Assembly (NCBI GenBank): GCA_016206665.1
Contig: JACQRC010000089.1
Coordinates: forward strand, 8,393-72,392
Direction: 5' to 3'
From: Candidatus Omnitrophota bacterium
Lineage (GTDB): Bacteria; Omnitrophota; Gorgyraeia; Aquiviventales; JACQRC01
DNA length: 64,000 nucleotides
Within the stretch, counting starts at the first letter, position 1, and every line of letters starts with the position of its first letter. This document shows, one piece after another, positions 1 to 64,000 of the stretch. Below the pieces are notes generated by a model, which worked only from the letters and a program-made list of their open reading frames with translations, searched no databases and was not told the origin of the DNA. The position numbers were made by a program, and so were the translations under genes.

Positions 1-210
1 CAGCTATTAGCCGCCTTCGGCGTGCCGCAGGACGCGCGCGGGCTCGCCGCCGCAGATGCGCTTCACCGGACCGCGGTGCCGGGCGTCTTCGTCGCCGGAG
101 ACATGCGCCGCGGCCAGTCGCTCGTCGTCTGGGCCATCCGGGAAGGACGCGAAGCCGCGCACGCCATCGACTGTTTCCTCATGGGCCGCTCCGCCTTGCC
201 GACCGGCTGA
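1..210 (+). CDS. gltD: glutamate synthase small (beta) subunit, C-terminal fragment; 5' end lies outside the window
   Basis: Frame-1 translation from base 1 (..[33 protein letters not shown]..) matches the conserved C-terminal FAD/NAD(P)-binding end of GltD-type pyridine nucleotide-disulfide oxidoreductases. Stop at 208-210. Confidence 0.55.
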
Positions 211-332
211 CCATCCCGCCGGCGCCACCCGCCGTTCCGTTCCCTCGCTGTGACGTCATGCCGGCCCATCCCCACTCCCTTCCCCGCGGCCGGTGGGAGA
301 AATAAATTCACAACCCAGCCCGCCGCAGGCTC

Positions 333-341
333 TGGTATAAT
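333..341 (+). promoter_or_regulatory. extended -10 element TGGTATAAT upstream of msrA
   Basis: Exact TGnTATAAT at 333-341, ~110 bp upstream of the msrA start. A near-identical ctggtataatg box recurs at 3268-3276. Confidence 0.35.
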
Positions 342-453
342 GGCCGCGACCAGGAGGCCGTGGCGGTCATGCGCAGAGGTGGAGGAGGCAGGCCACACCG
401 CCGATGACTGCACCGGCATCAGCCTCCTGCCCGCCATTGTTCTCATGTGATGC

Positions 454-1086
454 ATGAAACGCCACCTCCTCCTCATCGCCATCGCCGGCCTGATGGCCGG
501 CTGTGCCAAGGCGCCCATGGCCACAGCGACACCTGCCACGCCCGTTGATGCCTCGAAACTGAAAACCGCCACCTTTGCGGGGGGCTGCTTCTGGTGCATG
601 GAGGGCCCCTTCGAGGCGCTCGCAGGCGTGGCCTCCGTCACCTCCGGCTACACCGGCGGCACCAAGCTCAACCCCACCTACATGGAGGTCTCCTCCGGCT
701 CCACCGGCCACGCCGAATCGATCCAGGTGGCCTACGATCCGACGAAGGTGACCTACCAGGAGCTCTTGGACACCTTCTGGCGGCAGATTGACCCCACCCA
801 GGTTGACGGCCAATTCGCCGACCACGGCCGCCAGTACCGCACCGCCATCTTCTACCATGACGAGGAGCAGCGCCGCCTCGCCGAAGCCTCGAAGCAGCAG
901 CTGGCCGCCTCCGGCAAGTTCGCGAAGCCCATCGTCACCGCAATCACCCCCGCCTCACAGTTCTATCCAGCCGAAGGCTACCACCAGGACTACTACAAGA
1001 AGAACCCCCTCCGCTACAAACTCTACAAGGTCGGCTCCGGCCGCGAAGGCTTCCTCAAGAAGACGTGGGGGACAGCAGGCCACTAA
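454..1086 (+). CDS. msrA: peptide methionine sulfoxide reductase MsrA, lipoprotein-type signal
   Basis: GCFWC active-site motif (FAGGCFWCMEG) and overall MsrA-like sequence. N-terminus has a signal peptide with lipobox LMAGC. Confidence 0.9.
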   Translation: MKRHLLLIAIAGLMAGCAKAPMATATPATPVDASKLKTATFAGGCFWCMEGPFEALAGVASVTSGYTGGTKLNPTYMEVSSGSTGHAESIQVAYDPTKVTYQELLDTFWRQIDPTQVDGQFADHGRQYRTAIFYHDEEQRRLAEASKQQLAASGKFAKPIVTAITPASQFYPAEGYHQDYYKKNPLRYKLYKVGSGREGFLKKTWGTAGH

Positions 1087-1320
1087 CGCACCCAGCACAA
1101 GGAGGTTCCCATGGCCAACCGTCCGCCTGCCTACAAGCCCCTTGTGGAGTAACTGGAACGTTGGTACCATGGTCTTCAACATGAACACGCCCATCGCTGG
1201 TTACTGCAACCCCGCTGACTCGTCCCCGCCCGTGACGCCGCGCTGATTCACTGGCCATCCGTTCGCGGCCAGCCGAGAGGCACCCCAGCATACCCGAGAC
1301 CAAGCGGGGCGAAGCTCGGC

Positions 1321-1349
1321 TTGACAATACAACTATTCAGTTGTATACT
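1321..1349 (+). promoter_or_regulatory. sigma70 promoter (TTGACA-N17-TATACT) with embedded palindromic operator ACAACT-attc-AGTTGT
   Basis: Perfect -35 at 1321-1326, 17-nt spacer, then TATACT -10. The 16-bp perfect inverted repeat 1329-1344 sits in the spacer, consistent with autoregulation by the downstream XRE HTH protein. Confidence 0.55.
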
Positions 1350-1375
1350 TATGGTGAGCTGAATGGCGTATCATT

Positions 1376-1693
1376 ATGAAATCTAGAAAATTAACACGGG
1401 TCCAGGATCACCTGCAAGAGAAGCTGCGCTCTCCCCAATTTCGAGAATCCTATGCGGTGGAGGTCTTTAAGGCGCAGATCGCCAGGGAAATCATCGAGGT
1501 CAGAATCAAAGAGGGATTGACGCAGGGGGAGCTGGCCCAGAAAATCGGCGTTACGCAGCAGGAGATTTCCAAGATTGAAAATGGCGAATTCCAGCAGATT
1601 AAGACCGTGATGAGAGTGTTGCTCGCCCTTCGGCATCGGACGACCGTCTGCTTGCCCGCCGAGGAAGTGCCTCTCGGGTCTCAGCGCGCTTGA
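1376..1693 (+). CDS. XRE-family helix-turn-helix transcriptional regulator (possible antitoxin-like)
   Basis: HTH_XRE signature (LTQGELAQKIGVTQQEISKIENGE). Confidence 0.7.
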   Translation: MKSRKLTRVQDHLQEKLRSPQFRESYAVEVFKAQIAREIIEVRIKEGLTQGELAQKIGVTQQEISKIENGEFQQIKTVMRVLLALRHRTTVCLPAEEVPLGSQRA

Positions 1694-1854
1694 TGGCCCG
1701 CGTCAAACAAGCCAAGCGCTCAGGCATTCCTCCCGCCGCCCTCGCCCGCTTCAAGGCCAAGGTGCTGAAGGGGCAGCCTGGCGACATTACCGCCAGTTCG
1801 ATGGAGGAATTGATTGCCAAGCTCCACCGCAAGAGCCGCCGCCGGCCAGCCTGA
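1693..1854 (+). CDS. small basic hypothetical protein (53 aa), possible partner of the XRE regulator
   Basis: ATG at 1693 overlaps the stop of the HTH gene (TGATG) and the ORF runs to TGA 1852-1854. Below the ORF-track length cutoff; no recognisable domain. Confidence 0.25.
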   Translation: MARVKQAKRSGIPPAALARFKAKVLKGQPGDITASSMEELIAKLHRKSRRRPA

Positions 1855-1949
1855 CCCTACCACCGCTAATTCCTGTTCCCCGCCCGCCGGATTTGCTACA
1901 ATAGGCTCTCCTTCCCCGGCTTCATTCAGCGCAAGGGAAAGCCACAGCA

Positions 1950-2105
1950 AGCAGACCACGGAGACACGGAAGCACGTGTCCGTGGTTCCGTGCACCTGGC
2001 CGTGGCGCGGCACTTCCGTGGTTCCGTGATTACCAAAGTACCTGGTACGCTTATTACCAAACACATCGCTAAATATGCTATAGTGTTTGGTAAACCAAAC
2101 ATCGC
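1950..2105 (+). promoter_or_regulatory. palindrome- and repeat-rich regulatory region upstream of the NTase gene pair
   Basis: CACGGA / TTCCGTG arms surround a central CACGTG at ~1957-1992. ccgtggttccgtg occurs twice (1978-1990 and 2015-2027) and ttaccaaa occurs twice. A perfect palindrome tgtttggtAAaccaaaca lies at 2084-2101, and a tatagt -10-like box at ~2071. Confidence 0.4.
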
Positions 2106-2107
2106 CT

Positions 2108-2416
2108 ATGGCCCACGTGATCAGAGCCGTCCTCCAAGAAGAATTAGCCAATTCCCGGCGGATGCAGCGCCGGTACGAACAGGCCCTGCGCAGGCTCGGC
2201 AAGGGCAGCCTGGTCAGGAAGCGCATCAGCGGCCATCCGTACTACTACCTGGCGCTGCGGGAAGGCAGGCGGGTGCGGTTCCAGTATCTGGGCAAGCTGT
2301 CGGCACAGGAACGTCAAGCGCGGCTGGCGCAGCATCGGCAGCGCGGGCAGTATCGGCGCCTCCTCCGGGAGGTCAAGCAGCAAATTCGCTTCCTGGAGCG
2401 GTCCCTGCGTGGCTAG
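2108..2416 (+). CDS. hypothetical basic protein, probable DNA-binding partner (antitoxin-like) of the downstream nucleotidyltransferase
   Basis: ORF with ATG at 2108 (the ORF track extends to a TTG at 2087). Arg-rich; its 3' end overlaps the downstream NTase start by 8 nt. Confidence 0.45.
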   Translation: MAHVIRAVLQEELANSRRMQRRYEQALRRLGKGSLVRKRISGHPYYYLALREGRRVRFQYLGKLSAQERQARLAQHRQRGQYRRLLREVKQQIRFLERSLRG

Positions 2417-3092
2417 CCAGCGCACGTTGTGCCAAGCGGTGCTCACGCGCCTGGCAAAGGCCGGTGTGCTGGAGGAGGTCGTGCTCATCGGGAGCTGGTG
2501 TCTGGAAGGCTACAAGAGCTACTTCGGCCGGCAGACACCGCTGACGGCGTTGCGGACGCGCGATATCGACTTTCTGGTGCCGCGACCAATGCGTATGCGA
2601 ACAGCGGTGGACGTGCCTGCCCTCCTGGACGATCTGGGCTTTATCCTGGACTTCCACCGGGGCGGGTACATCCGCCTCGTCCATCCGGAGCTAATTGTGG
2701 AGTTCCTCGTCCCAGAGCGGGGGCGGGGGACGGATCAGCCGGTGCGCTTACCCCAACTGAGCATCAACGCGCAATCCCTGCGCTTCTTGAATATGTTGGC
2801 GGAGCAGACGATCATGGCCACGCTGGAAGGGACCACGGTGCGCATGCCCCACCCGGCCGCCTTTGCGCTGCAGAAACTGCTCATCGCGCCGAGGCGTCAA
2901 GGCCATACGGGCAAGCAGGCCAAGGACGTGGAGGCAGCCATCGCGGTCCTGGAAGCCCTGCGCGCTCATGGAGAAACGGCCTCAGTGAGCCGGTGCTTTA
3001 CAGCACTGCCACGACGCTGGCAAACACACATTCGCCAGGCGCTCGGCGCGCGTCGCGAGCTGCGCGATTGGCTGGCGCTGCTGTCCAGTTAA
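2409..3092 (+). CDS. Pol-beta-superfamily nucleotidyltransferase, AbiEii/DUF1814-like (putative type IV TA toxin)
   Basis: GS-X10-DxD minimal NTase motif (LIGSWCLEGYKSYFGRQTPLTALRTRDIDFLV) near the N-terminus. ~227 aa; GTG start overlaps the upstream gene. Confidence 0.55.
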   Translation: MASQRTLCQAVLTRLAKAGVLEEVVLIGSWCLEGYKSYFGRQTPLTALRTRDIDFLVPRPMRMRTAVDVPALLDDLGFILDFHRGGYIRLVHPELIVEFLVPERGRGTDQPVRLPQLSINAQSLRFLNMLAEQTIMATLEGTTVRMPHPAAFALQKLLIAPRRQGHTGKQAKDVEAAIAVLEALRAHGETASVSRCFTALPRRWQTHIRQALGARRELRDWLALLSS

Positions 3093-3093
3093 C

Positions 3094-3252
3094 CACCGCG
3101 CCAAAGCCGCCGGAGCCGCCGTCATCTCCGAGCCCTCCGAGATGTTCTGGGGCGACCGGATGGCCTCCTTCAAAGACCCGGACGGCTACCTCTGGATGGT
3201 CGCCACCAACGTCGCTGACTTCGACCCCTCCAAAGTCCCGGCGGGGAAGTAA
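3094..3252 (+). pseudogene. orphan C-terminal fragment of a VOC/glyoxalase-family gene
   Basis: Frame-1 translation ..VISEPSEMFWGDRMASFKDPDGYLWMVATNVADFDPSKVPAGK* resembles the conserved C-terminal beta-strand region (DPDG-x-LWE) of glyoxalase/bleomycin-resistance proteins. There is no N-terminal part; it lies at the left boundary of the low-GC island. Confidence 0.4.
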
Positions 3253-3267
3253 AGGAGCGGCGGAATC

Positions 3268-3276
3268 TGGTATAAT
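3268..3276 (+). promoter_or_regulatory. extended -10 element TGGTATAAT upstream of the mod gene
   Basis: Exact TGnTATAAT. The surrounding tctggtataatg is shared with the msrA upstream box at 333-341. Confidence 0.3.
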
Positions 3277-3443
3277 GCGGCCAGCCTACCTGTTGGCATT
3301 ATCCATGCAGACCTGCTCGGAAAGACACACCACGGAAGCTCACGGCAACATGGAGAAATGAGAGCCAGTACCAATTTTATGTGTGTCAGCTTTTCGACAA
3401 TCAGCCGGTGGCTTAGCGGAAACACCAGACGGGAAAAGCAGTC

Positions 3444-5144
3444 ATGAGCGGATACGGCAGCTTGTCGAAAGAGCAGTTGATCGACAAAATCAAACGCTTA
3501 CAAAAACGTAAGAAATTTGGATTGGTTTGGGAGGACAAACTCGAAGATGTGGCAGAGCTTTGTAAGACAAAATTACCCGTGCTGGTCGATGAAAAAGGAG
3601 AGGAAATTTCGGATAGCGTGGCCGAGACAGCAAATGTGTTGATCGAAGGCGATAATTATCATGCACTCTCGGTTCTGAATTATACGCACAAGGGGAAAAT
3701 CGATTTCATTTATATAGACCCTCCTTACAACACTGGTGCAAAAGACTGGAAATATAACAACGCCTTTGTGGATGCTCAAGACCCCTACAGACATTCCAAG
3801 TGGCTATCCTTCATGGAGAAACGCCTCAAATTGGCAAAAAATCTTCTAAGGGATCAGGGAATTATATGTGTAACGATTGACGATTATGAAATGCCTCGTT
3901 TGTGGTCGCTTATGGATGAAATATATAACGAAAGTAATCATCTCGGAACCGTGGTTATAAGAAACAATCCGAAAGGAAGGAAAACGAAAAGGAAGGTATC
4001 GCTAATTCACGAATACGCCTTGTTTTACGGGCGAAGCGGTAATGCCAAGATTCAGAAATTAGAGGTCGCACCAGAGGACAAAACGCATAACTATGTGAAG
4101 GATAAGGACGACTCATGGTATCTGCCCGGCAACCTGAGAAAACAGGGAGTTGATAGTTTGGCCGTATCGCCTAAGACTGGGAGGTTGTCGGATAGATACT
4201 ACCCCATATATTACGATCCCAAGACGGGCAAGGTGAGTACCACCAAGAGTAAGCAATCAATAAAGATTTTGCCCATAGATAAGGACGGACAAAAAAGAAT
4301 ATGGCGTAGAGCCAAGCAAGTCATCGATGAGATGTTTGAGAGGGGTGATGTGTGGTATCAGAAAACCAAGTACGGCAATCAAATATTTTATAAATTTAGA
4401 GGCGGATTAGATGGCGAACCGCCAGAAAGCATTTGGTATGAGTCGAAATTTTCAGCAAGCGAACACGGGACACAAATACTCGACACAATTTTGGGAGTGC
4501 GAGAAACATTTCAGTATCCGAAATCCCCATACGCTGTTATGGAATGTATAAAAGTTGCTACCGCAAGCAGGGACGCGATCATACTGGATTTCTTCGCCGG
4601 TTCCGGCACTACCGGCCACGCAGCCTTAGAGTTAAATAGTGAAGATAATGGAAATCGCCAGTTCATTCTTTGCACAAATAATGAGAATGGCATTTGCAGG
4701 AACGTATGCTATCCCCGCATCAGGAAAGTCATGGCTGGATATACAGACTCAAAAAAGAAAAAAATAAATGGTTTAGGTGGAAATCTCAAATATTTTAAAA
4801 CGGATTTTGTTGAAGCCGAGCCAACTGATAAGAACAAAAAGAAATTAACGGTACAAGCGACTGAAATGCTTTGCTTGAAGGAGGGGGCGTTTAGAACAGT
4901 TGTTAACAAAAAATCTTTCAAAATTTTCAAGAATGCGAACCATTACGTGGGAATCATTTTTGACCACACAGCCATCCCCGATTTCAAGCAAGCGATCGAA
5001 AAGCTACAAGGCAAATTTAGCGTATACGTGTTCTCTCTTGGTGATGATGCTTTTGATGAGGAATTCGAGGATGTAAAACAAAAAGTGAAACTCTCGCCTA
5101 TTCCTGACGCGATCTTGAGAGTCTATCGAAGAATCTTCAAATGA
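3444..5144 (+). CDS. mod: Type III restriction-modification system, DNA methyltransferase (Mod) subunit, N6-adenine, beta class
   Basis: DPPY motif IV (IYIDPPYNTG) precedes the AdoMet motif I (LDFFAGSGTTGHAA), i.e. the beta-class order typical of Type III Mod. Low-GC codon usage; stop overlaps the res start (ATGA). Confidence 0.85.
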   Translation: MSGYGSLSKEQLIDKIKRLQKRKKFGLVWEDKLEDVAELCKTKLPVLVDEKGEEISDSVAETANVLIEGDNYHALSVLNYTHKGKIDFIYIDPPYNTGAKDWKYNNAFVDAQDPYRHSKWLSFMEKRLKLAKNLLRDQGIICVTIDDYEMPRLWSLMDEIYNESNHLGTVVIRNNPKGRKTKRKVSLIHEYALFYGRSGNAKIQKLEVAPEDKTHNYVKDKDDSWYLPGNLRKQGVDSLAVSPKTGRLSDRYYPIYYDPKTGKVSTTKSKQSIKILPIDKDGQKRIWRRAKQVIDEMFERGDVWYQKTKYGNQIFYKFRGGLDGEPPESIWYESKFSASEHGTQILDTILGVRETFQYPKSPYAVMECIKVATASRDAIILDFFAGSGTTGHAALELNSEDNGNRQFILCTNNENGICRNVCYPRIRKVMAGYTDSKKKKINGLGGNLKYFKTDFVEAEPTDKNKKKLTVQATEMLCLKEGAFRTVVNKKSFKIFKNANHYVGIIFDHTAIPDFKQAIEKLQGKFSVYVFSLGDDAFDEEFEDVKQKVKLSPIPDAILRVYRRIFK

Positions 5145-7360
5145 TGCTTCTGAAAGATTACCAGAACAACGCCATTAAGGAATTGCTCGGAAAAGCCAAA
5201 AAGCTTATTACCTACGGCGACGCGAAACGCATGGTTTTTAAAGCCCCCACCGCATCAGGTAAGACAATCATGATGGCCGAGTTCTTAAAGCAGTTATGCG
5301 AAGACAGGGAAGTTCTCGCTTCGTTTTCGCTTATCTGGACGGCCCCAAGGCAACTGCACATCCAGAGCAAGGACAAGCTGGAACAGTATTACGAGACAAG
5401 CCGCGCCCTTAGGTGTTCCCTCTTTGAGGAATTGGATGACAAACGGATTGACGAAGGCGAAATCCTCTTTTTCAACTGGGAGAGCATCAACAAGAACGAC
5501 AACATTTACATCCGCGAAAACGAGCAGGACAACAATCTGTCAAATGTTATAAGCCGGACGAAGGAGGAAGGCCGGATAATCGTTCTCGTCATTGACGAGA
5601 GCCATCACCATGCTACGAGCGAAATATCGCAAAACTTAATCCGCGACATTGACCCGAAGCTGACCATTGAAGTATCAGCTACCCCTGCGATGGAAAGCCC
5701 GGATGAGATTGTCTCCGTTCAGCTTGAGGATGTTAAGGCGGAGGCAATGATCAAGAAAGCTGTTATATTAAATCCGGACTTTGAAAATGTTCTCAGGGAC
5801 AGAAAAATTCAGAGTCAGTTAAGCAAGCAGTCCGAGGAGTTAGTTATTGAAACTGCTCTTAAGAAGCGAGATGCCCTTAAAGAAGCCTACAAGAAAGAGA
5901 GAGTAGGCGTCAATCCGCTCATTCTTATCCAGCTGCCGGACAGGAAAACGTCGCTTGAAGATGTGATTAAGGACAAAGTTATCGCAGTCCTCAAGAACAA
6001 GCACAAGATCACAGCTGAAAGTGGAAAGCTGGCAATCCATCTGGCGGAGCATAAAGAGAATCTTGACGACATTTCTGATCCCTACAACGAAGTAGAAGTT
6101 TTGATATTTAAACAAGCCCTTGCCTTGGGCTGGGATTGCCCCAGGGCTCATATCTTGGTTCTTTTCCGAGACTGGCAGAGCTTTGAGTTTTCGATCCAGA
6201 CAATAGGACGGATCATGCGTATGCCAGAACCTGATCATGGTCATTACGACACTGAAATCTTGAATTACGGATATGTATTTACCAACATCGAAAGTATAGA
6301 AATCCAAGAAGACTTGGCCAGAGATTACATCACGATTCACGCTTCGAAGCGTGGACGTGAATATTCACCTCTGTCGCTGCTTTCTTGCCACTCCAAGCGG
6401 TATCGCGAGAAAACTCGTTTGGCACCAATTTTTATCAAAGTTTTTCTGCAGGAAACTGCTGCCTACAGTCTGAGCCAGAGAATAAGGAAAAAAGCGAAGG
6501 GATTAAGCGCAAGATTTATTTCTGATTATAAGGCCGAGAATGTTGATGCATTAGCTGGCGCAAGCATAATCGGCGACAGGGCCATTAGAGTAACTGGCTG
6601 GGATTTACAAAAGTATTTTGATTACTTCATACGAAAGAGCCTCGCGCCGTTCTACGCCGAAGACAGGTCTATAGGCAGACTAAAAGAGGCCATTTACGAA
6701 TTTTTTGAGCAGGTCATGGGGATGCGCTATGAGGTTGTTCAAGAAGAGATTGTTCAAACGGTTTTAAGCGAAGGAAACCTCGTGCATTTTATTAATGTGA
6801 TCGACCAAGCTAAGGACAAATACATTGACTACATTTCAAGGCGGGAAAAAGAGCTTGAATTTGACCAGGGATGGGAAGTGCCAGAAACCATTGGTTTCAA
6901 CGCTCGCTACGCTATCGAAGATCGAAAAAAGTCCATCATGCACCCCTTTTTTAAGAGTGAGTATTCGGGTGTCGAAGCCGCATTTATGACTTTTTTAGAT
7001 GAACAGGACAAGGTAGTCTGGTGGTTCAAGAACGAAGCCAAGAATCCGGCTTATTTTGCTGTTCTCTACGAGGAAGATGGCGACAAAAGACCATTTTACG
7101 TTGATTTTATTGTCCAATTGAAAGATGGATTGATTGGGCTTTTCGATACGAAGGCCGGTCTGACCCAAAAAGTAGCTGGCCCGAAAGTCAATGGGCTTCG
7201 GACATATGTTGGGGAACAGAACAAAAAGGGCAAGAGGCTATTTGGCGGGATCGTTACCAATACCGATGGTCGGAATTACGCCGGGCGATGGGTTTACTTC
7301 AATAGGGAAGGAAAGGAATTATCCGGCAGCCTGGATAATTGGGAGACTTTGGCTTTTTAG
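5141..7360 (+). CDS. res: Type III restriction enzyme Res subunit (SF2 DEAD/DEAH helicase-nuclease)
   Basis: Walker A APTASGKT, DEAH-like box VIDESHHH and helicase motif layout. Translationally coupled to mod; low GC. Confidence 0.75.
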   Translation: MMLLKDYQNNAIKELLGKAKKLITYGDAKRMVFKAPTASGKTIMMAEFLKQLCEDREVLASFSLIWTAPRQLHIQSKDKLEQYYETSRALRCSLFEELDDKRIDEGEILFFNWESINKNDNIYIRENEQDNNLSNVISRTKEEGRIIVLVIDESHHHATSEISQNLIRDIDPKLTIEVSATPAMESPDEIVSVQLEDVKAEAMIKKAVILNPDFENVLRDRKIQSQLSKQSEELVIETALKKRDALKEAYKKERVGVNPLILIQLPDRKTSLEDVIKDKVIAVLKNKHKITAESGKLAIHLAEHKENLDDISDPYNEVEVLIFKQALALGWDCPRAHILVLFRDWQSFEFSIQTIGRIMRMPEPDHGHYDTEILNYGYVFTNIESIEIQEDLARDYITIHASKRGREYSPLSLLSCHSKRYREKTRLAPIFIKVFLQETAAYSLSQRIRKKAKGLSARFISDYKAENVDALAGASIIGDRAIRVTGWDLQKYFDYFIRKSLAPFYAEDRSIGRLKEAIYEFFEQVMGMRYEVVQEEIVQTVLSEGNLVHFINVIDQAKDKYIDYISRREKELEFDQGWEVPETIGFNARYAIEDRKKSIMHPFFKSEYSGVEAAFMTFLDEQDKVVWWFKNEAKNPAYFAVLYEEDGDKRPFYVDFIVQLKDGLIGLFDTKAGLTQKVAGPKVNGLRTYVGEQNKKGKRLFGGIVTNTDGRNYAGRWVYFNREGKELSGSLDNWETLAF

Positions 7361-7462
7361 CGAGCAAAGAGAGGGCCCAAAAGCACCGAGTACTTCGATG
7401 CCCTGCTGAACTATGTATCATGCCCACACACTTGGTATTGTGTTTACCGAATTAAAATTGGC

Positions 7463-8620
7463 ATGACCCAATTTTCGGGTACTCTACTGGCAAGCGGCGT
7501 TGTAGCCGCAGCGACGACGGCCACCCTACAGTTCCGCAGCGTTAGATGGGAACGACGGAAAGAATTTCTCGAGCACCAGCTGCGGTTGTATGGTCCCGCC
7601 TACGCCCTAATAGCACAGAATCGCGATGCTTTTGAACGAATCAAGAGCATTCATGTGCAGGGTGAGAAGCGCTTGAGTGGTGTAATCGGGGCAGAGAAAG
7701 ACATTGATGCAACGATAGCGGTGGCAAACGAACACATCAGACGAATCGTCTTGAGTAATAATGAAATCCTTGAGGACATGCTTAAGAAGAATCTACACTT
7801 CATCGATCCGGATGACATCCAGCTTGTAACGCAATTTTTCCATGATATGGCCAATTTAAAGGTGGAGACCTCAGCAGACGTGGGAACAAAGTTACCACTT
7901 CTAATGGCGCTGGATCTTCCCAATATATCATTTATGCGGCCCGGCCTTATTGAGTGCTTTGAGCAAAGATTTAGGCAGAAACAGGTTCAGTTTCGAGAAA
8001 TGCTAGGGAGCAGCAAGAGGCATCAACGGGATTTGCCAACGAACAAAAGACCGCTTTGCGCTGTTGGTTTACCTCCACGCATCTGGCGGACGTTTGCTAT
8101 ACCTGTCTTGACCGGCTTGATGGTGGCGCTCTTCTGGCATTTCTTTGAAGTGGTAAAACCGTGGAAGATAACATTATTCTTACCCTATGCGTATGAATAT
8201 GCCTATAGAGGAGCCACCAACACTACAGGCAATCAAAGCAGAGAAATCCTGCCCGTCGTCCCCATCCGCGTGCGTCTTACTGACAAAGCGAGTGGGTTTG
8301 TGTTTGCCGTTCACAATGATAACATTCGGAGTCTCCACGGAGTCTCGTTACATCTGCAACTACCGCCGGGTGTTGAGGTGACTGATCCAGGACCATTCAG
8401 AGCGTTTTGGCCAAACGAGGAATACTTTTTCTCTTTTGGGGACGCGGTGTTGAATCACGGAGTTTTCTATGCGACTGAGGTGCGTAATACTGCAGGCGAA
8501 CTGAAGGGTTCGATTCAACTAAAATTCAGCCAGCCAAGAGAGTACGAGATAATAGCCACTGTGAGCGGAGAAGACATGCTTCCGGCAGAGAAGAAAATCA
8601 AAATTGTCGTAGTACCCTAG
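7463..8620 (+). CDS. hypothetical membrane-associated protein (385 aa) of unknown function in the defence island
   Basis: Long low-GC ORF. N-terminal hydrophobic segment and an internal TM (AIPVLTGLMVALFWHFF); no recognisable catalytic motifs. Confidence 0.45.
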   Translation: MTQFSGTLLASGVVAAATTATLQFRSVRWERRKEFLEHQLRLYGPAYALIAQNRDAFERIKSIHVQGEKRLSGVIGAEKDIDATIAVANEHIRRIVLSNNEILEDMLKKNLHFIDPDDIQLVTQFFHDMANLKVETSADVGTKLPLLMALDLPNISFMRPGLIECFEQRFRQKQVQFREMLGSSKRHQRDLPTNKRPLCAVGLPPRIWRTFAIPVLTGLMVALFWHFFEVVKPWKITLFLPYAYEYAYRGATNTTGNQSREILPVVPIRVRLTDKASGFVFAVHNDNIRSLHGVSLHLQLPPGVEVTDPGPFRAFWPNEEYFFSFGDAVLNHGVFYATEVRNTAGELKGSIQLKFSQPREYEIIATVSGEDMLPAEKKIKIVVVP

Positions 8621-8666
8621 ACGCTTTACGCTATCCATAATGCCCGAAGCGGTTATTGACAGAATT

Positions 8667-8712
8667 GGCCAGGTTGAACCTCAGCGGAACGTGGCCCGAG
8701 TGAATTAAGTAT
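8667..8712 (+). repeat. 46-bp repeat, copy 1 (hairpin-forming), left of the 8733-9200 gene
   Basis: ggccaggttgaacctcagcggaacgtggcccgagtgaattaagtat matches 9190-9235 at 43 of 46 positions. It contains an imperfect stem ggccaggtt / aacgtggcc. Confidence 0.7.
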
Positions 8713-8732
8713 CTGTCCATGGAGTTGCAGTC

Positions 8733-9200
8733 ATGGATGCAAAGATTGTTGTGAAAATTTTAGGTCTTACCATAACTTCGGCTGGCGTCGTTCTGAGCCT
8801 GCTCAATCTGAAGGGTTTTCTCAAGTACCCAGAGCGCCTAAATTTTGCGCATTTGGCGCTCGAAACGAGCGAAGGCATTCCGCTTTCGCATCCTGGAGCT
8901 AAGTCCTTTATGAGTCGCTTCCCGCCACCTCCAACAGACAGCAAGGGTACGTTCACTCACTTCGTAAAAAATGCAATACAATTTACTGGTGGCGGGACCC
9001 CATTGTCAGGCACTGTTAAATACATGTATCCTGATGGAAGGCGGACTGCTGCGGTCGCAACATTTGAAGACGTAAAGCGCTGGGCCGCAGAATCACGTTA
9101 TCCGTGGCTTGCCTGGTGGCTGACAGTCGTAGGACTTCTCATCACTAGTGCAGGTGTCTTTTGGGACTGGCGGACAGCAGATCCCACCGGGCCAGGTTGA
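8733..9200 (+). CDS. hypothetical two-TM membrane protein (155 aa)
   Basis: Hydrophobic helices at the N-terminus (KILGLTITSAGVVLSLL) and C-terminus (WLAWWLTVVGLLITSAGVFW). Low GC; its stop codon lies inside repeat copy 2. Confidence 0.4.
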   Translation: MDAKIVVKILGLTITSAGVVLSLLNLKGFLKYPERLNFAHLALETSEGIPLSHPGAKSFMSRFPPPPTDSKGTFTHFVKNAIQFTGGGTPLSGTVKYMYPDGRRTAAVATFEDVKRWAAESRYPWLAWWLTVVGLLITSAGVFWDWRTADPTGPG

Positions 9201-9235
9201 ACCTCCGCGGAACGTGGCCCGATTGAATTAAATAT
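9190..9235 (+). repeat. 46-bp repeat, copy 2, right of the 8733-9200 gene
   Basis: ggccaggttgaacctccgcggaacgtggcccgattgaattaaatat is a direct repeat of 8667-8712. Confidence 0.7.
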
Positions 9236-9276
9236 TGCGGCCCTCAAATCGTTTATTACTTTGGGTAATATTTTGC

Positions 9277-9305
9277 TTGACAAACATCCGGCCGGTTCGT
9301 ATAGT
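9277..9305 (+). promoter_or_regulatory. consensus sigma70 promoter TTGACA-N17-TATAGT driving the non-coding region upstream of the RT module
   Basis: Perfect -35 at 9277-9282, exact 17-nt spacer, TATAGT -10 at 9300-9305. The nearest ORF start is ~450 nt downstream. Confidence 0.6.
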
Positions 9306-9311
9306 GCTTCT

Positions 9312-9758
9312 GGTGGATCCGATGGGACCATCGGACGTTCGATCTTTGATAGCTGCTACCTCCTTTTACTTTTAGCGAGGCGCGGTACCAAGAGTCGCTG
9401 AGAAGCGGCTGACCAGCCTGCCCCATGAAGACACCGTCATCCAGGACAGCCAATAGTGCGGTTGTCAAGGAAGGCGGGGTCTGTACGAAGGAGCTGGCGC
9501 TGGGTTAGTGTTCGGGCATGTGGTAAGCCAGAGAATTAAGGTGACCTGAGGCCAGACCCACGTAGCAGAACACTGGAAGACCCGGAACCTGTTCCAGTTG
9601 GGCAAGCCTACCCGTGCGGGTAGGAAATGACGTAGGCAGGGGTTCCAGGATGTTTTGGAAGAAGACGGGATCGCTTCCCCTTCCCCGCGGTGCGCGCCGA
9701 GCTTATGCAGGGGTTCCGGGTGCGCAACCCGGCTAGCTGCAGAGGAGGTGATGAAACA
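9312..9758 (+). ncRNA. candidate structured non-coding RNA (retron msr-msd-like or other RT-associated ncRNA); boundaries approximate
   Basis: It lies between the strong promoter and the first plausible RBS/ATG (GGAGGTG..ATG at 9759), with no convincing ORF. Multiple perfect hairpins are present: ccgatgg-ga-ccatcgg (9320-9335), cctacccg-tgc-gggtagg (~9607-9625), ccgggt-gcgca-acccgg (~9714-9730) and actggaa..ttccagt (~9572-9598). ggggttccRgg is a direct repeat. Confidence 0.35.
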
Positions 9759-10004
9759 ATGAGTAAGTGGCAGCTTATTTCAAAGGTCCTGGAGTTGATC
9801 TCGAAGTTAGAAGAGATCATCACCAGCGAGGGGAAGCGAAATTCTGAAGCGTCTGAGCTTCAGGAGTGCAGGGGCGACCTCAGGACTCTGCTAAAAAAAC
9901 TGCGGAGCCCCGGCGAGTCGGTCAACCCGAACGAAGTTCTACTGCTGTCATATAAAGCCGTAGAACACATAGCCTCCTGGCTCGAAGGAAAAGAAGAGAA
10001 GTAG
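9759..10004 (+). CDS. small hypothetical helical protein (81 aa)
   Basis: AGGAGGTGA RBS 6-7 nt upstream of ATG 9759. Predicted charged/coiled-coil protein. May instead be part of the ncRNA. Confidence 0.35.
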   Translation: MSKWQLISKVLELISKLEEIITSEGKRNSEASELQECRGDLRTLLKKLRSPGESVNPNEVLLLSYKAVEHIASWLEGKEEK

Positions 10005-10116
10005 AAACGATCAGACGCGGAAGACCCGTCTTTACTTCCAACAATAAAGTTTCTCCTGCCATTTTTCCTTCCTTACAATACACCAAGAACCTAAAAAGCG
10101 AACAAGGACGAACATC

Positions 10117-10410
10117 ATGAACGTCGGTGAAGCAATAAAAACGCTGCGGGTGAGGCGGCAGATAACTCAAAAGTTCCTGGCAGAACGATGCGGGATTACG
10201 CAAGGCTTCCTATCCCTTGTTGAAAGAGGAGACAGGGAGCCAGGGTTTGACTTAGTTGAGAAGATATCAGAAACGCTAGGCGTCCCACCACAGCTTATAC
10301 TCCTGCTTGCTTGTGAGAAATACACGCGGGGCAAACGCTACTCAAAACCTTTAAGGAAGATTGCTTTGACTCTAGACGAGCTACTTCACGCCTATTCCGC
10401 CGCTTGCTAA
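10117..10410 (+). CDS. XRE-family HTH DNA-binding protein, translationally coupled to the reverse transcriptase
   Basis: HTH_XRE signature (ITQKFLAERCGITQGFLSLVERGDREP). Stop TAA overlaps the RT start codon (TAATG). Confidence 0.7.
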   Translation: MNVGEAIKTLRVRRQITQKFLAERCGITQGFLSLVERGDREPGFDLVEKISETLGVPPQLILLLACEKYTRGKRYSKPLRKIALTLDELLHAYSAAC

Positions 10411-11333
10411 TGCATCCTCATCGAGCAGGGTCCACCATTTTATCGCCTGAAGAATTCGGGCGAGTTTTGGGCTACGAGCCAGCCTTCCTCCAGGACATGG
10501 TTAAGAATATCGAAAAAAACTACAGCCCCTATTTGGATAGAACAGGAAAGAAGCCACGCTGGATTGCCAGACCATCTGAAACTCTTAAGGGCGTCCAGCG
10601 TAAGATTCTCGATAACTTCCTGGAACTGGTCTCGTTGCCGAATTACGTCATTGGTGGAGTAAAGGGAAGGAAACACGCAGAACATCCAAAGTTACACGTA
10701 GGCCACCCTATCGTTGTGACGCTTGACGTCAAAGATTGCTACCCCAATATCACTTATAAGCAAGTTCTCGAGGTGTTCCGCGAGATCGGATTCTCCAAAG
10801 AAGTTGCGGTTTTGGCTACACGGCTGACAACGTACAGACGTCGGCTACCGTTGGGTGCTCCTAGTAGTACTCAGCTTGCCAATTTAATACTGAAACCAGC
10901 GGTGACGCGTGTCTGCGCCCTCGCAGAACAGGCAGGATTGGATGTTGCGAGTCAGTATATAGATGATCTGGCTTTCTCGGGAGATCAACTGCCTAACGAT
11001 TTCATCACTCTGGCGATCCGAGAATTCTCAAGACACATGATTAAGATTAACCGCAAGAAAATTCAAGTTATGCGTAGAGGCCATACACAACTTGTGACAA
11101 GAAGGCTGGTGAATGCTCGGGTCGCTCTGCCCACAAAGGAAAGACACAGAGTTAGGGCTGCACTTCACCAGCTCGGTAAGCTTGAAGCAAGTGATTCCTC
11201 ATATAGCAAGCAGTTCCTCAGTGTGCGTGGACGGATTCTCTCTTTAAGGAAATTACATCCACATCTTGGGCAACGTCTGATGGCGCAGCTCAACAGTCTG
11301 CAGAAGTCCACAACCAAGAAAACATCGCACTAA
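10410..11333 (+). CDS. retron-type reverse transcriptase (~307 aa, Ec86-like)
   Basis: RT motifs are present: 1-2 IVVTLDVKDCYPNI, 4 LPLGAPSSTQLANLIL, 5 YIDDLAFSG (YxDD). A retron-like C-terminal region is present (KKIQVM..QLVTRRLVN, corresponding to the VTG motif). The block order and many residues parallel the E. coli Ec86 retron RT. There is no maturase/X or endonuclease domain. Confidence 0.8.
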   Translation: MHPHRAGSTILSPEEFGRVLGYEPAFLQDMVKNIEKNYSPYLDRTGKKPRWIARPSETLKGVQRKILDNFLELVSLPNYVIGGVKGRKHAEHPKLHVGHPIVVTLDVKDCYPNITYKQVLEVFREIGFSKEVAVLATRLTTYRRRLPLGAPSSTQLANLILKPAVTRVCALAEQAGLDVASQYIDDLAFSGDQLPNDFITLAIREFSRHMIKINRKKIQVMRRGHTQLVTRRLVNARVALPTKERHRVRAALHQLGKLEASDSSYSKQFLSVRGRILSLRKLHPHLGQRLMAQLNSLQKSTTKKTSH

Positions 11334-11554
11334 TCTGCACTAGTGCCTTCCCGCGCGATAATAGGCCAAAAGAAACCGTACGGTGCTCCAGGGGGGCTGA
11401 CTATCCGTGAAAGCGCAGCGTTGCCAATGACCGCCAAAGTTATAGCCCAGAGAAAATTCGGATCGGCGCTATCATCTTGAATTCGAGGAATGCATCACCT
11501 AACTACAGGCCGAAATAATTTCCGTGTCCCTGAATTTTAAAGGGGGAAGTTTCA

Positions 11555-12202
11555 ATGGTAAAACTTTTCCTCGATATAGAAACCCTGCCCGCTGAAGAGT
11601 CCTTCAAAGCTGAAATTCAGAAGGGGATTCTTGCGCCGCGGGGTCCTAAAAAGAAGGCGGCAAAGGTCGCCGCGGCGCCAGCGACACCTAAGGAACTGGA
11701 AGAGCAATTGCGACAAACGGCCCTCAGCGGGGACTTTGGGCGAATTCTCTGTATTGGATACTGTAAAGAACCTCCTGCGGGGAGTTCTGCTGAGATACTG
11801 CAGGGTGGCGAGCGCGAGATATTGGAAAAGTTTTGGGTGATTGCGAGAGATGTCGATCTTTTTATTGGGCACAACGTTATGGAGTTCGATTTAAGGTTCA
11901 TCTACAAAAGGTCGATCATTCACAAAGTGAGGCCGACGAAAAACGATTTGAGCTTCGCACGATATCGCAGCCAACCAATCTACGACATCATGCGAGAGTG
12001 GGAAAAGTGGGACGTACAGACGTACACCTCTCTTGACAGAATGGCCAAAGTTTTGGGATTGGAGACTTCAAAGAAGGGACTGTCTGGAGACAAGGTTTAC
12101 GACGCTTTCCTGGCTGGGAAACTTAATGAGATCTACGAATATTGCAAGGCGGATGTTGAGCTGACGAGGCAGATTTATAAGCGAATGAATTTCGAGATCT
12201 AG
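11555..12202 (+). CDS. predicted 3'-5' exonuclease related to the exonuclease domain of family-B DNA polymerases (DEDD/RNase H-like fold)
   Basis: N-terminal LFLDIETLP (Exo I DxE). A C-terminal YCKADVELT (Exo III YxxxD) is present. Length ~215 aa, typical of stand-alone PolB-like exonucleases; low GC like the RT. Confidence 0.65.
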   Translation: MVKLFLDIETLPAEESFKAEIQKGILAPRGPKKKAAKVAAAPATPKELEEQLRQTALSGDFGRILCIGYCKEPPAGSSAEILQGGEREILEKFWVIARDVDLFIGHNVMEFDLRFIYKRSIIHKVRPTKNDLSFARYRSQPIYDIMREWEKWDVQTYTSLDRMAKVLGLETSKKGLSGDKVYDAFLAGKLNEIYEYCKADVELTRQIYKRMNFEI

Positions 12203-12382
12203 TAAAGGTACCAGCTTCCTCCGTGCCAGGTTAACCGAAGCATAGCTGATGAGCACAAAACTAATTGACCCAGACAAAATCCAGATCGGCGACGTGGTGT
12301 TGGTGGCCACGCGGAATCGGATTACGGAGTGGGTGCAACGGAAGCTGGGGTTTGGGGATCGGAGGGCCGTTGAGGACGACAC

Positions 12383-12417
12383 TTGACATGCATAAAAACT
12401 CATGCTATCTTATGCAT
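12383..12417 (+). promoter_or_regulatory. sigma70-like promoter (TTGACA-N17-TATCTT) overlapped by the inverted repeat ATGCATAA-N14-TTATGCAT (operator) for vapBC
   Basis: -35 at 12383-12388, -10 at 12406-12411. Palindromic arms lie at 12388-12395 and 12410-12417. Confidence 0.5.
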
Positions 12418-12430
12418 TGGAGGTGACCCC

Positions 12431-12631
12431 ATGCGGACGACCCTGGACATCAACGCGCGGTTGCTGCGGGACGCCATGCGGCGCGCCCGCCTCAAGACGA
12501 AGACCGAGACGGTGGAGCGCGGGCTGGAGGAGCTCATCAATACCGAGCGGCGCCGGCGGCTGATCCGAGCCCGGGGCGCGGGTTACGGATTGACCTTCGA
12601 GGACTTCCTGCGTTCCCGCCGGGATGAGTAG
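12431..12631 (+). CDS. vapB: type II antitoxin, VapB-like
   Basis: Small Arg-rich protein immediately upstream of, and overlapping by 8 nt, a PIN-domain gene. ATG at 12431 follows the GGAGGTGA RBS. Confidence 0.7.
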   Translation: MRTTLDINARLLRDAMRRARLKTKTETVERGLEELINTERRRRLIRARGAGYGLTFEDFLRSRRDE

Positions 12632-13028
12632 ACAGCTCGTCCTCGCGGACACCTCGGTCTGGGTGGCGCACCTGACCGGGCGTCACACAGCGGTGACGAA
12701 CGCCCTGCAAGAGCTCCTGTCCGCACACCGCGTGGCCGTCAATGCCGTGATTCGGCTCGAGCTGTTGACCGGCGCCCGGGACGAGGCCCAGTACGCCGAA
12801 CTCGATGACGCCCTGGGCGGCTTGCACGCGGTGGAGCTGACGGAGGCCGTCTGGCGCCAGGCCGAGCGGCTGCGGTTCGACTTGCGACGGCGCGGGCGGT
12901 TGATTCCCGCCCTGGATGTGCTCATCGCCTCCTGCGCGATGGCGTATGATTGCGCCGTGCTGCATGCCGACCGCCACTTCGACTTCATCGCGCGCAGCGC
13001 TCCACTGACGATTCATCAGCCCGCCTAA
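12624..13028 (+). CDS. vapC: type II toxin VapC (PIN-domain ribonuclease)
   Basis: PIN-domain acidic residues (LADTSVW.., ..LELLTGA.., ..PALDVLIAS..) and size ~134 aa. Confidence 0.8.
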   Translation: MSRQLVLADTSVWVAHLTGRHTAVTNALQELLSAHRVAVNAVIRLELLTGARDEAQYAELDDALGGLHAVELTEAVWRQAERLRFDLRRRGRLIPALDVLIASCAMAYDCAVLHADRHFDFIARSAPLTIHQPA

Positions 13029-13306
13029 GTGCTTGCCGTGGAAGCCGTACCAGGTTCCAGGGGGACAGGTTATCAGTCAAAGTACCAGGGCACTTGGTGC
13101 CAGGGTGAGGAGACCGGCGCATGGGAAAATCCTTGCCTTCAGCTTTGGCCGGCCTATAATATCATTACCCTTCCGTACGAAGCGATCTTATCGTGGAGAT
13201 GTTACCCGCGGCAGGGGCGAGACCTGGAGGGTGTGGCAGGCAGGTCGCCGGCGGGTAGCTACATCGTCCACGATCCTACCAGGCCCACTTTCATGTTATA
13301 CTTAGC

Positions 13307-13564
13307 GTGAGTGAACCGTACGACCCTACGGCCTTTCAGGAGATCATCTGTACCGGCCACGCCCGTGAACGCATGGAGAAGCGCGGCGTCAGCCGGGACG
13401 ATGTGGAGACGACACTGCAGCGTCCCGATGTCATCTTGCCGGTCATGCCGGATGGGACGAGAGAATTGCGCCGGCGTATCGGGCGGCGAGTGCATTATGT
13501 CGTCATCGCCCTGAAGCGCCAGCAGGCTATCTTGATTACCACGGGGTGGAGCCGAGAACCATGA
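13307..13564 (+). CDS. DUF4258-family protein (putative toxin of a TA pair)
   Basis: CTGHARERMEKRGVSRDDVE motif characteristic of DUF4258. Overlaps the downstream partner gene. Confidence 0.5.
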   Translation: MSEPYDPTAFQEIICTGHARERMEKRGVSRDDVETTLQRPDVILPVMPDGTRELRRRIGRRVHYVVIALKRQQAILITTGWSREP

Positions 13565-13857
13565 AACCGAGCAAATTTGCCGAGCATCCCACCGTCAAGC
13601 TGGTGACCTATGACCCGGTGGCCCACGCCGCCTACTTCCTGTTCGAGGACCGGCCGGTGGCCGAGACCAAAAAGTTTAACGCCTATATCTCGTTAGATTT
13701 GGATGAGGCCGGCCGGTTGATCGGCATCGAGGTGCTGCACCTGAATGGTTCCAAGCTGCATGAGGTGGAGGAGGCTCTTCAAGAGGTCGCGCGAATGTTT
13801 CGGCGGCCCGAAGTTACCCACATTCACCTCGACGCCCTGCAGGAAGCTTTTCAGTAA
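13546..13857 (+). CDS. DUF2283-family protein (putative antitoxin partner)
   Basis: VTYDPVAHAAYFLF..DLDEAGRLIGIEVL pattern typical of DUF2283. This pairing with DUF4258 is common. Confidence 0.5.
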   Translation: MEPRTMKPSKFAEHPTVKLVTYDPVAHAAYFLFEDRPVAETKKFNAYISLDLDEAGRLIGIEVLHLNGSKLHEVEEALQEVARMFRRPEVTHIHLDALQEAFQ

Positions 13858-13941
13858 ACACGGTACGCCTACCATCTCTCCTACGAAACAGCGCAAGGTC
13901 AATTGATGTGCCATAAAAATACCAGCCACCTCGGTACCAGG

Positions 13942-14535
13942 ATGAGGCTGCCGATGCTACGGCGCTGGGTGCAGGTGGGCGCGGGTCTGGTCTGTTGTCA
14001 CGCGATACTGTCAGGAGGTGAGATGATGGGCACGGCGCACGCGAGTGAGACGGAGAAGGCCAAGGTGGCGGTCGGGCAGACCGCGCCCGAGTTTACGCTC
14101 TTGGATCAAGCCGGCCAGCCCCAGCGGTTGGCCGACTACCGGGGGCAGTGGGTGCTGGTCTACTTTTATCCCAAGGATGATACGCCCGGCTGCACGAAGG
14201 AGGCCTGCGGTCTCCGGGATCGCTTCGCGGAGTTCAAGAAGCTCAAGGCGGTCGTGTTAGGGGTGAGCGCGGATTCGGTGGAGAGCCACAAGAAGTTTGC
14301 CGACAAGTTCACGCTGCCGTTTCCCCTGCTCGCCGACACCCAGAAGCAGGTCGTGCAGGCCTACGGGGTGTGGGGGCAGAAGTCGTTCATGGGCAAGACG
14401 TACCTGGGGATCAGCCGCAGCTCATTTCTCATCGATCCGCAGGGGAAGATCGCGAAAATCTATCCGAAGGTCAAGCCCGAAGAGCACACGGCGGAGATCC
14501 TGCAGGATTTGGCGCAGCTCGGCGCGCGCGGCTGA
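13942..14535 (+). CDS. bcp: thiol peroxidase Bcp (peroxiredoxin Q family) with N-terminal signal/extension
   Basis: Peroxidatic motif FYPKDDTPGCTKEAC and AhpC/TSA fold. The start could also be ATG 13903. Confidence 0.8.
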   Translation: MRLPMLRRWVQVGAGLVCCHAILSGGEMMGTAHASETEKAKVAVGQTAPEFTLLDQAGQPQRLADYRGQWVLVYFYPKDDTPGCTKEACGLRDRFAEFKKLKAVVLGVSADSVESHKKFADKFTLPFPLLADTQKQVVQAYGVWGQKSFMGKTYLGISRSSFLIDPQGKIAKIYPKVKPEEHTAEILQDLAQLGARG

Positions 14536-14539
14536 TGCG

Positions 14540-15433
14540 ATGCAGGTGACGGTGCGCGTGACGGCGCGATCGAGACGGCCGGGTATCGTCCAACAGGGCG
14601 ATGGCAGCCTCCACGTCCGAGTGACGGCGCCGGCGGAGGGCGGGCGGGCGAATGCGGCGGTCATCGCAGCGCTGGCGCGCCACTTCGGCGTGCCGAAGCA
14701 GGCGGTCGCCATCGTGCGCGGCCACACGAACCGGCAAAAAGTGGTGGAGATTGCGCGGGAAGGAGTGACGATGCGAAACAAGCCATGGAGGGTGGTGGCC
14801 ATCGTGGCCATGGCCGGCTGGCTGGTGGCCGGTCAGGCCTTGGCGGCGACGACGAAGGATAAAGAGGGGCTGTTGGCGCTGGGCGCGAAGGCGCCGGGGT
14901 TTGCGTTGCAGGATGTGGTGACGCTTCGGGAATGGTCACTGAAGGACTGGGCCGACAAGGAAGTTCTCGTCGTCATGTTTATTTGTCGCCATTGTCCGTA
15001 TGTGCAGCGAGTCAAGGGCGGGTTAGCGCAGTTGGGCAGGGATTATGCCGACAAAGATGTGGGGATTGCGGCGATTAGCAGCAATGATCCGAAGGCGATC
15101 CCAGAGGATAGCCCGGGGAAGTTAAAGGGGATGGCGCTGGAAGAGGGGTTTGTGTTTCCGTTGCTGTTCGATGAGACCCAGAAGGTTGCGGCGGCCTACA
15201 CGGCGCTGTGCACGCCGGATATCTTCGTCTTCGATGCGCAGCGGCGGCTGGTCTACCGTGGCCAGTTCGACGATGCCCGGCCGGGCAACCGCTCACCGGT
15301 GACCGGCCAAGACGTCCGCGCCGCCATCGAGGCGGTCCTGGCGGGCCAGCCCGTTTCCTCCAATCAGCGCCCCAGCGTCGGCTGCGGGATTAAGTGGCAA
15401 CCCGGCCGCGAGCCGGCATACACCCGACGATAA
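14540..15433 (+). CDS. DUF167 (YggU-like) domain fused in frame to a membrane/secreted thioredoxin-like (TlpA/redoxin, CxxC) domain
   Basis: The N-terminal 76 aa match DUF167 (VRVTA..DGSLHVRVTAPAEGGRANAAVIAALARHFGVPK..VRGHTNRQKVVEI). The same frame then continues without a stop into MRNKPWRVVAIVAMAGWLVAG (signal/TM) and a redoxin domain with FICRHCPY. An alternative internal start at ATG 14779 is preceded by GGAAGGAG. Confidence 0.5.
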   Translation: MQVTVRVTARSRRPGIVQQGDGSLHVRVTAPAEGGRANAAVIAALARHFGVPKQAVAIVRGHTNRQKVVEIAREGVTMRNKPWRVVAIVAMAGWLVAGQALAATTKDKEGLLALGAKAPGFALQDVVTLREWSLKDWADKEVLVVMFICRHCPYVQRVKGGLAQLGRDYADKDVGIAAISSNDPKAIPEDSPGKLKGMALEEGFVFPLLFDETQKVAAAYTALCTPDIFVFDAQRRLVYRGQFDDARPGNRSPVTGQDVRAAIEAVLAGQPVSSNQRPSVGCGIKWQPGREPAYTRR

Positions 15434-15636
15434 GATCGGGTGAGGCTCGTCCACCGAGGTTGTGATTACCATCGTCTTCGTCTGCTCCAACAGTCAATCT
15501 GTTGCGACTTTTCAACATCTGCTCTCCACTCTAAGCCTACCCAGCGAGGCTCCCCCGTTGCCATCCAGTCGTAAGTAACAGATAACAGCATATAAATAAA
15601 CAGGTTATAGATTTCGGGCTCTTCCAAGCCAGAGAG

Positions 15637-15655
15637 TTGGCATGCCATCTGCTTC
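15637..15655 (+). promoter_or_regulatory. candidate sigma54 (-24/-12) promoter TTGGCAT-N5-CTGCT upstream of the EPS operon
   Basis: GG (15639-15640) and GC (15651-15652) are separated by exactly 10 nt. It lies in an AT-rich intergenic region 55 bp upstream of the MerR-like HTH gene. rpoN and an NtrC-type activator are encoded in the same locus. Confidence 0.4.
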
Positions 15656-15710
15656 TATGTCTGTCATAGACAGTCCAAGTCGAACTTATCTATTAGGAGG
15701 CGTTAGACAG

Positions 15711-15893
15711 ATGGTACCAGGCCGGTTGAGCATCACCGAGGTGGCGAGGCAGCTCAGCGTGACGACGAAGACCATCACGCGCTGGGAGAAGGCCGGTAAG
15801 ATCAAGTCGGCCAAGCGGGATTATCGCGGCTGGCGCGTCTATTCGCCGGAAGAGGTCCAGACGATCAAGAGTCTGGTGGAAACGGTCTATTAA
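15711..15893 (+). CDS. MerR/excisionase-family HTH DNA-binding protein
   Basis: LSITEVARQLSVTTKTITRWEKAGKI..RDYRGWRVYSPEEV matches the MerR/Xis-type HTH_17 pattern. The ORF-track start at 15642 (TTG) is probably too far upstream. Confidence 0.55.
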   Translation: MVPGRLSITEVARQLSVTTKTITRWEKAGKIKSAKRDYRGWRVYSPEEVQTIKSLVETVY

Positions 15894-15900
15894 GGTAGGG

Positions 15901-16896
15901 ATGGCCATGCGACGGACGCAGGGGAGGATTCGGATGATGAGCGAGTGCCGGAAGTCCGGGAGCTGCAGGACCCTCTGGTTCGTGCTCGTGGTGGCGGTGG
16001 TGGGGATGGGCGTGGCCCAACCGGGATGGGCCGACGAGACGACCGCGCCGGCATCGGCCTCGGCCCAGCCGCAGGCGCCCACGCAGGCTGTCTCGGAGCC
16101 CTCCACCGGTCAGGCCATCCCGGCCACCTCCGGAGAGATCATCGGCTACCAACCGATCCCCAATAGCGTCCTCGCAGGCATCGCCGCCTCGAATGCGGCC
16201 GCCGTGGCCTCGCCCGCCGCCCAGGAAGGCCAGGCCGCCGCCACCCGGACGAGGGTGCCCACCGACTTTCCGCCGCCGCCCACGACGTACGACCCCATGA
16301 CCTGGTTCGTCGGCCAGGGGCCTTACACGTTGGGCCGGGATGACGTCATCCGCATCCAGGTGCGCAACCAGCCGGACTTTAGCGGCGACTTCATCATCGA
16401 TCCCGAGGGCAGCATCCAGTACAACTACCTCAGCGATATCAAGGTCCTGGGGATGACGAAGACGGAGGTGGAGCAACTGCTCACGCAGCGGCTCGAGCAG
16501 TACATCCGCGCGCCGCAGGTGAGCGTCGTCATCCTGCAGTACAACTCCAAGGCCGTCTACGTCGTAGGCGAGGTGGCCCGGCCCGGCAAGTACATCATGC
16601 GGGGCGATGTGATCAAGCTGCGGGAGGCGATCGTGGCGTCGGGGCTGCCCACGCGCACGGCGGCCCTGGGCCGGACCCACGTCGTCAAGCCTGACCTGGA
16701 CCATCCGCGGATCCGGAAGATCAATTTGAAAAAGATCCTCTATAAAGGCCGGCTCAAGGACGACATCGACCTCTATCCGGGCGAAATCGTCGTCGTCCCC
16801 TCGACCGTGCTGGCTTCCATCAACAACTTCCTCAGCCAACTGCTCAACCCCTTCACCCGCGCCACGGCCGCCGCCGCCGTGGGCGCCGCGCTCTAA
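15901..16896 (+). CDS. polysaccharide export outer-membrane protein (Wza/EpsA family)
   Basis: Signal peptide, then the Poly_export motif (YTLGRDDVIRIQV..) and an SLBB-like repeat (VYVVGEVARPGKY). Confidence 0.75.
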   Translation: MAMRRTQGRIRMMSECRKSGSCRTLWFVLVVAVVGMGVAQPGWADETTAPASASAQPQAPTQAVSEPSTGQAIPATSGEIIGYQPIPNSVLAGIAASNAAAVASPAAQEGQAAATRTRVPTDFPPPPTTYDPMTWFVGQGPYTLGRDDVIRIQVRNQPDFSGDFIIDPEGSIQYNYLSDIKVLGMTKTEVEQLLTQRLEQYIRAPQVSVVILQYNSKAVYVVGEVARPGKYIMRGDVIKLREAIVASGLPTRTAALGRTHVVKPDLDHPRIRKINLKKILYKGRLKDDIDLYPGEIVVVPSTVLASINNFLSQLLNPFTRATAAAAVGAAL

Positions 16897-16898
16897 CC

Positions 16899-18419
16899 AT
16901 GGATACGACGACCGAGCGACGCATTGGCTGGCAGGACTACCTGACGGTCATCCTGCGCCGCCGCTGGTTTTTCGCGATTCCGTGCCTGCTCGTCATCGTC
17001 ATCACCCTGCTCGTGGGGATGTGCATGCCCCGCATCTACCGGGCGGAGACGGTGCTGCTGGTGCAGGAGCCCAACGTCATCAACCCGCTCATCCAGGGGC
17101 TGGCGGTCTCCACGCCGGTGAGCGAACGGCTGCGCACGCTGCGCGAGGAGATCCTGGGTTGGACGAGCCTGAGCCGGCTGGTCAATGAGCTGAAGCTCGC
17201 CCGGCGCATCAACAACCCCGTGGGCTTCGAGCGGCTCATCAAGGAGCTGCAGCAGCAGGTCGAGGTGAGGATGCGCGGACGGGAGCTGTTGGTCATTAGC
17301 TACGAGCACCAGAATCCCAAGTTGGCTCAGCAACTCGTTAGCACCATCTCGTCGATCGTCATCGACCGCAACACCAAGGCCCAGACGGCCGAGGCCGGCA
17401 CGGCGATCAGTTTCATCGAAGGCGAGATGGGCGTCTACCAGAAGAAGCTGGAAGACTCCGAGGCGGCCCTCCGGCAGTTCAAGGAGCTCTATGAGATGCA
17501 GATGCCGGTGGCGACGGAGCTCAATCGGCAGATCATCAACTTGGAGGTGAGCCTCGCGGCGTTGCTGGTGGAAAACACCGAGCAGCATCCGCGCGTCGTC
17601 GAGACCCGCCACCGCATCGCGGACCTCAAGGCGAAGCGCAACGAGGAAATCAAGCGCGTCATCAGCCAGGCGATCAGCCAAGGCCAGGACCCGGCGGTCT
17701 ACCGGGATTTCATCCAGGCGATCGACCAGCCGGTGGATGAGGCCGACGTCCAGACCCCTGCCGTCTTGGCCGCGAAGGAGGCCTATCAGGCCTGGGTCAA
17801 GCGGCTCGATTCCCCGATCGCGACCCCTCCAGCATCGCCGGCGCCCACGGTCCAGCTGGTGACCACGCCGTCGAGCGCCGCAGCCACCGCCCCATCCTTC
17901 GAGCTGGTGGGCGGCAGCGCTGCGTCGGTGACCCTGGCGCCGCGTCAGGAGCAGGAGTTGGCGCGCCTCACCCGCGATTACGAGATCAGCAACCGCACCT
18001 ATCAGCACCTGCAGGAGCGGCTGGAGCGCGCGAAGATCACCCAGCGGCTCGGCGAGTCCGACGAGGGCGTCAAGTTCAAGGTCCTCGAGCCGGCACGGGT
18101 GCCGCTGCGGCCCGTCAAGCCGAACCTGCTCAAGATGTTCTTATTCGGGCTGATGCTGGGCCTGTGTCTGGGGGCGGGGGTGGCCTTTGCCGCGGAATAT
18201 CTCGACCAATCGTTCCAGTCGGCGGAAGAGGTGAGCCACAGCCTGGAACTGCCGGTCCTCGGCTCGATTTCGCCCATCGTGACGCCGGACGACATCGCGC
18301 AGCGCCGGCAGCGGCTGAAGGCCCGGCTCAACCCCAAGCGCTGGCGGGACGTGGCGCTGGAGCGCTGCAAGCCGGTGGCCGCCACCGTGGACCGGCTGCT
18401 GGCCAAGTGGAACCTGTGA
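16899..18419 (+). CDS. polysaccharide chain-length determinant protein (Wzz/GumC-like; PEP-CTERM-locus type)
   Basis: N-terminal TM plus Wzz domain (YLTVILRRRWFFAIPCLLVIV), long coiled-coil periplasmic region and C-terminal TM. Confidence 0.7.
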   Translation: MDTTTERRIGWQDYLTVILRRRWFFAIPCLLVIVITLLVGMCMPRIYRAETVLLVQEPNVINPLIQGLAVSTPVSERLRTLREEILGWTSLSRLVNELKLARRINNPVGFERLIKELQQQVEVRMRGRELLVISYEHQNPKLAQQLVSTISSIVIDRNTKAQTAEAGTAISFIEGEMGVYQKKLEDSEAALRQFKELYEMQMPVATELNRQIINLEVSLAALLVENTEQHPRVVETRHRIADLKAKRNEEIKRVISQAISQGQDPAVYRDFIQAIDQPVDEADVQTPAVLAAKEAYQAWVKRLDSPIATPPASPAPTVQLVTTPSSAAATAPSFELVGGSAASVTLAPRQEQELARLTRDYEISNRTYQHLQERLERAKITQRLGESDEGVKFKVLEPARVPLRPVKPNLLKMFLFGLMLGLCLGAGVAFAAEYLDQSFQSAEEVSHSLELPVLGSISPIVTPDDIAQRRQRLKARLNPKRWRDVALERCKPVAATVDRLLAKWNL

Positions 18420-18430
18420 GCTGAGCCGCC

Positions 18431-19258
18431 ATGTACGAAGCCTTCTTCGGCCTGCGTGAAAAACCCTTCAACATGACACCGGACCCCCGGTATTTCTACC
18501 CCTCCATCAAGCACGTCGAGGCGCTCAATCACATGGCCTATGCCGTGGAGCAGCGGCGGGGCTTCGTGGTGCTGACGGGGGAGATCGGCTCCGGCAAGAC
18601 GACGGTGTCGCGGGTGCTCTTGTCCCGGTTGAAGGCCCCCATCAAGACGGCCGTGATTCGCAACACGCACTTGACCGCCAAGGATCTCATCAGCCGCACC
18701 CTCGACGAGTTCGAGGTGGCCTACACCCCGGGCACCAAGACGCAGCTGTTGGACCAGCTCAACGCCTATCTCATCGACCAGCTGCGCGCCGGGGCGAACG
18801 TGGTGCTGCTGGTGGATGAAGCGCAAAACCTCTCGCCCCGCCTGCTCGAAGAGATCCGCATGCTCTCCAACCTGGAAACCGACCAGGAGAAACTCATCCA
18901 GATCGTGCTGATGGGCCAGCCGGAGCTGAAGGGCAAGCTCTGGCTGCGGTCCCTGACCCAATTTCGGCAGCGCGTCACCGTCTATTACCACCTGACGCCG
19001 CTCGATGTCGAGGAGACGGCGGCCTACATCCACCACCGGCTGCGCGTGGCAGGCGCCAACGGCTCCCCGGCGTTCACCGACACGGCCTGCCGCGGCGTCT
19101 TCGAACACTCCCACGGCATCCCGCGCCTGATCAACGCGCTCTGCGATCATGCGCTGCTCACGGGGTACGTGAATGAGTCGAAGATCATCGACCAGGACGT
19201 CATTGACGAAGTCGCGACGGAATTGCCTTCATTAACCGAAGCGCCCGTCGCGAGTTAG
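18431..19258 (+). CDS. ExeA/GspA-like AAA ATPase (PEP-CTERM/exosortase-system-associated ATPase)
   Basis: Starts MYEAFFGLREKPFNMTPDPRYFY and has Walker A GEIGSGKTT. This N-terminus is characteristic of the ATPase found in exosortase EPS loci. Confidence 0.7.
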   Translation: MYEAFFGLREKPFNMTPDPRYFYPSIKHVEALNHMAYAVEQRRGFVVLTGEIGSGKTTVSRVLLSRLKAPIKTAVIRNTHLTAKDLISRTLDEFEVAYTPGTKTQLLDQLNAYLIDQLRAGANVVLLVDEAQNLSPRLLEEIRMLSNLETDQEKLIQIVLMGQPELKGKLWLRSLTQFRQRVTVYYHLTPLDVEETAAYIHHRLRVAGANGSPAFTDTACRGVFEHSHGIPRLINALCDHALLTGYVNESKIIDQDVIDEVATELPSLTEAPVAS

Positions 19259-19276
19259 GGAGGAATCTAAGGAGCC

Positions 19277-20164
19277 ATGAGCAAGATCACGAAGGCCCTG
19301 GAAAAGGCGGCGCGCGAGCGGCTGCAGCGCGAGCAGGAGCACCCCACCGTCTCGCCCGTGGTCACCCAGGTGTCGCTGGCCATCGCCGAGGCGGAGGGAA
19401 TCGCGTCGGCCGGCCAGGTGACCATCGACCCGCACATCGTCGCCGCCACCGACGCCAGCTCCCCGATTGCGGAGCAGTATCGCATTCTGCGCACGAACCT
19501 CCAGTCGCTGCGGCTGCGGTCCGGGCCGAAGGTGGTGGTGGTGACGAGCGCGATGCATAGCGAGGGCAAGACCGTCACCGCCGTCAACCTCGCCCTGACG
19601 CTCGCCCGGCAGGAGGGCTTGCGCGTCGTGCTGGTGGATGCGGACCTGCGCAAGGGGTCGGTCCATCAATGGCTGGGGTTGGGCGAGCGGACGACGGGGC
19701 TGGCCACGGTGCTGGCCAATGGGGGCCTCCTGAACGGCGCGCTCGTGCGGCTGGAGACACCGCCGCTCGCCGCGCTGTTAGCAGGGCCCAAACCGGAGCA
19801 TCCGGCGGAGCTGCTGCAATCGGCCGCCATGCCGCGCCTGCTGGCCGCATTGAAGACCCAGTTCGACGTCATCGTGGTCGATGCGCCGCCGGTGCTGCCG
19901 GTGGCCGACCCGAGCATCCTGGGCGCGTACGCCGATGGTGTGCTCCTGGTCGTCAAGGCCGGCGTCACGCAGCGCCGCGTCGTCCAACAGGCCAAAGCGC
20001 TGCTGCAACAGGCGAAGGTGCCGCTGTTGGGCTGCGTGCTGACGAATGTGGCGTTCGACCCGACCGGGCTCTACCGATACTACCGTTACTACCGCGACGG
20101 CCACGCACCCGCCGCGGCAGCGAACGGCAACGCCGCCCCAGCCGCCGAATCCGCAGCCGCCTGA
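19277..20164 (+). CDS. BY-kinase (CpsD/CapB-family tyrosine-protein kinase) of the split Wzz/kinase pair
   Basis: Walker A SEGKTVTAVNLA, VLVDADLRKG Walker A'. C-terminal tyrosine cluster YRYYRYYRDGH. Confidence 0.75.
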   Translation: MSKITKALEKAARERLQREQEHPTVSPVVTQVSLAIAEAEGIASAGQVTIDPHIVAATDASSPIAEQYRILRTNLQSLRLRSGPKVVVVTSAMHSEGKTVTAVNLALTLARQEGLRVVLVDADLRKGSVHQWLGLGERTTGLATVLANGGLLNGALVRLETPPLAALLAGPKPEHPAELLQSAAMPRLLAALKTQFDVIVVDAPPVLPVADPSILGAYADGVLLVVKAGVTQRRVVQQAKALLQQAKVPLLGCVLTNVAFDPTGLYRYYRYYRDGHAPAAAANGNAAPAAESAAA

Positions 20165-20208
20165 TCGCCGTGTCGCTCTGCTCCTCCATGCCATCCCGGA
20201 GGTAAGCC

Positions 20209-21360
20209 GTGGCCGTCCTCGTCGTTGACGCGCATTTTAAGCAGGCCCTCGTGGTCACGCGCAGCCTCGGCCGCCGCGGCGTCGCCGTCGACCTGGTGGC
20301 CCACTCGGCGTACGCGCCCGCCTTTGCCTCCAAGTACTGCCGCCGGGCCTTTCAGTCCCCTGTGCGCAAGGACCAAGACGCCTTCGTTGAGTTCCTGCTC
20401 AGCCTCGTCAAGCGGGAGCGGTACGACTTCATCCTCACCTGTGAGGATGACTCGACGCGATTGCTCTCCGAGGCGCGCAGCCGCTTTGAGCCCTACACGC
20501 AGGTGCCGCTGCCGCCCCATGACGTCGTGCAGCTGACGCTGGACAAGGCCCGGATGACCCAGTTTGCTGCGGCGCACGGCATCCCGGTCCCGCGCACCCA
20601 CTATGCGCGCACGTTCGAGGAGATTGAACGGGCGGCCCAGGAGATTGGCCGTTGGCCGGTGGTCTTGAAGTACCCGGTCGGCTATGGCTCGCGGGGAGTG
20701 AAGCCGTGCCACTCGCGGCAGGCGCTGCGGCAGCACTATGATGCGTGCCTGCAGCGGTTCGCGCCATCCACCAGCTCCTGGCTGGTGCAGGAGTGCATCG
20801 GCGGCGACAATTACGGCAACCACCACTTGTGCCGCCACGGCAGCACCCTCGTTTCGACGCAGGCGAGGCTGCTCAAGACGTTTCCGGTGGCGGGCGGCAA
20901 CACGGCCAAGGCGGTCACCGTCTCTGAGCCTGACATGGAGCAGAGTTCCCGCAAGCTCCTCGCAGCGCTGGGCTGGCATGGTGTGGCCTGTTTAGGTTTT
21001 CGCTATGACCCTGTGAGCCGGCGGTTCGTCTTCCTCGATGTCAATCCGCGTTTCGGGGGGTCGCTGTTCCTGCACGTCCTGGGAGGGGTTGATTTCCCCT
21101 ATCTCCTGCATTGCATAGTGACCGGTCGGGAGGTGTCGGTGAACGGCCGCTTTCGCACAGGGGTTTTGTACCACTCCATCTTTGAGGAGAATCTCCAGCG
21201 GGCCGTGCTGCATCCGCGCTATTTCCTGGGATACTTGTGGGACTGCCTCGACCCGCGTGTGCGTACCGAAATTGCCTGGTCCGATCTCGGCCCCATACCC
21301 AACCAGGTGCGGCAGGCGCTGTGGCGCCTCCAACGGCGGAAAGAAACGGTGGCTGCATGA
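20209..21360 (+). CDS. ATP-grasp domain enzyme (carboxylate-amine ligase-like)
   Basis: ATP-grasp fold signatures (PVPRT.., WPVVLKYPVGYGSRGV). GTG start with a GGAGG RBS. Confidence 0.55.
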   Translation: MAVLVVDAHFKQALVVTRSLGRRGVAVDLVAHSAYAPAFASKYCRRAFQSPVRKDQDAFVEFLLSLVKRERYDFILTCEDDSTRLLSEARSRFEPYTQVPLPPHDVVQLTLDKARMTQFAAAHGIPVPRTHYARTFEEIERAAQEIGRWPVVLKYPVGYGSRGVKPCHSRQALRQHYDACLQRFAPSTSSWLVQECIGGDNYGNHHLCRHGSTLVSTQARLLKTFPVAGGNTAKAVTVSEPDMEQSSRKLLAALGWHGVACLGFRYDPVSRRFVFLDVNPRFGGSLFLHVLGGVDFPYLLHCIVTGREVSVNGRFRTGVLYHSIFEENLQRAVLHPRYFLGYLWDCLDPRVRTEIAWSDLGPIPNQVRQALWRLQRRKETVAA

Positions 21361-22805
21361 AGAACCTGAAATCGGCGACCCTCTCCGGCATCGCGTGGGT
21401 CTTGGTGGCGAGCGGCAGCCAGAAGGTGCTCGGCATCGCGACGACGATTGTTCTCGCCCGGTTGCTGAGCCCCGGCGACTTCGGCCTGTTTGCGCTGGCG
21501 TTCGTCCTCATCGACGGCTTCGGCCTCTTCAAGAGCCTTGGCGTCGATTTGGCCCTGATCCGGCAGCAGGAGCGGGTCGACGAGGCCGCCGATACCGCGT
21601 TCTGTCTCTTGCCGTTCATCGGCCTGTCCTTGTCGGCGCTGCTGTATGTCGCCGCGCCGTGGGCCGCGGTGCTGCTGCGCCATCCCGAGGTGGCGCCGCT
21701 CGTCCGGGCGCTCTCCGCCATCTTCGTCTTCTCGTGTCTGGCCCAAGTGCCGAACATCCTCATGCAGAAGCGGCTGTGGTTCTGGAAGCGCGGCCTCGCC
21801 GAGACCGTGGCGACAATCAGCTATGCGGCCGCCGCGATCGGCCTGGCCGTCGCCGGGTGCGGGGTCTGGAGTCTGGTCTATGCCTATCTGCTGAAAACGG
21901 CCGTCCATTTGGCGATGGTCTGGAGCTTTGCCGGCTGGCGGCCACGCTTGCAGTTCCGCTGGGAGCTGGCCGTGCAGATGTTGCGGTACGGCAAGTACAT
22001 CCTGGGCGGCAGTTTGCTGATGTTTGTGAAGAACAATGTCGACAACGTGATCGTGGGCGCGCTGTTGGGCACCACGGCCTTGGGCTATTACGCCCTCGCC
22101 TTCAATCTCTCAACCTTCACCTCGGCGCACGTCACGGGCCGGATGTTCGGCGTCCTCTTTCCGGCGTTTTCCCAGCTGCAGGATGATGATGCGGCGCTCT
22201 GCCGGGCCTTTCTCAAGGCCCTCAAGCTCATCGCCTTGATCTCCGTGCCGTTCGGCCTGGCGCTGGTCGTCCTGGCCCCGATGGTGCTGCAGACCATCTA
22301 TGGATCGCAGTGGCTGGCGGCGAGCGAGGTCCTGCGTTTGCTGGCGGTCGGCGGCATGCTGAAGGCCTTGGGCGGCAGCCAAAGTCCCGTCTTGCTCGCC
22401 AAGGGCCGCGCCCGGGTCGACTTCTGGGTCAACGTGGCCCACGTGGGCAGCTTTTTGGTATTCATCGTGCCGCTGACCCGCCTCTGGGGTCTGCGTGGCG
22501 CGGGGTATGTCGTCTTGCTCTCCGGGGGCGTCTCCTTCCTCGTCGGCATGTGGCGGGTCCGGCGGGTGCTGCCCGTCTCCTGGAGCGCCATCGCCACGGC
22601 GATGCGGCCGGCCCTCATCGGGTCGGTCCTGATGTTAGCGGTCTTTGAGGGCTTGACGCTGTGGCGGCAAGGGTTCACCGCCTGGCCATCGACGCTGTCG
22701 ATCCCGGGTTTTCTGACGATGGCGGCGGTCTCGGTCATCGCGTATGTGGGCGTGGTCGTGCTGATCGACCGCGAGATCCGGTTGGAAGTCCAGAGGATCG
22801 TCTGA
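21357..22805 (+). CDS. wzx: polysaccharide flippase (Wzx/MOP superfamily)
   Basis: ~12 predicted TMs and the N-terminal pattern SGIAWVLVASGSQKVLGIATTIVLARLL typical of Wzx flippases. ATGA overlap with the upstream gene. Confidence 0.7.
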   Translation: MKNLKSATLSGIAWVLVASGSQKVLGIATTIVLARLLSPGDFGLFALAFVLIDGFGLFKSLGVDLALIRQQERVDEAADTAFCLLPFIGLSLSALLYVAAPWAAVLLRHPEVAPLVRALSAIFVFSCLAQVPNILMQKRLWFWKRGLAETVATISYAAAAIGLAVAGCGVWSLVYAYLLKTAVHLAMVWSFAGWRPRLQFRWELAVQMLRYGKYILGGSLLMFVKNNVDNVIVGALLGTTALGYYALAFNLSTFTSAHVTGRMFGVLFPAFSQLQDDDAALCRAFLKALKLIALISVPFGLALVVLAPMVLQTIYGSQWLAASEVLRLLAVGGMLKALGGSQSPVLLAKGRARVDFWVNVAHVGSFLVFIVPLTRLWGLRGAGYVVLLSGGVSFLVGMWRVRRVLPVSWSAIATAMRPALIGSVLMLAVFEGLTLWRQGFTAWPSTLSIPGFLTMAAVSVIAYVGVVVLIDREIRLEVQRIV

Positions 22806-23722
22806 TGATGCGAGCGGCTGCCTGGTACCAACAGCAGTGGGACGCAGGGATCCGGCTCCAGCCGGAGCGGGACCTGGTCACGAATTTCCTGGATGAATTG
22901 GAGGCCTATTCGCGGCTGCCGCGGGCGGAGGTCGAAGCGCTCTTTTACCACGGCACCGAAGCCTTTGCCCAGGAATGGGAGCAGAAGTATAAAACCGACC
23001 CCCAGGCCCGGGTCAAGTTCTATGACGAGGCGCTGACGCACATCTTCTTTGTCATGCACAACAGCGCCCTGCGGACCCACTTGAGCAGCCCCTTGCTCTA
23101 TGTGTACGCCGCCGAGTGGGCCAGGCAATCGGGGGCGCGTCGCTATCTCGACTACGGCTCCGGCACCGGCTCTGGCGCCATCTTTTTCGCGCGCTCCAGC
23201 GTCGAGACGACCCTGGCCGACATCTCGAGCCGGATGCTGGACTTCGCGCGGTGGCGGCTGGAGCGGCGGGGGCTGGCCGCAAGCTACCTAGACGTCAAGA
23301 TGACGTCGTTGCCGCGCAACCACTACGACTTCATCACCTGCTTTCATGTGCTGCAGCACGTCGAGGACCCCATCGCGACCCTGCGCCAATTGCGCGAGGC
23401 GCTGACGGACGGGGGGATCCTCATCGTGAATGGGGCCTTGCGCAAGGATCCGGACCGACCCATGCAACCGGATCATGGCGGGGCACGGACGACGCGCCAC
23501 TACCGGTCGGTCGGGTTTCAAATCCTTTGGGAGCGGAACCGCGCGATGCGGCATCTGTCAAACACTAATCCGATCGCCCTGCAGAGGGTCGAGCGGCCGG
23601 CGGTCGTCAACGGCGCGTACCTGGCGTTTGATTCGCTGTTGGCCTCACCCGTGGGCGCGCTGACGGCTGCGGCGGCCCGCGCGGTCCGCGGACGGAAAGC
23701 CCGCACCGAGGTGGCGGCATGA
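22805..23722 (+). CDS. class I SAM-dependent methyltransferase
   Basis: Motif I YLDYGSGTGSGAIFFA, then acidic motif II and TCFHVLQHV post-I. Confidence 0.65.
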   Translation: MMRAAAWYQQQWDAGIRLQPERDLVTNFLDELEAYSRLPRAEVEALFYHGTEAFAQEWEQKYKTDPQARVKFYDEALTHIFFVMHNSALRTHLSSPLLYVYAAEWARQSGARRYLDYGSGTGSGAIFFARSSVETTLADISSRMLDFARWRLERRGLAASYLDVKMTSLPRNHYDFITCFHVLQHVEDPIATLRQLREALTDGGILIVNGALRKDPDRPMQPDHGGARTTRHYRSVGFQILWERNRAMRHLSNTNPIALQRVERPAVVNGAYLAFDSLLASPVGALTAAAARAVRGRKARTEVAA

Positions 23723-25422
23723 GCGCGACGACGGCCACCGCACATCCACGCTTCCTCGCCATCGGGCTTGACGGAGCCACCTGGACCATCCTGCGCCCCC
23801 TCATGGAGCAGGGACTCCTGCCGCATTTGCAACGGCTGGTCTCGGAGGGAGCGTCGGGGGAGTTACTCTCCACGGTGCCGGCCCACTCGGGGCCGGCTTG
23901 GACGACCTTCATGACCGGGGTCAACCCGGGCAAACACGGCGTCTTCGGTTTCACGACACGGCTGTTTAACGGGAAGGTCGGCAGCCGTCCGACCAGCTCC
24001 CGCGACATCCAAGCGCCCACCATCTTTCAGCTCCTCGGGGAGGCGGGCCAGGTCGTGGGTTCGGTCAACCTGCCCATGACCTACCCGCCGTTTCCCGTGA
24101 ACGGTTTTCTCATCTCCGATGACATGCTCCGACCGCCGCGTGGCGGGGAGTTCACCTATCCGACGGACGTCTTAGCCCGCATCGGCCTCGACCCGGCGTC
24201 CTACAACGAAGGCGGCGTCCGCACCGAGCGGCACGACGGCCGTGATGAGGCCCTCATCGAGGACTCCTTGCGCCGCATCGAGATCCGCGTGCAGGTCACC
24301 CTGCGGCTCATGGCCTCCTACGACTGGCGCTATCTTGTCGTGGTCTTTACCGAAACGGACCGGGTGCAGCACCTCTTGTGGCATGTGCTCGACCCCGCGC
24401 ATCCGCGGTATGAGGAGGCGCTGGTCCAGCGCCTGCGGCCGCGGCTGCTCGAGGTCTATCGCGCGGCGGACCGGGCGATCGGGGCGTTGGCGGCTCAGGC
24501 GGGGCCGTCGTCGGTCGTGACCGTGGTCTCGGACCACGGCTTCGGCCCCCAGAAGGCGCACCTCCTGGTCAACCACGTGCTGGCCCAGTCGGGGCTGCTC
24601 GCCTTCGCCCCTACGCCGGTCCTGCCGTGGCCGTACCGAGTGCGGGGTTTTCTCCACCGCCATGTGGCGCCGTATCGGTGGCTGAAGCGCGGGCGGCAGA
24701 TGGTAAACCACAACCGGCAACAACGCAAACCCGTCAAGCGGTACATCGGCTTCAACGCCACCCAGGAGGTGGCCAGCCGGATCGACTGGTCCCGTTCGTA
24801 CATTTACTCCTTCACGGAAGCCAGCGCAGGGGTCCACGTCAACTTGAAGGGTCGCGAGCCGCACGGGGTCGTCGAGCAGGGCGACCACTACGACCAGGTG
24901 CGCCGACAGGCGATTGCCGCGCTCTCACAGGTGCGCGATCCGCAAACGGGTGAGGTCGTGCCGATCAGCTGGCATCCCAAAGAGGCCTTCTACCACGGGC
25001 CGTGCACCGAGCACGCGCCCGACATCCTGTGCGTCAACGAGTCCGATTACAAGCCGAACAGTCAGATCGCGGAGAACCGACAGGAACTCTATCTGCCGAC
25101 GGTCTACACGACTGGCTGGCACCGGGCGGAGGGCATCGTCGTCCTCGCCGGGCCGGGCATCCGACGCGGGGTCGTGTTGGCCCCGTCATCGATCGCCGAC
25201 CTGGCACCGACCACATTACATTACCTCGGCTGTCCGGTCCCCGCCCATATGGATGGCCGCGTCCTCGAAGCGGCCCTGGAGCCGTCCTGGCTGGCGACGC
25301 ACCCGATTCAGCGAGGCCAGGCGGTCATCAAGGCACAGACCGCCGCGGCAGCCGAGGTCTACTCCCCCGAGGAGATGGCGAAGATCGAGCAGCGACTCGG
25401 GGATTTGGGCTATCTGGAGTAG
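23719..25422 (+). CDS. alkaline-phosphatase-superfamily enzyme (type I phosphodiesterase / nucleotide pyrophosphatase family)
   Basis: N-terminal FLAIGLDGATW metal-binding motif and overall AP-like layout. Confidence 0.6.
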   Translation: MSATTATAHPRFLAIGLDGATWTILRPLMEQGLLPHLQRLVSEGASGELLSTVPAHSGPAWTTFMTGVNPGKHGVFGFTTRLFNGKVGSRPTSSRDIQAPTIFQLLGEAGQVVGSVNLPMTYPPFPVNGFLISDDMLRPPRGGEFTYPTDVLARIGLDPASYNEGGVRTERHDGRDEALIEDSLRRIEIRVQVTLRLMASYDWRYLVVVFTETDRVQHLLWHVLDPAHPRYEEALVQRLRPRLLEVYRAADRAIGALAAQAGPSSVVTVVSDHGFGPQKAHLLVNHVLAQSGLLAFAPTPVLPWPYRVRGFLHRHVAPYRWLKRGRQMVNHNRQQRKPVKRYIGFNATQEVASRIDWSRSYIYSFTEASAGVHVNLKGREPHGVVEQGDHYDQVRRQAIAALSQVRDPQTGEVVPISWHPKEAFYHGPCTEHAPDILCVNESDYKPNSQIAENRQELYLPTVYTTGWHRAEGIVVLAGPGIRRGVVLAPSSIADLAPTTLHYLGCPVPAHMDGRVLEAALEPSWLATHPIQRGQAVIKAQTAAAAEVYSPEEMAKIEQRLGDLGYLE

Positions 25423-25424
25423 CG

Positions 25425-26804
25425 ATGAGACGACCGTCACGCGTCCTGGTCATTGGGTTGGATTGTCTGACGCCGCAGCTGGTCTTCGACCAGTGGCGTG
25501 GCGAGTTGCCCCATCTCAGCCGGCTGATGGCGCGGGGGCTGTGGGGTCGGCTCAAGACGACCGTTCCGCCGATTACGGTCCCGGCCTGGATGTCGATGAT
25601 GACGGGCCGCGACCCGGGGGAGCTGGGCTTCTATGGCTTTCGCAACCGGGCCGACCACTCCTATCACAAGCTGGCTTACGCCACCTCAGCCCTGGTGCAG
25701 GAGCCGACGGTGTGGGACCTCTTGTCGCGCGCGGGCAAGCACGTGGTCATCTTGGGCGTGCCGCAGACCTACCCGCCCAAGCCGGTGAACGGCTGCCTGG
25801 TGAGCTGTTTCCTCACGCCGGATACGAACGCCCAGTACACCTATCCCGCGGAGCTCAAGGAGGAGATTCGCGCCGTGGTCGGCGATTACGTGCTGGACGT
25901 CCACGACTTCCGCACCGACGACAAGCAACGGATCCTCGACCAGATCTACGACATGACCGCCAAGCGCTTCCGGCTGGCCCGGCACCTGATGCAAACGAAG
26001 CCGTGGGACTTTTTCATGGTGCATGAGATCGGCATCGACCGCATCCACCACGGCTTCTGGAAGTACATGGATGCCACCCATCCCAAGCACGAGCCGGGCA
26101 ATCCGTACCAGGATGCGATCCTGCGCTACTACCAGTTTGTGGACCAACAGGTGGGCGAGCTCATCGCCCTCTCCGGCGACGAGACGGCCGTCCTGATCGT
26201 CTCCGACCATGGAGCGAAGCGGATGCTGGGCGGTATTTGCTTCAACGACTGGCTCATCCGCCAGGGCTATCTCCGCCTGAAGACGATGCCGAGTCAGCCC
26301 ACACCCCTCGAGAAGCTGGAGGTGGATTGGACGAAAACGCGCGTCTGGGGGGCGGGGGGTTATTACGGCAGGGTCTTCCTCAACGTGAAAGGCCGCGAGC
26401 CGCAGGGCCTCATCGAGCCGTCGGAGTCCGAGGCCTTCCGGGACCGGTTGATCCGCGAGATCGAGGCCATTCCCGATCATGCAGGGCGGCGGCTGGCGAC
26501 GCATGTCTACAAGCCGGAGCAGATTTACCGTGCGTGCCGGGGAGTGGCACCCGACCTCATCATCTACTTTGACGATCTGGAATGGCGGTCGGTCGGCTCC
26601 GTGGGATACGACTCGCTCTACACGTTCGACAACGATACCGGTCCCGATGACGCCAACCACGCCCAGCATGGAATCTGCGTGATGCGGGATAGTGACCGGC
26701 AGGGCTGCCGGGAGAATCTAACCATCTACGACATCGCTCCAACGATCTTGGACCTGTTTGGCCTGCCGATTCCGGCAGCGATGCAGGGCCGGGTCATTGC
26801 TTAG
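25425..26804 (+). CDS. alkaline-phosphatase-superfamily enzyme, paralog of the upstream gene
   Basis: VLVIGLDCLTP.. N-terminal motif and HGFWKYMD.. region. Shares its block layout with 23719-25422. Confidence 0.6.
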   Translation: MRRPSRVLVIGLDCLTPQLVFDQWRGELPHLSRLMARGLWGRLKTTVPPITVPAWMSMMTGRDPGELGFYGFRNRADHSYHKLAYATSALVQEPTVWDLLSRAGKHVVILGVPQTYPPKPVNGCLVSCFLTPDTNAQYTYPAELKEEIRAVVGDYVLDVHDFRTDDKQRILDQIYDMTAKRFRLARHLMQTKPWDFFMVHEIGIDRIHHGFWKYMDATHPKHEPGNPYQDAILRYYQFVDQQVGELIALSGDETAVLIVSDHGAKRMLGGICFNDWLIRQGYLRLKTMPSQPTPLEKLEVDWTKTRVWGAGGYYGRVFLNVKGREPQGLIEPSESEAFRDRLIREIEAIPDHAGRRLATHVYKPEQIYRACRGVAPDLIIYFDDLEWRSVGSVGYDSLYTFDNDTGPDDANHAQHGICVMRDSDRQGCRENLTIYDIAPTILDLFGLPIPAAMQGRVIA

Positions 26805-26821
26805 AGGTTAAGGAGGCTGCC

Positions 26822-27379
26822 ATGCGCAACGGTAACGGTGGAGTGACCCTCTGGTTCACGGGACTGCCATGTTCGGGGAAGACCACCATCGCCCAACTCG
26901 TCAGGACGGAACTCCAACAACGAGGGACAGCGGTGGAACTCCTCGACGGGGATGAAATCCGCAAGCATTTCAGCGCCGGGGTGGGCTTCAGCAAAGAGGA
27001 CCGCAGCAACCACCTCAAGCGCGTGGCGTATCTGTGCCACCTGCTCACGAAGCACGGCGTGGTGGTCTTGGCGTCGTTCGTCTCGCCCTACCGGGAGAAC
27101 CGCGACTACGCGCGGCAATTGATCGGCGAGCGGTTTGAGGAGGTCTTCGTGGACACTCCGCTCGAGGAGTGCATTCGGCGGGATGTGAAAGGCATGTACA
27201 AAAAGGCCCTCGCAGGCGAGCTCAAGGAGTTTACCGGGATCTCCGACCCGTACGAGCCGCCGCTCCAGCCGGAACTGGTGATTCGGACCGTGGGCGACAC
27301 CGTTCCGGAGAGCGCCGCGAAGGTCCTGAGGCTGTTGGAGCAGGTGCGGGCCCCGTCAACGCCAGTGGTCGTGGCATAA
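26822..27379 (+). CDS. cysC: adenylyl-sulfate (APS) kinase
   Basis: P-loop LWFTGLPCSGKTT, plus SFVSPYRENRD and PYEPP motifs of CysC. Confidence 0.85.
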   Translation: MRNGNGGVTLWFTGLPCSGKTTIAQLVRTELQQRGTAVELLDGDEIRKHFSAGVGFSKEDRSNHLKRVAYLCHLLTKHGVVVLASFVSPYRENRDYARQLIGERFEEVFVDTPLEECIRRDVKGMYKKALAGELKEFTGISDPYEPPLQPELVIRTVGDTVPESAAKVLRLLEQVRAPSTPVVVA

Positions 27380-27392
27380 GGACAGCCGAGCG

Positions 27393-28598
27393 ATGACGCA
27401 GGTGCGGGAGTTCGTCGAAGAGCCACGGCCGTTCACGGAGGCGGATTATGTGCGGCTGCGTGAGCGGTATACGGCGCAGCTCCTATCCATTGATGGGGTG
27501 CGGGCCGTCTACGAGTACGGCAACACCCACTACCATCCTGGCATCTCCGACATCGACCTCATTGCCGTCACCGAGGAGCGGCTGAGCCGCCGCGCCGCGC
27601 GGGAACTCACCATCTATCCCCTCGACGATCCGGCGGCGGTGGTGATGCGGGGGTGGGCCAACCCATGTTCCGTGGAGCTGTTTCAGCAGCCACTGCTGGC
27701 CCCGTATTGGGAGGGATCGTTGCGGCATCGGGGTGGAGCCGTCATTGCGCAGACACCCTTGGCGCCTGAGGTCGCGGCCTATGCGCATCTCATTACCGTG
27801 GTGGACCGTTGCTATCAGGCCGTCATCGGATTGATGCAGCGTTTCGTCAGCCATCGTTGGTACGTGGTAGCTACGCTGAGTCATTTGCGGGCCATCTCGC
27901 ACAACGTCCAGGTGTACGAGCGCTTCACTGGGACACCCTTGTCCGGAGCATCGAAACTCGGCGAGGCCGTTGCCGATCTGCGCCGAACGTGGTTCACAAG
28001 CGGACCGCAGCGCTATCAACGGATGGTCACCCTGGTGTCCGAGGGGTTGCGTGTAGGGCAGCGGCTCAGTCACGGGCTCGAGCAGGTATTGACGGCCCGG
28101 GGCTGGACGCGACCCTGGATCCCGCCCGAGGTGACCTTGCGTACGGATGACGGCTGGACCATGGCCTTCGGCGGGCGCACCGCAGATTGGGCAGGGCTGG
28201 CACCGACCAGCCACGGCCACCGACCGGCGTTGCCGTTGCCGCCACTCGCGTTGCGACAGCTGTACTTTATCTATCGCCATGCGCCGGATCTGTTAGGGCC
28301 AAGCCTGGTCCGCCAGTTGCGCACCCATGCGGTTCACGACGCTGCCTGGGAGTTCCAGGGTCGGTATCGAGCGGTGCTCCTGGACTACCTGTCCTTGCAG
28401 CAACAGCGGCAGCAGTACCTGCGGCGTCATCGCTTGCCAGGAAGACCGTGTCCCGGTGCGTGGTGGCACCGGCTCGAGCGGCGCGCCGTCCCGACCGTCC
28501 AACGGGCGCAGCGCTGGCTGCAGGCGCGGTGGGCCGAGCGGTCCCGGTTCGTGAAGTGGCCGCGGCGTTCCGCGCCGCAGCCGGCGCTGCGGGGGTAG
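27393..28598 (+). CDS. hypothetical protein with nucleotidyltransferase-like N-terminal motif
   Basis: YGNTHYHPGISDIDLIAV resembles a G(S)-x-D-x-D NTase signature; the rest is unknown. Co-oriented and tightly linked to cysC. Confidence 0.35.
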   Translation: MTQVREFVEEPRPFTEADYVRLRERYTAQLLSIDGVRAVYEYGNTHYHPGISDIDLIAVTEERLSRRAARELTIYPLDDPAAVVMRGWANPCSVELFQQPLLAPYWEGSLRHRGGAVIAQTPLAPEVAAYAHLITVVDRCYQAVIGLMQRFVSHRWYVVATLSHLRAISHNVQVYERFTGTPLSGASKLGEAVADLRRTWFTSGPQRYQRMVTLVSEGLRVGQRLSHGLEQVLTARGWTRPWIPPEVTLRTDDGWTMAFGGRTADWAGLAPTSHGHRPALPLPPLALRQLYFIYRHAPDLLGPSLVRQLRTHAVHDAAWEFQGRYRAVLLDYLSLQQQRQQYLRRHRLPGRPCPGAWWHRLERRAVPTVQRAQRWLQARWAERSRFVKWPRRSAPQPALRG

Positions 28599-28604
28599 GA
28601 GCCG

Positions 28605-29561
28605 ATGACAGCCACACCGATGGTGAGTGTCGTCCTGCCAACGTACAACCGGACGCAGTGGCTGGGCGAGGCCATCGAGAGCGTCCTCGCCCAGACGCTG
28701 GCCGACTGGGAGCTGGTCATCGTGGACGACGGCTCGGCGCCGGCCACGGCTGATACGGTCCGACCCCATCTGTCGGATGCGCGCATCCATTATGTCTGGA
28801 AGCCGCACGCGGGGGTGGCGGCGGCGCGCAACGCCGGGCTACGACTCACCCGCGGCTCGTATGCGGCCTTTCTGGACGATGACGACTGTTTCTTGCCTGA
28901 CAAGCTGGCCCGGCAAGTGGCCTGGATGGAGGAGCATCGGGACGTCGGCCTGGTCTACAACCAGATCTACGTGGTGGATGAACCGATGAACCAGTCTCGC
29001 CTCCTGCCACGGCGGTCGGCCCGCACCTTCCTGGAGCTGTTTTGTGAGAACGCGATTCAAGTGGCCTCGGTCTTGGTGAGGCGCACCTGTCTCGAGGCCG
29101 TCGGCGGCTTTGACGAGTCGCTCATTGGGAGCGAGGACTACGACCTGTGGTTGCGCATCGCGCAGCGGTTCCCTATCGAGTACTTGCCACGGCCGCTGGC
29201 CATCTACCGCAAACATGGTCAGAACAAATCCAACAACTTAGTGCAGCAGCGGCTCAACGCTTTGGCGATCGTCGGCCGGTACCGCGTGCACCAGGTCCCG
29301 GGCCTCACCCGGGCGGTCAAGCGCCGCCGCCTGGCGACGATCCATTATCGGTTAGCCCGCACCTACCGGGCGCAGCGAGAGTATTGGCGCACGGCGCAGC
29401 ATTTCTGGCGCGCGGCTCGACTCGATCCGGCCATTGGCACCGTCATTGAGGGGACGTCCGTGCGCGGCAGGACCTGGCTCAAGCAATGGCTCAAACCGTA
29501 TGGCGGGATTGTCTATGGCGTGGCGCAATGGGTGCGTCACGGGGCAGGAGGTCGTCGATGA
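28605..29561 (+). CDS. glycosyltransferase family 2
   Basis: VSVVLPTYNR..VIVVDDGS..FLDDDD (DxD) GT-A signatures. Confidence 0.8.
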   Translation: MTATPMVSVVLPTYNRTQWLGEAIESVLAQTLADWELVIVDDGSAPATADTVRPHLSDARIHYVWKPHAGVAAARNAGLRLTRGSYAAFLDDDDCFLPDKLARQVAWMEEHRDVGLVYNQIYVVDEPMNQSRLLPRRSARTFLELFCENAIQVASVLVRRTCLEAVGGFDESLIGSEDYDLWLRIAQRFPIEYLPRPLAIYRKHGQNKSNNLVQQRLNALAIVGRYRVHQVPGLTRAVKRRRLATIHYRLARTYRAQREYWRTAQHFWRAARLDPAIGTVIEGTSVRGRTWLKQWLKPYGGIVYGVAQWVRHGAGGRR

Positions 29562-30517
29562 GCGCTCGACAGCAACCCAACGTGACCGTTGTGGTGGTGC
29601 CCAGGGAACGGTTCAGTTTAACGCGCGCCTGCGTCGAACGACTGTATACGCACACGCCGGAGCCCTTCCAACTGTTGGTCGTAGACGCCAACGCACCGCG
29701 TCCCATCGCCCGCTGGCTCCGACAGTGGGAGGCGAGCCATGCGAACTGTCGGGTGATTCGGTCGGAGCGGTTCCTCTATCCCTACGAGGCGAAGAACCTG
29801 GTCCTGCCGCACCTGGCGACGCCGTGGGTCGCCTTTCTGGACAGCGATGTGTTGGTCGGGCCGCAGTGGCTGACCTGGTTACGGCGAGCCGCTGACGAGA
29901 CCGGAGCGCGGGTGGTGCATCCGCTCTATTTCGTCGAGCAGGAGGACGAGATCCGCATTCACATGACGGACGGCAAGTTCCGCGCGGTGCAGCGCAACGG
30001 CCAGTCGCTCGTGCATCCGGTCATGGGCCATGTGGCCCAGCGCGTTGAAGCAGCGCAGGGATTGCAGCGGCAGGACAGCGATTTTCTGGAGTTCCACGGT
30101 TTCTTCATCCACCAGGAGGTGCTCCGCCGGGTCGGCCCCTTTGAGCCCTTCACGCTGGGCGAGGATGTCAATTTCTCTTTCCGCCTGCGGGACCTCCGGG
30201 AGCGGATCGTCTTTGAGCCGCGCTCGGTCATCACCTATGTGGCGGGCCCACCGTTTGAGCGCGCCGATCTGCCCTATTTCCGATTTCGGTGGGACCTGGA
30301 ACAGGGGAAGGCCTCGGTCGAACGGTTACGCGAGCGTTGGCCGCTGCCTGAGGAATATTGCCGGGGCAAACTCTCCTGGGCGACCTATCACCACAGCCGC
30401 GCGGTGCCCTGGTTTAGTCTGGTCAAGCGCTGGCGGCGCTGGTTGGGGCAAGCGCAGTCAGCGTTGGTGGCCCAGCTGCGCCGGATGGTCCCGGTGCTTC
30501 GGTCGGCCGGCAGGTAA
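29558..30517 (+). CDS. GT-A-fold glycosyltransferase-like protein (divergent GT2)
   Basis: VTVVVVPRERF..LLVVDANAP..FLDSDV layout resembles a GT2 with a DxD. ATGA overlap with the upstream GT2. Confidence 0.5.
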   Translation: MSARQQPNVTVVVVPRERFSLTRACVERLYTHTPEPFQLLVVDANAPRPIARWLRQWEASHANCRVIRSERFLYPYEAKNLVLPHLATPWVAFLDSDVLVGPQWLTWLRRAADETGARVVHPLYFVEQEDEIRIHMTDGKFRAVQRNGQSLVHPVMGHVAQRVEAAQGLQRQDSDFLEFHGFFIHQEVLRRVGPFEPFTLGEDVNFSFRLRDLRERIVFEPRSVITYVAGPPFERADLPYFRFRWDLEQGKASVERLRERWPLPEEYCRGKLSWATYHHSRAVPWFSLVKRWRRWLGQAQSALVAQLRRMVPVLRSAGR

Positions 30518-30523
30518 GAGGAG

Positions 30524-31525
30524 ATGATGACGCAACTCACGCAGAGGCCATCACCGCTTGGCATGACGCCGAAGGTGAGCGTGGTCGTCCCGACCTACAA
30601 CCGCGCCCACCTGATCCCTGAGGCGTTGGAGAGCATCTGGGCGCAGACGTATCGGGATCTCGAGGTGATCGTCGTCGACGACGGCTCAACCGACGACACC
30701 CGCGAGATCCTGCGACCGTGGTGGCCGCGCCTGCGCTACATCTACCAGCCCAATCAGGGCTGTGCTGCGGCGCGCAACCGGGGCATCTCGCTGGCCCGCG
30801 GGACGTACGTGGCCTTCCTCGATTCGGATGACCGGTGGTTGCCGGACAAGCTCGCCCAACAGGTGGCGTGGCTGGAGGCGCACTCGAAGGCCGGGCTGGT
30901 CTACAGCCGGCTGTGGCGTTACGTGTTGGGCCGGGACGCGGAGCGCGAAATCTGCCCCCGGGAGCTGCCGGCGACGTTTCTGGACGTGCTGCGCGGCTCC
31001 GGCTTCATCCCCACCTCGACTGTCATGGTGCGGCGGCGGTGCTTGGAGGCGGTGGGTCTCTTCGACGTGTCGCTTCCCGTGGCGGAGGATTGGGACCTGT
31101 GGTTGCGCATCGCGAGGCGGTATCCGATCGCCGCGCTGCCTGCGGTGCTGGCCGAGCATCGCGAGCATGCGACCAACATCACGAAGGATCTGGCGAAGGT
31201 CTATGAGGGCTATTGGCGGTTCTACGCGAAGGCCGTCCGGCTCTACGCGACCGCCGCCGGCGCCGAGACCGCGCGGTTCCGTGACCGCGCCATTTCGTTC
31301 CGCTATCTGTTAGGGACGACGTATCTCAAGCGCGGCCAGATGCGCGAGGCGGTCAGGCAGATCGCCGGCGCCCTGCAGGCCCGGTGGTCGATCGGCACCT
31401 ATTTCGCCCGGCAACGGTCTTGGGTCACGACGCTGGCCTGTCTCCTGAAGCCGTACGGGGCCTTGACGGTGAGCCTCTTGGGTGCGCTGGGGTCATTGGT
31501 GATTCCCAGTTGGAGGTCCCGATGA
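30524..31525 (+). CDS. glycosyltransferase family 2 (paralog of 28605-29561)
   Basis: VSVVVPTYNR..VIVVDDGSTD..FLDSDD. The C-terminal EDWDLWLRIARRYPI block is shared with the paralog. Confidence 0.8.
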   Translation: MMTQLTQRPSPLGMTPKVSVVVPTYNRAHLIPEALESIWAQTYRDLEVIVVDDGSTDDTREILRPWWPRLRYIYQPNQGCAAARNRGISLARGTYVAFLDSDDRWLPDKLAQQVAWLEAHSKAGLVYSRLWRYVLGRDAEREICPRELPATFLDVLRGSGFIPTSTVMVRRRCLEAVGLFDVSLPVAEDWDLWLRIARRYPIAALPAVLAEHREHATNITKDLAKVYEGYWRFYAKAVRLYATAAGAETARFRDRAISFRYLLGTTYLKRGQMREAVRQIAGALQARWSIGTYFARQRSWVTTLACLLKPYGALTVSLLGALGSLVIPSWRSR

Positions 31526-32721
31526 TTCCCGTGCGTGTCCTCATCGCGGAATCCGGCAGCGGCTACGGCGGCAGCGCGCGCTACCTCGCCGACCTGGTGC
31601 AGCGGCTGGATCGTCGGCGGTTCGCCATCCGCGTCGTGGCGGCGGGCGAGGGCCCGTTCATTCGCCGCATCCAGGCGCAGGGGATTCCGGTGACGCTCAA
31701 GCCCCAGTGGCGATTCGTGGGATCGATGGAGGCTGCGGCCTCGTTGGTCCGGCGCAGCCTAGCGTGGTGGAACACTGCGATCGGCGGGGCGGCGCAGCTC
31801 GCACTCCTCGTGCCGGCGATCGCGGTATGGCTGCAGCGCCGCCGCATCCAGGTCGTGCATCTCAATAACGAACTGTGGTCGCATCTGCCGTTGCTGCTGG
31901 CCGCCCGCTGGGCGGGCTGCCGCACCCTCTGCCACCTCCACGGCTGGCGTCCCCTCACGCGGGCCGAGCGTTGGGCCAGCCGGTATGTGGACCAGTTCAT
32001 CGCCGTGACGCACGCCGGCGCCAGGTTTTACCGCGGGCAGCTCGGCGGTCGGGAGGTGGCGGCCATTCCGAATGGCCTCGTCCTCAACGGCGCCCGGCAC
32101 CGCGACGATGCGGACCGCGCCCGGTTGCGCGCCGCGCTCGGCGTGGAGGAAGAGGCGGTGCTCGTTGCTGCCATCGGCAGGCTCATTCCGCTCAAAGGCT
32201 GGCCGGTCTTCCTGCAGGCCCTGGCGAAGGCCCGACAACGGCAGCCGCAGCTCCGCGGCGTGGTCGTGGGCCACGACCCCTCCGCCGACCGGTCGTATGA
32301 CCGTCACCTGCAGCGCTTGGCTGCGGAACTGGGCCTCGCGTCGCACGTGTGCTTTCTGCCGTGGCAGGACGAGGTCGCGCCGATCTATGCGGCCAGCGAT
32401 CTGGTGGTCCAACCGTCGGTGCGGCCGGAGGCTTTCGGCTTCGTGACCCTTGAAGCCATGGCGGCGGGCAAACCCGTCGTGGCGAGTCGGCTGGGCGGCC
32501 TGGTCGACCTGGTGGCCGACCAGGAGACGGGACTGCTCGTGGCGCCGGGTGACGTGGCCGAGCTGGCCGGCGCGCTGGGCCTGCTCGCCGGGGACCGGAC
32601 GCTGATGGCGACGCTGGGCCACAACGCCCAGCGCCGGGCGCGGGACGTCTTTACCATGGAGCAGAACGTGACCGCCGTCACCGCGCTCTACGAACGGCTC
32701 GCGCCACAGGATGCGCCATGA
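31522..32721 (+). CDS. glycosyltransferase family 4 (GT-B)
   Basis: EAFGFVTLEAMAAGKPVVASRLGGLVDLV (E-x7-E region) typical of GT4. GGAGG RBS and ATGA overlap. Confidence 0.8.
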   Translation: MIPVRVLIAESGSGYGGSARYLADLVQRLDRRRFAIRVVAAGEGPFIRRIQAQGIPVTLKPQWRFVGSMEAAASLVRRSLAWWNTAIGGAAQLALLVPAIAVWLQRRRIQVVHLNNELWSHLPLLLAARWAGCRTLCHLHGWRPLTRAERWASRYVDQFIAVTHAGARFYRGQLGGREVAAIPNGLVLNGARHRDDADRARLRAALGVEEEAVLVAAIGRLIPLKGWPVFLQALAKARQRQPQLRGVVVGHDPSADRSYDRHLQRLAAELGLASHVCFLPWQDEVAPIYAASDLVVQPSVRPEAFGFVTLEAMAAGKPVVASRLGGLVDLVADQETGLLVAPGDVAELAGALGLLAGDRTLMATLGHNAQRRARDVFTMEQNVTAVTALYERLAPQDAP

Positions 32722-34160
32722 CGCCAACCCAGGGACCGGCCCTCGCGACAGGGATCGACCGGCGGATTTGGTGGATGATCATGGCGATCGGCCTCTTCGC
32801 CGTGCTGATCATGAGAGAGGTCGCCCTGCCGTCCTCGGTGATGGCCGTGTTCGGCGGACTCGCCCTCCTGGGCCTCTTCATGGTCGGTGTACAGCAGCCG
32901 GAACTGCCCTTGTACGCGCTCATCGCGTATTTGCCGTTCAGCCGAATCCTCGTGGGCGACTTCGGCACGTACGCGACCGCCTTCAATCTCACCAACATCT
33001 TGATCCTCTGGACGCTGGTGGCCCACGCCTTCCGGCAGGCCGGACGCGGGCAGCCGCTGTTTCAGGGCACGCCGCTCAATCGCGTCATCCTGCTCTTTTC
33101 GGCGTTGGGAACGATCTCTTTGCTCATTGCCGGCTGGAGCTACGGCTCCTGGTACGCCTGGGAGTATCTGATTCCCTTGAAGCGATGGCTCACACCGATG
33201 TTCCTCTACTTCTTGACGCTCTGGGTGGTGCGCGATGTCCGCGCCATCAAGACGGTTGCGGCCCTCATCATGGTGGTGGTCACCGTCGTTGCCCTCATGG
33301 CCATCCGGGATTACGCGTCCGTGGCCAACAGCAGCTTCGAAGATTCCCGTGTGGGCGGCATCGCGGAGCACTCCAACACCCTCGGGGCCTTCTTCGTCTA
33401 CTACATGTTCCTCCTGCTCGGCTTCTTCCTGGCCTATCCGTCCAAACTCAAGGCCTGGTGGCTGCTCATTCCCTTCGCCCTCTGTTTCCGCGGGATCATG
33501 GTGACCTTTTCTCGCGGCGCCTACCTCGCCTGTGCGGTAGGGGCCCTGGCTGCCTGCTGGTTCCGCAGCAAGATCCTGTTCGTGGTCGCCGTGGCGGTTG
33601 GGCTGTTCGCCTTGGCCAATCCGGTGGTCTTGCCCGCCGGGATCCGGTACCGGCTGGGGCAGACTGTGCAGGGCGGCGAGTACGCCCTGCAACAGGACGA
33701 TCTCGCGCAGAACCTGGAGTCGAGCGCCGCCTCGCGGATCGTCATCTGGCGGGGGGCGTGGCAGATGATTCGGGAGCATCCCTGGCGGGGGGTGGGCTAC
33801 GGGGCTTTTCCCCGCTTCATCCCGCACTACACCGTGGGCCGTATCGGTGAGATGGACGCTCACAACAGCTATCTCTTGATCGCGGCCGAGATGGGCCTCC
33901 CGACGCTGGCGGTGTTCCTCCTCGTCCTCGTCATGGTCTGGCACTACACCTGCTGGTTGTATCGCCATGCCCAGGACCCGGCGCTGCGCGCGATCGCCCT
34001 GGGATTCCTCGCCGGCTTGGCGGGATTGGTGGTGGCGAACCTCTTTGGCTCACGGATGGATGCGCAGGAGGTCACCGGCTATTTCTGGGTGCTCTGCGGG
34101 CTCGTCATGCGTGGCGTGCTGATGGAACGGCAGGCCAGGCGGGAGGCGAGACGCGCATGA
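32718..34160 (+). CDS. O-antigen ligase / Wzy-type polysaccharide polymerase family membrane protein
   Basis: ~10-12 TMs with a large periplasmic loop carrying the Wzy_C-like pattern (FSRGAYLA..NSYLLIAAEMGL). Confidence 0.65.
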   Translation: MTPTQGPALATGIDRRIWWMIMAIGLFAVLIMREVALPSSVMAVFGGLALLGLFMVGVQQPELPLYALIAYLPFSRILVGDFGTYATAFNLTNILILWTLVAHAFRQAGRGQPLFQGTPLNRVILLFSALGTISLLIAGWSYGSWYAWEYLIPLKRWLTPMFLYFLTLWVVRDVRAIKTVAALIMVVVTVVALMAIRDYASVANSSFEDSRVGGIAEHSNTLGAFFVYYMFLLLGFFLAYPSKLKAWWLLIPFALCFRGIMVTFSRGAYLACAVGALAACWFRSKILFVVAVAVGLFALANPVVLPAGIRYRLGQTVQGGEYALQQDDLAQNLESSAASRIVIWRGAWQMIREHPWRGVGYGAFPRFIPHYTVGRIGEMDAHNSYLLIAAEMGLPTLAVFLLVLVMVWHYTCWLYRHAQDPALRAIALGFLAGLAGLVVANLFGSRMDAQEVTGYFWVLCGLVMRGVLMERQARREARRA

Positions 34161-36514
34161 CCCCTGCGCCCCAGGCCACCCCGGCGGTCCTTGGAGTCGT
34201 GGTGTCGCAGTTTCCCGAGCTCCATGAGACCTTCATCACCCGCGAACTGGCGGCGCTGCGCGACGCGGGAGTGGTCCTCCGGATCTATTCCCTCAAGCGC
34301 TGCCGTGACCGCTTCATCCACGCGGAGGCCCAAACGCTTCTCTCGTGCACCGTCTATCTCCCGTGGGACCAGGTCCGGGTGTGGTGGCGCGCCGCGGTGG
34401 AGCTCGCGCGGCATCCCTGGCAGGCCGCGACCACCCTCGGCTGGACGCTCAGACATCACGCCTGGCCACCGAGGACGGTCGCCAAGGCCCTCGTCGTCTG
34501 GGTCCAGGCCATGGCGCTGGCGCGCCAGATGCGCCGCGACGGGGTGGCGCGTCTGCACGCCCACTGGGCGACGATGCCGGCGACCGCCGCCGCGATTGCG
34601 GCGCGGTGGCTGAGGCTGAGCTGGAGTTTCACCGCCCATGCGTGGGACCTCTTCGTGCCGAATCCATCGCTGGCTGCCAAGGTGCGGCTGGCGGACCGGG
34701 TCTTGACGTGCACCGCGTACAACCGCGCCCATCTCGCGCGGATCTGCCCGGACGCGCAGGACAAGATGCTCCTGAACTATCACGGCGTGGATCTCGCGCG
34801 CTTCACACGCGCACCCGCGGCAGCGTCGGCCGGCGCGCCCCTGCTGCTGTCCATCGGCCGTCTCGTCGAGACGAAGGGGTTTGACACGCTCTTGGAGGCG
34901 TACCATCGGCTGCGCCGGCGTGGCGTAGCGTTCCGCGCGGTCATCATCGGCGAAGGGCCTGGGCACCGGCGCCTGCAGCGGCAGATCGAGGCGTTCGGCC
35001 TCGCGGACAGCGTCGAGCTGCGGCCCGTCGCGGGTCAGGAAGCGCTGCGTCAATGGTACGCCGACGCCTTCGCCTTCGTCCTGCCCTGCGCGGTCGCGCG
35101 CAATGGCGACCGCGATGGGATTCCCAATGTCATCCTCGAGGCGATGGCGATGGGCAAGCCCGTCATCTCGACGACCATCTCGGGTGTGCCGGAAGCCGTC
35201 CAAGACCAGCACACGGGGCTCCTGGTGCCGCCCGCCCGGCCGGACCTGTTGGCCGATGTGCTGGCGTGGCTGCTCGAGCGGCCGCAACTTGCGCAGGTCA
35301 TGGGACAGGAGGGGCGGCGGTGGGTCGAGCGGCACTTCGATGATCGCATCCATGCGCAGCGCCTGGTCACGCACATGAAGGCGTTGTGCGAGCCACGCCC
35401 CCGGAAGGTCATGTACCTCATCTGGTCGCTCGAGGTGGGCGGGGCGGAGCGGGTGGTGGTCTCTCTGGCTCAAGGTTTGGATCGGCGTCGGTTTACCCCG
35501 TTAGTGGTCTGCCTGAATCAGGCGGGTCGGCTCGCGGAGCTCCTCCGGCGGCAGGGCGTCGAGGTGGTGGCGCTCCATAAGCGACCGGGGATCGATCTGG
35601 TCCTGCTCTGGCGGCTGACGCGACTGATGCGCCGCACCCGCCCCGCCATCGTGCACACCCACCTGTGGGGGGCGAACTTCTGGGGACGATGGGCGGCGCG
35701 GCTCGCGGCCGTCCCCATCATCATCGCGCACGAACACGGGATGCAGCCCTGGCGGGGTCGCCTGCACTTCCGGCTGGACCGGTGGCTTGCCGGCGTGACG
35801 CGCCGGGTGCTGTTCGTCTCCCGCGAAGTGCTGGCCGGCTATGTCGAGCGCATCGGCATCGCTCCGGCGCGCTGCACACTGGTCCCGAATGGTGTGGCCT
35901 GTGAGGGGCTGCCCGACGATCGGGCGCGGCTCCGGCAACAATTGGGGTGGGGGGCCGACGACCGCGTGATTATCAACGTGGGCCGCCTGTCACCCGAGAA
36001 GGGCCACGCGGACCTGTTGGAGGCCTTCGCCATGATCGTGCAGCACGTCCGGCGGGCCCGCCTCATCCTGGTGGGTGATGGCCCGCAGCGTCCTGCCCTG
36101 GAGCGGTTGCAGGAGCGCCTGCACCTGAATGGTGAAGTCACGTATGCGCGGACCCAGGAGGACGTCACGCGGTGGCTGGCGGCGGCGGATGTCTATGTCC
36201 AGCCGTCGCGGCGTGAGGGATTGCCGCTGGCGGTGTTAGAGGCGATGGCGACGGGACTGCCCGTCATCGCGACGCGCGTGGGCGACGTCGAGCGGCTGAT
36301 CACCGACGGCCACGACGGGTATCTCGTGCCGGCGGGGGATCCGTATGTGCTGGCGACCAAACTGTTGGCGGTCCTTCGCGAGCCCGACGGCCACCGCGCC
36401 ATGGCGGCGCAGGCCCAGCGGCTGGTGCGGTCCCGGTATTCGAGCGACCACATGCTGCGGGCCGTCGTGGCCATCTATGAGGAGGAACTGGCGCGATGGG
36501 GTGGGCCGCGGTGA
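34157..36514 (+). CDS. tandem GT4-GT4 fusion glycosyltransferase (785 aa)
   Basis: There are two complete GT4 modules, each with its own EAMAxGxPV(I/V) motif: EAMAMGKPVISTTISGVPEAV at ~aa 335 and EAMATGLPVIATRVGDVERLI at ~aa 715. Confidence 0.7.
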   Translation: MTPAPQATPAVLGVVVSQFPELHETFITRELAALRDAGVVLRIYSLKRCRDRFIHAEAQTLLSCTVYLPWDQVRVWWRAAVELARHPWQAATTLGWTLRHHAWPPRTVAKALVVWVQAMALARQMRRDGVARLHAHWATMPATAAAIAARWLRLSWSFTAHAWDLFVPNPSLAAKVRLADRVLTCTAYNRAHLARICPDAQDKMLLNYHGVDLARFTRAPAAASAGAPLLLSIGRLVETKGFDTLLEAYHRLRRRGVAFRAVIIGEGPGHRRLQRQIEAFGLADSVELRPVAGQEALRQWYADAFAFVLPCAVARNGDRDGIPNVILEAMAMGKPVISTTISGVPEAVQDQHTGLLVPPARPDLLADVLAWLLERPQLAQVMGQEGRRWVERHFDDRIHAQRLVTHMKALCEPRPRKVMYLIWSLEVGGAERVVVSLAQGLDRRRFTPLVVCLNQAGRLAELLRRQGVEVVALHKRPGIDLVLLWRLTRLMRRTRPAIVHTHLWGANFWGRWAARLAAVPIIIAHEHGMQPWRGRLHFRLDRWLAGVTRRVLFVSREVLAGYVERIGIAPARCTLVPNGVACEGLPDDRARLRQQLGWGADDRVIINVGRLSPEKGHADLLEAFAMIVQHVRRARLILVGDGPQRPALERLQERLHLNGEVTYARTQEDVTRWLAAADVYVQPSRREGLPLAVLEAMATGLPVIATRVGDVERLITDGHDGYLVPAGDPYVLATKLLAVLREPDGHRAMAAQAQRLVRSRYSSDHMLRAVVAIYEEELARWGGPR

Positions 36515-37914
36515 GCCGTTTAGCGCAACGTCGGCGTCTCGCCATCGTCATCGCCGTGGTCGTGGTGGCCGCGACGGCCGCCTGGGCCGACGCGCGCTAT
36601 CCCTGGGTGTGGGCGTATCTCGGCGACCAACTGCAGCCGCGGGCCACCGCCACGCCGGCCGGTCCGATCCATGTGATGTTTACGTTCGCCGATCACTTTG
36701 AACCGCATGAGCAGGCGACGATGGACCGGTGGCTTCAGGACTACCCCACCGTCGCCCGCCGCCACCGGGACGCGGACGGCCGCCATCCGCAGCATACCTG
36801 GTTCTGGTACTTCGGCCACTCGGATGAGGCGGAGTCCCGGCGGTTTCTGCGGTCGCTGGCGCAGTTGACCTACGCAGGCTTCGGCGAGGTGGAGCTGCAT
36901 CTGCATCATCGGGGGGACAACGAGCAAACCTTCCTCGACAAAATGGCCCGCATGCTCCGGCTCTCGCAGGAGGCCGGGGCGATGATCACGGCAGAGCCAC
37001 GCCCACGCACCGCCTTCGGATTCATCCACGGATTGTGGGCGCTGGACAATTCGCGCCATGGCGAGGCGTGCGGCGTCAACAACGAGCTCATCCTCCTCAA
37101 GCGGTTGGGCTGTTATGCGGACTTCACCCACCCCTCGTGGGGTCCCATGCATCCGCGGATGGTCAACCGGCTGTACTACGCGACCGACGATCCGCAGCGC
37201 CCCAAGTCCTATGACACCGGCACCGTGCTGCGGGTCGGCAAACCTGCGGCCGGGGACCTGCTCATCTTTGAAGGCCCCAGCGTCGTGCGGTGGCAAGGGT
37301 GGCGGCCGGTCTATGACCATGGCGATGTGACCATGGTGGACCTGGCCACGCCCGAGCGCATCGATGCGTGGATCCGAACCGGCATCCACGTCCCGGGCCG
37401 GCCGGCGTGGCTCTTCGTCAAAGTCTTCACGCATGGCGCCGTGGCGCGCGACCACGACGCGGTGTTGGGGGCATGGGCCGACCGGCTCTTTGCCTACCTG
37501 GAGGAGCATTACAACGACGGCCGGCGCTATGTCCTACATTACGTCACTGCGCGGGAAGCCTACAACATTGCCAAGGCCGCCGAAGCGGGGCAGACCGGCG
37601 ATCCGAACGGCTATCGTGATTTTCTGGTGCCGCCCTATGTCAACCGCTTCCTGACGGCCTCGGTGCCTTACGAGGTGCTGGCGATGGATGGGACGACGAC
37701 CGTGGTGAAATTTCTGGCCGCTTCGGACCAACCGGTTCAGGTGCAGCTGCATGCCGACCGGGTGGCCGTGACGGGCGGGGCGGTCGTTACCGCCGCCGAG
37801 CGCTCCGCCGCACGCGGCGGGACGGCCCTCACGCTGACGCTGCAGGGCGAGGGCATCGTGACCTTCAGCGCCGAACCGCGCTCCATCGCGAGCGGGGAGG
37901 CGCCCCATGGCTGA
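36496..37914 (+). CDS. hypothetical exported/membrane-anchored protein, possibly hydrolase or deacetylase-like
   Basis: N-terminal signal anchor and His-rich segments (ADHFEPHE, ELHLHHRGDN). No confident family assignment. Confidence 0.35.
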   Translation: MGWAAVSRLAQRRRLAIVIAVVVVAATAAWADARYPWVWAYLGDQLQPRATATPAGPIHVMFTFADHFEPHEQATMDRWLQDYPTVARRHRDADGRHPQHTWFWYFGHSDEAESRRFLRSLAQLTYAGFGEVELHLHHRGDNEQTFLDKMARMLRLSQEAGAMITAEPRPRTAFGFIHGLWALDNSRHGEACGVNNELILLKRLGCYADFTHPSWGPMHPRMVNRLYYATDDPQRPKSYDTGTVLRVGKPAAGDLLIFEGPSVVRWQGWRPVYDHGDVTMVDLATPERIDAWIRTGIHVPGRPAWLFVKVFTHGAVARDHDAVLGAWADRLFAYLEEHYNDGRRYVLHYVTAREAYNIAKAAEAGQTGDPNGYRDFLVPPYVNRFLTASVPYEVLAMDGTTTVVKFLAASDQPVQVQLHADRVAVTGGAVVTAAERSAARGGTALTLTLQGEGIVTFSAEPRSIASGEAPHG

Positions 37915-39046
37915 GAGGCCCTGCACGGTGGCCTACATCATCGATGACCTCGGCCTGGGCGGCGCCCAGCGGCAGCTCGTCGAGCTCATCAAGGTCCTGC
38001 CCCGCGAGCGGTATACCGCGCATGTCATCAGTTTGTCGATGGAACAGGTCGCTTATGCGCCGGCGCTGCGCGCCGCGCGGGTTCCGCTGACGCTGATCGC
38101 GCACCGGGGCGCGTGGTCGTGGGGGACGCTGGTGGCGGTCTACCGCGCGCTGCGGCAGATGCGCCCGACCATCGTGCATACCTGGCTCTTCACCGCCGGG
38201 CTGTACGGCCGGGTGGCGGCGTGGCTGGGCCGGGTGCCGGTCATCCTCTGCGCCATCCGCAGCGTGGAGGACGACAAACCCCGCCATTACGTGGCGGTCG
38301 ACCGCGTCCTGCGCCACGTCACCCAGGCCTTCACCGTGAATGCCCGCGCCATCGGCGAGGTCTTGGCACGACGGGAGCGCGTTCCTGCGGAGCGCATTGT
38401 GACCATTTACAACGGGGTCGACCTGCAGGCATTCCAACCCTCGCCGGATGGGGCCATCCGGCGCCGGCTGGGCCTCCAGAGCGAGAACCCCCTCGTGGGC
38501 ATCGTCGGCCGGCTCGCCCCGGTCAAGGATCACGAGACCTTTCTTCAGGCCGTCGCGCGCATCGCCGCGACGCTGCCGTCGGCGCGGTTCCTCGTCGTGG
38601 GCGATGGGCCTCGGCAGGCGGCGCTGCAGGCGCTGGCCCAGACGCTGGGCCTCGCCGACCGGCTCTGGTTTTGGCCGAGTCAGTCGCGGGTCGCCGACAT
38701 CCTGGCGGCGTTGGATGTGGTCGTCGTCAGTTCGCGCTATGAAGGTTGCAGCAATGTCATCCTGGAGGCGATGGCGATGGGCAAGCCGGTCGTGGCCACC
38801 GCCGTCGGCGGCAATCCCGAATTGGTGCTCGCCGGCGCAACCGGCGAACTGGTGCCCCCGCAAGACCCCAGCAGTTTGGCCGACCGCGTGGTGCAGTTAC
38901 TGAGCCATCCGCAGCGCGCCCGCGCCATGGGGGCGGCGGCTCGCCAGCGCATCACCGCCCGATTCGGCCTCGACCAGATGGTGGCTCAGATGACGGCGTG
39001 GTACGACACCGTCGTGGCAGCGCAAGAAGCGAGGAGCGGACGATGA
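37907..39046 (+). CDS. glycosyltransferase family 4
   Basis: EAMAMGKPVVATAVGGNPELV GT4 signature and N-terminal GT4-like domain (IIDDLGLGGAQR). Confidence 0.8.
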   Translation: MAERPCTVAYIIDDLGLGGAQRQLVELIKVLPRERYTAHVISLSMEQVAYAPALRAARVPLTLIAHRGAWSWGTLVAVYRALRQMRPTIVHTWLFTAGLYGRVAAWLGRVPVILCAIRSVEDDKPRHYVAVDRVLRHVTQAFTVNARAIGEVLARRERVPAERIVTIYNGVDLQAFQPSPDGAIRRRLGLQSENPLVGIVGRLAPVKDHETFLQAVARIAATLPSARFLVVGDGPRQAALQALAQTLGLADRLWFWPSQSRVADILAALDVVVVSSRYEGCSNVILEAMAMGKPVVATAVGGNPELVLAGATGELVPPQDPSSLADRVVQLLSHPQRARAMGAAARQRITARFGLDQMVAQMTAWYDTVVAAQEARSGR

Positions 39047-41322
39047 TGAAACAGGTGATGATGCGGTACGGGATCACCCTCCTGATCGGCGTCGCCATCG
39101 GTTCGTGGCTAGCCGAACCGAAGCGGGGGGACGTCGTGGCGCCGTCGCACCCAGCGGTCGCGCGGTCCGGCGGCTCCGAGGCGCCGGCGGCGGTCAAGAC
39201 GCCCCAGGGCGCGCTGTTCCTCGCCGACTTCGAGACGGACCGTGATCTGGAGGCGTGGGAGCGTCGCGACGTCGAGGCCAGCCGGGTCTCCGAACATGCG
39301 ACCCACGGCACCTTCGCGGCCAAGGTCACCTTCCAGGAGGGCCAAGCGCCGGCCTTCATGCTGGAGGATCTGTTCGACCGTCAGCCGGCGCTCCGGGACT
39401 GGCGCGGCTATGCGACGCTGCGGTTCGACCTCTACAACGTGCAGTCGAACCAACAGCGTCTCATCCTCAAGATCAAGGACCGCGATGGCCGCGCGTACAG
39501 CGAAGACCTGTATGTCAACGGCAACAGCGCGGAACCGGTGTCGATCCGTCTCGACGACCTCCAGGCGTACGTGAACGTCGGCCACATTGCCCAGTTCAAC
39601 CTGTTCCGCTGGAAGCCGCGCGGCGTGGGAACCTTCTACCTGGATGCTGTCCGCCTCGAGCCGGCCGGACGAAGTACCGCGGCTCCGGTACCGGCGCCCG
39701 TCGTCGCAGCAGCACCGCGCGTGGCATCAGGCGGTCCGTGGCAGATCGCCTGGACCTCAGGGACCACCAAGGTGCTGCGCGATCCGGCAGCCTTCCAGGG
39801 CCACACGACGAACCCGGTGCAGCTCTTCCTGGCCCGCCAGGAATATGAGAGCGCCCAACTGGTCCTCATTGGTGGAGCGGAGTCGGCGCACGTCACTGTC
39901 GCGGTCGGTCCGCTGACCCATACCGACGGCCACACGGCCTGGCCGTCTGACACCGTGGAGGTGCGTCGGGTCGACTATGTGCGCACGCGGCCGCCCTATT
40001 ATCCGGTGACCCACGTCGGCGAGTGGCCCGATCCGCTGCCGCTGGCCGGCGCCGTGGATGTGCCGGCCAATCAGGTGCAGCCGGTCTGGCTCACGATCTA
40101 CGCTCCCGCGGCGCTGCCGGCCGGTCGCTATGAGGGGACCATCACGCTCACCGACGACCACGGCCGCCGCGAGCAGGTCGCCCTGCAGGTCACGGTCTGG
40201 GACTTTACCCTGCCGCGCACATCGCACCTCAAGACGGCATTTGACTTCTACCGCTCGCGTCTGATCCAAGCGTACCGCGAGTTCGTGCCCGGCGGAGCCG
40301 CATGGGAAGGTCGTCTCGACGAGCTGCAGCGTCGGTACCTGGTGGAGATGCTCCGCTACCGCCTCAGCCCCGTCTGGGGGGCGGATCCCGCCCGGACGTC
40401 GTTTGCCGCCGACGTGCAGAACTATCTGCAGGAGGGCCTGACGGTCTTCGGCGTGGGCAGCCGCGGCGGCAGCAACGGCAACAACTGGCCCAAGGATCCT
40501 GCAGGCCTCGCGCAGGTGATGACGTGGTACGGCCAGGCGGCGTCGGCGTTGCGACGCCAGCAACTGCTGGACCGGAGCTACATCTACACCTACGACGAGC
40601 CCAAGCCGGGCAACCCGCACGTCGCCGAGGTCATGGCGGCGATCCACCAGGTCGATCCAGGGCTCAAGAATCTCCTGGTGATGCACGAGGCCCCGGACCC
40701 CGCGGTGTACGCCGACTGGCTCAAGGACGCCGACATCCTCTGCATCCGCCTGGCGGCGCTCAGCCCGGAGCTCGCGCAGCGGTATCGTTCACTGGGCAAG
40801 GAGCTGTGGATGTACGTCTCTTCGCCCAGCCACCCGGTGCCAGCACTCGTCATCGATTACCCCGCGATCGCGGCGCGGATTTTACCCTGGATGGCGTGGA
40901 AGTATCAGGCGACGGGGCTGCTCTACTGGTGCGTCAACTTCTGGCAGGGCGATCCCTGGCAGAACCCCGCCAGTTTCAAGGAGGACCAAAACGGCAACGG
41001 CTTTCTCTTTTATCCCACGGCGGACGGGCCGGTGCCCTCCATTCGGTCGGCCGCCCTGCGTGATGGCATGGAAGATTACGAGTATCTCTATTTGTTGAGC
41101 CAGTTGGTGGCCCAGGCCAAGGCCGACGGCCGTCACGAGCCGGCCCTCGTGGCCGAGGCCGAGCGGCTGACCGCCATCGATCCTGCGCTGCTGGAATCGG
41201 CCCGGAGCTACACGAAGGATGCCGACGTGCTGCTGGCTCAGCGCCAGGCGATCGCGGCGATGATCGTGAAATTCCAGCCACCGTCCGCCGCCGCACCAGC
41301 TCCGACGACCCCAGGCGCCTGA
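39043..41322 (+). CDS. large secreted/membrane-anchored hypothetical protein (~759 aa), possibly glycoside-hydrolase-like
   Basis: ATG at 39043 (ATGA overlap with the upstream GT4) and an N-terminal TM (ITLLIGVAIGSW). The ORF-track start at 38746 is probably too far upstream. No confident motif; such proteins are common in EPS loci. Confidence 0.4.
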   Translation: MMKQVMMRYGITLLIGVAIGSWLAEPKRGDVVAPSHPAVARSGGSEAPAAVKTPQGALFLADFETDRDLEAWERRDVEASRVSEHATHGTFAAKVTFQEGQAPAFMLEDLFDRQPALRDWRGYATLRFDLYNVQSNQQRLILKIKDRDGRAYSEDLYVNGNSAEPVSIRLDDLQAYVNVGHIAQFNLFRWKPRGVGTFYLDAVRLEPAGRSTAAPVPAPVVAAAPRVASGGPWQIAWTSGTTKVLRDPAAFQGHTTNPVQLFLARQEYESAQLVLIGGAESAHVTVAVGPLTHTDGHTAWPSDTVEVRRVDYVRTRPPYYPVTHVGEWPDPLPLAGAVDVPANQVQPVWLTIYAPAALPAGRYEGTITLTDDHGRREQVALQVTVWDFTLPRTSHLKTAFDFYRSRLIQAYREFVPGGAAWEGRLDELQRRYLVEMLRYRLSPVWGADPARTSFAADVQNYLQEGLTVFGVGSRGGSNGNNWPKDPAGLAQVMTWYGQAASALRRQQLLDRSYIYTYDEPKPGNPHVAEVMAAIHQVDPGLKNLLVMHEAPDPAVYADWLKDADILCIRLAALSPELAQRYRSLGKELWMYVSSPSHPVPALVIDYPAIAARILPWMAWKYQATGLLYWCVNFWQGDPWQNPASFKEDQNGNGFLFYPTADGPVPSIRSAALRDGMEDYEYLYLLSQLVAQAKADGRHEPALVAEAERLTAIDPALLESARSYTKDADVLLAQRQAIAAMIVKFQPPSAAAPAPTTPGA

Positions 41323-42107
41323 TGCGTATCGTTGCCTTGACCTTCCATGACATTGTCGCCGACGACCGGCCGCCCACCGCCAGCGAGGCCTTCTATCGGC
41401 TGACGGCGGAGGAGTTTGAACGGCTGCTCACCCAGTTGCGCAAGTTGGGATATCAGGCCGTCAGTTCCCGGACCTTCCGCGCCTGGCAAGGGGGGCAGAC
41501 CGCGCTGCCGGAGCGGAGCGTCGTGCTCACGTTTGATGACGGCTATGCCAGCCACTTCGAGGTGGTCGTGCCCTTGCTGCTGCGCTACCGGTTGACCGGC
41601 ACCTTCTTCGTGCCGGTCGCGCGCATCGGCCAGCCGGGCTACATGACCTGGGACCAGTTGCGGCGGCTGGTCTTCCTCGGGATGGAGATTGGTTCGCACG
41701 GCGTGACGCACCGGCCGCTGACGCAGCTCTCACGCGCCGAATTGGCGGAGGAACTGGGCGAGTCAAAACGCCGGCTGGAGGAGGAGCTGGGCATTCCCGT
41801 GCGGGCCCTGGCCGCGCCCGGCGGTTGTTGGAATCGCCGCATGGCCGGGGCAGTCCACGCGGCCGGTTACGAGGCCGCGTGGGTGTCGACGATCGGGACC
41901 AACGGCGCCGAGACGCAGCCGCTCGCGCTGCGACGCGTCGTGGCGCGGCAGCCCTTTTCGGCGCAGCGGCTCGTGGCGATGGTCGAAGGTTGGCAGCCCG
42001 CCTTCTGGTGGGCGGCGAACCAGCAGTTGCTGATTCGGTTGTTAAAGCGCCTCTTGGGCGTGTATGGGTATGAGCAGTTGAAACGGCGACTCGTGCCGAC
42101 GGCCTAG
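41322..42107 (+). CDS. polysaccharide deacetylase (carbohydrate esterase family 4)
   Basis: TFDDGY motif 1, plus His motifs (EIGSHGVTH) of NodB-type deacetylases. Confidence 0.8.
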   Translation: MRIVALTFHDIVADDRPPTASEAFYRLTAEEFERLLTQLRKLGYQAVSSRTFRAWQGGQTALPERSVVLTFDDGYASHFEVVVPLLLRYRLTGTFFVPVARIGQPGYMTWDQLRRLVFLGMEIGSHGVTHRPLTQLSRAELAEELGESKRRLEEELGIPVRALAAPGGCWNRRMAGAVHAAGYEAAWVSTIGTNGAETQPLALRRVVARQPFSAQRLVAMVEGWQPAFWWAANQQLLIRLLKRLLGVYGYEQLKRRLVPTA

Positions 42108-42109
42108 CC

Positions 42110-43246
42110 ATGACGACCCTGATCATCCTCTGCGGGGTTTCCCTGAGTGTCCTGCTCTACATCTATGCGGGCTATCCCATCGTGGTCTGGGTCTTGGCGC
42201 GGCTGTTCGGCCGGGAGCCGCGGCGTCGAGGCATCCTGCCGATGGTTTCGCTGCTGATTCCCGCTTACAACGAGGAGGCCCACATCGAGGCCAAGCTGCG
42301 CAACAGCCTGCGGCTCGATTACCCGCGCGACCGGCTGGAGATCGTCGTCGCCAGCGATGGTTCCACCGACCGCACCAATGACCTCGTCCGCCGGTTTCGC
42401 GGTCAGCGGGTGCGGCTCGTGGCGATGCGCCGACATGCGGGCAAGTCGGCGCTGGTCAACCTAACGCTGCCACGGCTGCGGGGCGAGGTCGTGGCCTTTT
42501 CGGATGTCTCGAGCGAACTGGAACGCGATGCGCTGCGCCGGCTCGTGCGGAGCTTTGCGGATCGCCGCGTCGGCTGCGTCTCCGGGCTGTATCGGCTGGG
42601 CCACACCGGCGACCTGCGTTCGCAGGGCGAAGGGCTCTACTGGCGCTACGAGACATTCATCAAGCGTCAGGAGAGCCGTCTCCATTCCATCCTGGGAGCC
42701 CACGGGGCCTTCTACGCGATTCGCCGGCCGCTCTTTCAGCCGCTCGACGACGCGGCGATCAATGACGACTATCTGATCCCCATGCGCATCGTGGCTCAGG
42801 GCTACCGGGCCGTGTACGAACCGCGCGCGGTAGCCTGGGAGCGTGAGCAGACGTCCGTGCGCGGCGAGTTTGCCCGCCGCCGGCGTATTGCGGTCGGCAA
42901 CTGCCAGCAGATCGTCACCCTGCGCCACCTGCTCCATCCCCGCCACGGCTGGCCGGCCTTTCTGTTTTTCTCGCACAAGGTGCTGCGCACCGCGGCCCCA
43001 CTCTTCATGTTGGCATTGGCGGTGTCGAGTCTGCAGGTGCCGACCCCATGGGCCGCGGTGTTAGTGGGCCTCCAAGCGCTGTTCTATGGCAGCGCCGTGG
43101 TCGGCTACCTCTGTCAGCGCCGGGGCCGGATGGTCAAGTGGCTCTCGCCGCCCCTGTACTTCTGTTTGGGCAATCTCGCCATGTTGGCCGGTCTCCTGAA
43201 GTACTCCTTCGACCGCCGACGACTCGTCTGGGAGCGCGCCCGGTAA
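42110..43246 (+). CDS. membrane glycosyltransferase family 2 (processive-type, PgaC/CESA-like)
   Basis: N-terminal TM, LIPAYNEE..VVASDGSTD..DxD and C-terminal TMs. The QxxRW region is degraded or absent. Confidence 0.65.
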   Translation: MTTLIILCGVSLSVLLYIYAGYPIVVWVLARLFGREPRRRGILPMVSLLIPAYNEEAHIEAKLRNSLRLDYPRDRLEIVVASDGSTDRTNDLVRRFRGQRVRLVAMRRHAGKSALVNLTLPRLRGEVVAFSDVSSELERDALRRLVRSFADRRVGCVSGLYRLGHTGDLRSQGEGLYWRYETFIKRQESRLHSILGAHGAFYAIRRPLFQPLDDAAINDDYLIPMRIVAQGYRAVYEPRAVAWEREQTSVRGEFARRRRIAVGNCQQIVTLRHLLHPRHGWPAFLFFSHKVLRTAAPLFMLALAVSSLQVPTPWAAVLVGLQALFYGSAVVGYLCQRRGRMVKWLSPPLYFCLGNLAMLAGLLKYSFDRRRLVWERAR

Positions 43247-43446
43247 CGAGGAAGGCCGGACGCGGCGCCCGTCTCGTTGTTGCATTCCTGCCCCCATCTG
43301 GGCACCATCTTGTCGGAGTTCTGCAACAAGGTGGTGTAGGGCAGGGGCGCTGGCCGTTCTCTGGGATTTAGACTGAGGCGATGAGGGCAGAACCCTATGT
43401 ATTCAAATAGGTTACTACAGAGAAATAGAATTCGTGTTGAGCCGAG

Positions 43447-43465
43447 TTGGCACAGAACGTGCTGA
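43447..43465 (+). promoter_or_regulatory. sigma54 promoter TTGGCAC-N5-GTGCT upstream of the PEP-CTERM gene
   Basis: GG at 43449-43450 and GC at 43461-43462 with a 10-nt gap. The first seven bases are a perfect TTGGCAC. It is nearly identical to 46293-46311. Confidence 0.6.
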
Positions 43466-43494
43466 ATACTTTAGGTAAGCCTTGTATTCTTTAA

Positions 43495-44385
43495 TTGGCG
43501 AAGACGAAGTTGTCTCTATACATTAACAAGTCAACAGAAGTTAGGAGTCACCAGCTGAGCGACAGGGTGAAAGGTCTGAGAATCGGACGGACGGTCAGCG
43601 CTTGGCTGCTGTCGATTGCGGTCGCCCCCATGGCGCATGCGTCGATTTTGGACCTGACCAGCGCCGGTTCATCCGGCTTCATCAACGGAGCGTTTTACCA
43701 GCAAATCGATCCCCAAGCGACCGGCACCGGCGCCATCAACTCGTTTGTCGAGATCGGCGATGCCACTCCAAGGACCGGCACGGTCGTCCACGCCTACAAC
43801 ACGACCGTCAACATGACGCTGGACAACGGTGCCAGCGACGTCTTCAACCACGCAATCATGATCACGGATGTGCCGCGGGTGACGATTGACGGCATCCAGT
43901 ATCGAGAGTTCTTGCTGGACATCAACCAGAATGCGAGTGACAATCCGTCCCTGCTCTCCCTCGATGAGATTCAGATTTTTCTCTCCGGCACGGCGAACCA
44001 GAGTGTCGAAACCTTCACCGGCGGGATTCTCGACCTGACCGATGCCAGCCTCGTCTATCGGCTCGATGCGGGCAGCGACAGCTGGATCAAGATGAACTAC
44101 ACCTTGAACCACGGCAGCGGCTCGGGCGACATGTTCGCCTACATTCCCGAAACCCTGTTCGCCAACGTCTACACGGGATCAAACAAGTTCGTCTATCTCT
44201 ACTCGCGCTTTGGCGAGAACCACGTCAACAATGACGGGTTCGAGGAATGGGCGGTGCGGGAAGGCGGCGGCCCAGAGCCGGGTCCCGACGCTGGTCCCAC
44301 CATTCCCGAGCCCACATCGCTGTTCCTGATGGGCACGGGACTCTTGAGCTGGTTGGGGGCCCGTCGCTTGCGCCTGGTGGCGTAG
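43495..44385 (+). CDS. PEP-CTERM sorting-domain protein (exosortase substrate)
   Basis: Signal peptide, then a C-terminal PEP-CTERM sorting domain: TIPEPTSLFLMGTGLLSWLGARRLR (PEP, TM, basic tail). Confidence 0.8.
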   Translation: MAKTKLSLYINKSTEVRSHQLSDRVKGLRIGRTVSAWLLSIAVAPMAHASILDLTSAGSSGFINGAFYQQIDPQATGTGAINSFVEIGDATPRTGTVVHAYNTTVNMTLDNGASDVFNHAIMITDVPRVTIDGIQYREFLLDINQNASDNPSLLSLDEIQIFLSGTANQSVETFTGGILDLTDASLVYRLDAGSDSWIKMNYTLNHGSGSGDMFAYIPETLFANVYTGSNKFVYLYSRFGENHVNNDGFEEWAVREGGGPEPGPDAGPTIPEPTSLFLMGTGLLSWLGARRLRLVA

Positions 44386-44505
44386 GGTGCGGCATGGCGA
44401 TCGGGTTGGCCCTGATGACGATGGTGCTGACCGCCTGGTGCCTCGTGCACTGTCATCGGTACGATCATTAACACTGACATCAACGGAGTAGCTTAGGAAA
44501 ACGAG

Positions 44506-45210
44506 ATGAGTGTCTTCATTGCGCGATTGTTAGGTGCTCCACCGGAAATGCTCTTGGAGCTCGGCCGTTTCTGGTCGCTGCGCTGGGGGCAACAGGACGT
44601 GCCGTCCTATGCCGTCTGGTGGCGGCTCGTCTTGAAACGGGCGGTGGATTTCACGGGTGCGCTGGTCCTGGTGGTCCTGCTGAGCCCGGCCCTGGCAGCG
44701 ATCGCCCTGGCCATTACACTCGATTCCGCCGGCCCGATCCTCTTTACCCAGGAGCGGGTGGGGCTCTTCGGCCGCGTCTTTCGCATCTATAAATTCCGCA
44801 CGATGGTGGCCAACGCCGAAGTCCTCACCGGTCCGGTGTGGGCGGCCCGCGAGGGTGATCCACGGGTCACACGTGTGGGTCGGTTCCTGCGCCGCACGCA
44901 CCTCGATGAGTTGCTGCAGCTCCTGAATGTCCTCAAGGGGGACATGAGCCTGGTTGGCCCGCGACCCGAACGGCCCTGCTTCGTCACCGGCTTGCAACGA
45001 GAGGTCGCCGGCTATGACCATCGGCTCTACGTCCGGCCAGGCATCACCGGGCTGGCCCAGATTCATTACCGCTACGACCAAACGGTCTCCGACGTGCGGA
45101 AAAAACTGCGGTTCGACCTGCTCTATGTCAAGCGGATGTGTCTGATGTTGGACGCCCGGATCCTGGTGTGGACGATGGCAGTGGTCCTGACCGGGCGAGG
45201 CATCAAGTAA
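44506..45210 (+). CDS. bacterial sugar transferase (undecaprenyl-phosphate glycosyl-1-phosphate transferase, EpsB/WbaP C-terminal-domain type)
   Basis: [47 protein letters not shown] signatures of the Bac_transf family. Confidence 0.8.
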
Positions 45211-45286
45211 CGGCTTTCAGAAGAGCGTGGTGCAGCATGCTTGCGGGGCGCGTGATCGTCGCAAGCCACATCAAGGAGGCAAGGCA

Positions 45287-45970
45287 ATGAGACGATGGAT
45301 GGCAGTGCTTGGCGTCGGTCTGGCGGCGGCCGTGGCCGTAGCCTCTCCGGCGTGGGCCGTTCCGACCATTGACGGGTCGGCCACCACCTTTGCGGGTGAG
45401 TGGGATGGGTTTATCCTGCAGGCCTTCGACCCGGACGAGGTGGCCATTCCGGATGGCTACGACTTCTCGGAGCTCCGGATCATCCAGGAGGCCAGCGGCG
45501 GGGCGAGTGACGGGTTGTATGTCCTGTTCGATTTGCACGGGGTGCCCACCTTCACCTCACTGGACCCCATCTTCCCCTTCGACCCCGTCACGTACTCGAT
45601 CGGGATGGATTTCGATGGGGATGGGCTATTCACGAGCGCGGTCGACCGGAGCATCGTCTACACGTCGAGCGGGGTGCTGGTCTTCGATGGCACCGGTACA
45701 CCCATCGTCGGCGCTCCCGGTTCGGCGCTGGGATCGGTGGTCGAATTGTACATCCCGAAGAGCATGCTGGCCGGTGGGGCCTTGCCGGTGAGCGGCACGT
45801 TCGGCATGTTTGCCTCGCTGGACAATGGTGGTGCGCCGCCGGACGATTTCATTCCGGACTTCGATCTGGTGCATCCTATTCCTGAGCCTGGCAGCGCGCT
45901 GCTGTTTGGGTTCGGGCTGATGGGCGCTTTCTTACGCCGCCAGCGGCGTTACCCGTCCACGGTCGCCTAA
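45287..45970 (+). CDS. PEP-CTERM sorting-domain protein
   Basis: AGGAGG RBS, then signal peptide. C-terminal PIPEPGSALLFGFGLMGAFLRRQRR. Confidence 0.8.
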   Translation: MRRWMAVLGVGLAAAVAVASPAWAVPTIDGSATTFAGEWDGFILQAFDPDEVAIPDGYDFSELRIIQEASGGASDGLYVLFDLHGVPTFTSLDPIFPFDPVTYSIGMDFDGDGLFTSAVDRSIVYTSSGVLVFDGTGTPIVGAPGSALGSVVELYIPKSMLAGGALPVSGTFGMFASLDNGGAPPDDFIPDFDLVHPIPEPGSALLFGFGLMGAFLRRQRRYPSTVA

Positions 45971-46056
45971 CACCCATAGGGACTCCACACGGCCTCCACG
46001 CGCCGGAGGCCGCTGGGGTGGTGAGATGCATACAGCCAGTCCATTGTCTCAGACGA

Positions 46057-46086
46057 CAGCCCTCCCCAGTGGGAGGGCTGTTTGCT
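46057..46086 (+). terminator. rho-independent terminator
   Basis: GC-rich 10-bp stem cagccctccc / gggagggctg with a cagt loop, followed by TTTGCT. Confidence 0.5.
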
Positions 46087-46292
46087 AAATTGACCGATAG
46101 CAGTTGTCTTAAGTCAACAGATTGTCTTGAACCATCAGCAATTTGGTGAAAAGCCACAACACTTCTCCAGACCAGATGGTTTGCTGGGCGTCTATGCGGA
46201 GAGCATCGCACGCAGCCAGGGCGGCAGGTTCATAGAGGAGATGAATGAAAAAGTGAACGCTGGGCGGAGAAATTCCTCATTATGGCGGAAAC

Positions 46293-46311
46293 TTGGTACA
46301 GAACCTGCTTT
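46293..46311 (+). promoter_or_regulatory. sigma54 promoter TTGGTAC-N5-CTGCT upstream of the third PEP-CTERM gene
   Basis: GG at 46295-46296 and GC at 46307-46308, 10-nt gap. cTTGGTACAGAACCTGCTtt versus gTTGGCACAGAACGTGCTga at 43447: 16 of 18 identical. Confidence 0.55.
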
Positions 46312-46354
46312 AACTACAGGTCAGCATGGCTGGCCGATGGCTCAAGGAGGCCCC

Positions 46355-46687
46355 ATGAAAGAGGGCTGGATGGCGCAGGGGAAGTTGCTCGTGTTAGGAG
46401 TTACCTGCCTGTTCGCAGCGACCGGTTGCGGCAGTAGTGGCGGTGGGCTGTCTGGTTTGTTGGGCTCGGGCGGATCTTTCGCAGGCTTGTTTGACGGTGG
46501 CAATAGCGGTGGCGGTGACCAACCATCTCCCATCGTGGTCGACTCTGTGCCTAACCCCGAACCGATAGGCATCAGCCCACTCGCTACGGTGTCCAACCCT
46601 GAACCGGCGAGCGCAGCGCTCTTCGGCGGTGGCTTGGCTGGCATGGCGTGGTGGCGGCGGCGGCGAAAGGCCGGCAAGCGCGCCTGA
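46355..46687 (+). CDS. small glycine-rich PEP-CTERM protein with lipoprotein-type signal
   Basis: GGAGG RBS. LFAATGCGSS lipobox; C-terminal SNPEPASAALFGGGLAGMAWWRRRRK. Confidence 0.75.
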   Translation: MKEGWMAQGKLLVLGVTCLFAATGCGSSGGGLSGLLGSGGSFAGLFDGGNSGGGDQPSPIVVDSVPNPEPIGISPLATVSNPEPASAALFGGGLAGMAWWRRRRKAGKRA

Positions 46688-46743
46688 CGCCTCGTTAGCG
46701 TTCGTTCCGCCCGCACACAACTGAAGCAGGAGGGGGCTCGTCC

Positions 46744-48471
46744 ATGCGAACCTTGTGGCAGGCGGCACAACAGACCGTCAAACTGCTCGGCCCACACCGC
46801 AAACTGTGGCTGCCGTTTCTCTTGGTAGCCATGGTCGAAGTGGGCGGTCTGTTGCTGCTCTGGCTGGCCCCCCAACCTCCCTTTACCCGCCTGCTCGCCC
46901 CGCCCATCCGTTTCTTCTTCGGTGACCGCATCCTCCATTACCCCTGGCATCTGTGGTTCCTCTACCATGCCATGAAACACACCCATATGGCCGCCTCGCT
47001 CCTGGTCGGTGCCTTCATGACCGGCATCGCCTGCGTCATGGTAGGGCAGTCGCATGCCGATCAGCCGTTGTCGCTGCGCGCCGCCCTGGCGAGCCGGCAG
47101 GTGCGCTACGGGACGGTCGTGCTGCTGTGGCTGCTCCTCTGGGGCATGGGGCGCGGCGCAATGACGGCGGTGACGCGGTACGCGCCGTCGAGCCAGTGGG
47201 CGCTGTGGTTGGGCGTGGGGCTGACGGTGCTGATCCAGACCCTATTCATCTACGCCATTCCCGCCGCGGTCTATGACCGCGTGAACTGGTGGCGGGCCCT
47301 GGGACGGAGCGTCCGGGAAACATGCCGCGATCCCCTGGCGGCCCTCGTCGTGGTCGGCGTGCCAAGCGCGGCCATGATCGGCTTCATCAGTTTTGCCCCG
47401 CCCGCCCGCGTCTCCCAGTGGATGTTGCAGACGGCGCCGGAGGTGGCGATTCCGCTCATTGCGGCACGGCTGCTCGTGTGGCTCGTCGCGGATGTCGTGG
47501 CCACGGTCGGTGCGGCCCATCTCTGGTGGATCCATCGGGCGGCACAGCAGCCGGCGGCCGCCGCGGTCCGGACCGTCGGCCGGCTCACGCGCCCCGCACC
47601 CATCGTCCCGCCCATCGCGGCGCTGCCGCTGATACTGACGCTGCTGACCGCGAACGGCTGCAGCGCTACCTACAACGGCGAGCGGTTGTTTTGGAAGGCG
47701 CAGCAGTTCAGCGCCCCCATCGGCAAGGATCCCAGCAAGGCCACCGCTGCGCAATTCGCGCAAGCCGTGACACTCCATGAAGCCGTCATCCGCGCGGCCC
47801 AGGGAACCAGCTGGGCGGCGCGGGCCCAGTTTGCCATCGGCTCGCTCCAGGCGCTGCAACAACATTATCCCCAGGCGCGGGAGGCGTACGCACTGGTCGT
47901 GCAGAATTACCCCCAGCATCCCGATTACGCGTTGAGCGCGCGGCTCGCAGCCGCCAGGACCTACGAGGCGGAGCAGTTGTGGGAGGAGGCGGCCAAGATG
48001 TATTACGAACTGGCCGACTACCATCCGTGGAGCCGGGTGGGGCTTGAGGCTCTCATCTACGTCGCGGCCCACTATGAGCGCGACGGCAAGCGCGAGCAGG
48101 CCGAGCACATCTACGAACGGGCCGTGCGCCACTACCTCAAGCGGCTCGCCGAAGCGCCCAGCCGCGAATTGGCCTCCCAAATTCGTGTCTACCTCTCCAT
48201 GGCGTACCAACGGTTGGAGAAGTGGGAGGAGGCAGCCAAGACTCTGGAAGAATTGGCCCAACAGTCCGTGGGTATTAACCGACCGCTCGTGCTCCTGACC
48301 CTGGCGTCGCTCTATCAGACAAAGATCCATCATCCACAACAGGCGGCGGGCATCTACCTGAAACTGAGCGAAGAGTTTCCGGACCATCCCTTAGCCCAGA
48401 CCGCCAAGACGCAACTCGAACGTCTGGATGCACCGGCGGCGCCGACCGCCGCACCAGCCCGCGCCCAGTGA
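46744..48471 (+). CDS. polytopic membrane domain fused to a C-terminal TPR-repeat domain (exosortase-locus accessory protein)
   Basis: ~8 predicted TMs in the first ~290 aa. An internal lipobox-like LTANGCS is followed by TPR-like repeats (AREAYALVVQNYPQHPDYALSARLAAARTYEAEQ..). Stop overlaps the exosortase start. Confidence 0.5.
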   Translation: MRTLWQAAQQTVKLLGPHRKLWLPFLLVAMVEVGGLLLLWLAPQPPFTRLLAPPIRFFFGDRILHYPWHLWFLYHAMKHTHMAASLLVGAFMTGIACVMVGQSHADQPLSLRAALASRQVRYGTVVLLWLLLWGMGRGAMTAVTRYAPSSQWALWLGVGLTVLIQTLFIYAIPAAVYDRVNWWRALGRSVRETCRDPLAALVVVGVPSAAMIGFISFAPPARVSQWMLQTAPEVAIPLIAARLLVWLVADVVATVGAAHLWWIHRAAQQPAAAAVRTVGRLTRPAPIVPPIAALPLILTLLTANGCSATYNGERLFWKAQQFSAPIGKDPSKATAAQFAQAVTLHEAVIRAAQGTSWAARAQFAIGSLQALQQHYPQAREAYALVVQNYPQHPDYALSARLAAARTYEAEQLWEEAAKMYYELADYHPWSRVGLEALIYVAAHYERDGKREQAEHIYERAVRHYLKRLAEAPSRELASQIRVYLSMAYQRLEKWEEAAKTLEELAQQSVGINRPLVLLTLASLYQTKIHHPQQAAGIYLKLSEEFPDHPLAQTAKTQLERLDAPAAPTAAPARAQ

Positions 48472-49331
48472 TGCCCACCCTGCGCCGTCCGCTTCCACGA
48501 GCCCTCCTGCGTGGACTACCGTTTCTGCTGCTGTGGCTGCCCCTCTTCTGGCCCACGTGGCGCTGGATGGCGGAGCGCTTTGCCGCGCACGATTCGTTCT
48601 ATTCTCACGGCTGGTTGGTGCCTCTGGCCAGCGCGTGGCTCGTCTGGCAGCGTCGGCAGATCCTGCAGCGCCTGCCGCAAAGACCGAGCGCAGCCGGCTT
48701 GGGATTGTTAATCCCGGCGCTGGCCATCCATGTGCTGGCCAGCTGGTGGCAGGTGGGCTTCGCATCGGGGTTGGCGATGGTGGCGGCGCTCTGGGGCCTG
48801 GTCTGGACGCTGTGGGGCGGACGGGTCATATGGGCGCTGCGGTTTCCCCTGCTCTTTTTACTGTTCATGGTGCCCCTGCCAGGCGTCCTGCTCATCGCGA
48901 CCAGCTTCAGAATGAAACTCGTCGCAGCCACGCTGGCGACGCACGCCCTGCGTCTGCTGGGATTATCTGCGGTCCAGGCCGGCTCGACGATTCACCTGCC
49001 GGGCGTCTCGGTCATCGTCGATGACACCTGCAGCGGCCTGCGTTCCCTCATCAGCCTTGGCGCGCTGGCGATCCTCTGGACATCGTGGATGCCGGCGAAG
49101 TCGCGGACCTGGCAGAAGGTTGCGGTCTGCGCCGCCTCGATGCCGATCGCTCTCGTGGCGAATATGGTCCGGATCCTCGTCCTCGTGCTGCTGGCGGCCA
49201 TCTATGGACCCGAGGCGGCGGAGGGCTTTATCCACTACGGCTCCGGCATCGTTGTCTTTGGTCTCTCGGTCATCCTCCTCATGTGGTTGAGCCGGCGGCT
49301 GGCGCCGTCATCCTATGCCGTCACCGGCTAA
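48468..49331 (+). CDS. exosortase (XrtA/EpsH family transpeptidase)
   Basis: 8-TM protein with the conserved exosortase Cys (DDTCSGLRSL) and Arg (NMVRI) motifs. Confidence 0.8.
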   Translation: MMPTLRRPLPRALLRGLPFLLLWLPLFWPTWRWMAERFAAHDSFYSHGWLVPLASAWLVWQRRQILQRLPQRPSAAGLGLLIPALAIHVLASWWQVGFASGLAMVAALWGLVWTLWGGRVIWALRFPLLFLLFMVPLPGVLLIATSFRMKLVAATLATHALRLLGLSAVQAGSTIHLPGVSVIVDDTCSGLRSLISLGALAILWTSWMPAKSRTWQKVAVCAASMPIALVANMVRILVLVLLAAIYGPEAAEGFIHYGSGIVVFGLSVILLMWLSRRLAPSSYAVTG

Positions 49332-49341
49332 GGGGGCAGCG

Positions 49342-49959
49342 ATGGTCAGCTGGCACACCCGGCTCAGGCAGCCACCGAGCGTGGCGTGGCTGTGCCTCGG
49401 GCTCGCTACATGGCTGGTGTGGGCCAGGCCGATGACGACCCACAGCACCGGCCGGGCCACTCCGGTGCCAGCCACCATTGGTGCGTGGGTGGGCATCTCG
49501 ATACCGGCGGACCAGCGCGTCATCGAGATCCTGGAAACGGATGACGTCGACCTCCTGGAGTACCGCCATGGTGCCGAGGCACCGGTGTGGCTCGCGCGGG
49601 TGGCAGGCTTCGGGAATCGGGCGGCGTTCCATCCGCCGGAGCTCTGTTATATCGGCAGCCATTACGAGGTGCTGGAGCGCGGGACGATGACGGTGCGGGT
49701 TGGGGGAGCGCCCCGTCGGCTGATGCGGCTGGTGCTCGGCCAGGACCACAAGCGGTTTGAGGCGTGGTACTGGTTTACCGCCAACGGTCGCGTCACCGAG
49801 AATTACTATCGGCAGCAGCTCTGGCTGCTCCTCGATGCCATGCGCGGCCGGCCGCTCGCCGGCACCCTCGTGCGGATTTCCACGCCACTCGACGATGCCG
49901 GACGCAGCCGGGAGCGATTGCTGACCTTCGCCCAGGCGCTGGCCGCCCCCGCACCCTGA
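49342..49959 (+). CDS. EpsI-family exosortase-associated protein
   Basis: Small N-terminally anchored protein immediately downstream of the exosortase, with the typical architecture. GGGGG RBS before ATG 49342; an alternative start lies at 49315. Confidence 0.5.
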   Translation: MVSWHTRLRQPPSVAWLCLGLATWLVWARPMTTHSTGRATPVPATIGAWVGISIPADQRVIEILETDDVDLLEYRHGAEAPVWLARVAGFGNRAAFHPPELCYIGSHYEVLERGTMTVRVGGAPRRLMRLVLGQDHKRFEAWYWFTANGRVTENYYRQQLWLLLDAMRGRPLAGTLVRISTPLDDAGRSRERLLTFAQALAAPAP

Positions 49960-49997
49960 CATGAGCAGCGCAAAGTTGTTACCAGCCAAATTTCCGC

Positions 49998-50026
49998 TTG
50001 ACACCCCTCCAGAGGCATTGTATGGT
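49998..50026 (+). promoter_or_regulatory. sigma70 promoter TTGACA-N17-TATGGT upstream of the sensor kinase
   Basis: Perfect -35 at 49998-50003, 17-nt spacer, then the -10 at 50021-50026. Confidence 0.5.
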
Positions 50027-50098
50027 GGTACTCCCTTTTCTTACCGTCCTATCATACCGCGTCGTTCACGAGCACCAGTCGTCCGTCATCGGCAGCCC

Positions 50099-51178
50099 AT
50101 GGAGCGCAACGGCATCGAATCCTGGGAGTCGTGTTTACAGGTATTGCCCTGCGGAGCCCTGGTGGTCGACCAGAACGGCATCGTCGAGGCGGCCAACCCC
50201 GCCGCGCTGACCATGCTCTCGGTCGACGCTGGCCGGCTGCTGCACCAGCCGCTCCTCACGGCCATCCCAGCCTGGCGGACGACACCGCTCGCCGAGCAGT
50301 GGTCCGACGGGATCGCGCCGCACACCGCCAACGGCGCCGTCGAACAGATCGAGGTACAGGTCCCCCAAGACCGGTGGGTGCAGGTGTGCGTCAGCCGGAT
50401 CCCGAACGGCACCCCACCGCAGCGACTCCTGCTCGTGCTCACCGACATCACCGACCTCGTCAAACTCCGTCAGCGGCTGCGATGGACGGAATACCAGGCC
50501 TCCATCGGCAAACTCGCCCGCGGCATTGCCCACGAACTCAACAATCCCCTCGATGGGGTGCTGCGGTACACCCACCTCTCGCTCGAGCAGTTGCGGGAGG
50601 ACGAACCGGTCCGGGAATATCTGGTCCATATCAAAGAAGGGCTGGACCGGATGGTGCGGGCGGTGCGGGCCTTCCTCGAGTTTGCCCGCCAGGCCACGAG
50701 TCCCATCAGCCGGGCCGTCAACCTCAACCGCCTCATTGACGATGCCCTCCTGCTCGTCCAGCATCGGGCCAAGTTCCTGCAGATTCGGGTGATGAAACAG
50801 TTGGACGAACAGCTGCCCGAGGTACCCGACGGCGGATTGCAGCACGCGCTCGTCAACCTCATCAAGAATGCCTTTGATGCCATGCCGCGGGGAGGCACGC
50901 TGACCGTCGCGACCCGCCAGGCCGACGGGGTCGTGGAGGTCGAGGTGGCCGATACCGGCTGCGGCATTGCGGAGGAGGTGCGTCCCCGTCTGTTTGAACC
51001 GTTCTTTTCCACCAAACCGATTCATCAGGGCAACGGCCTCGGTCTCATCATCGCCAAGGAATCTGTGGAGCGGTCCGGCGGCACGCTGAGCTTCACGAGC
51101 CGGGTCGGCATCGGCACGACCTTCACGGTGCGCATTCCACTCGCTGCGCAGGAGATCTACCCGAATGGAACCCCGTAG
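50099..51178 (+). CDS. cytoplasmic PAS-domain sensor histidine kinase
   Basis: H-box LARGIAHELNNPL, then N, G1 (DTGCGI) and G2 (GNGLGL) boxes. No TM. An upstream extension to 49961 is possible but runs over the promoter. Confidence 0.75.
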   Translation: MERNGIESWESCLQVLPCGALVVDQNGIVEAANPAALTMLSVDAGRLLHQPLLTAIPAWRTTPLAEQWSDGIAPHTANGAVEQIEVQVPQDRWVQVCVSRIPNGTPPQRLLLVLTDITDLVKLRQRLRWTEYQASIGKLARGIAHELNNPLDGVLRYTHLSLEQLREDEPVREYLVHIKEGLDRMVRAVRAFLEFARQATSPISRAVNLNRLIDDALLLVQHRAKFLQIRVMKQLDEQLPEVPDGGLQHALVNLIKNAFDAMPRGGTLTVATRQADGVVEVEVADTGCGIAEEVRPRLFEPFFSTKPIHQGNGLGLIIAKESVERSGGTLSFTSRVGIGTTFTVRIPLAAQEIYPNGTP

Positions 51179-52556
51179 CCGGATATTGATGGTCGATGAC
51201 GATCCCTTGATCCGGGGGTCCCTCTATGAGCTGTTGCGGCGCCGCCACTTCGACGTCGAGACGGCCGCCGACGGGACCGAGGCCTTAGAGCGCCTCAAGC
51301 AGAAATCCTTCCGGTTGGTGATCACCGACCTGCGGATGCCGGCCATCGATGGGATGAGCCTCCTGGCGCACATCCGCAGCGAATATCCCGACGTGAGCGT
51401 CGTCCTCATCACCGGTTTTGGGACGATCGCGTCGGCTGTGGAGGCGATCCGGCAGGGGGCCTTCGATTATTTAACCAAGCCGGTCCAACCCGAGGAGCTC
51501 GAGGCCACCATTCAGCGCGCCATCGACGCGCCCGGCTCATCCACCGATGAGGATCCGTTCAGCGGCGTCATCGGTCAGCATCCGAGCATCCAGGCGATCT
51601 GTGAGGTGGTGCGGTCGCTCGCCATCAGTCCGGCGACCGTGCTGTTGGAAGGGGAGAGCGGTACGGGCAAGCGGGTCATCGCGTACGCCATTCACCGCGC
51701 CGACCCCAAGCGCAAAACGCAACCGTTCATTGAGGTGAGTTGCGGGGCGTTGCCGGAGACCCTGTTGGAGAGCGAGCTGTTTGGGCATGTGCGCGGGGCC
51801 TTTACCGGGGCGATCCGCGACAAGCAAGGGCGGTTTGAGCTGGCCGGCGGCGGGACCATCCTGCTCGACGAAATCGATACCCTGTCGCCCGCGCTGCAGG
51901 TGAAGCTCCTGCGGGTCCTGCAGGAGCGGGTCTTTGAGCGGGTGGGGGACACGCGTACGCTCAAGGTGGATGTGCGAGTGATTGCCGCGACCAACCGTCC
52001 CCTGGCGGAGTTGGTGCGGGAGGGCAAGTTTCGTGAAGACCTCTACTACCGTGTCAACGTCATTGCGCTGCGCCTGCCCGCGTTGCGCGAGCGGCAGAGC
52101 GACTTGCCGCTGCTCATCGACCACTTCATCAAGCGCAGCGCGCACGCGATGAGCAAGACGATTACCGGCATCGATGAGGCGGCGCTGGCGGTCCTGCTGC
52201 GCTACCCCTGGCCGGGGAATATCCGGGAACTCGAGAACGTGGTCGAGCGCGCGGTGGTGCTGTCGCGCCGGACACGTTTGGGGGTGGAGGACCTGCCGGA
52301 CCCCGTGCGGGCCTCCGCCGCCACCACCACAGCATCGGCAGAGCCGGGGTCTCCCGCGCCGACCGCGGCGTCGGAGACCGGTCAGCCCACAGAGCTGAAG
52401 GCGGCGCTCAAGATACCGGAGCGCGAACTCATTTTGAAGGTCCTGGCGGAGGTGCGCTGGAACCGGTCGGAAGCCGCGCAGCGGTTAGGCATCCACCGTT
52501 CGACCCTCTACCACAAGATGCGCCAACTGGATATTGACACGTCGTTATCATCGTAG
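51165..52556 (+). CDS. sigma54-dependent response regulator (NtrC family; REC, AAA+, Fis-HTH)
   Basis: REC Asp (LVITDLRMP), Walker A GESGTGKR and the sigma54-interaction GAFTGA motif. ESELFGH motif. C-terminal HTH (RSEAAQRLGIHRSTLYHKM). Confidence 0.85.
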   Translation: MEPRSRILMVDDDPLIRGSLYELLRRRHFDVETAADGTEALERLKQKSFRLVITDLRMPAIDGMSLLAHIRSEYPDVSVVLITGFGTIASAVEAIRQGAFDYLTKPVQPEELEATIQRAIDAPGSSTDEDPFSGVIGQHPSIQAICEVVRSLAISPATVLLEGESGTGKRVIAYAIHRADPKRKTQPFIEVSCGALPETLLESELFGHVRGAFTGAIRDKQGRFELAGGGTILLDEIDTLSPALQVKLLRVLQERVFERVGDTRTLKVDVRVIAATNRPLAELVREGKFREDLYYRVNVIALRLPALRERQSDLPLLIDHFIKRSAHAMSKTITGIDEAALAVLLRYPWPGNIRELENVVERAVVLSRRTRLGVEDLPDPVRASAATTTASAEPGSPAPTAASETGQPTELKAALKIPERELILKVLAEVRWNRSEAAQRLGIHRSTLYHKMRQLDIDTSLSS

Positions 52557-52589
52557 CGCGCGTGCGCACGCGCCTCTACTGCACATCTC

Positions 52590-53666
52590 ATGCCTCATCC
52601 TGAGATCCTTATGGGCAGTTCTGACACCGACGGGCGACCGCAACTCTTAGCCTTGGTCGAGGCGGCCCGCTGGCAGCGGCTGCAGGGCCACTTTGCCAAC
52701 GTGTTAGGCGTGGGGCTGCGCACCGTCAATCCCTCCCGCGAGTTGCTCGTTGAGCCCAGCTGGCCCACCCCGCTACAGGACGCGACGGCACTCCACCTGC
52801 TCCAGGTCGGCGAGGAAGTGGAGCGGCTCGTCTCCGGCGCGGAGCCGCCGCGCGATCCACTGACCATCACGACCCCGCTGGGGCTGTCCTACACCGCCGT
52901 GCCCATCCGGGTCATTCCCGAGCAGATGCTCGCGTACTGGATCATCGGACCGGCGATGGTGGGCGCGCGCCCCACCGCCGCGGAGTTGGCCGAGCGCGCG
53001 GCCAGCCTCAACCTCGACGCCCACCGCCTCTGGCCGCTCCTGCTGACCCTCAAGCCATACACCTTTGCGGGATTCCAATCCGTCATCCACCTGATCGGCG
53101 AAGTGAGCGATTCGTTGGTGCAGCTCGCCTACCAGGCCAAGTGGCTGCCGACCGTCTTGCCGACGACGAGCCGCGTGAATCAAGCGATCCTCGCCTATTA
53201 CGTCGAGCGGATTTTTCATTCCCTGTTAGGGGCCGCCACCCTGGCGACGCAGGCCGAGGGCGGGTCCGTGATGGCGTACGATCAGGCGCGGGACGGCTTT
53301 CGCATCAGCGTCGCCCAGGGCCTGCCCGAGGAGATCATCAAGTCGACCCTGGTGAAACGGGGGCAGGGTATTGCGGGGTTGGTGGCGCAAGGGCAGAGGA
53401 TGGTCATCATCGATGAGGAGCACGCCGATCCGCAGGTGCGCCCGCGGATGCACCGGCACGACCTGGTGTCTTCCTTGGTGGCTCCGGTGGTCCCCGAGGC
53501 CTCCACGACGCCCGTGGCGGTCTTGAGCCTGCGCACCGCCAACCGGGCGCGGCCGTTCACCCGCACCGATCTCGACGTGGTCCAGCACCTGTTAGCGCTG
53601 ACGGGGATGGCGTTGGGGAATGTGGGACCGATCTTTACCCGAGCGCCGTCGGCGTCGGGTTCGTGA
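52590..53666 (+). CDS. GAF-domain sensory protein
   Basis: C-terminal GAF-like fold (GIAGLVAQGQRMVIIDE..). Its 3' end overlaps the convergent rpoN 3' end. Confidence 0.45.
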   Translation: MPHPEILMGSSDTDGRPQLLALVEAARWQRLQGHFANVLGVGLRTVNPSRELLVEPSWPTPLQDATALHLLQVGEEVERLVSGAEPPRDPLTITTPLGLSYTAVPIRVIPEQMLAYWIIGPAMVGARPTAAELAERAASLNLDAHRLWPLLLTLKPYTFAGFQSVIHLIGEVSDSLVQLAYQAKWLPTVLPTTSRVNQAILAYYVERIFHSLLGAATLATQAEGGSVMAYDQARDGFRISVAQGLPEEIIKSTLVKRGQGIAGLVAQGQRMVIIDEEHADPQVRPRMHRHDLVSSLVAPVVPEASTTPVAVLSLRTANRARPFTRTDLDVVQHLLALTGMALGNVGPIFTRAPSASGS

Positions 53667-55164
53667 GGGGCGCCGCACCGACCGCGGGTGCCGACGCCTG
53701 GCCTACCTGAGCGGGTTCCTGCCGTTGCCTACCTGACCACACGGCCGCCCGGCGCCGCAGATGCGCTGGCAGCATCTTAAGGGCCGTGCGGTACTTGGCC
53801 ACCGTTCGTCTTGCCACCGCCATGCCCTGCTGTCGCAGCAACGTAGTCAGCGCCTCGTCACTGTACGGATGGCGGGGGTCTTCCTCCGCGAGGCAGGTAG
53901 CGATCGCGGCCTTGATGGAGGCATCCGAGAGTGAGGCGTGGGCCTCGGCTTGCGGCACACGGCTGGCAAAGAAGCGTTCCATGGGCAGGATGCCGAAGGG
54001 CGTGGCCATCAATTTGCCGGCGATCGCGCGGCCCACGGTGGACGGATGCCGGCCCACTCGCTGAGCGACCTCGGCTTGCGTGAGCGGTCGCAGGGCGGCA
54101 AACCCCTGCTCCAAAAACGCCCGCTGTTCCTCAATGAGGCAGCGGGCGATGGCGAGCAGGGTGGTGTGCCGTTGTTCAATCGCGCGCAGGAGCCAGATGG
54201 CCTGCCGCAGCCGTTCTTTGACGAAGAGCTTGGCGTCTACGGGGGCGCGGGGGTCGTGCAGCATCTGCCGGTAGGTCCGGCTCACCCGCAACCGGGGCAG
54301 CTCCTCGTCATAGAGCTCCACTTCATAGCCGTCCTCGACCTGACGGATGGCTAGATCCGGCACCCATGGGCGTTCCGCCGGCGCGCTGGTGGCGCGATAC
54401 GGTTTAGGGTTCAACTGGCGGATAAGATGACAGGCGGCCTCCATCTCCTCCAGCGAGCGACCGCTGCGGGCGGCGAGGTGCTTCAGGTCATGGCGCAGGA
54501 AGAGAGTCCAGTGCTCCCGCACGACGGCAGCCGCCAGACTGTCGGCCAGGCCCCGGTGGCGCAACTGGATGAGCAGGCATTCCTGGATGGTGCGCGCGCC
54601 GACGCCGGACGGTTCAAGGGTGTGCAGGATCTGAAGCAGGCGCTCGGCCTCGCCGAGCGGTATCTGAGCCTGGCGGGCGATCTCCTCCAGAGGGGCGGAC
54701 AGGTAGCCATCTTCATTGCACTGCTCGATGAGCAGCTCGCCCATCTGTCGCTCGGCCTCGCCGAGCGGCAGACACCCTAACTGAAGCCGCAGCAGTTCGT
54801 GGAGCGAGGGCGACGGCATCGGCTGAGCCTCCAGTCGCCCCTGTCTCGGATCCTCTGTCTGACGCTGCACGGGCGTGTCGTTGGCGGCCAAGGCTTCCAT
54901 GAGATTGTCATCAAGATCCCCAAACCGGTCCTCGTGCTCATCGCCGGCCGGCGTATCGCTGTGCGGATCCTCCACCGAGTCGGAGGTCAGCGTCGTCGAG
55001 GCTCCCTCCTCCATCTCTAACAGCGGATTTTCCTCGATTTGATGCTCGAGGAAGGCCTTCAAGTCCAGCAGGGGCAACTGGAGCACGTCGAGTGCCAGGC
55101 GTACGGATGGCGTGACCGTCAGACGCTGCAGTTGGCGAGTGGTTTGGACTGTGGATAGCTTCAT
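53635..55164 (-). CDS. rpoN: RNA polymerase sigma-54 factor RpoN
   Basis: N-terminal region I (MKLSTVQTTRQLQRLTVTPSVRLALDVLQLPLLDL), core-binding region and C-terminal RpoN box ARRTVAKYR. Confidence 0.9.
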   Translation of the reverse strand: MKLSTVQTTRQLQRLTVTPSVRLALDVLQLPLLDLKAFLEHQIEENPLLEMEEGASTTLTSDSVEDPHSDTPAGDEHEDRFGDLDDNLMEALAANDTPVQRQTEDPRQGRLEAQPMPSPSLHELLRLQLGCLPLGEAERQMGELLIEQCNEDGYLSAPLEEIARQAQIPLGEAERLLQILHTLEPSGVGARTIQECLLIQLRHRGLADSLAAAVVREHWTLFLRHDLKHLAARSGRSLEEMEAACHLIRQLNPKPYRATSAPAERPWVPDLAIRQVEDGYEVELYDEELPRLRVSRTYRQMLHDPRAPVDAKLFVKERLRQAIWLLRAIEQRHTTLLAIARCLIEEQRAFLEQGFAALRPLTQAEVAQRVGRHPSTVGRAIAGKLMATPFGILPMERFFASRVPQAEAHASLSDASIKAAIATCLAEEDPRHPYSDEALTTLLRQQGMAVARRTVAKYRTALKMLPAHLRRRAAVWSGRQRQEPAQVGQASAPAVGAAPLTNPTPTALG

Positions 55165-55428
55165 CGTGGGTAGGTGGAACGAAATTGTAGAGCAAGGTTA
55201 GCATAAATCGTGCCAAAGGTCAAGGGGTATCTGTGGTGACCGGCTGGTCGGCATCTGCACCAGGCTGCGCCGTTATGAGGTCTTTGGCGGCTACGGGCGT
55301 GTGGCTAGAACTTTTCATCAATGTTAAAAAAAGTTCTTGCGTTGCTTGGTCTGATCTGGTAGTGTTGGCACTGGCCTTATTTCCTGGCGGCATGGTGCCG
55401 CACGGGCCCCTGCAAAAGGAGGAGACCA

Positions 55429-55818
55429 ATGCAGCGAGGGTGGATTGTTGGTGTCATGCTGGCGCTGGTGGCTCTGCCATCGGTCGCCTTGGCGGCTGGT
55501 AAGCAGATGAGCGGTGGTGCCAAGTGCACCATATCGTTCACCAAGGAGTACACGGCGAGTCCGTGGACCAGCGAAGCCGAGTATGGCAAGCGTGCCTTCG
55601 GCAAGCTGGGCTTTGGAGCGAAGAATCTGCTCCTGGGCTGGACGGAGCTCTTCACCGAGCCGAAAGAGGCCATCGAGGGTGGCGGAAACTTCTTCGGCGG
55701 CCTCTGGCGCGGCCTCGTGAAAGGCGTCGGCGATGAGGTGGGAGGGGCGGTCCACATCGTGACCTTCCCGTTCACCGAGATCGACGTGCCGTTGCCGGAA
55801 GGCGGCGTGAGCTTCTAA
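55429..55818 (+). CDS. small secreted exosortase-system-associated protein (TIGR04073-like)
   Basis: Signal peptide plus the GKLGFGAKNLLLGWTELFTEP motif, reminiscent of the small XrtA-associated secreted family. Assignment is from memory. Confidence 0.4.
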   Translation: MQRGWIVGVMLALVALPSVALAAGKQMSGGAKCTISFTKEYTASPWTSEAEYGKRAFGKLGFGAKNLLLGWTELFTEPKEAIEGGGNFFGGLWRGLVKGVGDEVGGAVHIVTFPFTEIDVPLPEGGVSF

Positions 55819-55841
55819 GCTCCAGCCGTTGTTCATCTGAC

Positions 55842-55876
55842 AGGCCCCTGGGGGGAACCCCAGGGGCCTTTTTTTA
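55842..55876 (+). terminator. rho-independent terminator
   Basis: aggcccctgggg-gaa-ccccaggggcct 12-bp GC stem followed by TTTTTTTAT. Confidence 0.7.
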
Positions 55877-55877
55877 T

Positions 55878-55923
55878 ACACCGAAACACCGAAAGCTGCG
55901 AAACGGCTGCTTCCACCGAAAGC
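55878..55923. repeat. CACCGAAA triple direct repeat downstream of nuoN
   Basis: acaccgaaacaccgaaagc..ccaccgaaagc. The same heptamer (and its complement) clusters again at 61708-61785. Confidence 0.6.
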
Positions 55924-55933
55924 GCAGAACAGG

Positions 55934-57355
55934 TTAAAACCAAGATTGGATGGCGGTCGTGGCGAGGGCGAGGAAGGGACGCTGGAAGATGCCGACACCG
56001 AGGATGCCGGCGAGGCAGGCATAGAGTACGAAGCGGTAAGGCAGACCGACAGTGAGTTCGGTATCCTCCCGGGCGGGGCGCAGGTAGATCTGCTTGATGA
56101 CCAGCAGGTAGTAGTAGAGCGAGATGACGACATTGACCGCGCCGATGGCGGCCAGCCAGAAGAGCTGTCCCTGCACCGCCGAGAGGATGAGCAGAAACTT
56201 GCCGAAGAAACCCGCCAACGGGGGTACTCCCGCCAGGGACATGAGCGCCACAAACATCGCGGCGGCCAGGAAGGGTGAGCGCTGGGAGAGGCCGGCGTAG
56301 TCCTCGATCCGGTCGCTGCCGATGCGCTGCGAGACCGCCACGACCACCAGAAACGCCGCACCCGTCATCAGCAGATAGGCCAGCAGGTAGAAGAGCACCC
56401 CCGCCGTGCCCAGCACGCTGGCCGAGGAGAGCCCCATCAGCAGATACCCCACGTGGCCGATGGAGGAATACCCTAACAGGCGCTTGATGTTTTTCTGGGG
56501 CAGGGCGGCGAGGTTGCCATAGAGCATCGTGGCGCCGGACAGGGCGGCCAGCACCCACGTCCACTGGGCGTGGAGCGGCTGGAGCGTCGTCAGGAGCAGA
56601 CGGAGCAGCGCCGCAAAGCCGGCCGTCTTGGAGCCGACGGCGAGAAAGGCCGCAACCGGCGTGGGCGCGCCCTCGTACACATCCGGGACCCAAAGGTGAA
56701 ACGGCACCATCGCGATCTTGAAACCGAGACCGGAGAGAATCAGCAGCATCCCTAACAGCACGGCGGGCGTGGGCGGGTGGGTCATCAGGTGGAGGGTGAG
56801 CTCGTCGTAACGGGTGTGGCCGGTCTGGCTGTAGAGCATGGCGATGCCGTAGAGGACCGAGGCGGAGGCGACCGCGCCGAGGATGAGGTATTTCAGGCCG
56901 GCCTCGATCGACCGCGCGTCCGTGCGCACATAGGCGGTCATGACGTAGAGGGAGAAGGTGAGCAGTTCCAGCGAGACGAAGAGCAGCGTGAGGTCGGCGG
57001 TGGCCGTGAGCAGGCTCATGCCGGTCGCGGCGAGCACCAGGAGCAGGTACAGCTCGCCGCGCGGGCCGGGCAGGCGTCGCAGAAACTCGCGCGTCATCGT
57101 GACCACTAACAAAGAAGCTCCGAGAATGAGGCCCTTCATGTACCAGGCGAACCGGTCGAGGACGGCGAGGCCGTAGAAGCCGGTGCCGGAGGCCCCGCGC
57201 TGGTGCCACCACAGCGCGAGGATGAGCAGCAGCCCCACGGTGGTCACCGCGCCGAGGCGCTCCTGCTGTTCGCGTGACCAGACGAGGTCCAGCGCCAGGA
57301 CGATGAGCGCGAGCGCCGCGAGGGCCAGCTCGACCGCGAGGATGGGCCAGTTCAT
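55934..57355 (-). CDS. nuoN: NADH-quinone oxidoreductase subunit N
   Basis: 14-TM antiporter-like subunit (NuoN/ND2) with conserved Lys/Glu-rich TM pattern. Last gene of the nuoJKLMN order. Confidence 0.85.
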   Translation of the reverse strand: MNWPILAVELALAALALIVLALDLVWSREQQERLGAVTTVGLLLILALWWHQRGASGTGFYGLAVLDRFAWYMKGLILGASLLVVTMTREFLRRLPGPRGELYLLLVLAATGMSLLTATADLTLLFVSLELLTFSLYVMTAYVRTDARSIEAGLKYLILGAVASASVLYGIAMLYSQTGHTRYDELTLHLMTHPPTPAVLLGMLLILSGLGFKIAMVPFHLWVPDVYEGAPTPVAAFLAVGSKTAGFAALLRLLLTTLQPLHAQWTWVLAALSGATMLYGNLAALPQKNIKRLLGYSSIGHVGYLLMGLSSASVLGTAGVLFYLLAYLLMTGAAFLVVVAVSQRIGSDRIEDYAGLSQRSPFLAAAMFVALMSLAGVPPLAGFFGKFLLILSAVQGQLFWLAAIGAVNVVISLYYYLLVIKQIYLRPAREDTELTVGLPYRFVLYACLAGILGVGIFQRPFLALATTAIQSWF

Positions 57356-58869
57356 GGCAGCACGCCTCCGGCCAGCATGGTGGAGGCGCCGATCCGCTGG
57401 AGCAGCGCCCGGGAGCCGGTGTCGATGATCGGCAACAGGCCGTTCGGCCAGCAGCCCAGGATGAGCAGGGCCACGATGAGCGCCACGAAGGGCAGGCGTT
57501 GGAAGGGCGTCGTGGCGTCGCGCAGCTCATCCCAGCGCGACAGTGTTTCGCCGAAGAAGCCGCTGCGCACGAACCGCAGGAGATAGGTCGCGGTGATCAC
57601 GACCCCGAAGACCGCGGCCACCGTCTGCCACCGGTATTTTTCCCACGCGCCCACGAAGATCAACAGCTCCGCCACGAAATTGCCGAAGCCGGGCACGCCC
57701 GCCGAGGCCATCGCCATGAAGGAGACGGCGGTCGCGATGAAGGGCAGCTGCTTCGCCAGCCCGCCCCAGTCGGGCAGCATCCGCGTGTGCGCCTGGTCGT
57801 AAATGAAGCCGATGAGCGCGAAGGCGAGGGCCGTCATCCAGCCGTGGGCGACCATGAGATAGACCGCGCCGTTGAGGCCGATGATGTTGAGCGTCGAGAG
57901 GCCGAGCAGGACGTAGCCCATGTGGCTCGACGAGGAGTAGCCGATGATGAACTTGGCATCCTGCTGCGCCATGGCGACGAGGCCGCCGTAGATGATGTTC
58001 ATGATGCACACCGTCGCGACGAGTGGCAACCAGGCGGCCGCGCCCTCCGGCAGGAGCGAGATGGCGATGCGGATGATGGCATAGGAACCGAGTTTCATGA
58101 GGACCCCGGCGTGGAGCATGGAGACGGCGGAGGGGGCGGCGGCGTGGCCGATCGGGCTCCAGGAGTGGAAGGGCCACAACGGCGCGATCACGCCGAAGCC
58201 GATGAGCAGGAAGGGAAAGATCCAGCGCTGGAGCTCGGGCGGCAGCGGATGCAGCGCGAGGTGGTGTTCCAGCGCCGGCAGGCTGAAGGTCGAAATCCCC
58301 GAGCCGCCGTAGAGGACCAGCAGCCCCAAGAGCGCGAGGACGGCGCCGCTCGTCAGGTACAGCGTCAGCTTCATCGTCGCGTATTCTTTGGAGTAGGCGT
58401 TGCTGGCGTCGCTGCCCCAGATGCCGATGAGCGGGTACATCGGGATGACGGCCATCTCATAGAAGAGGTAGAAGAAGAAGAGGTCGAGCGAGGCGAAGAC
58501 GCCGAAGACGCCGGTGATCAGGGTGAGATAGAACAGGTAGTACTCCTTCACCCGCTCCTTGATCGAGTACGAGATGAGCACGCCGGTCCAGGCGCACAGC
58601 GCATGGAGCAGGAGCATGGCGACGGAGATGCCGTCCGCGCCGACATGGAAGGCGATGCCGACTTGGGGCACCCAGGGTATCTCGGTGACGAACTGGTAGC
58701 CGCCGGCCGCACGGTCGTAGGAGCCGACGAGTATGAGCGCCAGCGCCAGCGAGACGGTGGTTGCGGCGACGGCGATGCGGCGGACCCACGCCTCCTGGGT
58801 GCGCGGCACGAACAACAGCAGCGTCATGCCGAGGGCCGGGGCGCCGAGGATCCAGGAGACGAGGTTCAT
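57352..58869 (-). CDS. nuoM: NADH-quinone oxidoreductase subunit M
   Basis: NuoM/ND4 sequence. ATG (MNLVSWILG) at 58869 overlaps the nuoL stop (ATGA). The ORF track extends to 58950 but that upstream part is non-NuoM. Confidence 0.85.
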   Translation of the reverse strand: MNLVSWILGAPALGMTLLLFVPRTQEAWVRRIAVAATTVSLALALILVGSYDRAAGGYQFVTEIPWVPQVGIAFHVGADGISVAMLLLHALCAWTGVLISYSIKERVKEYYLFYLTLITGVFGVFASLDLFFFYLFYEMAVIPMYPLIGIWGSDASNAYSKEYATMKLTLYLTSGAVLALLGLLVLYGGSGISTFSLPALEHHLALHPLPPELQRWIFPFLLIGFGVIAPLWPFHSWSPIGHAAAPSAVSMLHAGVLMKLGSYAIIRIAISLLPEGAAAWLPLVATVCIMNIIYGGLVAMAQQDAKFIIGYSSSSHMGYVLLGLSTLNIIGLNGAVYLMVAHGWMTALAFALIGFIYDQAHTRMLPDWGGLAKQLPFIATAVSFMAMASAGVPGFGNFVAELLIFVGAWEKYRWQTVAAVFGVVITATYLLRFVRSGFFGETLSRWDELRDATTPFQRLPFVALIVALLILGCWPNGLLPIIDTGSRALLQRIGASTMLAGGVLP

Positions 58870-60758
58870 CGCAGCACGTTGACGTAGATGAGGGCGGTCA
58901 TGCCGAAGAGAAAGACGAGCACGTAGAACTGGACCCGGCCGGTCTGGCACAAGCGCAGGAGGCCGCCCGCCGTGCGCGTGACCCAGCCGGTGCCGTTGAC
59001 CAGGGTGCCGATGAGGATGAACCGCTCAAAGAGGCTGCACAACTTGGCTGCCGTCTGCTGGACGCGCAGGACCAACCAATCGTAGAAGGTGTCGAAGCCC
59101 AGCTTGTCGACGAGGGCTTGGTACACGGCCATGCCCCGCTGGATGAGTTGCTGCTCCGTCATGACCTGCCGGTAGTAGATCTGGTACGCCAGCCACAGCC
59201 CGGTGCTCATGGCGAGCACCGAGATCACGGCGACGATCTCATTGAACCCGACCTGGACGCCGTGCAGCTGGTGGAGGTACTCGGGGATGCCGAGATAACC
59301 GGCGATGATCGTGAACACCGCCAACACGACGAGCGGCACGGTCATGACGGGCGGTGATTCGTGGGCATGCCCGCCCCGGCCAGCGTGATTGGCGGGCCGG
59401 GGGAGATGGCTGCGCGGCTGGCCGAAGAAGACGACGAAACAGGCACGGCCCATGTAGAGGGCGGTGAGCCCTGCCGTGACGATGGCCACGATGCACAGCA
59501 GCCAATTCTGATGCCAGGCGAGGGCGAGGATCTCATCCTTGCTCCAGAAGCCGGACAGCCCCGGAAAGCCCGCGAGGGCCGCGGCACCGATCAAGAACGT
59601 CCCACCGGTGACCGGCATGGTCTTAAGCAGCCCGCCCATCTTCCAGATCTCCTGCTCGTGGAGGGCGTGGATGACGCTGCCTGCGCCGAGAAAGAGCAGG
59701 GCCTTGAAGCAGGCGTGGGTCGTGAGGTGGTACATCGCGGCGACCGGGCCGCCGAGGCCGGCGGCCATGACCATGTAGCCCAGCTGGCTCAGCGTCGAGT
59801 AGGCGAGGATCCGTTTGAGGTCATTCTGGACAAAGGCCATGCAGCCGGCGAGGAAGGCGGTGATGCCGCCCACCCAGGCCACGACGGAGAGCGCGATCGG
59901 TGCGGCGTCAAAGAGAAAGAAGACGCGGCACAGCAGGTACACGCCGGCCGCGACCATCGTGGCGGCGTGGATGAGGGCGGAGACCGGGGTGGGGCCTTCC
60001 ATGGCATCCGGCAGCCAGACGTGGAGCGGCATCTGCGCCGATTTGCCGAGGACGCCGCAAAAGATGAGCAGGGCCCCGATGTTCAGGAGGTTCTGTGGCA
60101 GGTAGCCGTGCTCGATGACATCCTTGAGGGCGGGCAGCGCAAAGGTGCGGTGCGCGCCGCCGAGCGGGTCGGAGACGGACCACAGCAGCAGGATCCCGAG
60201 CAGGAAGCCGAAGTCGGCGACGCGATTGACCATGAAGGCCTTCTTGCCGGCATCCGCCGCCGCGGGCCTCTGGTACCAGAAGCCGATCAAGAGATACGAC
60301 GCCAATCCCACCAGCTCCCACGATATGAACAGGGTGATCCAGTTGTCGGCCAGCACGATGCCGAGCATCGCGAAGGCGAAGAGCGAGAGACAGGCGAAGT
60401 AGCGCGGGTAGCCGGGATCGTCATGCATGTAGCCGGTCGAGTAGATGAAGATGGCGGAGCCGACGCCGGTCACGACGAGCAGCATTAGAATCGAGAGCGG
60501 GTCGAGCAGGATGCCGAGCGGCACTTCGAAACCGTCGAAGCGGATCCAGGAGAAGGCCTGCTGCAGCGGGAGCGCGGCCCCATGGAGACTGTGCCACCAC
60601 AACGTCACCGCGCAGAGGAAGGAGAGCAGCAGCGAGCCCACTGCCAGCGTCGCGGCGCGCCTCCGTCGCTGCAGGCCGACGAGGGTGATCATCAGGCACG
60701 CGGCGAGCGGCGCAAACCACGCTACCCAGGCGAGGGTGAGCAGGCGTCCGGCTACCAT
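58866..60758 (-). CDS. nuoL: NADH-quinone oxidoreductase subunit L
   Basis: NuoL/ND5 sequence, 630 aa including the C-terminal long-helix extension. Confidence 0.85.
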   Translation of the reverse strand: MVAGRLLTLAWVAWFAPLAACLMITLVGLQRRRRAATLAVGSLLLSFLCAVTLWWHSLHGAALPLQQAFSWIRFDGFEVPLGILLDPLSILMLLVVTGVGSAIFIYSTGYMHDDPGYPRYFACLSLFAFAMLGIVLADNWITLFISWELVGLASYLLIGFWYQRPAAADAGKKAFMVNRVADFGFLLGILLLWSVSDPLGGAHRTFALPALKDVIEHGYLPQNLLNIGALLIFCGVLGKSAQMPLHVWLPDAMEGPTPVSALIHAATMVAAGVYLLCRVFFLFDAAPIALSVVAWVGGITAFLAGCMAFVQNDLKRILAYSTLSQLGYMVMAAGLGGPVAAMYHLTTHACFKALLFLGAGSVIHALHEQEIWKMGGLLKTMPVTGGTFLIGAAALAGFPGLSGFWSKDEILALAWHQNWLLCIVAIVTAGLTALYMGRACFVVFFGQPRSHLPRPANHAGRGGHAHESPPVMTVPLVVLAVFTIIAGYLGIPEYLHQLHGVQVGFNEIVAVISVLAMSTGLWLAYQIYYRQVMTEQQLIQRGMAVYQALVDKLGFDTFYDWLVLRVQQTAAKLCSLFERFILIGTLVNGTGWVTRTAGGLLRLCQTGRVQFYVLVFLFGMTALIYVNVLR

Positions 60759-61054
60759 TTGAGCAGGCGCACCTCATCCGCGTTGAGCGTCTTGAGATGG
60801 CGCACGAGCAGGATCGCGATCGCCAGGCCCACGCTCACCTCGGCGGCGGCGACGGTCATGGAGAAGAAGACGAGGATCTGGCCATTGAGGTTGCCCAGAT
60901 AGCGGGAGGCGGCGACGAGGGCGAGATTGGCGGCATTGAAGAGGATCTCGATGGAGAGCAGGAGCAGGATCGCGTTGCGGCGCGTCACCATCCCGACGAA
61001 GCCGATGACGAAGAGCGCGGCGCTGGCGACGAGATAGTGGTGCAGGTTGATCAT
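60752..61054 (-). CDS. nuoK: NADH-quinone oxidoreductase subunit K
   Basis: 100-aa 3-TM protein matching NuoK/ND4L, including a conserved Glu (LSIEILFNAANL). Confidence 0.85.
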   Translation of the reverse strand: MINLHHYLVASAALFVIGFVGMVTRRNAILLLLSIEILFNAANLALVAASRYLGNLNGQILVFFSMTVAAAEVSVGLAIAILLVRHLKTLNADEVRLLKW

Positions 61055-61130
61055 GGTTCGACGCGCCCCGCCTTCGGCGTGGCTTGCTCACCATGACCCT
61101 GAGCGAGCCCGTACGGGCGAGTCGAATGGG

Positions 61131-61622
61131 TCACGTGTCGATCCGCCGCTTGGCGAGCACGACCGCGCCCACGATGGCGGCCAGGAGCAGCAGCGACGTC
61201 ACCTCAAAGGGAAGCAGATACTGGGTGAAGAGCAACCGCCCGATCGCCGTGATGGTCCCCGGCGTGTCGGGGGCGGGCGCGGCCGCCGTGAGCCGAAGGA
61301 TGGGCACCAGGACCGAGAGTAAGACCAATCCGGCGCCCACGCCGAGAACGAGCAGGGTGTGCTGCCGGGTGCGCGAGAGTTCCTGCTGGTTCAGGTTCAG
61401 GAGCATGATGACGAAGAGAAACAGCACGAGGATGGCCCCGGCGTAGAGCAGGACCTGCAGCGCGGCGACGAAGAAGGCGTGGAGCAGGACAAAGAGGGCG
61501 GCCACCGCGAACATGCTGACCAAGAGCGACAGCAGGCTGTAGATGGGCGAGCGCAGGGCCACCGCTCCGATGGCGGCGACGAGCATGACGGTGGTGAAGA
61601 GATAGAAAAAGCAGGCTTCCAC
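61131..61622 (-). CDS. nuoJ: NADH-quinone oxidoreductase subunit J
   Basis: NuoJ/ND6-like 5-TM protein. GTG start (MEACFFYLFTTVMLVAAIG) chosen; the ORF-track extension to 61829 crosses the repeat-rich intergenic region. Confidence 0.7.
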   Translation of the reverse strand: MEACFFYLFTTVMLVAAIGAVALRSPIYSLLSLLVSMFAVAALFVLLHAFFVAALQVLLYAGAILVLFLFVIMLLNLNQQELSRTRQHTLLVLGVGAGLVLLSVLVPILRLTAAAPAPDTPGTITAIGRLLFTQYLLPFEVTSLLLLAAIVGAVVLAKRRIDT

Positions 61623-61707
61623 GTGGGGTCCTGAGGTTGTGAAAAAAATCACAAAGTTGTGACTTCCAATTATAGAAAACATCTTGTTGATTGTCCACAT
61701 AAAACAG

Positions 61708-61785
61708 ACCACCGAAGCACCAAAACCCACCGAGCCACCGAATAGACCGGATTCGGTGTTTCGGTGCGCTTCGGTGTCTCGGTGG
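61708..61785. repeat. large imperfect inverted repeat built from CACCGAA / TTCGGTG heptamers in the nuoJ-peptidase divergent intergenic region
   Basis: Left arm ccaccgaagcaccaaaacccaccgagccaccgaa, right arm ttcggtgtttcggtgcgcttcggtgtctcggtgg. It shares its heptamers with 55878-55923. Confidence 0.6.
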
Positions 61786-61874
61786 TATGCTTTAGGTACC
61801 CCCCCACTGCTCCCTTGCCAGCTGCCCACGGCTGTGTTAAGCTATTGCACACTTCACCACGGAGTTTCCGACGC

Positions 61875-63014
61875 ATGCCATCAGCCGCCCAGAACGGCGA
61901 GGCGATGGTGCTCATCGCCGACAGTGAACGCGACGCCAACCTGTATTACGCCACCCGCTTTTTGGCTCCCGACCCTTTTATTTATGTGCAGATGGGGGGC
62001 CGGCGCATCCTGCTCATGAGCGACCTTGAGGTGGACCGGGCCAAGGCCCAGTCACGGGTCGATGAAGTCCTGTCGCTCTCCCAGCTCGGGCGGCAGGTGA
62101 AGGCGCGGACGCAGCAGGAGCCATCGGTGCTCGATCTCGTCGACCATCTCTTGCGTGAACGGCAGGTGAAGAGCCTCACCGTCCCCGCCACCTTCGGTGT
62201 CGAGTACGCCGACTATTTTCGGTCGAAGGGCTATACGCTCACGACCAAGCGGGAGCCGCTCTTCGAACAGCGCGCGGTCAAGGCCGAAGAGGAGATCCGC
62301 GCCATCGAGCAGACCCAGCGGGCCACCGAGCGGGCGGTGCAGGCGGCCATCGACATCATCCGGGAATCCGAGATCCGCGGCGAGGAGCTCACCATCGGCG
62401 GCAAACCGCTGACGGCGGAGCAGATTAAGAAGGTCATCAACCTCCATCTGATGCAGAACGAATGCGTGGCCCAGCATACGATCGTGGCCTGCGGGGTGCA
62501 GGCGGTCGACCCGCACAACGAAGGCTCGGGCGTCCTGAAAGCCCATCAGCCCATTGTCATGGATGTGTTTCCCCAGCACGCCCAGAGCCGGTACTACGCC
62601 GATATGACGCGCACCGTCGTCAAAGGGCGAGCCTCCGACAAGGTCAAGCGGATGCAGGCGGCGGTCCTCGAGGGCCAGGCGATCGCCTTCCAGGCGATCC
62701 GGGACGGCGCGGATGGCTCGCTGATTCATCAGGATATTCTGGACAGGTTCACGCGGCTCGGGTTTGAGACCGGCGAGATGGGCGGCCGCATGCAGGGTTT
62801 CTTTCACGGCACCGGCCACGGGTTGGGTCTCGAGGTCCACGAGCCGCCGCGGATCAGCCCGAAGCGGGACATCTTGAAGGCCGGCATGGTCGTCACCGTC
62901 GAGCCGGGGCTCTACTACCTTGACGCCGGCGGGCTGCGCATCGAGGACCTGGTGGTCGTCACCCAGAATGGCTGCCGCAATTTGACCCAGATGCCGAAGG
63001 TTCTTGAAGTCTAG
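61875..63014 (+). CDS. M24-family metallopeptidase (Xaa-Pro aminopeptidase / prolidase-like)
   Basis: Creatinase_N-like N-terminus and the metal-binding block FFHGTGHGLGLEVHE, VEPGLY. Confidence 0.8.
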   Translation: MPSAAQNGEAMVLIADSERDANLYYATRFLAPDPFIYVQMGGRRILLMSDLEVDRAKAQSRVDEVLSLSQLGRQVKARTQQEPSVLDLVDHLLRERQVKSLTVPATFGVEYADYFRSKGYTLTTKREPLFEQRAVKAEEEIRAIEQTQRATERAVQAAIDIIRESEIRGEELTIGGKPLTAEQIKKVINLHLMQNECVAQHTIVACGVQAVDPHNEGSGVLKAHQPIVMDVFPQHAQSRYYADMTRTVVKGRASDKVKRMQAAVLEGQAIAFQAIRDGADGSLIHQDILDRFTRLGFETGEMGGRMQGFFHGTGHGLGLEVHEPPRISPKRDILKAGMVVTVEPGLYYLDAGGLRIEDLVVVTQNGCRNLTQMPKVLEV

Positions 63015-63023
63015 GCCTTCGGC

Positions 63024-63356
63024 ATGATTCACGTCATCACCGATAAGGCCACACCGGAACAGATCAAGGACATGCTTCAGGAGTTAAAGAGCTACATCAA
63101 ACTGGCCGTGGATGTTCGTCGGCGCATGGTGGCCGGTGGTGGATCCCTGCATGCGGATTGCGAATCGGCGCTGCTGGAAACTGACAGCGCGCAGTCCGAT
63201 GTGTGGGGTGCGGACTGGCTGCCGGAGAGCCGGCGGGTCCGCTTTGAGTCGTTGATCAACATTCGGCCCAAGCAAGGCAATCGTTCTATGACCATTGCCG
63301 ATCCCGCGTTGCGGGAGAGCGTGGAAGCCATCGTGCGGGAGCGCTTACAGATCTAA
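63024..63356 (+). CDS. conserved hypothetical protein (110 aa)
   Basis: Compact ORF with good codon usage (MIHVITDKATPEQIKDMLQELKSYIKLAVDV..). No assignable domain. Confidence 0.45.
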   Translation: MIHVITDKATPEQIKDMLQELKSYIKLAVDVRRRMVAGGGSLHADCESALLETDSAQSDVWGADWLPESRRVRFESLINIRPKQGNRSMTIADPALRESVEAIVRERLQI

Positions 63357-63357
63357 G

Positions 63358-63687
63358 ATGGTTTCAGCCACGATTCGGGAACGGTACCTACGCGATCCTT
63401 GGCCCATCCGTCTGGGCGGTCTGGCCGCTGATCTGGCGCGCGTCGCTTCGTTTGCGGACGATCCCAGGGATCATACGGCAGTAGCTGACTTGCTGGAAGA
63501 GGGCAAGTATTTTGCCGAATGGTCAGCCCCAGACGCCCCTGTCGAGATTCAAGCGTCCTTGGCCGAAGTTCAGCGAGATCTGGCGATGTGGCGTCTGCGT
63601 TGGCTGGCAGGACGGCCGGTGCCGTCCATGCGGGAAGCCGCGCAGCGCTGGTCCGATGAGTTGTTGAAGCTGGCTGGATTCGTATGA
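63358..63687 (+). CDS. hypothetical protein (109 aa)
   Basis: ORF starting 2 nt after the previous stop, and its own stop overlaps the next start (ATGA). No recognisable motif. Confidence 0.4.
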   Translation: MVSATIRERYLRDPWPIRLGGLAADLARVASFADDPRDHTAVADLLEEGKYFAEWSAPDAPVEIQASLAEVQRDLAMWRLRWLAGRPVPSMREAAQRWSDELLKLAGFV

Positions 63688-64000
63688 CCACGAGCGTCGC
63701 ACCGACCAAAGTGACTCTCAGCCCCGAGCCCATCGTCAAGCTCGAGAACTACTTCCGCGAGCCGTACAACCTGTCGGTGGCGACGGCGAGGACGTGTTAC
63801 TCCTCGAAGATCATCTCGACGGCCGACGTCGCCAAAGATGAGCAGGCCATCGAGCAGCGGGACCGGATCGCGGAGAGCATCTACAAGGCCGGCCATCACA
63901 CGACCATTCAGCACCCCACCTTTCAATTCATCCTCGACAAAGTCTCGCGGCAGTTCATCTGGTCTTTTCTTCATGCACATCCATATTATAATTCGGAACA
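63684..64000 (+). CDS. ThyX-like flavin-dependent thymidylate synthase family protein, N-terminal part (3' end outside window)
   Basis: N-terminal layout resembles ThyX (CYSS..GHHTTIQHPTFQFILDKVSRQFIWSF.. versus the ThyX block ..HESVLEH..SRA..HQ..RHR). Truncated by the window end. Confidence 0.4.
   Translation, partial: MTTSVAPTKVTLSPEPIVKLENYFREPYNLSVATARTCYSSKIISTADVAKDEQAIEQRDRIAESIYKAGHHTTIQHPTFQFILDKVSRQFIWSFLHAHPYYNSE

Follow-up and report, generated by a model that had tools for sequence, protein, structure and literature searches.

Described sulfation systems and AP-superfamily transferases

PAPS-synthesis genes are accompanied by a canonical sulfotransferase in NodPQ/NodH and RaxPQ/RaxST. 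The same pairing, with a sulfotransferase of the PAPS fold, is found in the sulfation cassettes for synechan (xss, Synechocystis) and for the sulfated CPS of Vibrio and Cobetia. Two papers in that literature regard sulfate-activation genes within a polysaccharide locus as a characteristic sign that a sulfated polysaccharide is made, and a 2024 review recognizes sulfotransferases of the PAPS-fold and aryl types only. Like the known cassettes, the locus described here carries sulfate activation among the glycosyltransferase (GT), flippase and polymerase genes of a surface-polysaccharide locus. Unlike them, it and the related loci examined have no sulfotransferase of the PF00685, PF03567 or PF13469 type, and the conserved partner of cysC and sat is an NPP-like enzyme of the alkaline-phosphatase (AP) superfamily, sometimes fused to sat.

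Several AP-superfamily enzymes (the phosphoethanolamine transferases EptA/MCR-1/BcsG, LtaS and phosphopentomutase) are group transferases that work via a covalent Thr or Ser intermediate. They provide precedent in the superfamily for the decoration of envelope polymers, in which the group goes not to water but to an acceptor that is a glycan or a lipid. They fall into PF00884 or other branches; most are anchored in the membrane and periplasmic, and what they move are phospho groups. The enzyme considered here, AP2, is by contrast soluble and cytoplasmic, lies in the PF01663 branch and is proposed to move a sulfuryl group. We know of no AP/NPP-fold enzyme that transfers sulfate from PAPS; classical NPP chemistry would be attack on the 5'-phosphorus of APS or PAPS, which would merely release sulfate and speaks against such a transfer. 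Fusions in sulfate activation include PAPS synthase (ATP sulfurylase-APS kinase), CysN-CysC and the heterokont APS kinase-ATP sulfurylase-pyrophosphatase proteins.

Organization of the EPS locus

The window, meaning the whole 64-kb stretch of DNA analysed, comes from an Omnitrophica MAG and contains an EPS locus of the PEP-CTERM/exosortase type (15901..53666, + strand, as are all genes given below). It encodes GTs, Wzy, a priming transferase and a deacetylase; chain-length proteins and an exporter; PEP-CTERM proteins, exosortase EpsH and an XrtA-associated ATPase; and a sigma-54 activator alongside a sensor kinase. The first-pass annotation had placed an APS kinase, two AP-family enzymes and an NTase-motif protein inside this cluster, and all four were recovered: AP1 (567 aa, 23719..25422; PF01663 Phosphodiest, E = 3.4e-35), AP2 (459 aa, 25425..26804; PF01663, E = 1.9e-50), cysC (185 aa, 26822..27379; PF01583 APS_kinase, E = 5.7e-59) and NT401 (401 aa, 27393..28598; NTase motif). 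Domain matches also supported the two tailoring genes it had named upstream, an ATP-grasp ligase-like protein (20209..21360; CPSase_L_D2 / ATP-grasp_3, E about 1e-6 to 1e-7, with an NCBIfam carbamoyl-phosphate-synthase-like match at E = 1e-23 whose score was below the cut-off) and a SAM-dependent methyltransferase (22805..23722, start approximate, in an ORF opening at 22661; Methyltransf_23/12/11/25, E = 1e-17 to 1e-14). A Wzx-type polysaccharide flippase (21357..22805, start approximate; Polysacc_synt_3, E = 2.9e-75) lies between these two, and three GT2 glycosyltransferases follow NT401 (28605-29561, about 29555-30517 and 30524-31525; Glycos_transf_2, E = 7e-33, 3e-12 and 1e-39).

The cassette genes have coding-type GC3 values (0.76-0.85) and are separated by gaps of -4 to 17 nt; AP2 starts with an ATG at 25425, 2 nt past the AP1 stop, and cysC is translationally packed among its neighbors. 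These tight gaps, together with the absence of promoter-like sites between 15000 and 34000, fit a single operon.

The cysC product scored 203.9 bits against TIGR00455 (apsK; cut-off 138.7) and carries the P-loop GLPCSGKTT, a DGD motif and an SFVSPY motif; by family membership it is a genuine APS kinase, predicted to make PAPS from APS. No sat, cysDN, PHP-type phosphatase, cysH or cysQ was found within the window, and the ATP sulfurylase that supplies CysC with APS must lie beyond its ends. The genes of the EPS locus gave no match to sulfotransferase Pfam families, which agrees with the earlier description of a stand-alone cysC lacking a canonical sulfotransferase nearby; at a window size of 64 kb, both such a sulfotransferase and sat could sit elsewhere in the genome.

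Sequence and structure of AP2

AP2 is a cytoplasmic NPP-like enzyme of the AP superfamily, belonging to a subfamily linked to sulfate activation. It lacks a signal peptide, and its structural model (pLDDT 92.5) has ENPP1, Xac NPP and PhnA as top fold matches. With ENPP1/3/5, Xanthomonas NPP and PhnA it shares the fold (Foldseek E about 1e-16, target TM up to 0.7), membership in PF01663 and a complete two-metal/Thr site, in which the six metal ligands (D13, D205, H209, D261, H262 and H412) and the nucleophile T51 are conserved. It differs from those enzymes in its identity to them of only 12-18%, its cytoplasmic location and its extra inserted segments (459 aa in total, where the core of the bacterial NPP has about 380 aa), and it belongs to a separate, very conserved subfamily whose genomic partners are sulfate-activation genes and in which several additional Arg, Asn and His residues are invariant. 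More than 8000 relatives were found at 55-76% identity, and orthologues from different phyla are 55-64% identical. Within these loci AP2 is better conserved than either cysC or sat, and conservation of this degree is typical where the substrate is an unvarying small molecule (pAp, PAPS, PPi) rather than a range of diverse glycans.

Linkage of AP2 to sulfate-activation genes

Among 80 species genomes with an AP2 orthologue, cysC lies within 1.5 kb of AP2 in 46/80 and cysC and/or sat adjoin it in 53/80, while 27/80 have no sulfate-activation gene within 10 kb. The 80 AP1-like loci used as a control had cysC in 0/80 (Fisher p = 2.6e-18 for the difference from AP2), sat in 1/80 and cysDN in 1/80. 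Linkage to AP2 extends over Chloroflexota, Methylomirabilota, Rokubacteria, Planctomycetota (Brocadia), Nitrospinota, Schekmanbacteria, Glassbacteria, LCP-89 and Omnitrophota; no description of it was found in the searchable literature. The usual operon order is sat-AP2-cysC, and in at least 15 Chloroflexota genomes sat and AP2 form a single ORF of 861-923 aa with cysC downstream. As in the known fusions of sulfate activation, consecutive or helper steps are here joined in one protein, but with an NPP-like partner not described for such fusions in the searchable literature. The earlier proposal that both AP paralogues are candidates for the decoration chemistry is supported for AP2 by the cysC linkage and the sat-AP2 fusions, but not for AP1 as an equivalent candidate.

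Most sat-AP2-cysC modules sit outside glycan loci. Glycan contexts of AP2 include a PEP-CTERM locus in Rokubacteria and an O-polysaccharide/Wzt operon in Anaerolineae; AP2 is also paired with genes of the GT9 heptosyltransferase family and found near heptose-synthesis-like genes, and the AP2-GT9 and PMT_2-AP2-PMT_2 neighborhoods occur without any sulfate genes.

Proposed function of AP2 and alternatives

AP2 is paired with cysC in the absence of sat both in this window and in about 13 further loci, a pattern expected of a PAPS-consuming branch and not of a helper of ATP sulfurylase. Sulfotransfer_* families were absent from the eight AP2 loci annotated in full. Among 225 non-redundant neighbor ORFs of AP2 loci no sulfotransferase family recurred, in a survey displaying families with at least two members per half, which a lone sulfotransferase per half would escape. 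With E. coli queries, tblastn gave no match to CysH, CysI, CysQ or Ppa near any of about 90 AP2 loci; without CysH or CysI nearby, the PAPS is not obviously destined for reduction.

On this gene context and active-site sequence, we tentatively favor AP2 as a candidate PAPS-consuming, sulfate-transferring enzyme responsible for non-canonical sulfation in the EPS operon. The sulfation branch would be inserted between the flippase and methyltransferase genes and the GT block. AP2 would consume the PAPS made by CysC, taking the sulfuryl group most simply via a covalent sulfo-Thr intermediate at Thr51, much as other AP-superfamily transferases form phospho-Thr or phosphoalcohol-Thr intermediates. 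The sulfuryl group would then go to a hydroxyl, either on the lipid-linked repeat unit of the EPS or on another conserved acceptor, with release of pAp. If this is true, AP2 is an unrecognised sulfate-transfer enzyme working where ordinary sulfotransferases are missing nearby. Against this reading stand the strong conservation of AP2, the location of most sat-AP2-cysC modules outside glycan loci and the 27/80 loci lacking sulfate-activation genes.

A less probable reading, though the strongest of the alternatives, is that AP2 is a 3'-phosphatase for pAp and/or PAPS, analogous to CysQ, that clears the inhibitory by-product left when PAPS is used, with the sulfotransferase or PAPS reductase encoded elsewhere. 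The tight linkage to cysC and sat, including the AP2-cysC pairs, would suit this role, as would the very high conservation expected for a nucleotide substrate and the lack of a CysQ homologue at every AP2 locus; the monoesterase reaction is also the easiest for an AP-superfamily active site. However, a PHP-family pAp-phosphatase-like gene, with which such an activity would be redundant, adjoins AP2 in 8 loci, in three of which it comes directly after sat-AP2. The best PDB match of its product was 2yb1, the Cv1693 pAp phosphatase; a PHP protein with that activity would provide the fourth activity that a sulfation pathway needs, so that the transferase role would fall to AP2. The nearest structures to AP2 are moreover diesterases (NPPs) and PhnA rather than monoesterases, and a phosphatase role leaves the AP2-GT9 and PMT_2-AP2-PMT_2 neighborhoods unexplained and every examined locus without an identified PAPS consumer.

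It is rather improbable that AP2 is an inorganic pyrophosphatase or other helper that pulls the unfavorable ATP sulfurylase reaction, so that sat-AP2-cysC would work as a module for efficient PAPS synthesis. A pyrophosphatase would be expected to fuse to ATP sulfurylase, which counts against the transferase reading, and the heterokont proteins, eukaryotic fusions of ATP sulfurylase with PPase, are a precedent. Pairs of sat and AP2 that lack cysC also occur, in five loci whose flanks were usable (L033, L037, L040, L041 and L063) and in two at contig ends (L028 and L034), and no Ppa homologue was found at the AP2 loci. Against this, CysC yields no PPi, which leaves the AP2-cysC pairs without a purpose for a pyrophosphatase; soluble PPases are near-universal, giving no obvious selective reason for a second, highly conserved one; NPP-like enzymes generate PPi rather than hydrolyse it; and the glycan-gene neighborhoods of AP2 are again unaccounted for.

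Slightly more doubtful still is a reading in which the EPS is unsulfated, cysC is a passenger or has a part in general sulfur metabolism, and AP1 and AP2 are phosphodiesterases or phospho-group transferases that add or trim phosphoesters, perhaps with NT401. Glycan loci that lack sulfate genes do commonly carry AP1-like genes, L089 (the closest relative) retains AP1-AP2-NT401 with no cysC between, and in L090 AP paralogues occur with CDP-alcohol transferases and a cytidylyltransferase. The association of AP2 with cysC and sat is nevertheless far beyond chance and specific to AP2, cysC is packed inside the operon, the order cysC-NT401-GT2 recurs in L092, and assimilatory reduction genes were not found near any AP2 locus.

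AP1 and NT401

AP1 is 29% identical to AP2 and has Ser at the nucleophile position; D18, D214, H218, D272, H273 and H468 are invariant in its family. The AP1-AP2 tandem is retained in the closest relatives. AP1 is a putative glycan-locus tailoring enzyme from a broad subfamily with almost no link to sulfate activation elsewhere, and is not a candidate equivalent to AP2.

NT401, which the first-pass annotation had also put forward for the decoration chemistry, gave no Pfam, NCBIfam or PHROG match, and the sulfotransferase search it had suggested for this gene and the AP-family proteins was negative at the level of Pfam families. Relatives are rare (81 among 1.8e9 representatives), and the NTase motif PGISDIDLI is invariant among them, as are G50, S52, D53, D55 and W200. 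From its model (pLDDT 89; best folds ANT(9), AadA and ANT(4')), NT401 resembles a Pol-beta-type nucleotidyltransferase with a helical C-terminal domain; it represents a rare, unclassified family. ANT(9), AadA/ANT(3'')(9) and ANT(4'), which nucleotidylate sugar hydroxyls, share with it an N-terminal Pol-beta NTase domain, the G-S ... D-x-D motif and a following helical domain; the similarity is weak (E = 2.5e-3, TM 0.3-0.43, 9-15% identity), and NT401 is 150 residues longer, has no Pfam match and lies in a glycan-biosynthesis rather than a resistance context.

That NT401 is the missing non-canonical sulfotransferase is very improbable: it lies directly 3' of cysC here and in L092 and has no assigned family, but the confident ANT-like model and the invariant nucleotidyl-transfer motif argue against it, as do its presence in merely 3 of about 170 AP-family loci, a distant homologue in a GT block without cysC or an AP gene, and family fusions to GNAT, pyruvyl-transferase and FemAB-like domains. 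NT401 belongs instead with the downstream GT2x3-GT4-Wzy block; in L175 the order NT401-GT2x3-GT4-GT4x2-Wzy is the same as here, though there a DUF6817 gene separates NT401 from the first GT2.

AP1, with its Ser nucleophile, and the ANT-like NT401 would then be separate glycan tailoring enzymes outside the sulfate step. Their chemistry is probably of the phosphodiester or nucleotidyl/phospho-alcohol kind, and phosphoester decoration by the two is possible. A methyltransferase gene also occurs near AP2 in other loci, immediately downstream in L003 and two genes upstream in L089.

The EPS locus and its sulfate-related genes

The GC content of the window is 65%, and its + strand carries a PEP-CTERM/exosortase exopolysaccharide (EPS) locus at ~15.9-53.7 kb. 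Export and chain-length functions are represented by a Poly_export/SLBB exporter, a GNVR protein, an XrtA-associated ATPase and a ParA/tyrosine-kinase-like protein. Genes for an ATP-grasp protein, a Wzx flippase and a SAM methyltransferase precede the four genes under study, and three GT2 genes, GT4 genes, Wzy, a GH123-like protein and a deacetylase follow them. The later part encodes two PEP-CTERM proteins, a Bac_transf priming enzyme, a TPR protein, the exosortase EpsH and DUF3485, and the locus ends with a sensor kinase and a sigma-54 activator. The locus was assigned to the XrtA type by its Exosortase_EpsH match (E 6e-63), its two PEP-CTERM proteins, DUF3485, the GNVR and ParA-like proteins, and its HisKA/HATPase and Sigma54_activat domains. 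The XrtA/PEP-CTERM-associated ATPase (18431-19258) scored 313 bits against TIGR03015, slightly short of the cut-off of 324.5, and could represent a diverged Omnitrophica form of this system.

The four genes lie on the + strand with intergenic gaps of -4 to 17 nt: AP1 (23719-25422) and AP2 (25425-26804), encoding two PF01663 alkaline-phosphatase-superfamily paralogues; the APS kinase gene cysC (26822-27379); and NT401 (27393-28598), encoding a family-less protein of 401 aa with an NTase motif. All four were found where the first-pass annotation had described them. CysC is an APS kinase, passing the thresholds of both PF01583 (199 bits, cut-off 21.1) and TIGR00455 (203.9 bits, cut-off 138.7), and its translation contains the P-loop GLPCSGKTT (consensus GxxxxGK(S/T)), the DGD motif in LLDGDEIR, and SFVSPY (consensus (F/I)xSPY). 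No EPS-locus protein matched a canonical sulfotransferase model (PF00685, PF03567, PF13469, Stf0 and others), in agreement with the earlier reading that none was visible. The sulfate-related genes sat, cysDN, cysH and cysQ and a PHP phosphatase were absent from the 64-kb window, and tblastn with E. coli CysQ (IMPase-type pAp phosphatase) at 1e-4 likewise found nothing there.

Only two EPS-locus proteins are family-less: NT401, which has an NTase fold, and a protein of 472 aa (36496-37914) without a Pfam, NCBIfam or PHROG family, apparently membrane-anchored through its hydrophobic N-terminus. The latter is followed by the large GH123-like protein (38746-41322), whose 858-aa ORF shares ~300 nt with the GT4 gene before it, so that the true start is probably later. 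A PAS/HisKA sensor kinase, a sigma-54-dependent response regulator and a PocR/GAF protein are encoded at the end of the locus (49961-55164), with rpoN on the opposite strand (53635-55164). No promoter-like site was found across the 15-34 kb region, and since this search gave no sigma-70-like promoter there, the EPS operon is probably under sigma-54 control.

Linkage of AP2 to sulfate activation

In three distant annotated genomes (Methylomirabilis, a Rokubacteria PEP-CTERM locus and LCP-89) AP2 adjoins an APS kinase gene, and in Methylomirabilis it additionally adjoins ATP sulfurylase. Among 80 species-representative genomes, cysC was located within 1.5 kb of AP2 in 46 and sat within 2.7 kb in ~41, with one or the other present in 53; the commonest arrangement was sat-AP2-cysC. 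The remaining 27 AP2 loci had no nearby sulfate gene, several of them being contig-end cases. By contrast, 80 control loci retrieved with the AP1 subfamily, of which 41 measured 8 kb or more, yielded no cysC, one sat and one cysDN (Fisher p = 2.6e-18), so linkage to cysC and sat is a property of the AP2 subfamily and not a general one of PF01663 proteins or glycan loci.

In at least 15 Chloroflexota/Anaerolineae genomes sat and AP2 form a single ORF of 861-923 aa, usually with cysC directly after it (L020:8792-11383; also comparison loci L013, L014, L016-L019, L021, L023, L028, L034, L047, L063, L065 and L074). One fusion inspected end to end consisted of a complete ATP sulfurylase, a short linker and a complete AP2. 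This Rosetta-stone fusion, which adds a new partner to those known among sulfate-activation fusions, was not described in the literature searched. AP2-cysC pairs without sat were found in the window, L003, L005, L088 and about ten further loci.

Queries with E. coli CysH, CysI, CysQ and Ppa against ~90 AP2 loci (tblastn, 1e-4) gave zero matches; with no CysH or CysI match, the modules do not lie within operons for assimilatory reduction, and a role in that process was rejected. A canonical CysQ or Ppa next to AP2 would have eliminated one of the rival functions directly, whereas their absence speaks against neither the phosphatase nor the pyrophosphatase reading. No Pfam sulfotransferase was present in the fully annotated AP2 loci. 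The 53 linked loci supplied 225 non-redundant neighbour ORFs, and no sulfotransferase recurred among them within the 25 commonest Pfam families displayed per half, a display in which a single one per half could be hidden; the claim is therefore kept to the absence of a recurrent sulfotransferase.

A PHP-domain protein is encoded near AP2 in 8 of 93 loci, directly after sat-AP2 in three Thermodesulfobacteriota genomes (L037:11558-12403, L041:11712-12554, L040:11932-12453) and 3-5 kb upstream of AP2-cysC in five loci (L005:2942-3799, L088, L012, L025, L066). It is probably a pAp phosphatase, given its best PDB match to 2yb1, the 3',5'-bisphosphate nucleotidase Cv1693, and a further match to RNase AM (7ug9).

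Glycan contexts of AP2 include an Anaerolineae operon (sat-AP2-cysC-LysM-LPG_synthase_TM-GT2/Bac_transf-Wzt-MTase-GT2-GT1), the Rokubacteria PEP-CTERM locus and a Blastocatellia PMT_2-AP2-PMT_2 arrangement. AP2 lies next to GT9 heptosyltransferase-family genes in L087, L088 and L005, and in two Ktedonobacteria loci (L052:7484-11185, L075:11447-15169) AP2-cysC-sat is followed by genes for a GHMP kinase and a SIS-domain protein resembling the heptose-pathway enzymes HddA and GmhA. These neighbours are hints that the acceptor of AP2 is heptose-related.

Two further features were noted near such modules. PF00884 sulfatases with SGSH_C (E down to 1e-57) lay beside AP2/cysC/sat modules as 5 of the 225 non-redundant neighbour ORFs (L002:4074-6026 and four others). 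An Omnitrophota polysaccharide locus (L090:6379-14651) has the order CysD-CysN-AP(425 aa)-DUF2061-AP1-like-GT4-AP(571 aa)-GT2, together with two CDP-alcohol phosphatidyltransferase-family genes and an IspD-like cytidylyltransferase; its sulfate activation is of the CysDN type, with cysC absent within 10 kb.

Fold and active site of AP2

AP2 scored 172.8 bits against PF01663 (cut-off 23). It belongs to an unusually conserved family and matches more than 8000 clusters, typically at 55-64% identity, spread over Chloroflexota, Acidobacteriota, Methylomirabilota, Rokubacteria, Nitrospinota, Armatimonadota, Planctomycetota and others. Source annotations went no further than "alkaline phosphatase family protein", "phosphodiesterase" or "AlkP superfamily phosphohydrolase/phosphomutase". 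The active site was retained in 25 sequences, with T51 as nucleophile and D13, D205, H209, D261, H262 and H412 as the six metal ligands, and several additional invariant Arg, Asn and His residues are common to AP1. The AP2 model (pLDDT 92.5) had as its nearest solved folds ENPP1/3/5, Xanthomonas NPP (Xac NPP) and PhnA, with matches to ENPP1, Xac NPP and PhnA at E ~1e-16; at the sequence level only PhnA and NPPs were matched, weakly. Its fold and catalytic residues place AP2 in the NPP/PhnA branch, within which it forms its own subfamily with a different genomic role. Neither paralogue is a formylglycine (type I) sulfatase: the nucleophile lies within P-I-T-V-P-A-W in AP2 and within A-H-S-G-P-A-W in AP1, without the C/S-x-P-x-R (CxPxR) motif, and the PF00884 score of AP2 (16.9 bits) is under the 25-bit cut-off.

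Proposed role of AP2

Four activities are required for sulfation: ATP sulfurylase, APS kinase, sulfotransferase and pAp phosphatase. Because three of these were assigned in the AP2 loci and AP2 is the only conserved partner remaining, AP2 is proposed as the transferase. CysC would supply PAPS, and AP2 would transfer the sulfuryl group from PAPS to an acceptor, most economically by way of a covalent sulfo-Thr51 intermediate on the bimetallo centre; covalent intermediates occur in other AP-superfamily transferases. What has been established is the identity of CysC and the fold and active site of AP2, whereas donor, intermediate and acceptor are inferred. Judged by comparative genomics, this assignment of AP2 as a PAPS-consuming sulfuryl transferase has a little less than an even chance of being correct. 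The non-canonical decoration module of the first-pass annotation is retained in part, as a sulfate-related module with AP2 as the candidate enzyme and without the NTase-like protein, which has an NTase fold and belongs with glycosyltransferases.

Five points count against a transferase, and rival functions are retained on their account. AP2 is so strongly conserved that a small-molecule substrate would fit it well, and NPP chemistry normally attacks phosphorus, not sulfur. Fusion with sat is what would be expected of a pyrophosphatase, but the AP2-cysC pairs without sat fit the PAPS-consuming branch better than a helper of ATP sulfurylase. The majority of sat-AP2-cysC modules lie outside glycan loci, and no sulfate gene is near 27 of 80 AP2 loci. 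Two rivals are taken seriously: a pAp/PAPS phosphatase, an unlikely reading that is set against the probable pAp phosphatase activity of the PHP-domain protein in some loci, and a pyrophosphatase, which is less likely still. A third reading, in which the EPS is not sulfated and phosphoester chemistry operates instead, is about as improbable as the pyrophosphatase and is set against the recurrent linkage to cysC and sat.

If the transferase assignment is extended to the whole AP2 subfamily (COG3379-type, PF01663), the subfamily could tentatively be viewed as a new class of sulfuryl transferases that depend on PAPS or APS, share the alkaline-phosphatase/NPP fold and use a covalent sulfo-threonine intermediate, with doubt somewhat outweighing belief. 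Members of the subfamily occur widely among uncultured and environmental phyla (Chloroflexota, anammox Planctomycetota, Methylomirabilota, Omnitrophota and others), and such a class would explain sulfated glycoconjugates where genomes show few or no canonical sulfotransferases.

AP1 and NT401

AP1 scored 122.7 bits against PF01663 (cut-off 23) and has a complete catalytic set (D18, S57, D214, H218, D272, H273, H468), with Ser at the nucleophile position. Its subfamily is broad (545-580 aa), with members that often stand in tandem beside GT2, PMT_2, LPG_synthase_TM and Wzy genes, and the AP1-AP2 tandem is kept in the closest relatives of AP1. Nothing ties AP1 to sulfate. The two paralogues had been put forward together as candidates; AP2 is upheld by its linkage to cysC and sat, and AP1, with cysC in 0 of 80 control loci, is set aside as an equivalent candidate. 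NCBIfam holds no specific family for AP1, AP2 or NT401. A conserved C-terminal peptide of AP1, YSxEE...IExRLxDLGYL (residues 548-567; window 25360-25419), in which L560, L563, G564 and Y565 are invariant in the family, is also found on the C-terminally extended AP2 homologue P0025 and may be a docking motif.

NT401 had 81 detectable relatives among 1.8 billion representative proteins. Residues G50, S52, D53, D55 and W200 were invariant across 34 of them, the first four providing the hG[GS]-x(n)-D-x-D pattern of NTases within an NTase-type model, and in some relatives the protein is joined to a GNAT, pyruvyl-transferase or FemAB-like domain. The AlphaFold model derived from the relatives' alignment was confident (pLDDT 89) and had ANT(9), AadA and ANT(4') as its top PDB folds, with Foldseek probability near 1 and weak E-values and TM scores. 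Because these best-matching structures are aminoglycoside nucleotidyltransferases, NT401 is predicted to be a Pol-beta-type NTase with a helical domain and not a sulfotransferase fold. NT401 matched no curated NTase family (e.g. PF01909 or LicD PF04991) in Pfam or NCBIfam, a PHROGs search and a profile search against PDB sequences returned nothing, and NTP_transf_2 was touched by one of the 34 relatives (E 0.0016).

The NT401 family HMM was present in only three of ~170 AP-family loci: the window's contig, L089 (MTase-GT4-AP1-AP2-NT401-GT2, without cysC) and L092 (cysC-NT401-GT2). A relative 29% identical is encoded in L175, without an AP gene or cysC, in the order deacetylase/GNAT/ATP-grasp, NT401, DUF6817, GT2x3, GT4, GT4x2, Wzy. 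These contexts place NT401 with the glycosyltransferase block, upstream of which AP1-AP2-cysC looks like an inserted cassette. The suggestion that 27393-28598 might conceal a sulfotransferase fold was not borne out by any family match, and NT401 was rejected as a hidden sulfotransferase on its modelled NTase fold, its invariant G-S-D-x-D motif and its co-travel with the glycosyltransferase block.

Comparison with known sulfation systems

Known bacterial polysaccharide sulfation cassettes carry PAPS genes and a sulfotransferase inside a CPS/EPS cluster; the cassette in the window is alike in arrangement but is without the sulfotransferase that defines them, and we rate it as a candidate polysaccharide sulfation cassette whose core enzyme has so far gone unrecognised. 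A literature search across 8 million full texts for an AP-fold sulfotransferase, COG3379 or an association of AP2 with sulfate returned nothing relevant, and no description of an association of AP2 with sulfate activation was found in NCBIfam. In granular sludge, anammox granules included, sulfated glycoconjugates are reportedly a common part of the EPS, yet BLAST for known sulfotransferases in the dominant organisms mostly fails and the authors suggest that the known reference enzymes may not be those involved (PMC10483923). According to a 2024 review, PAPS-fold and aryl sulfotransferases are the only kinds recognised (PMC11625862). AP2 is a concrete and cheaply testable candidate for the missing activity because it is very conserved, has a different fold and, across many phyla, is tied to sat and cysC, at times as a fusion with sat; the organisms with this linkage include Candidatus Brocadia. 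Should AP2 be a sulfotransferase, it would provide a new scaffold for the production of sulfated polysaccharides. Should it be a pAp phosphatase or a pyrophosphatase, it would be a new component of bacterial sulfate activation, and thousands of genes now labelled "alkaline phosphatase family protein" or "phosphodiesterase" would even then receive a corrected annotation.

Island upstream of the EPS locus

A low-GC (44-52%) island at 3444-12202 lies upstream of the EPS locus. An N6/N4 DNA methylase (3444-5144) and a ResIII helicase (5141-7360) encoded there resemble a type III restriction-modification pair. After them come two family-less ORFs (7463-8620 and 8733-9200), then genes for a reverse transcriptase (10404-11333) and for a PolB-exonuclease/RNase H-like protein (11555-12202). 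Overall the region resembles a defence island gained by horizontal transfer; no tRNA was found in the window. Small mobile-type genes flank it on the left (HTH protein, 1376-1693; NTP_transf_8 nucleotidyltransferase, 2409-3092) and on the right (PIN-domain protein, 12624-13028; DUF2283 protein, 13546-13857), and these flanking genes (1376-3092 and 12624-13857) look like toxin-antitoxin-like pairs.
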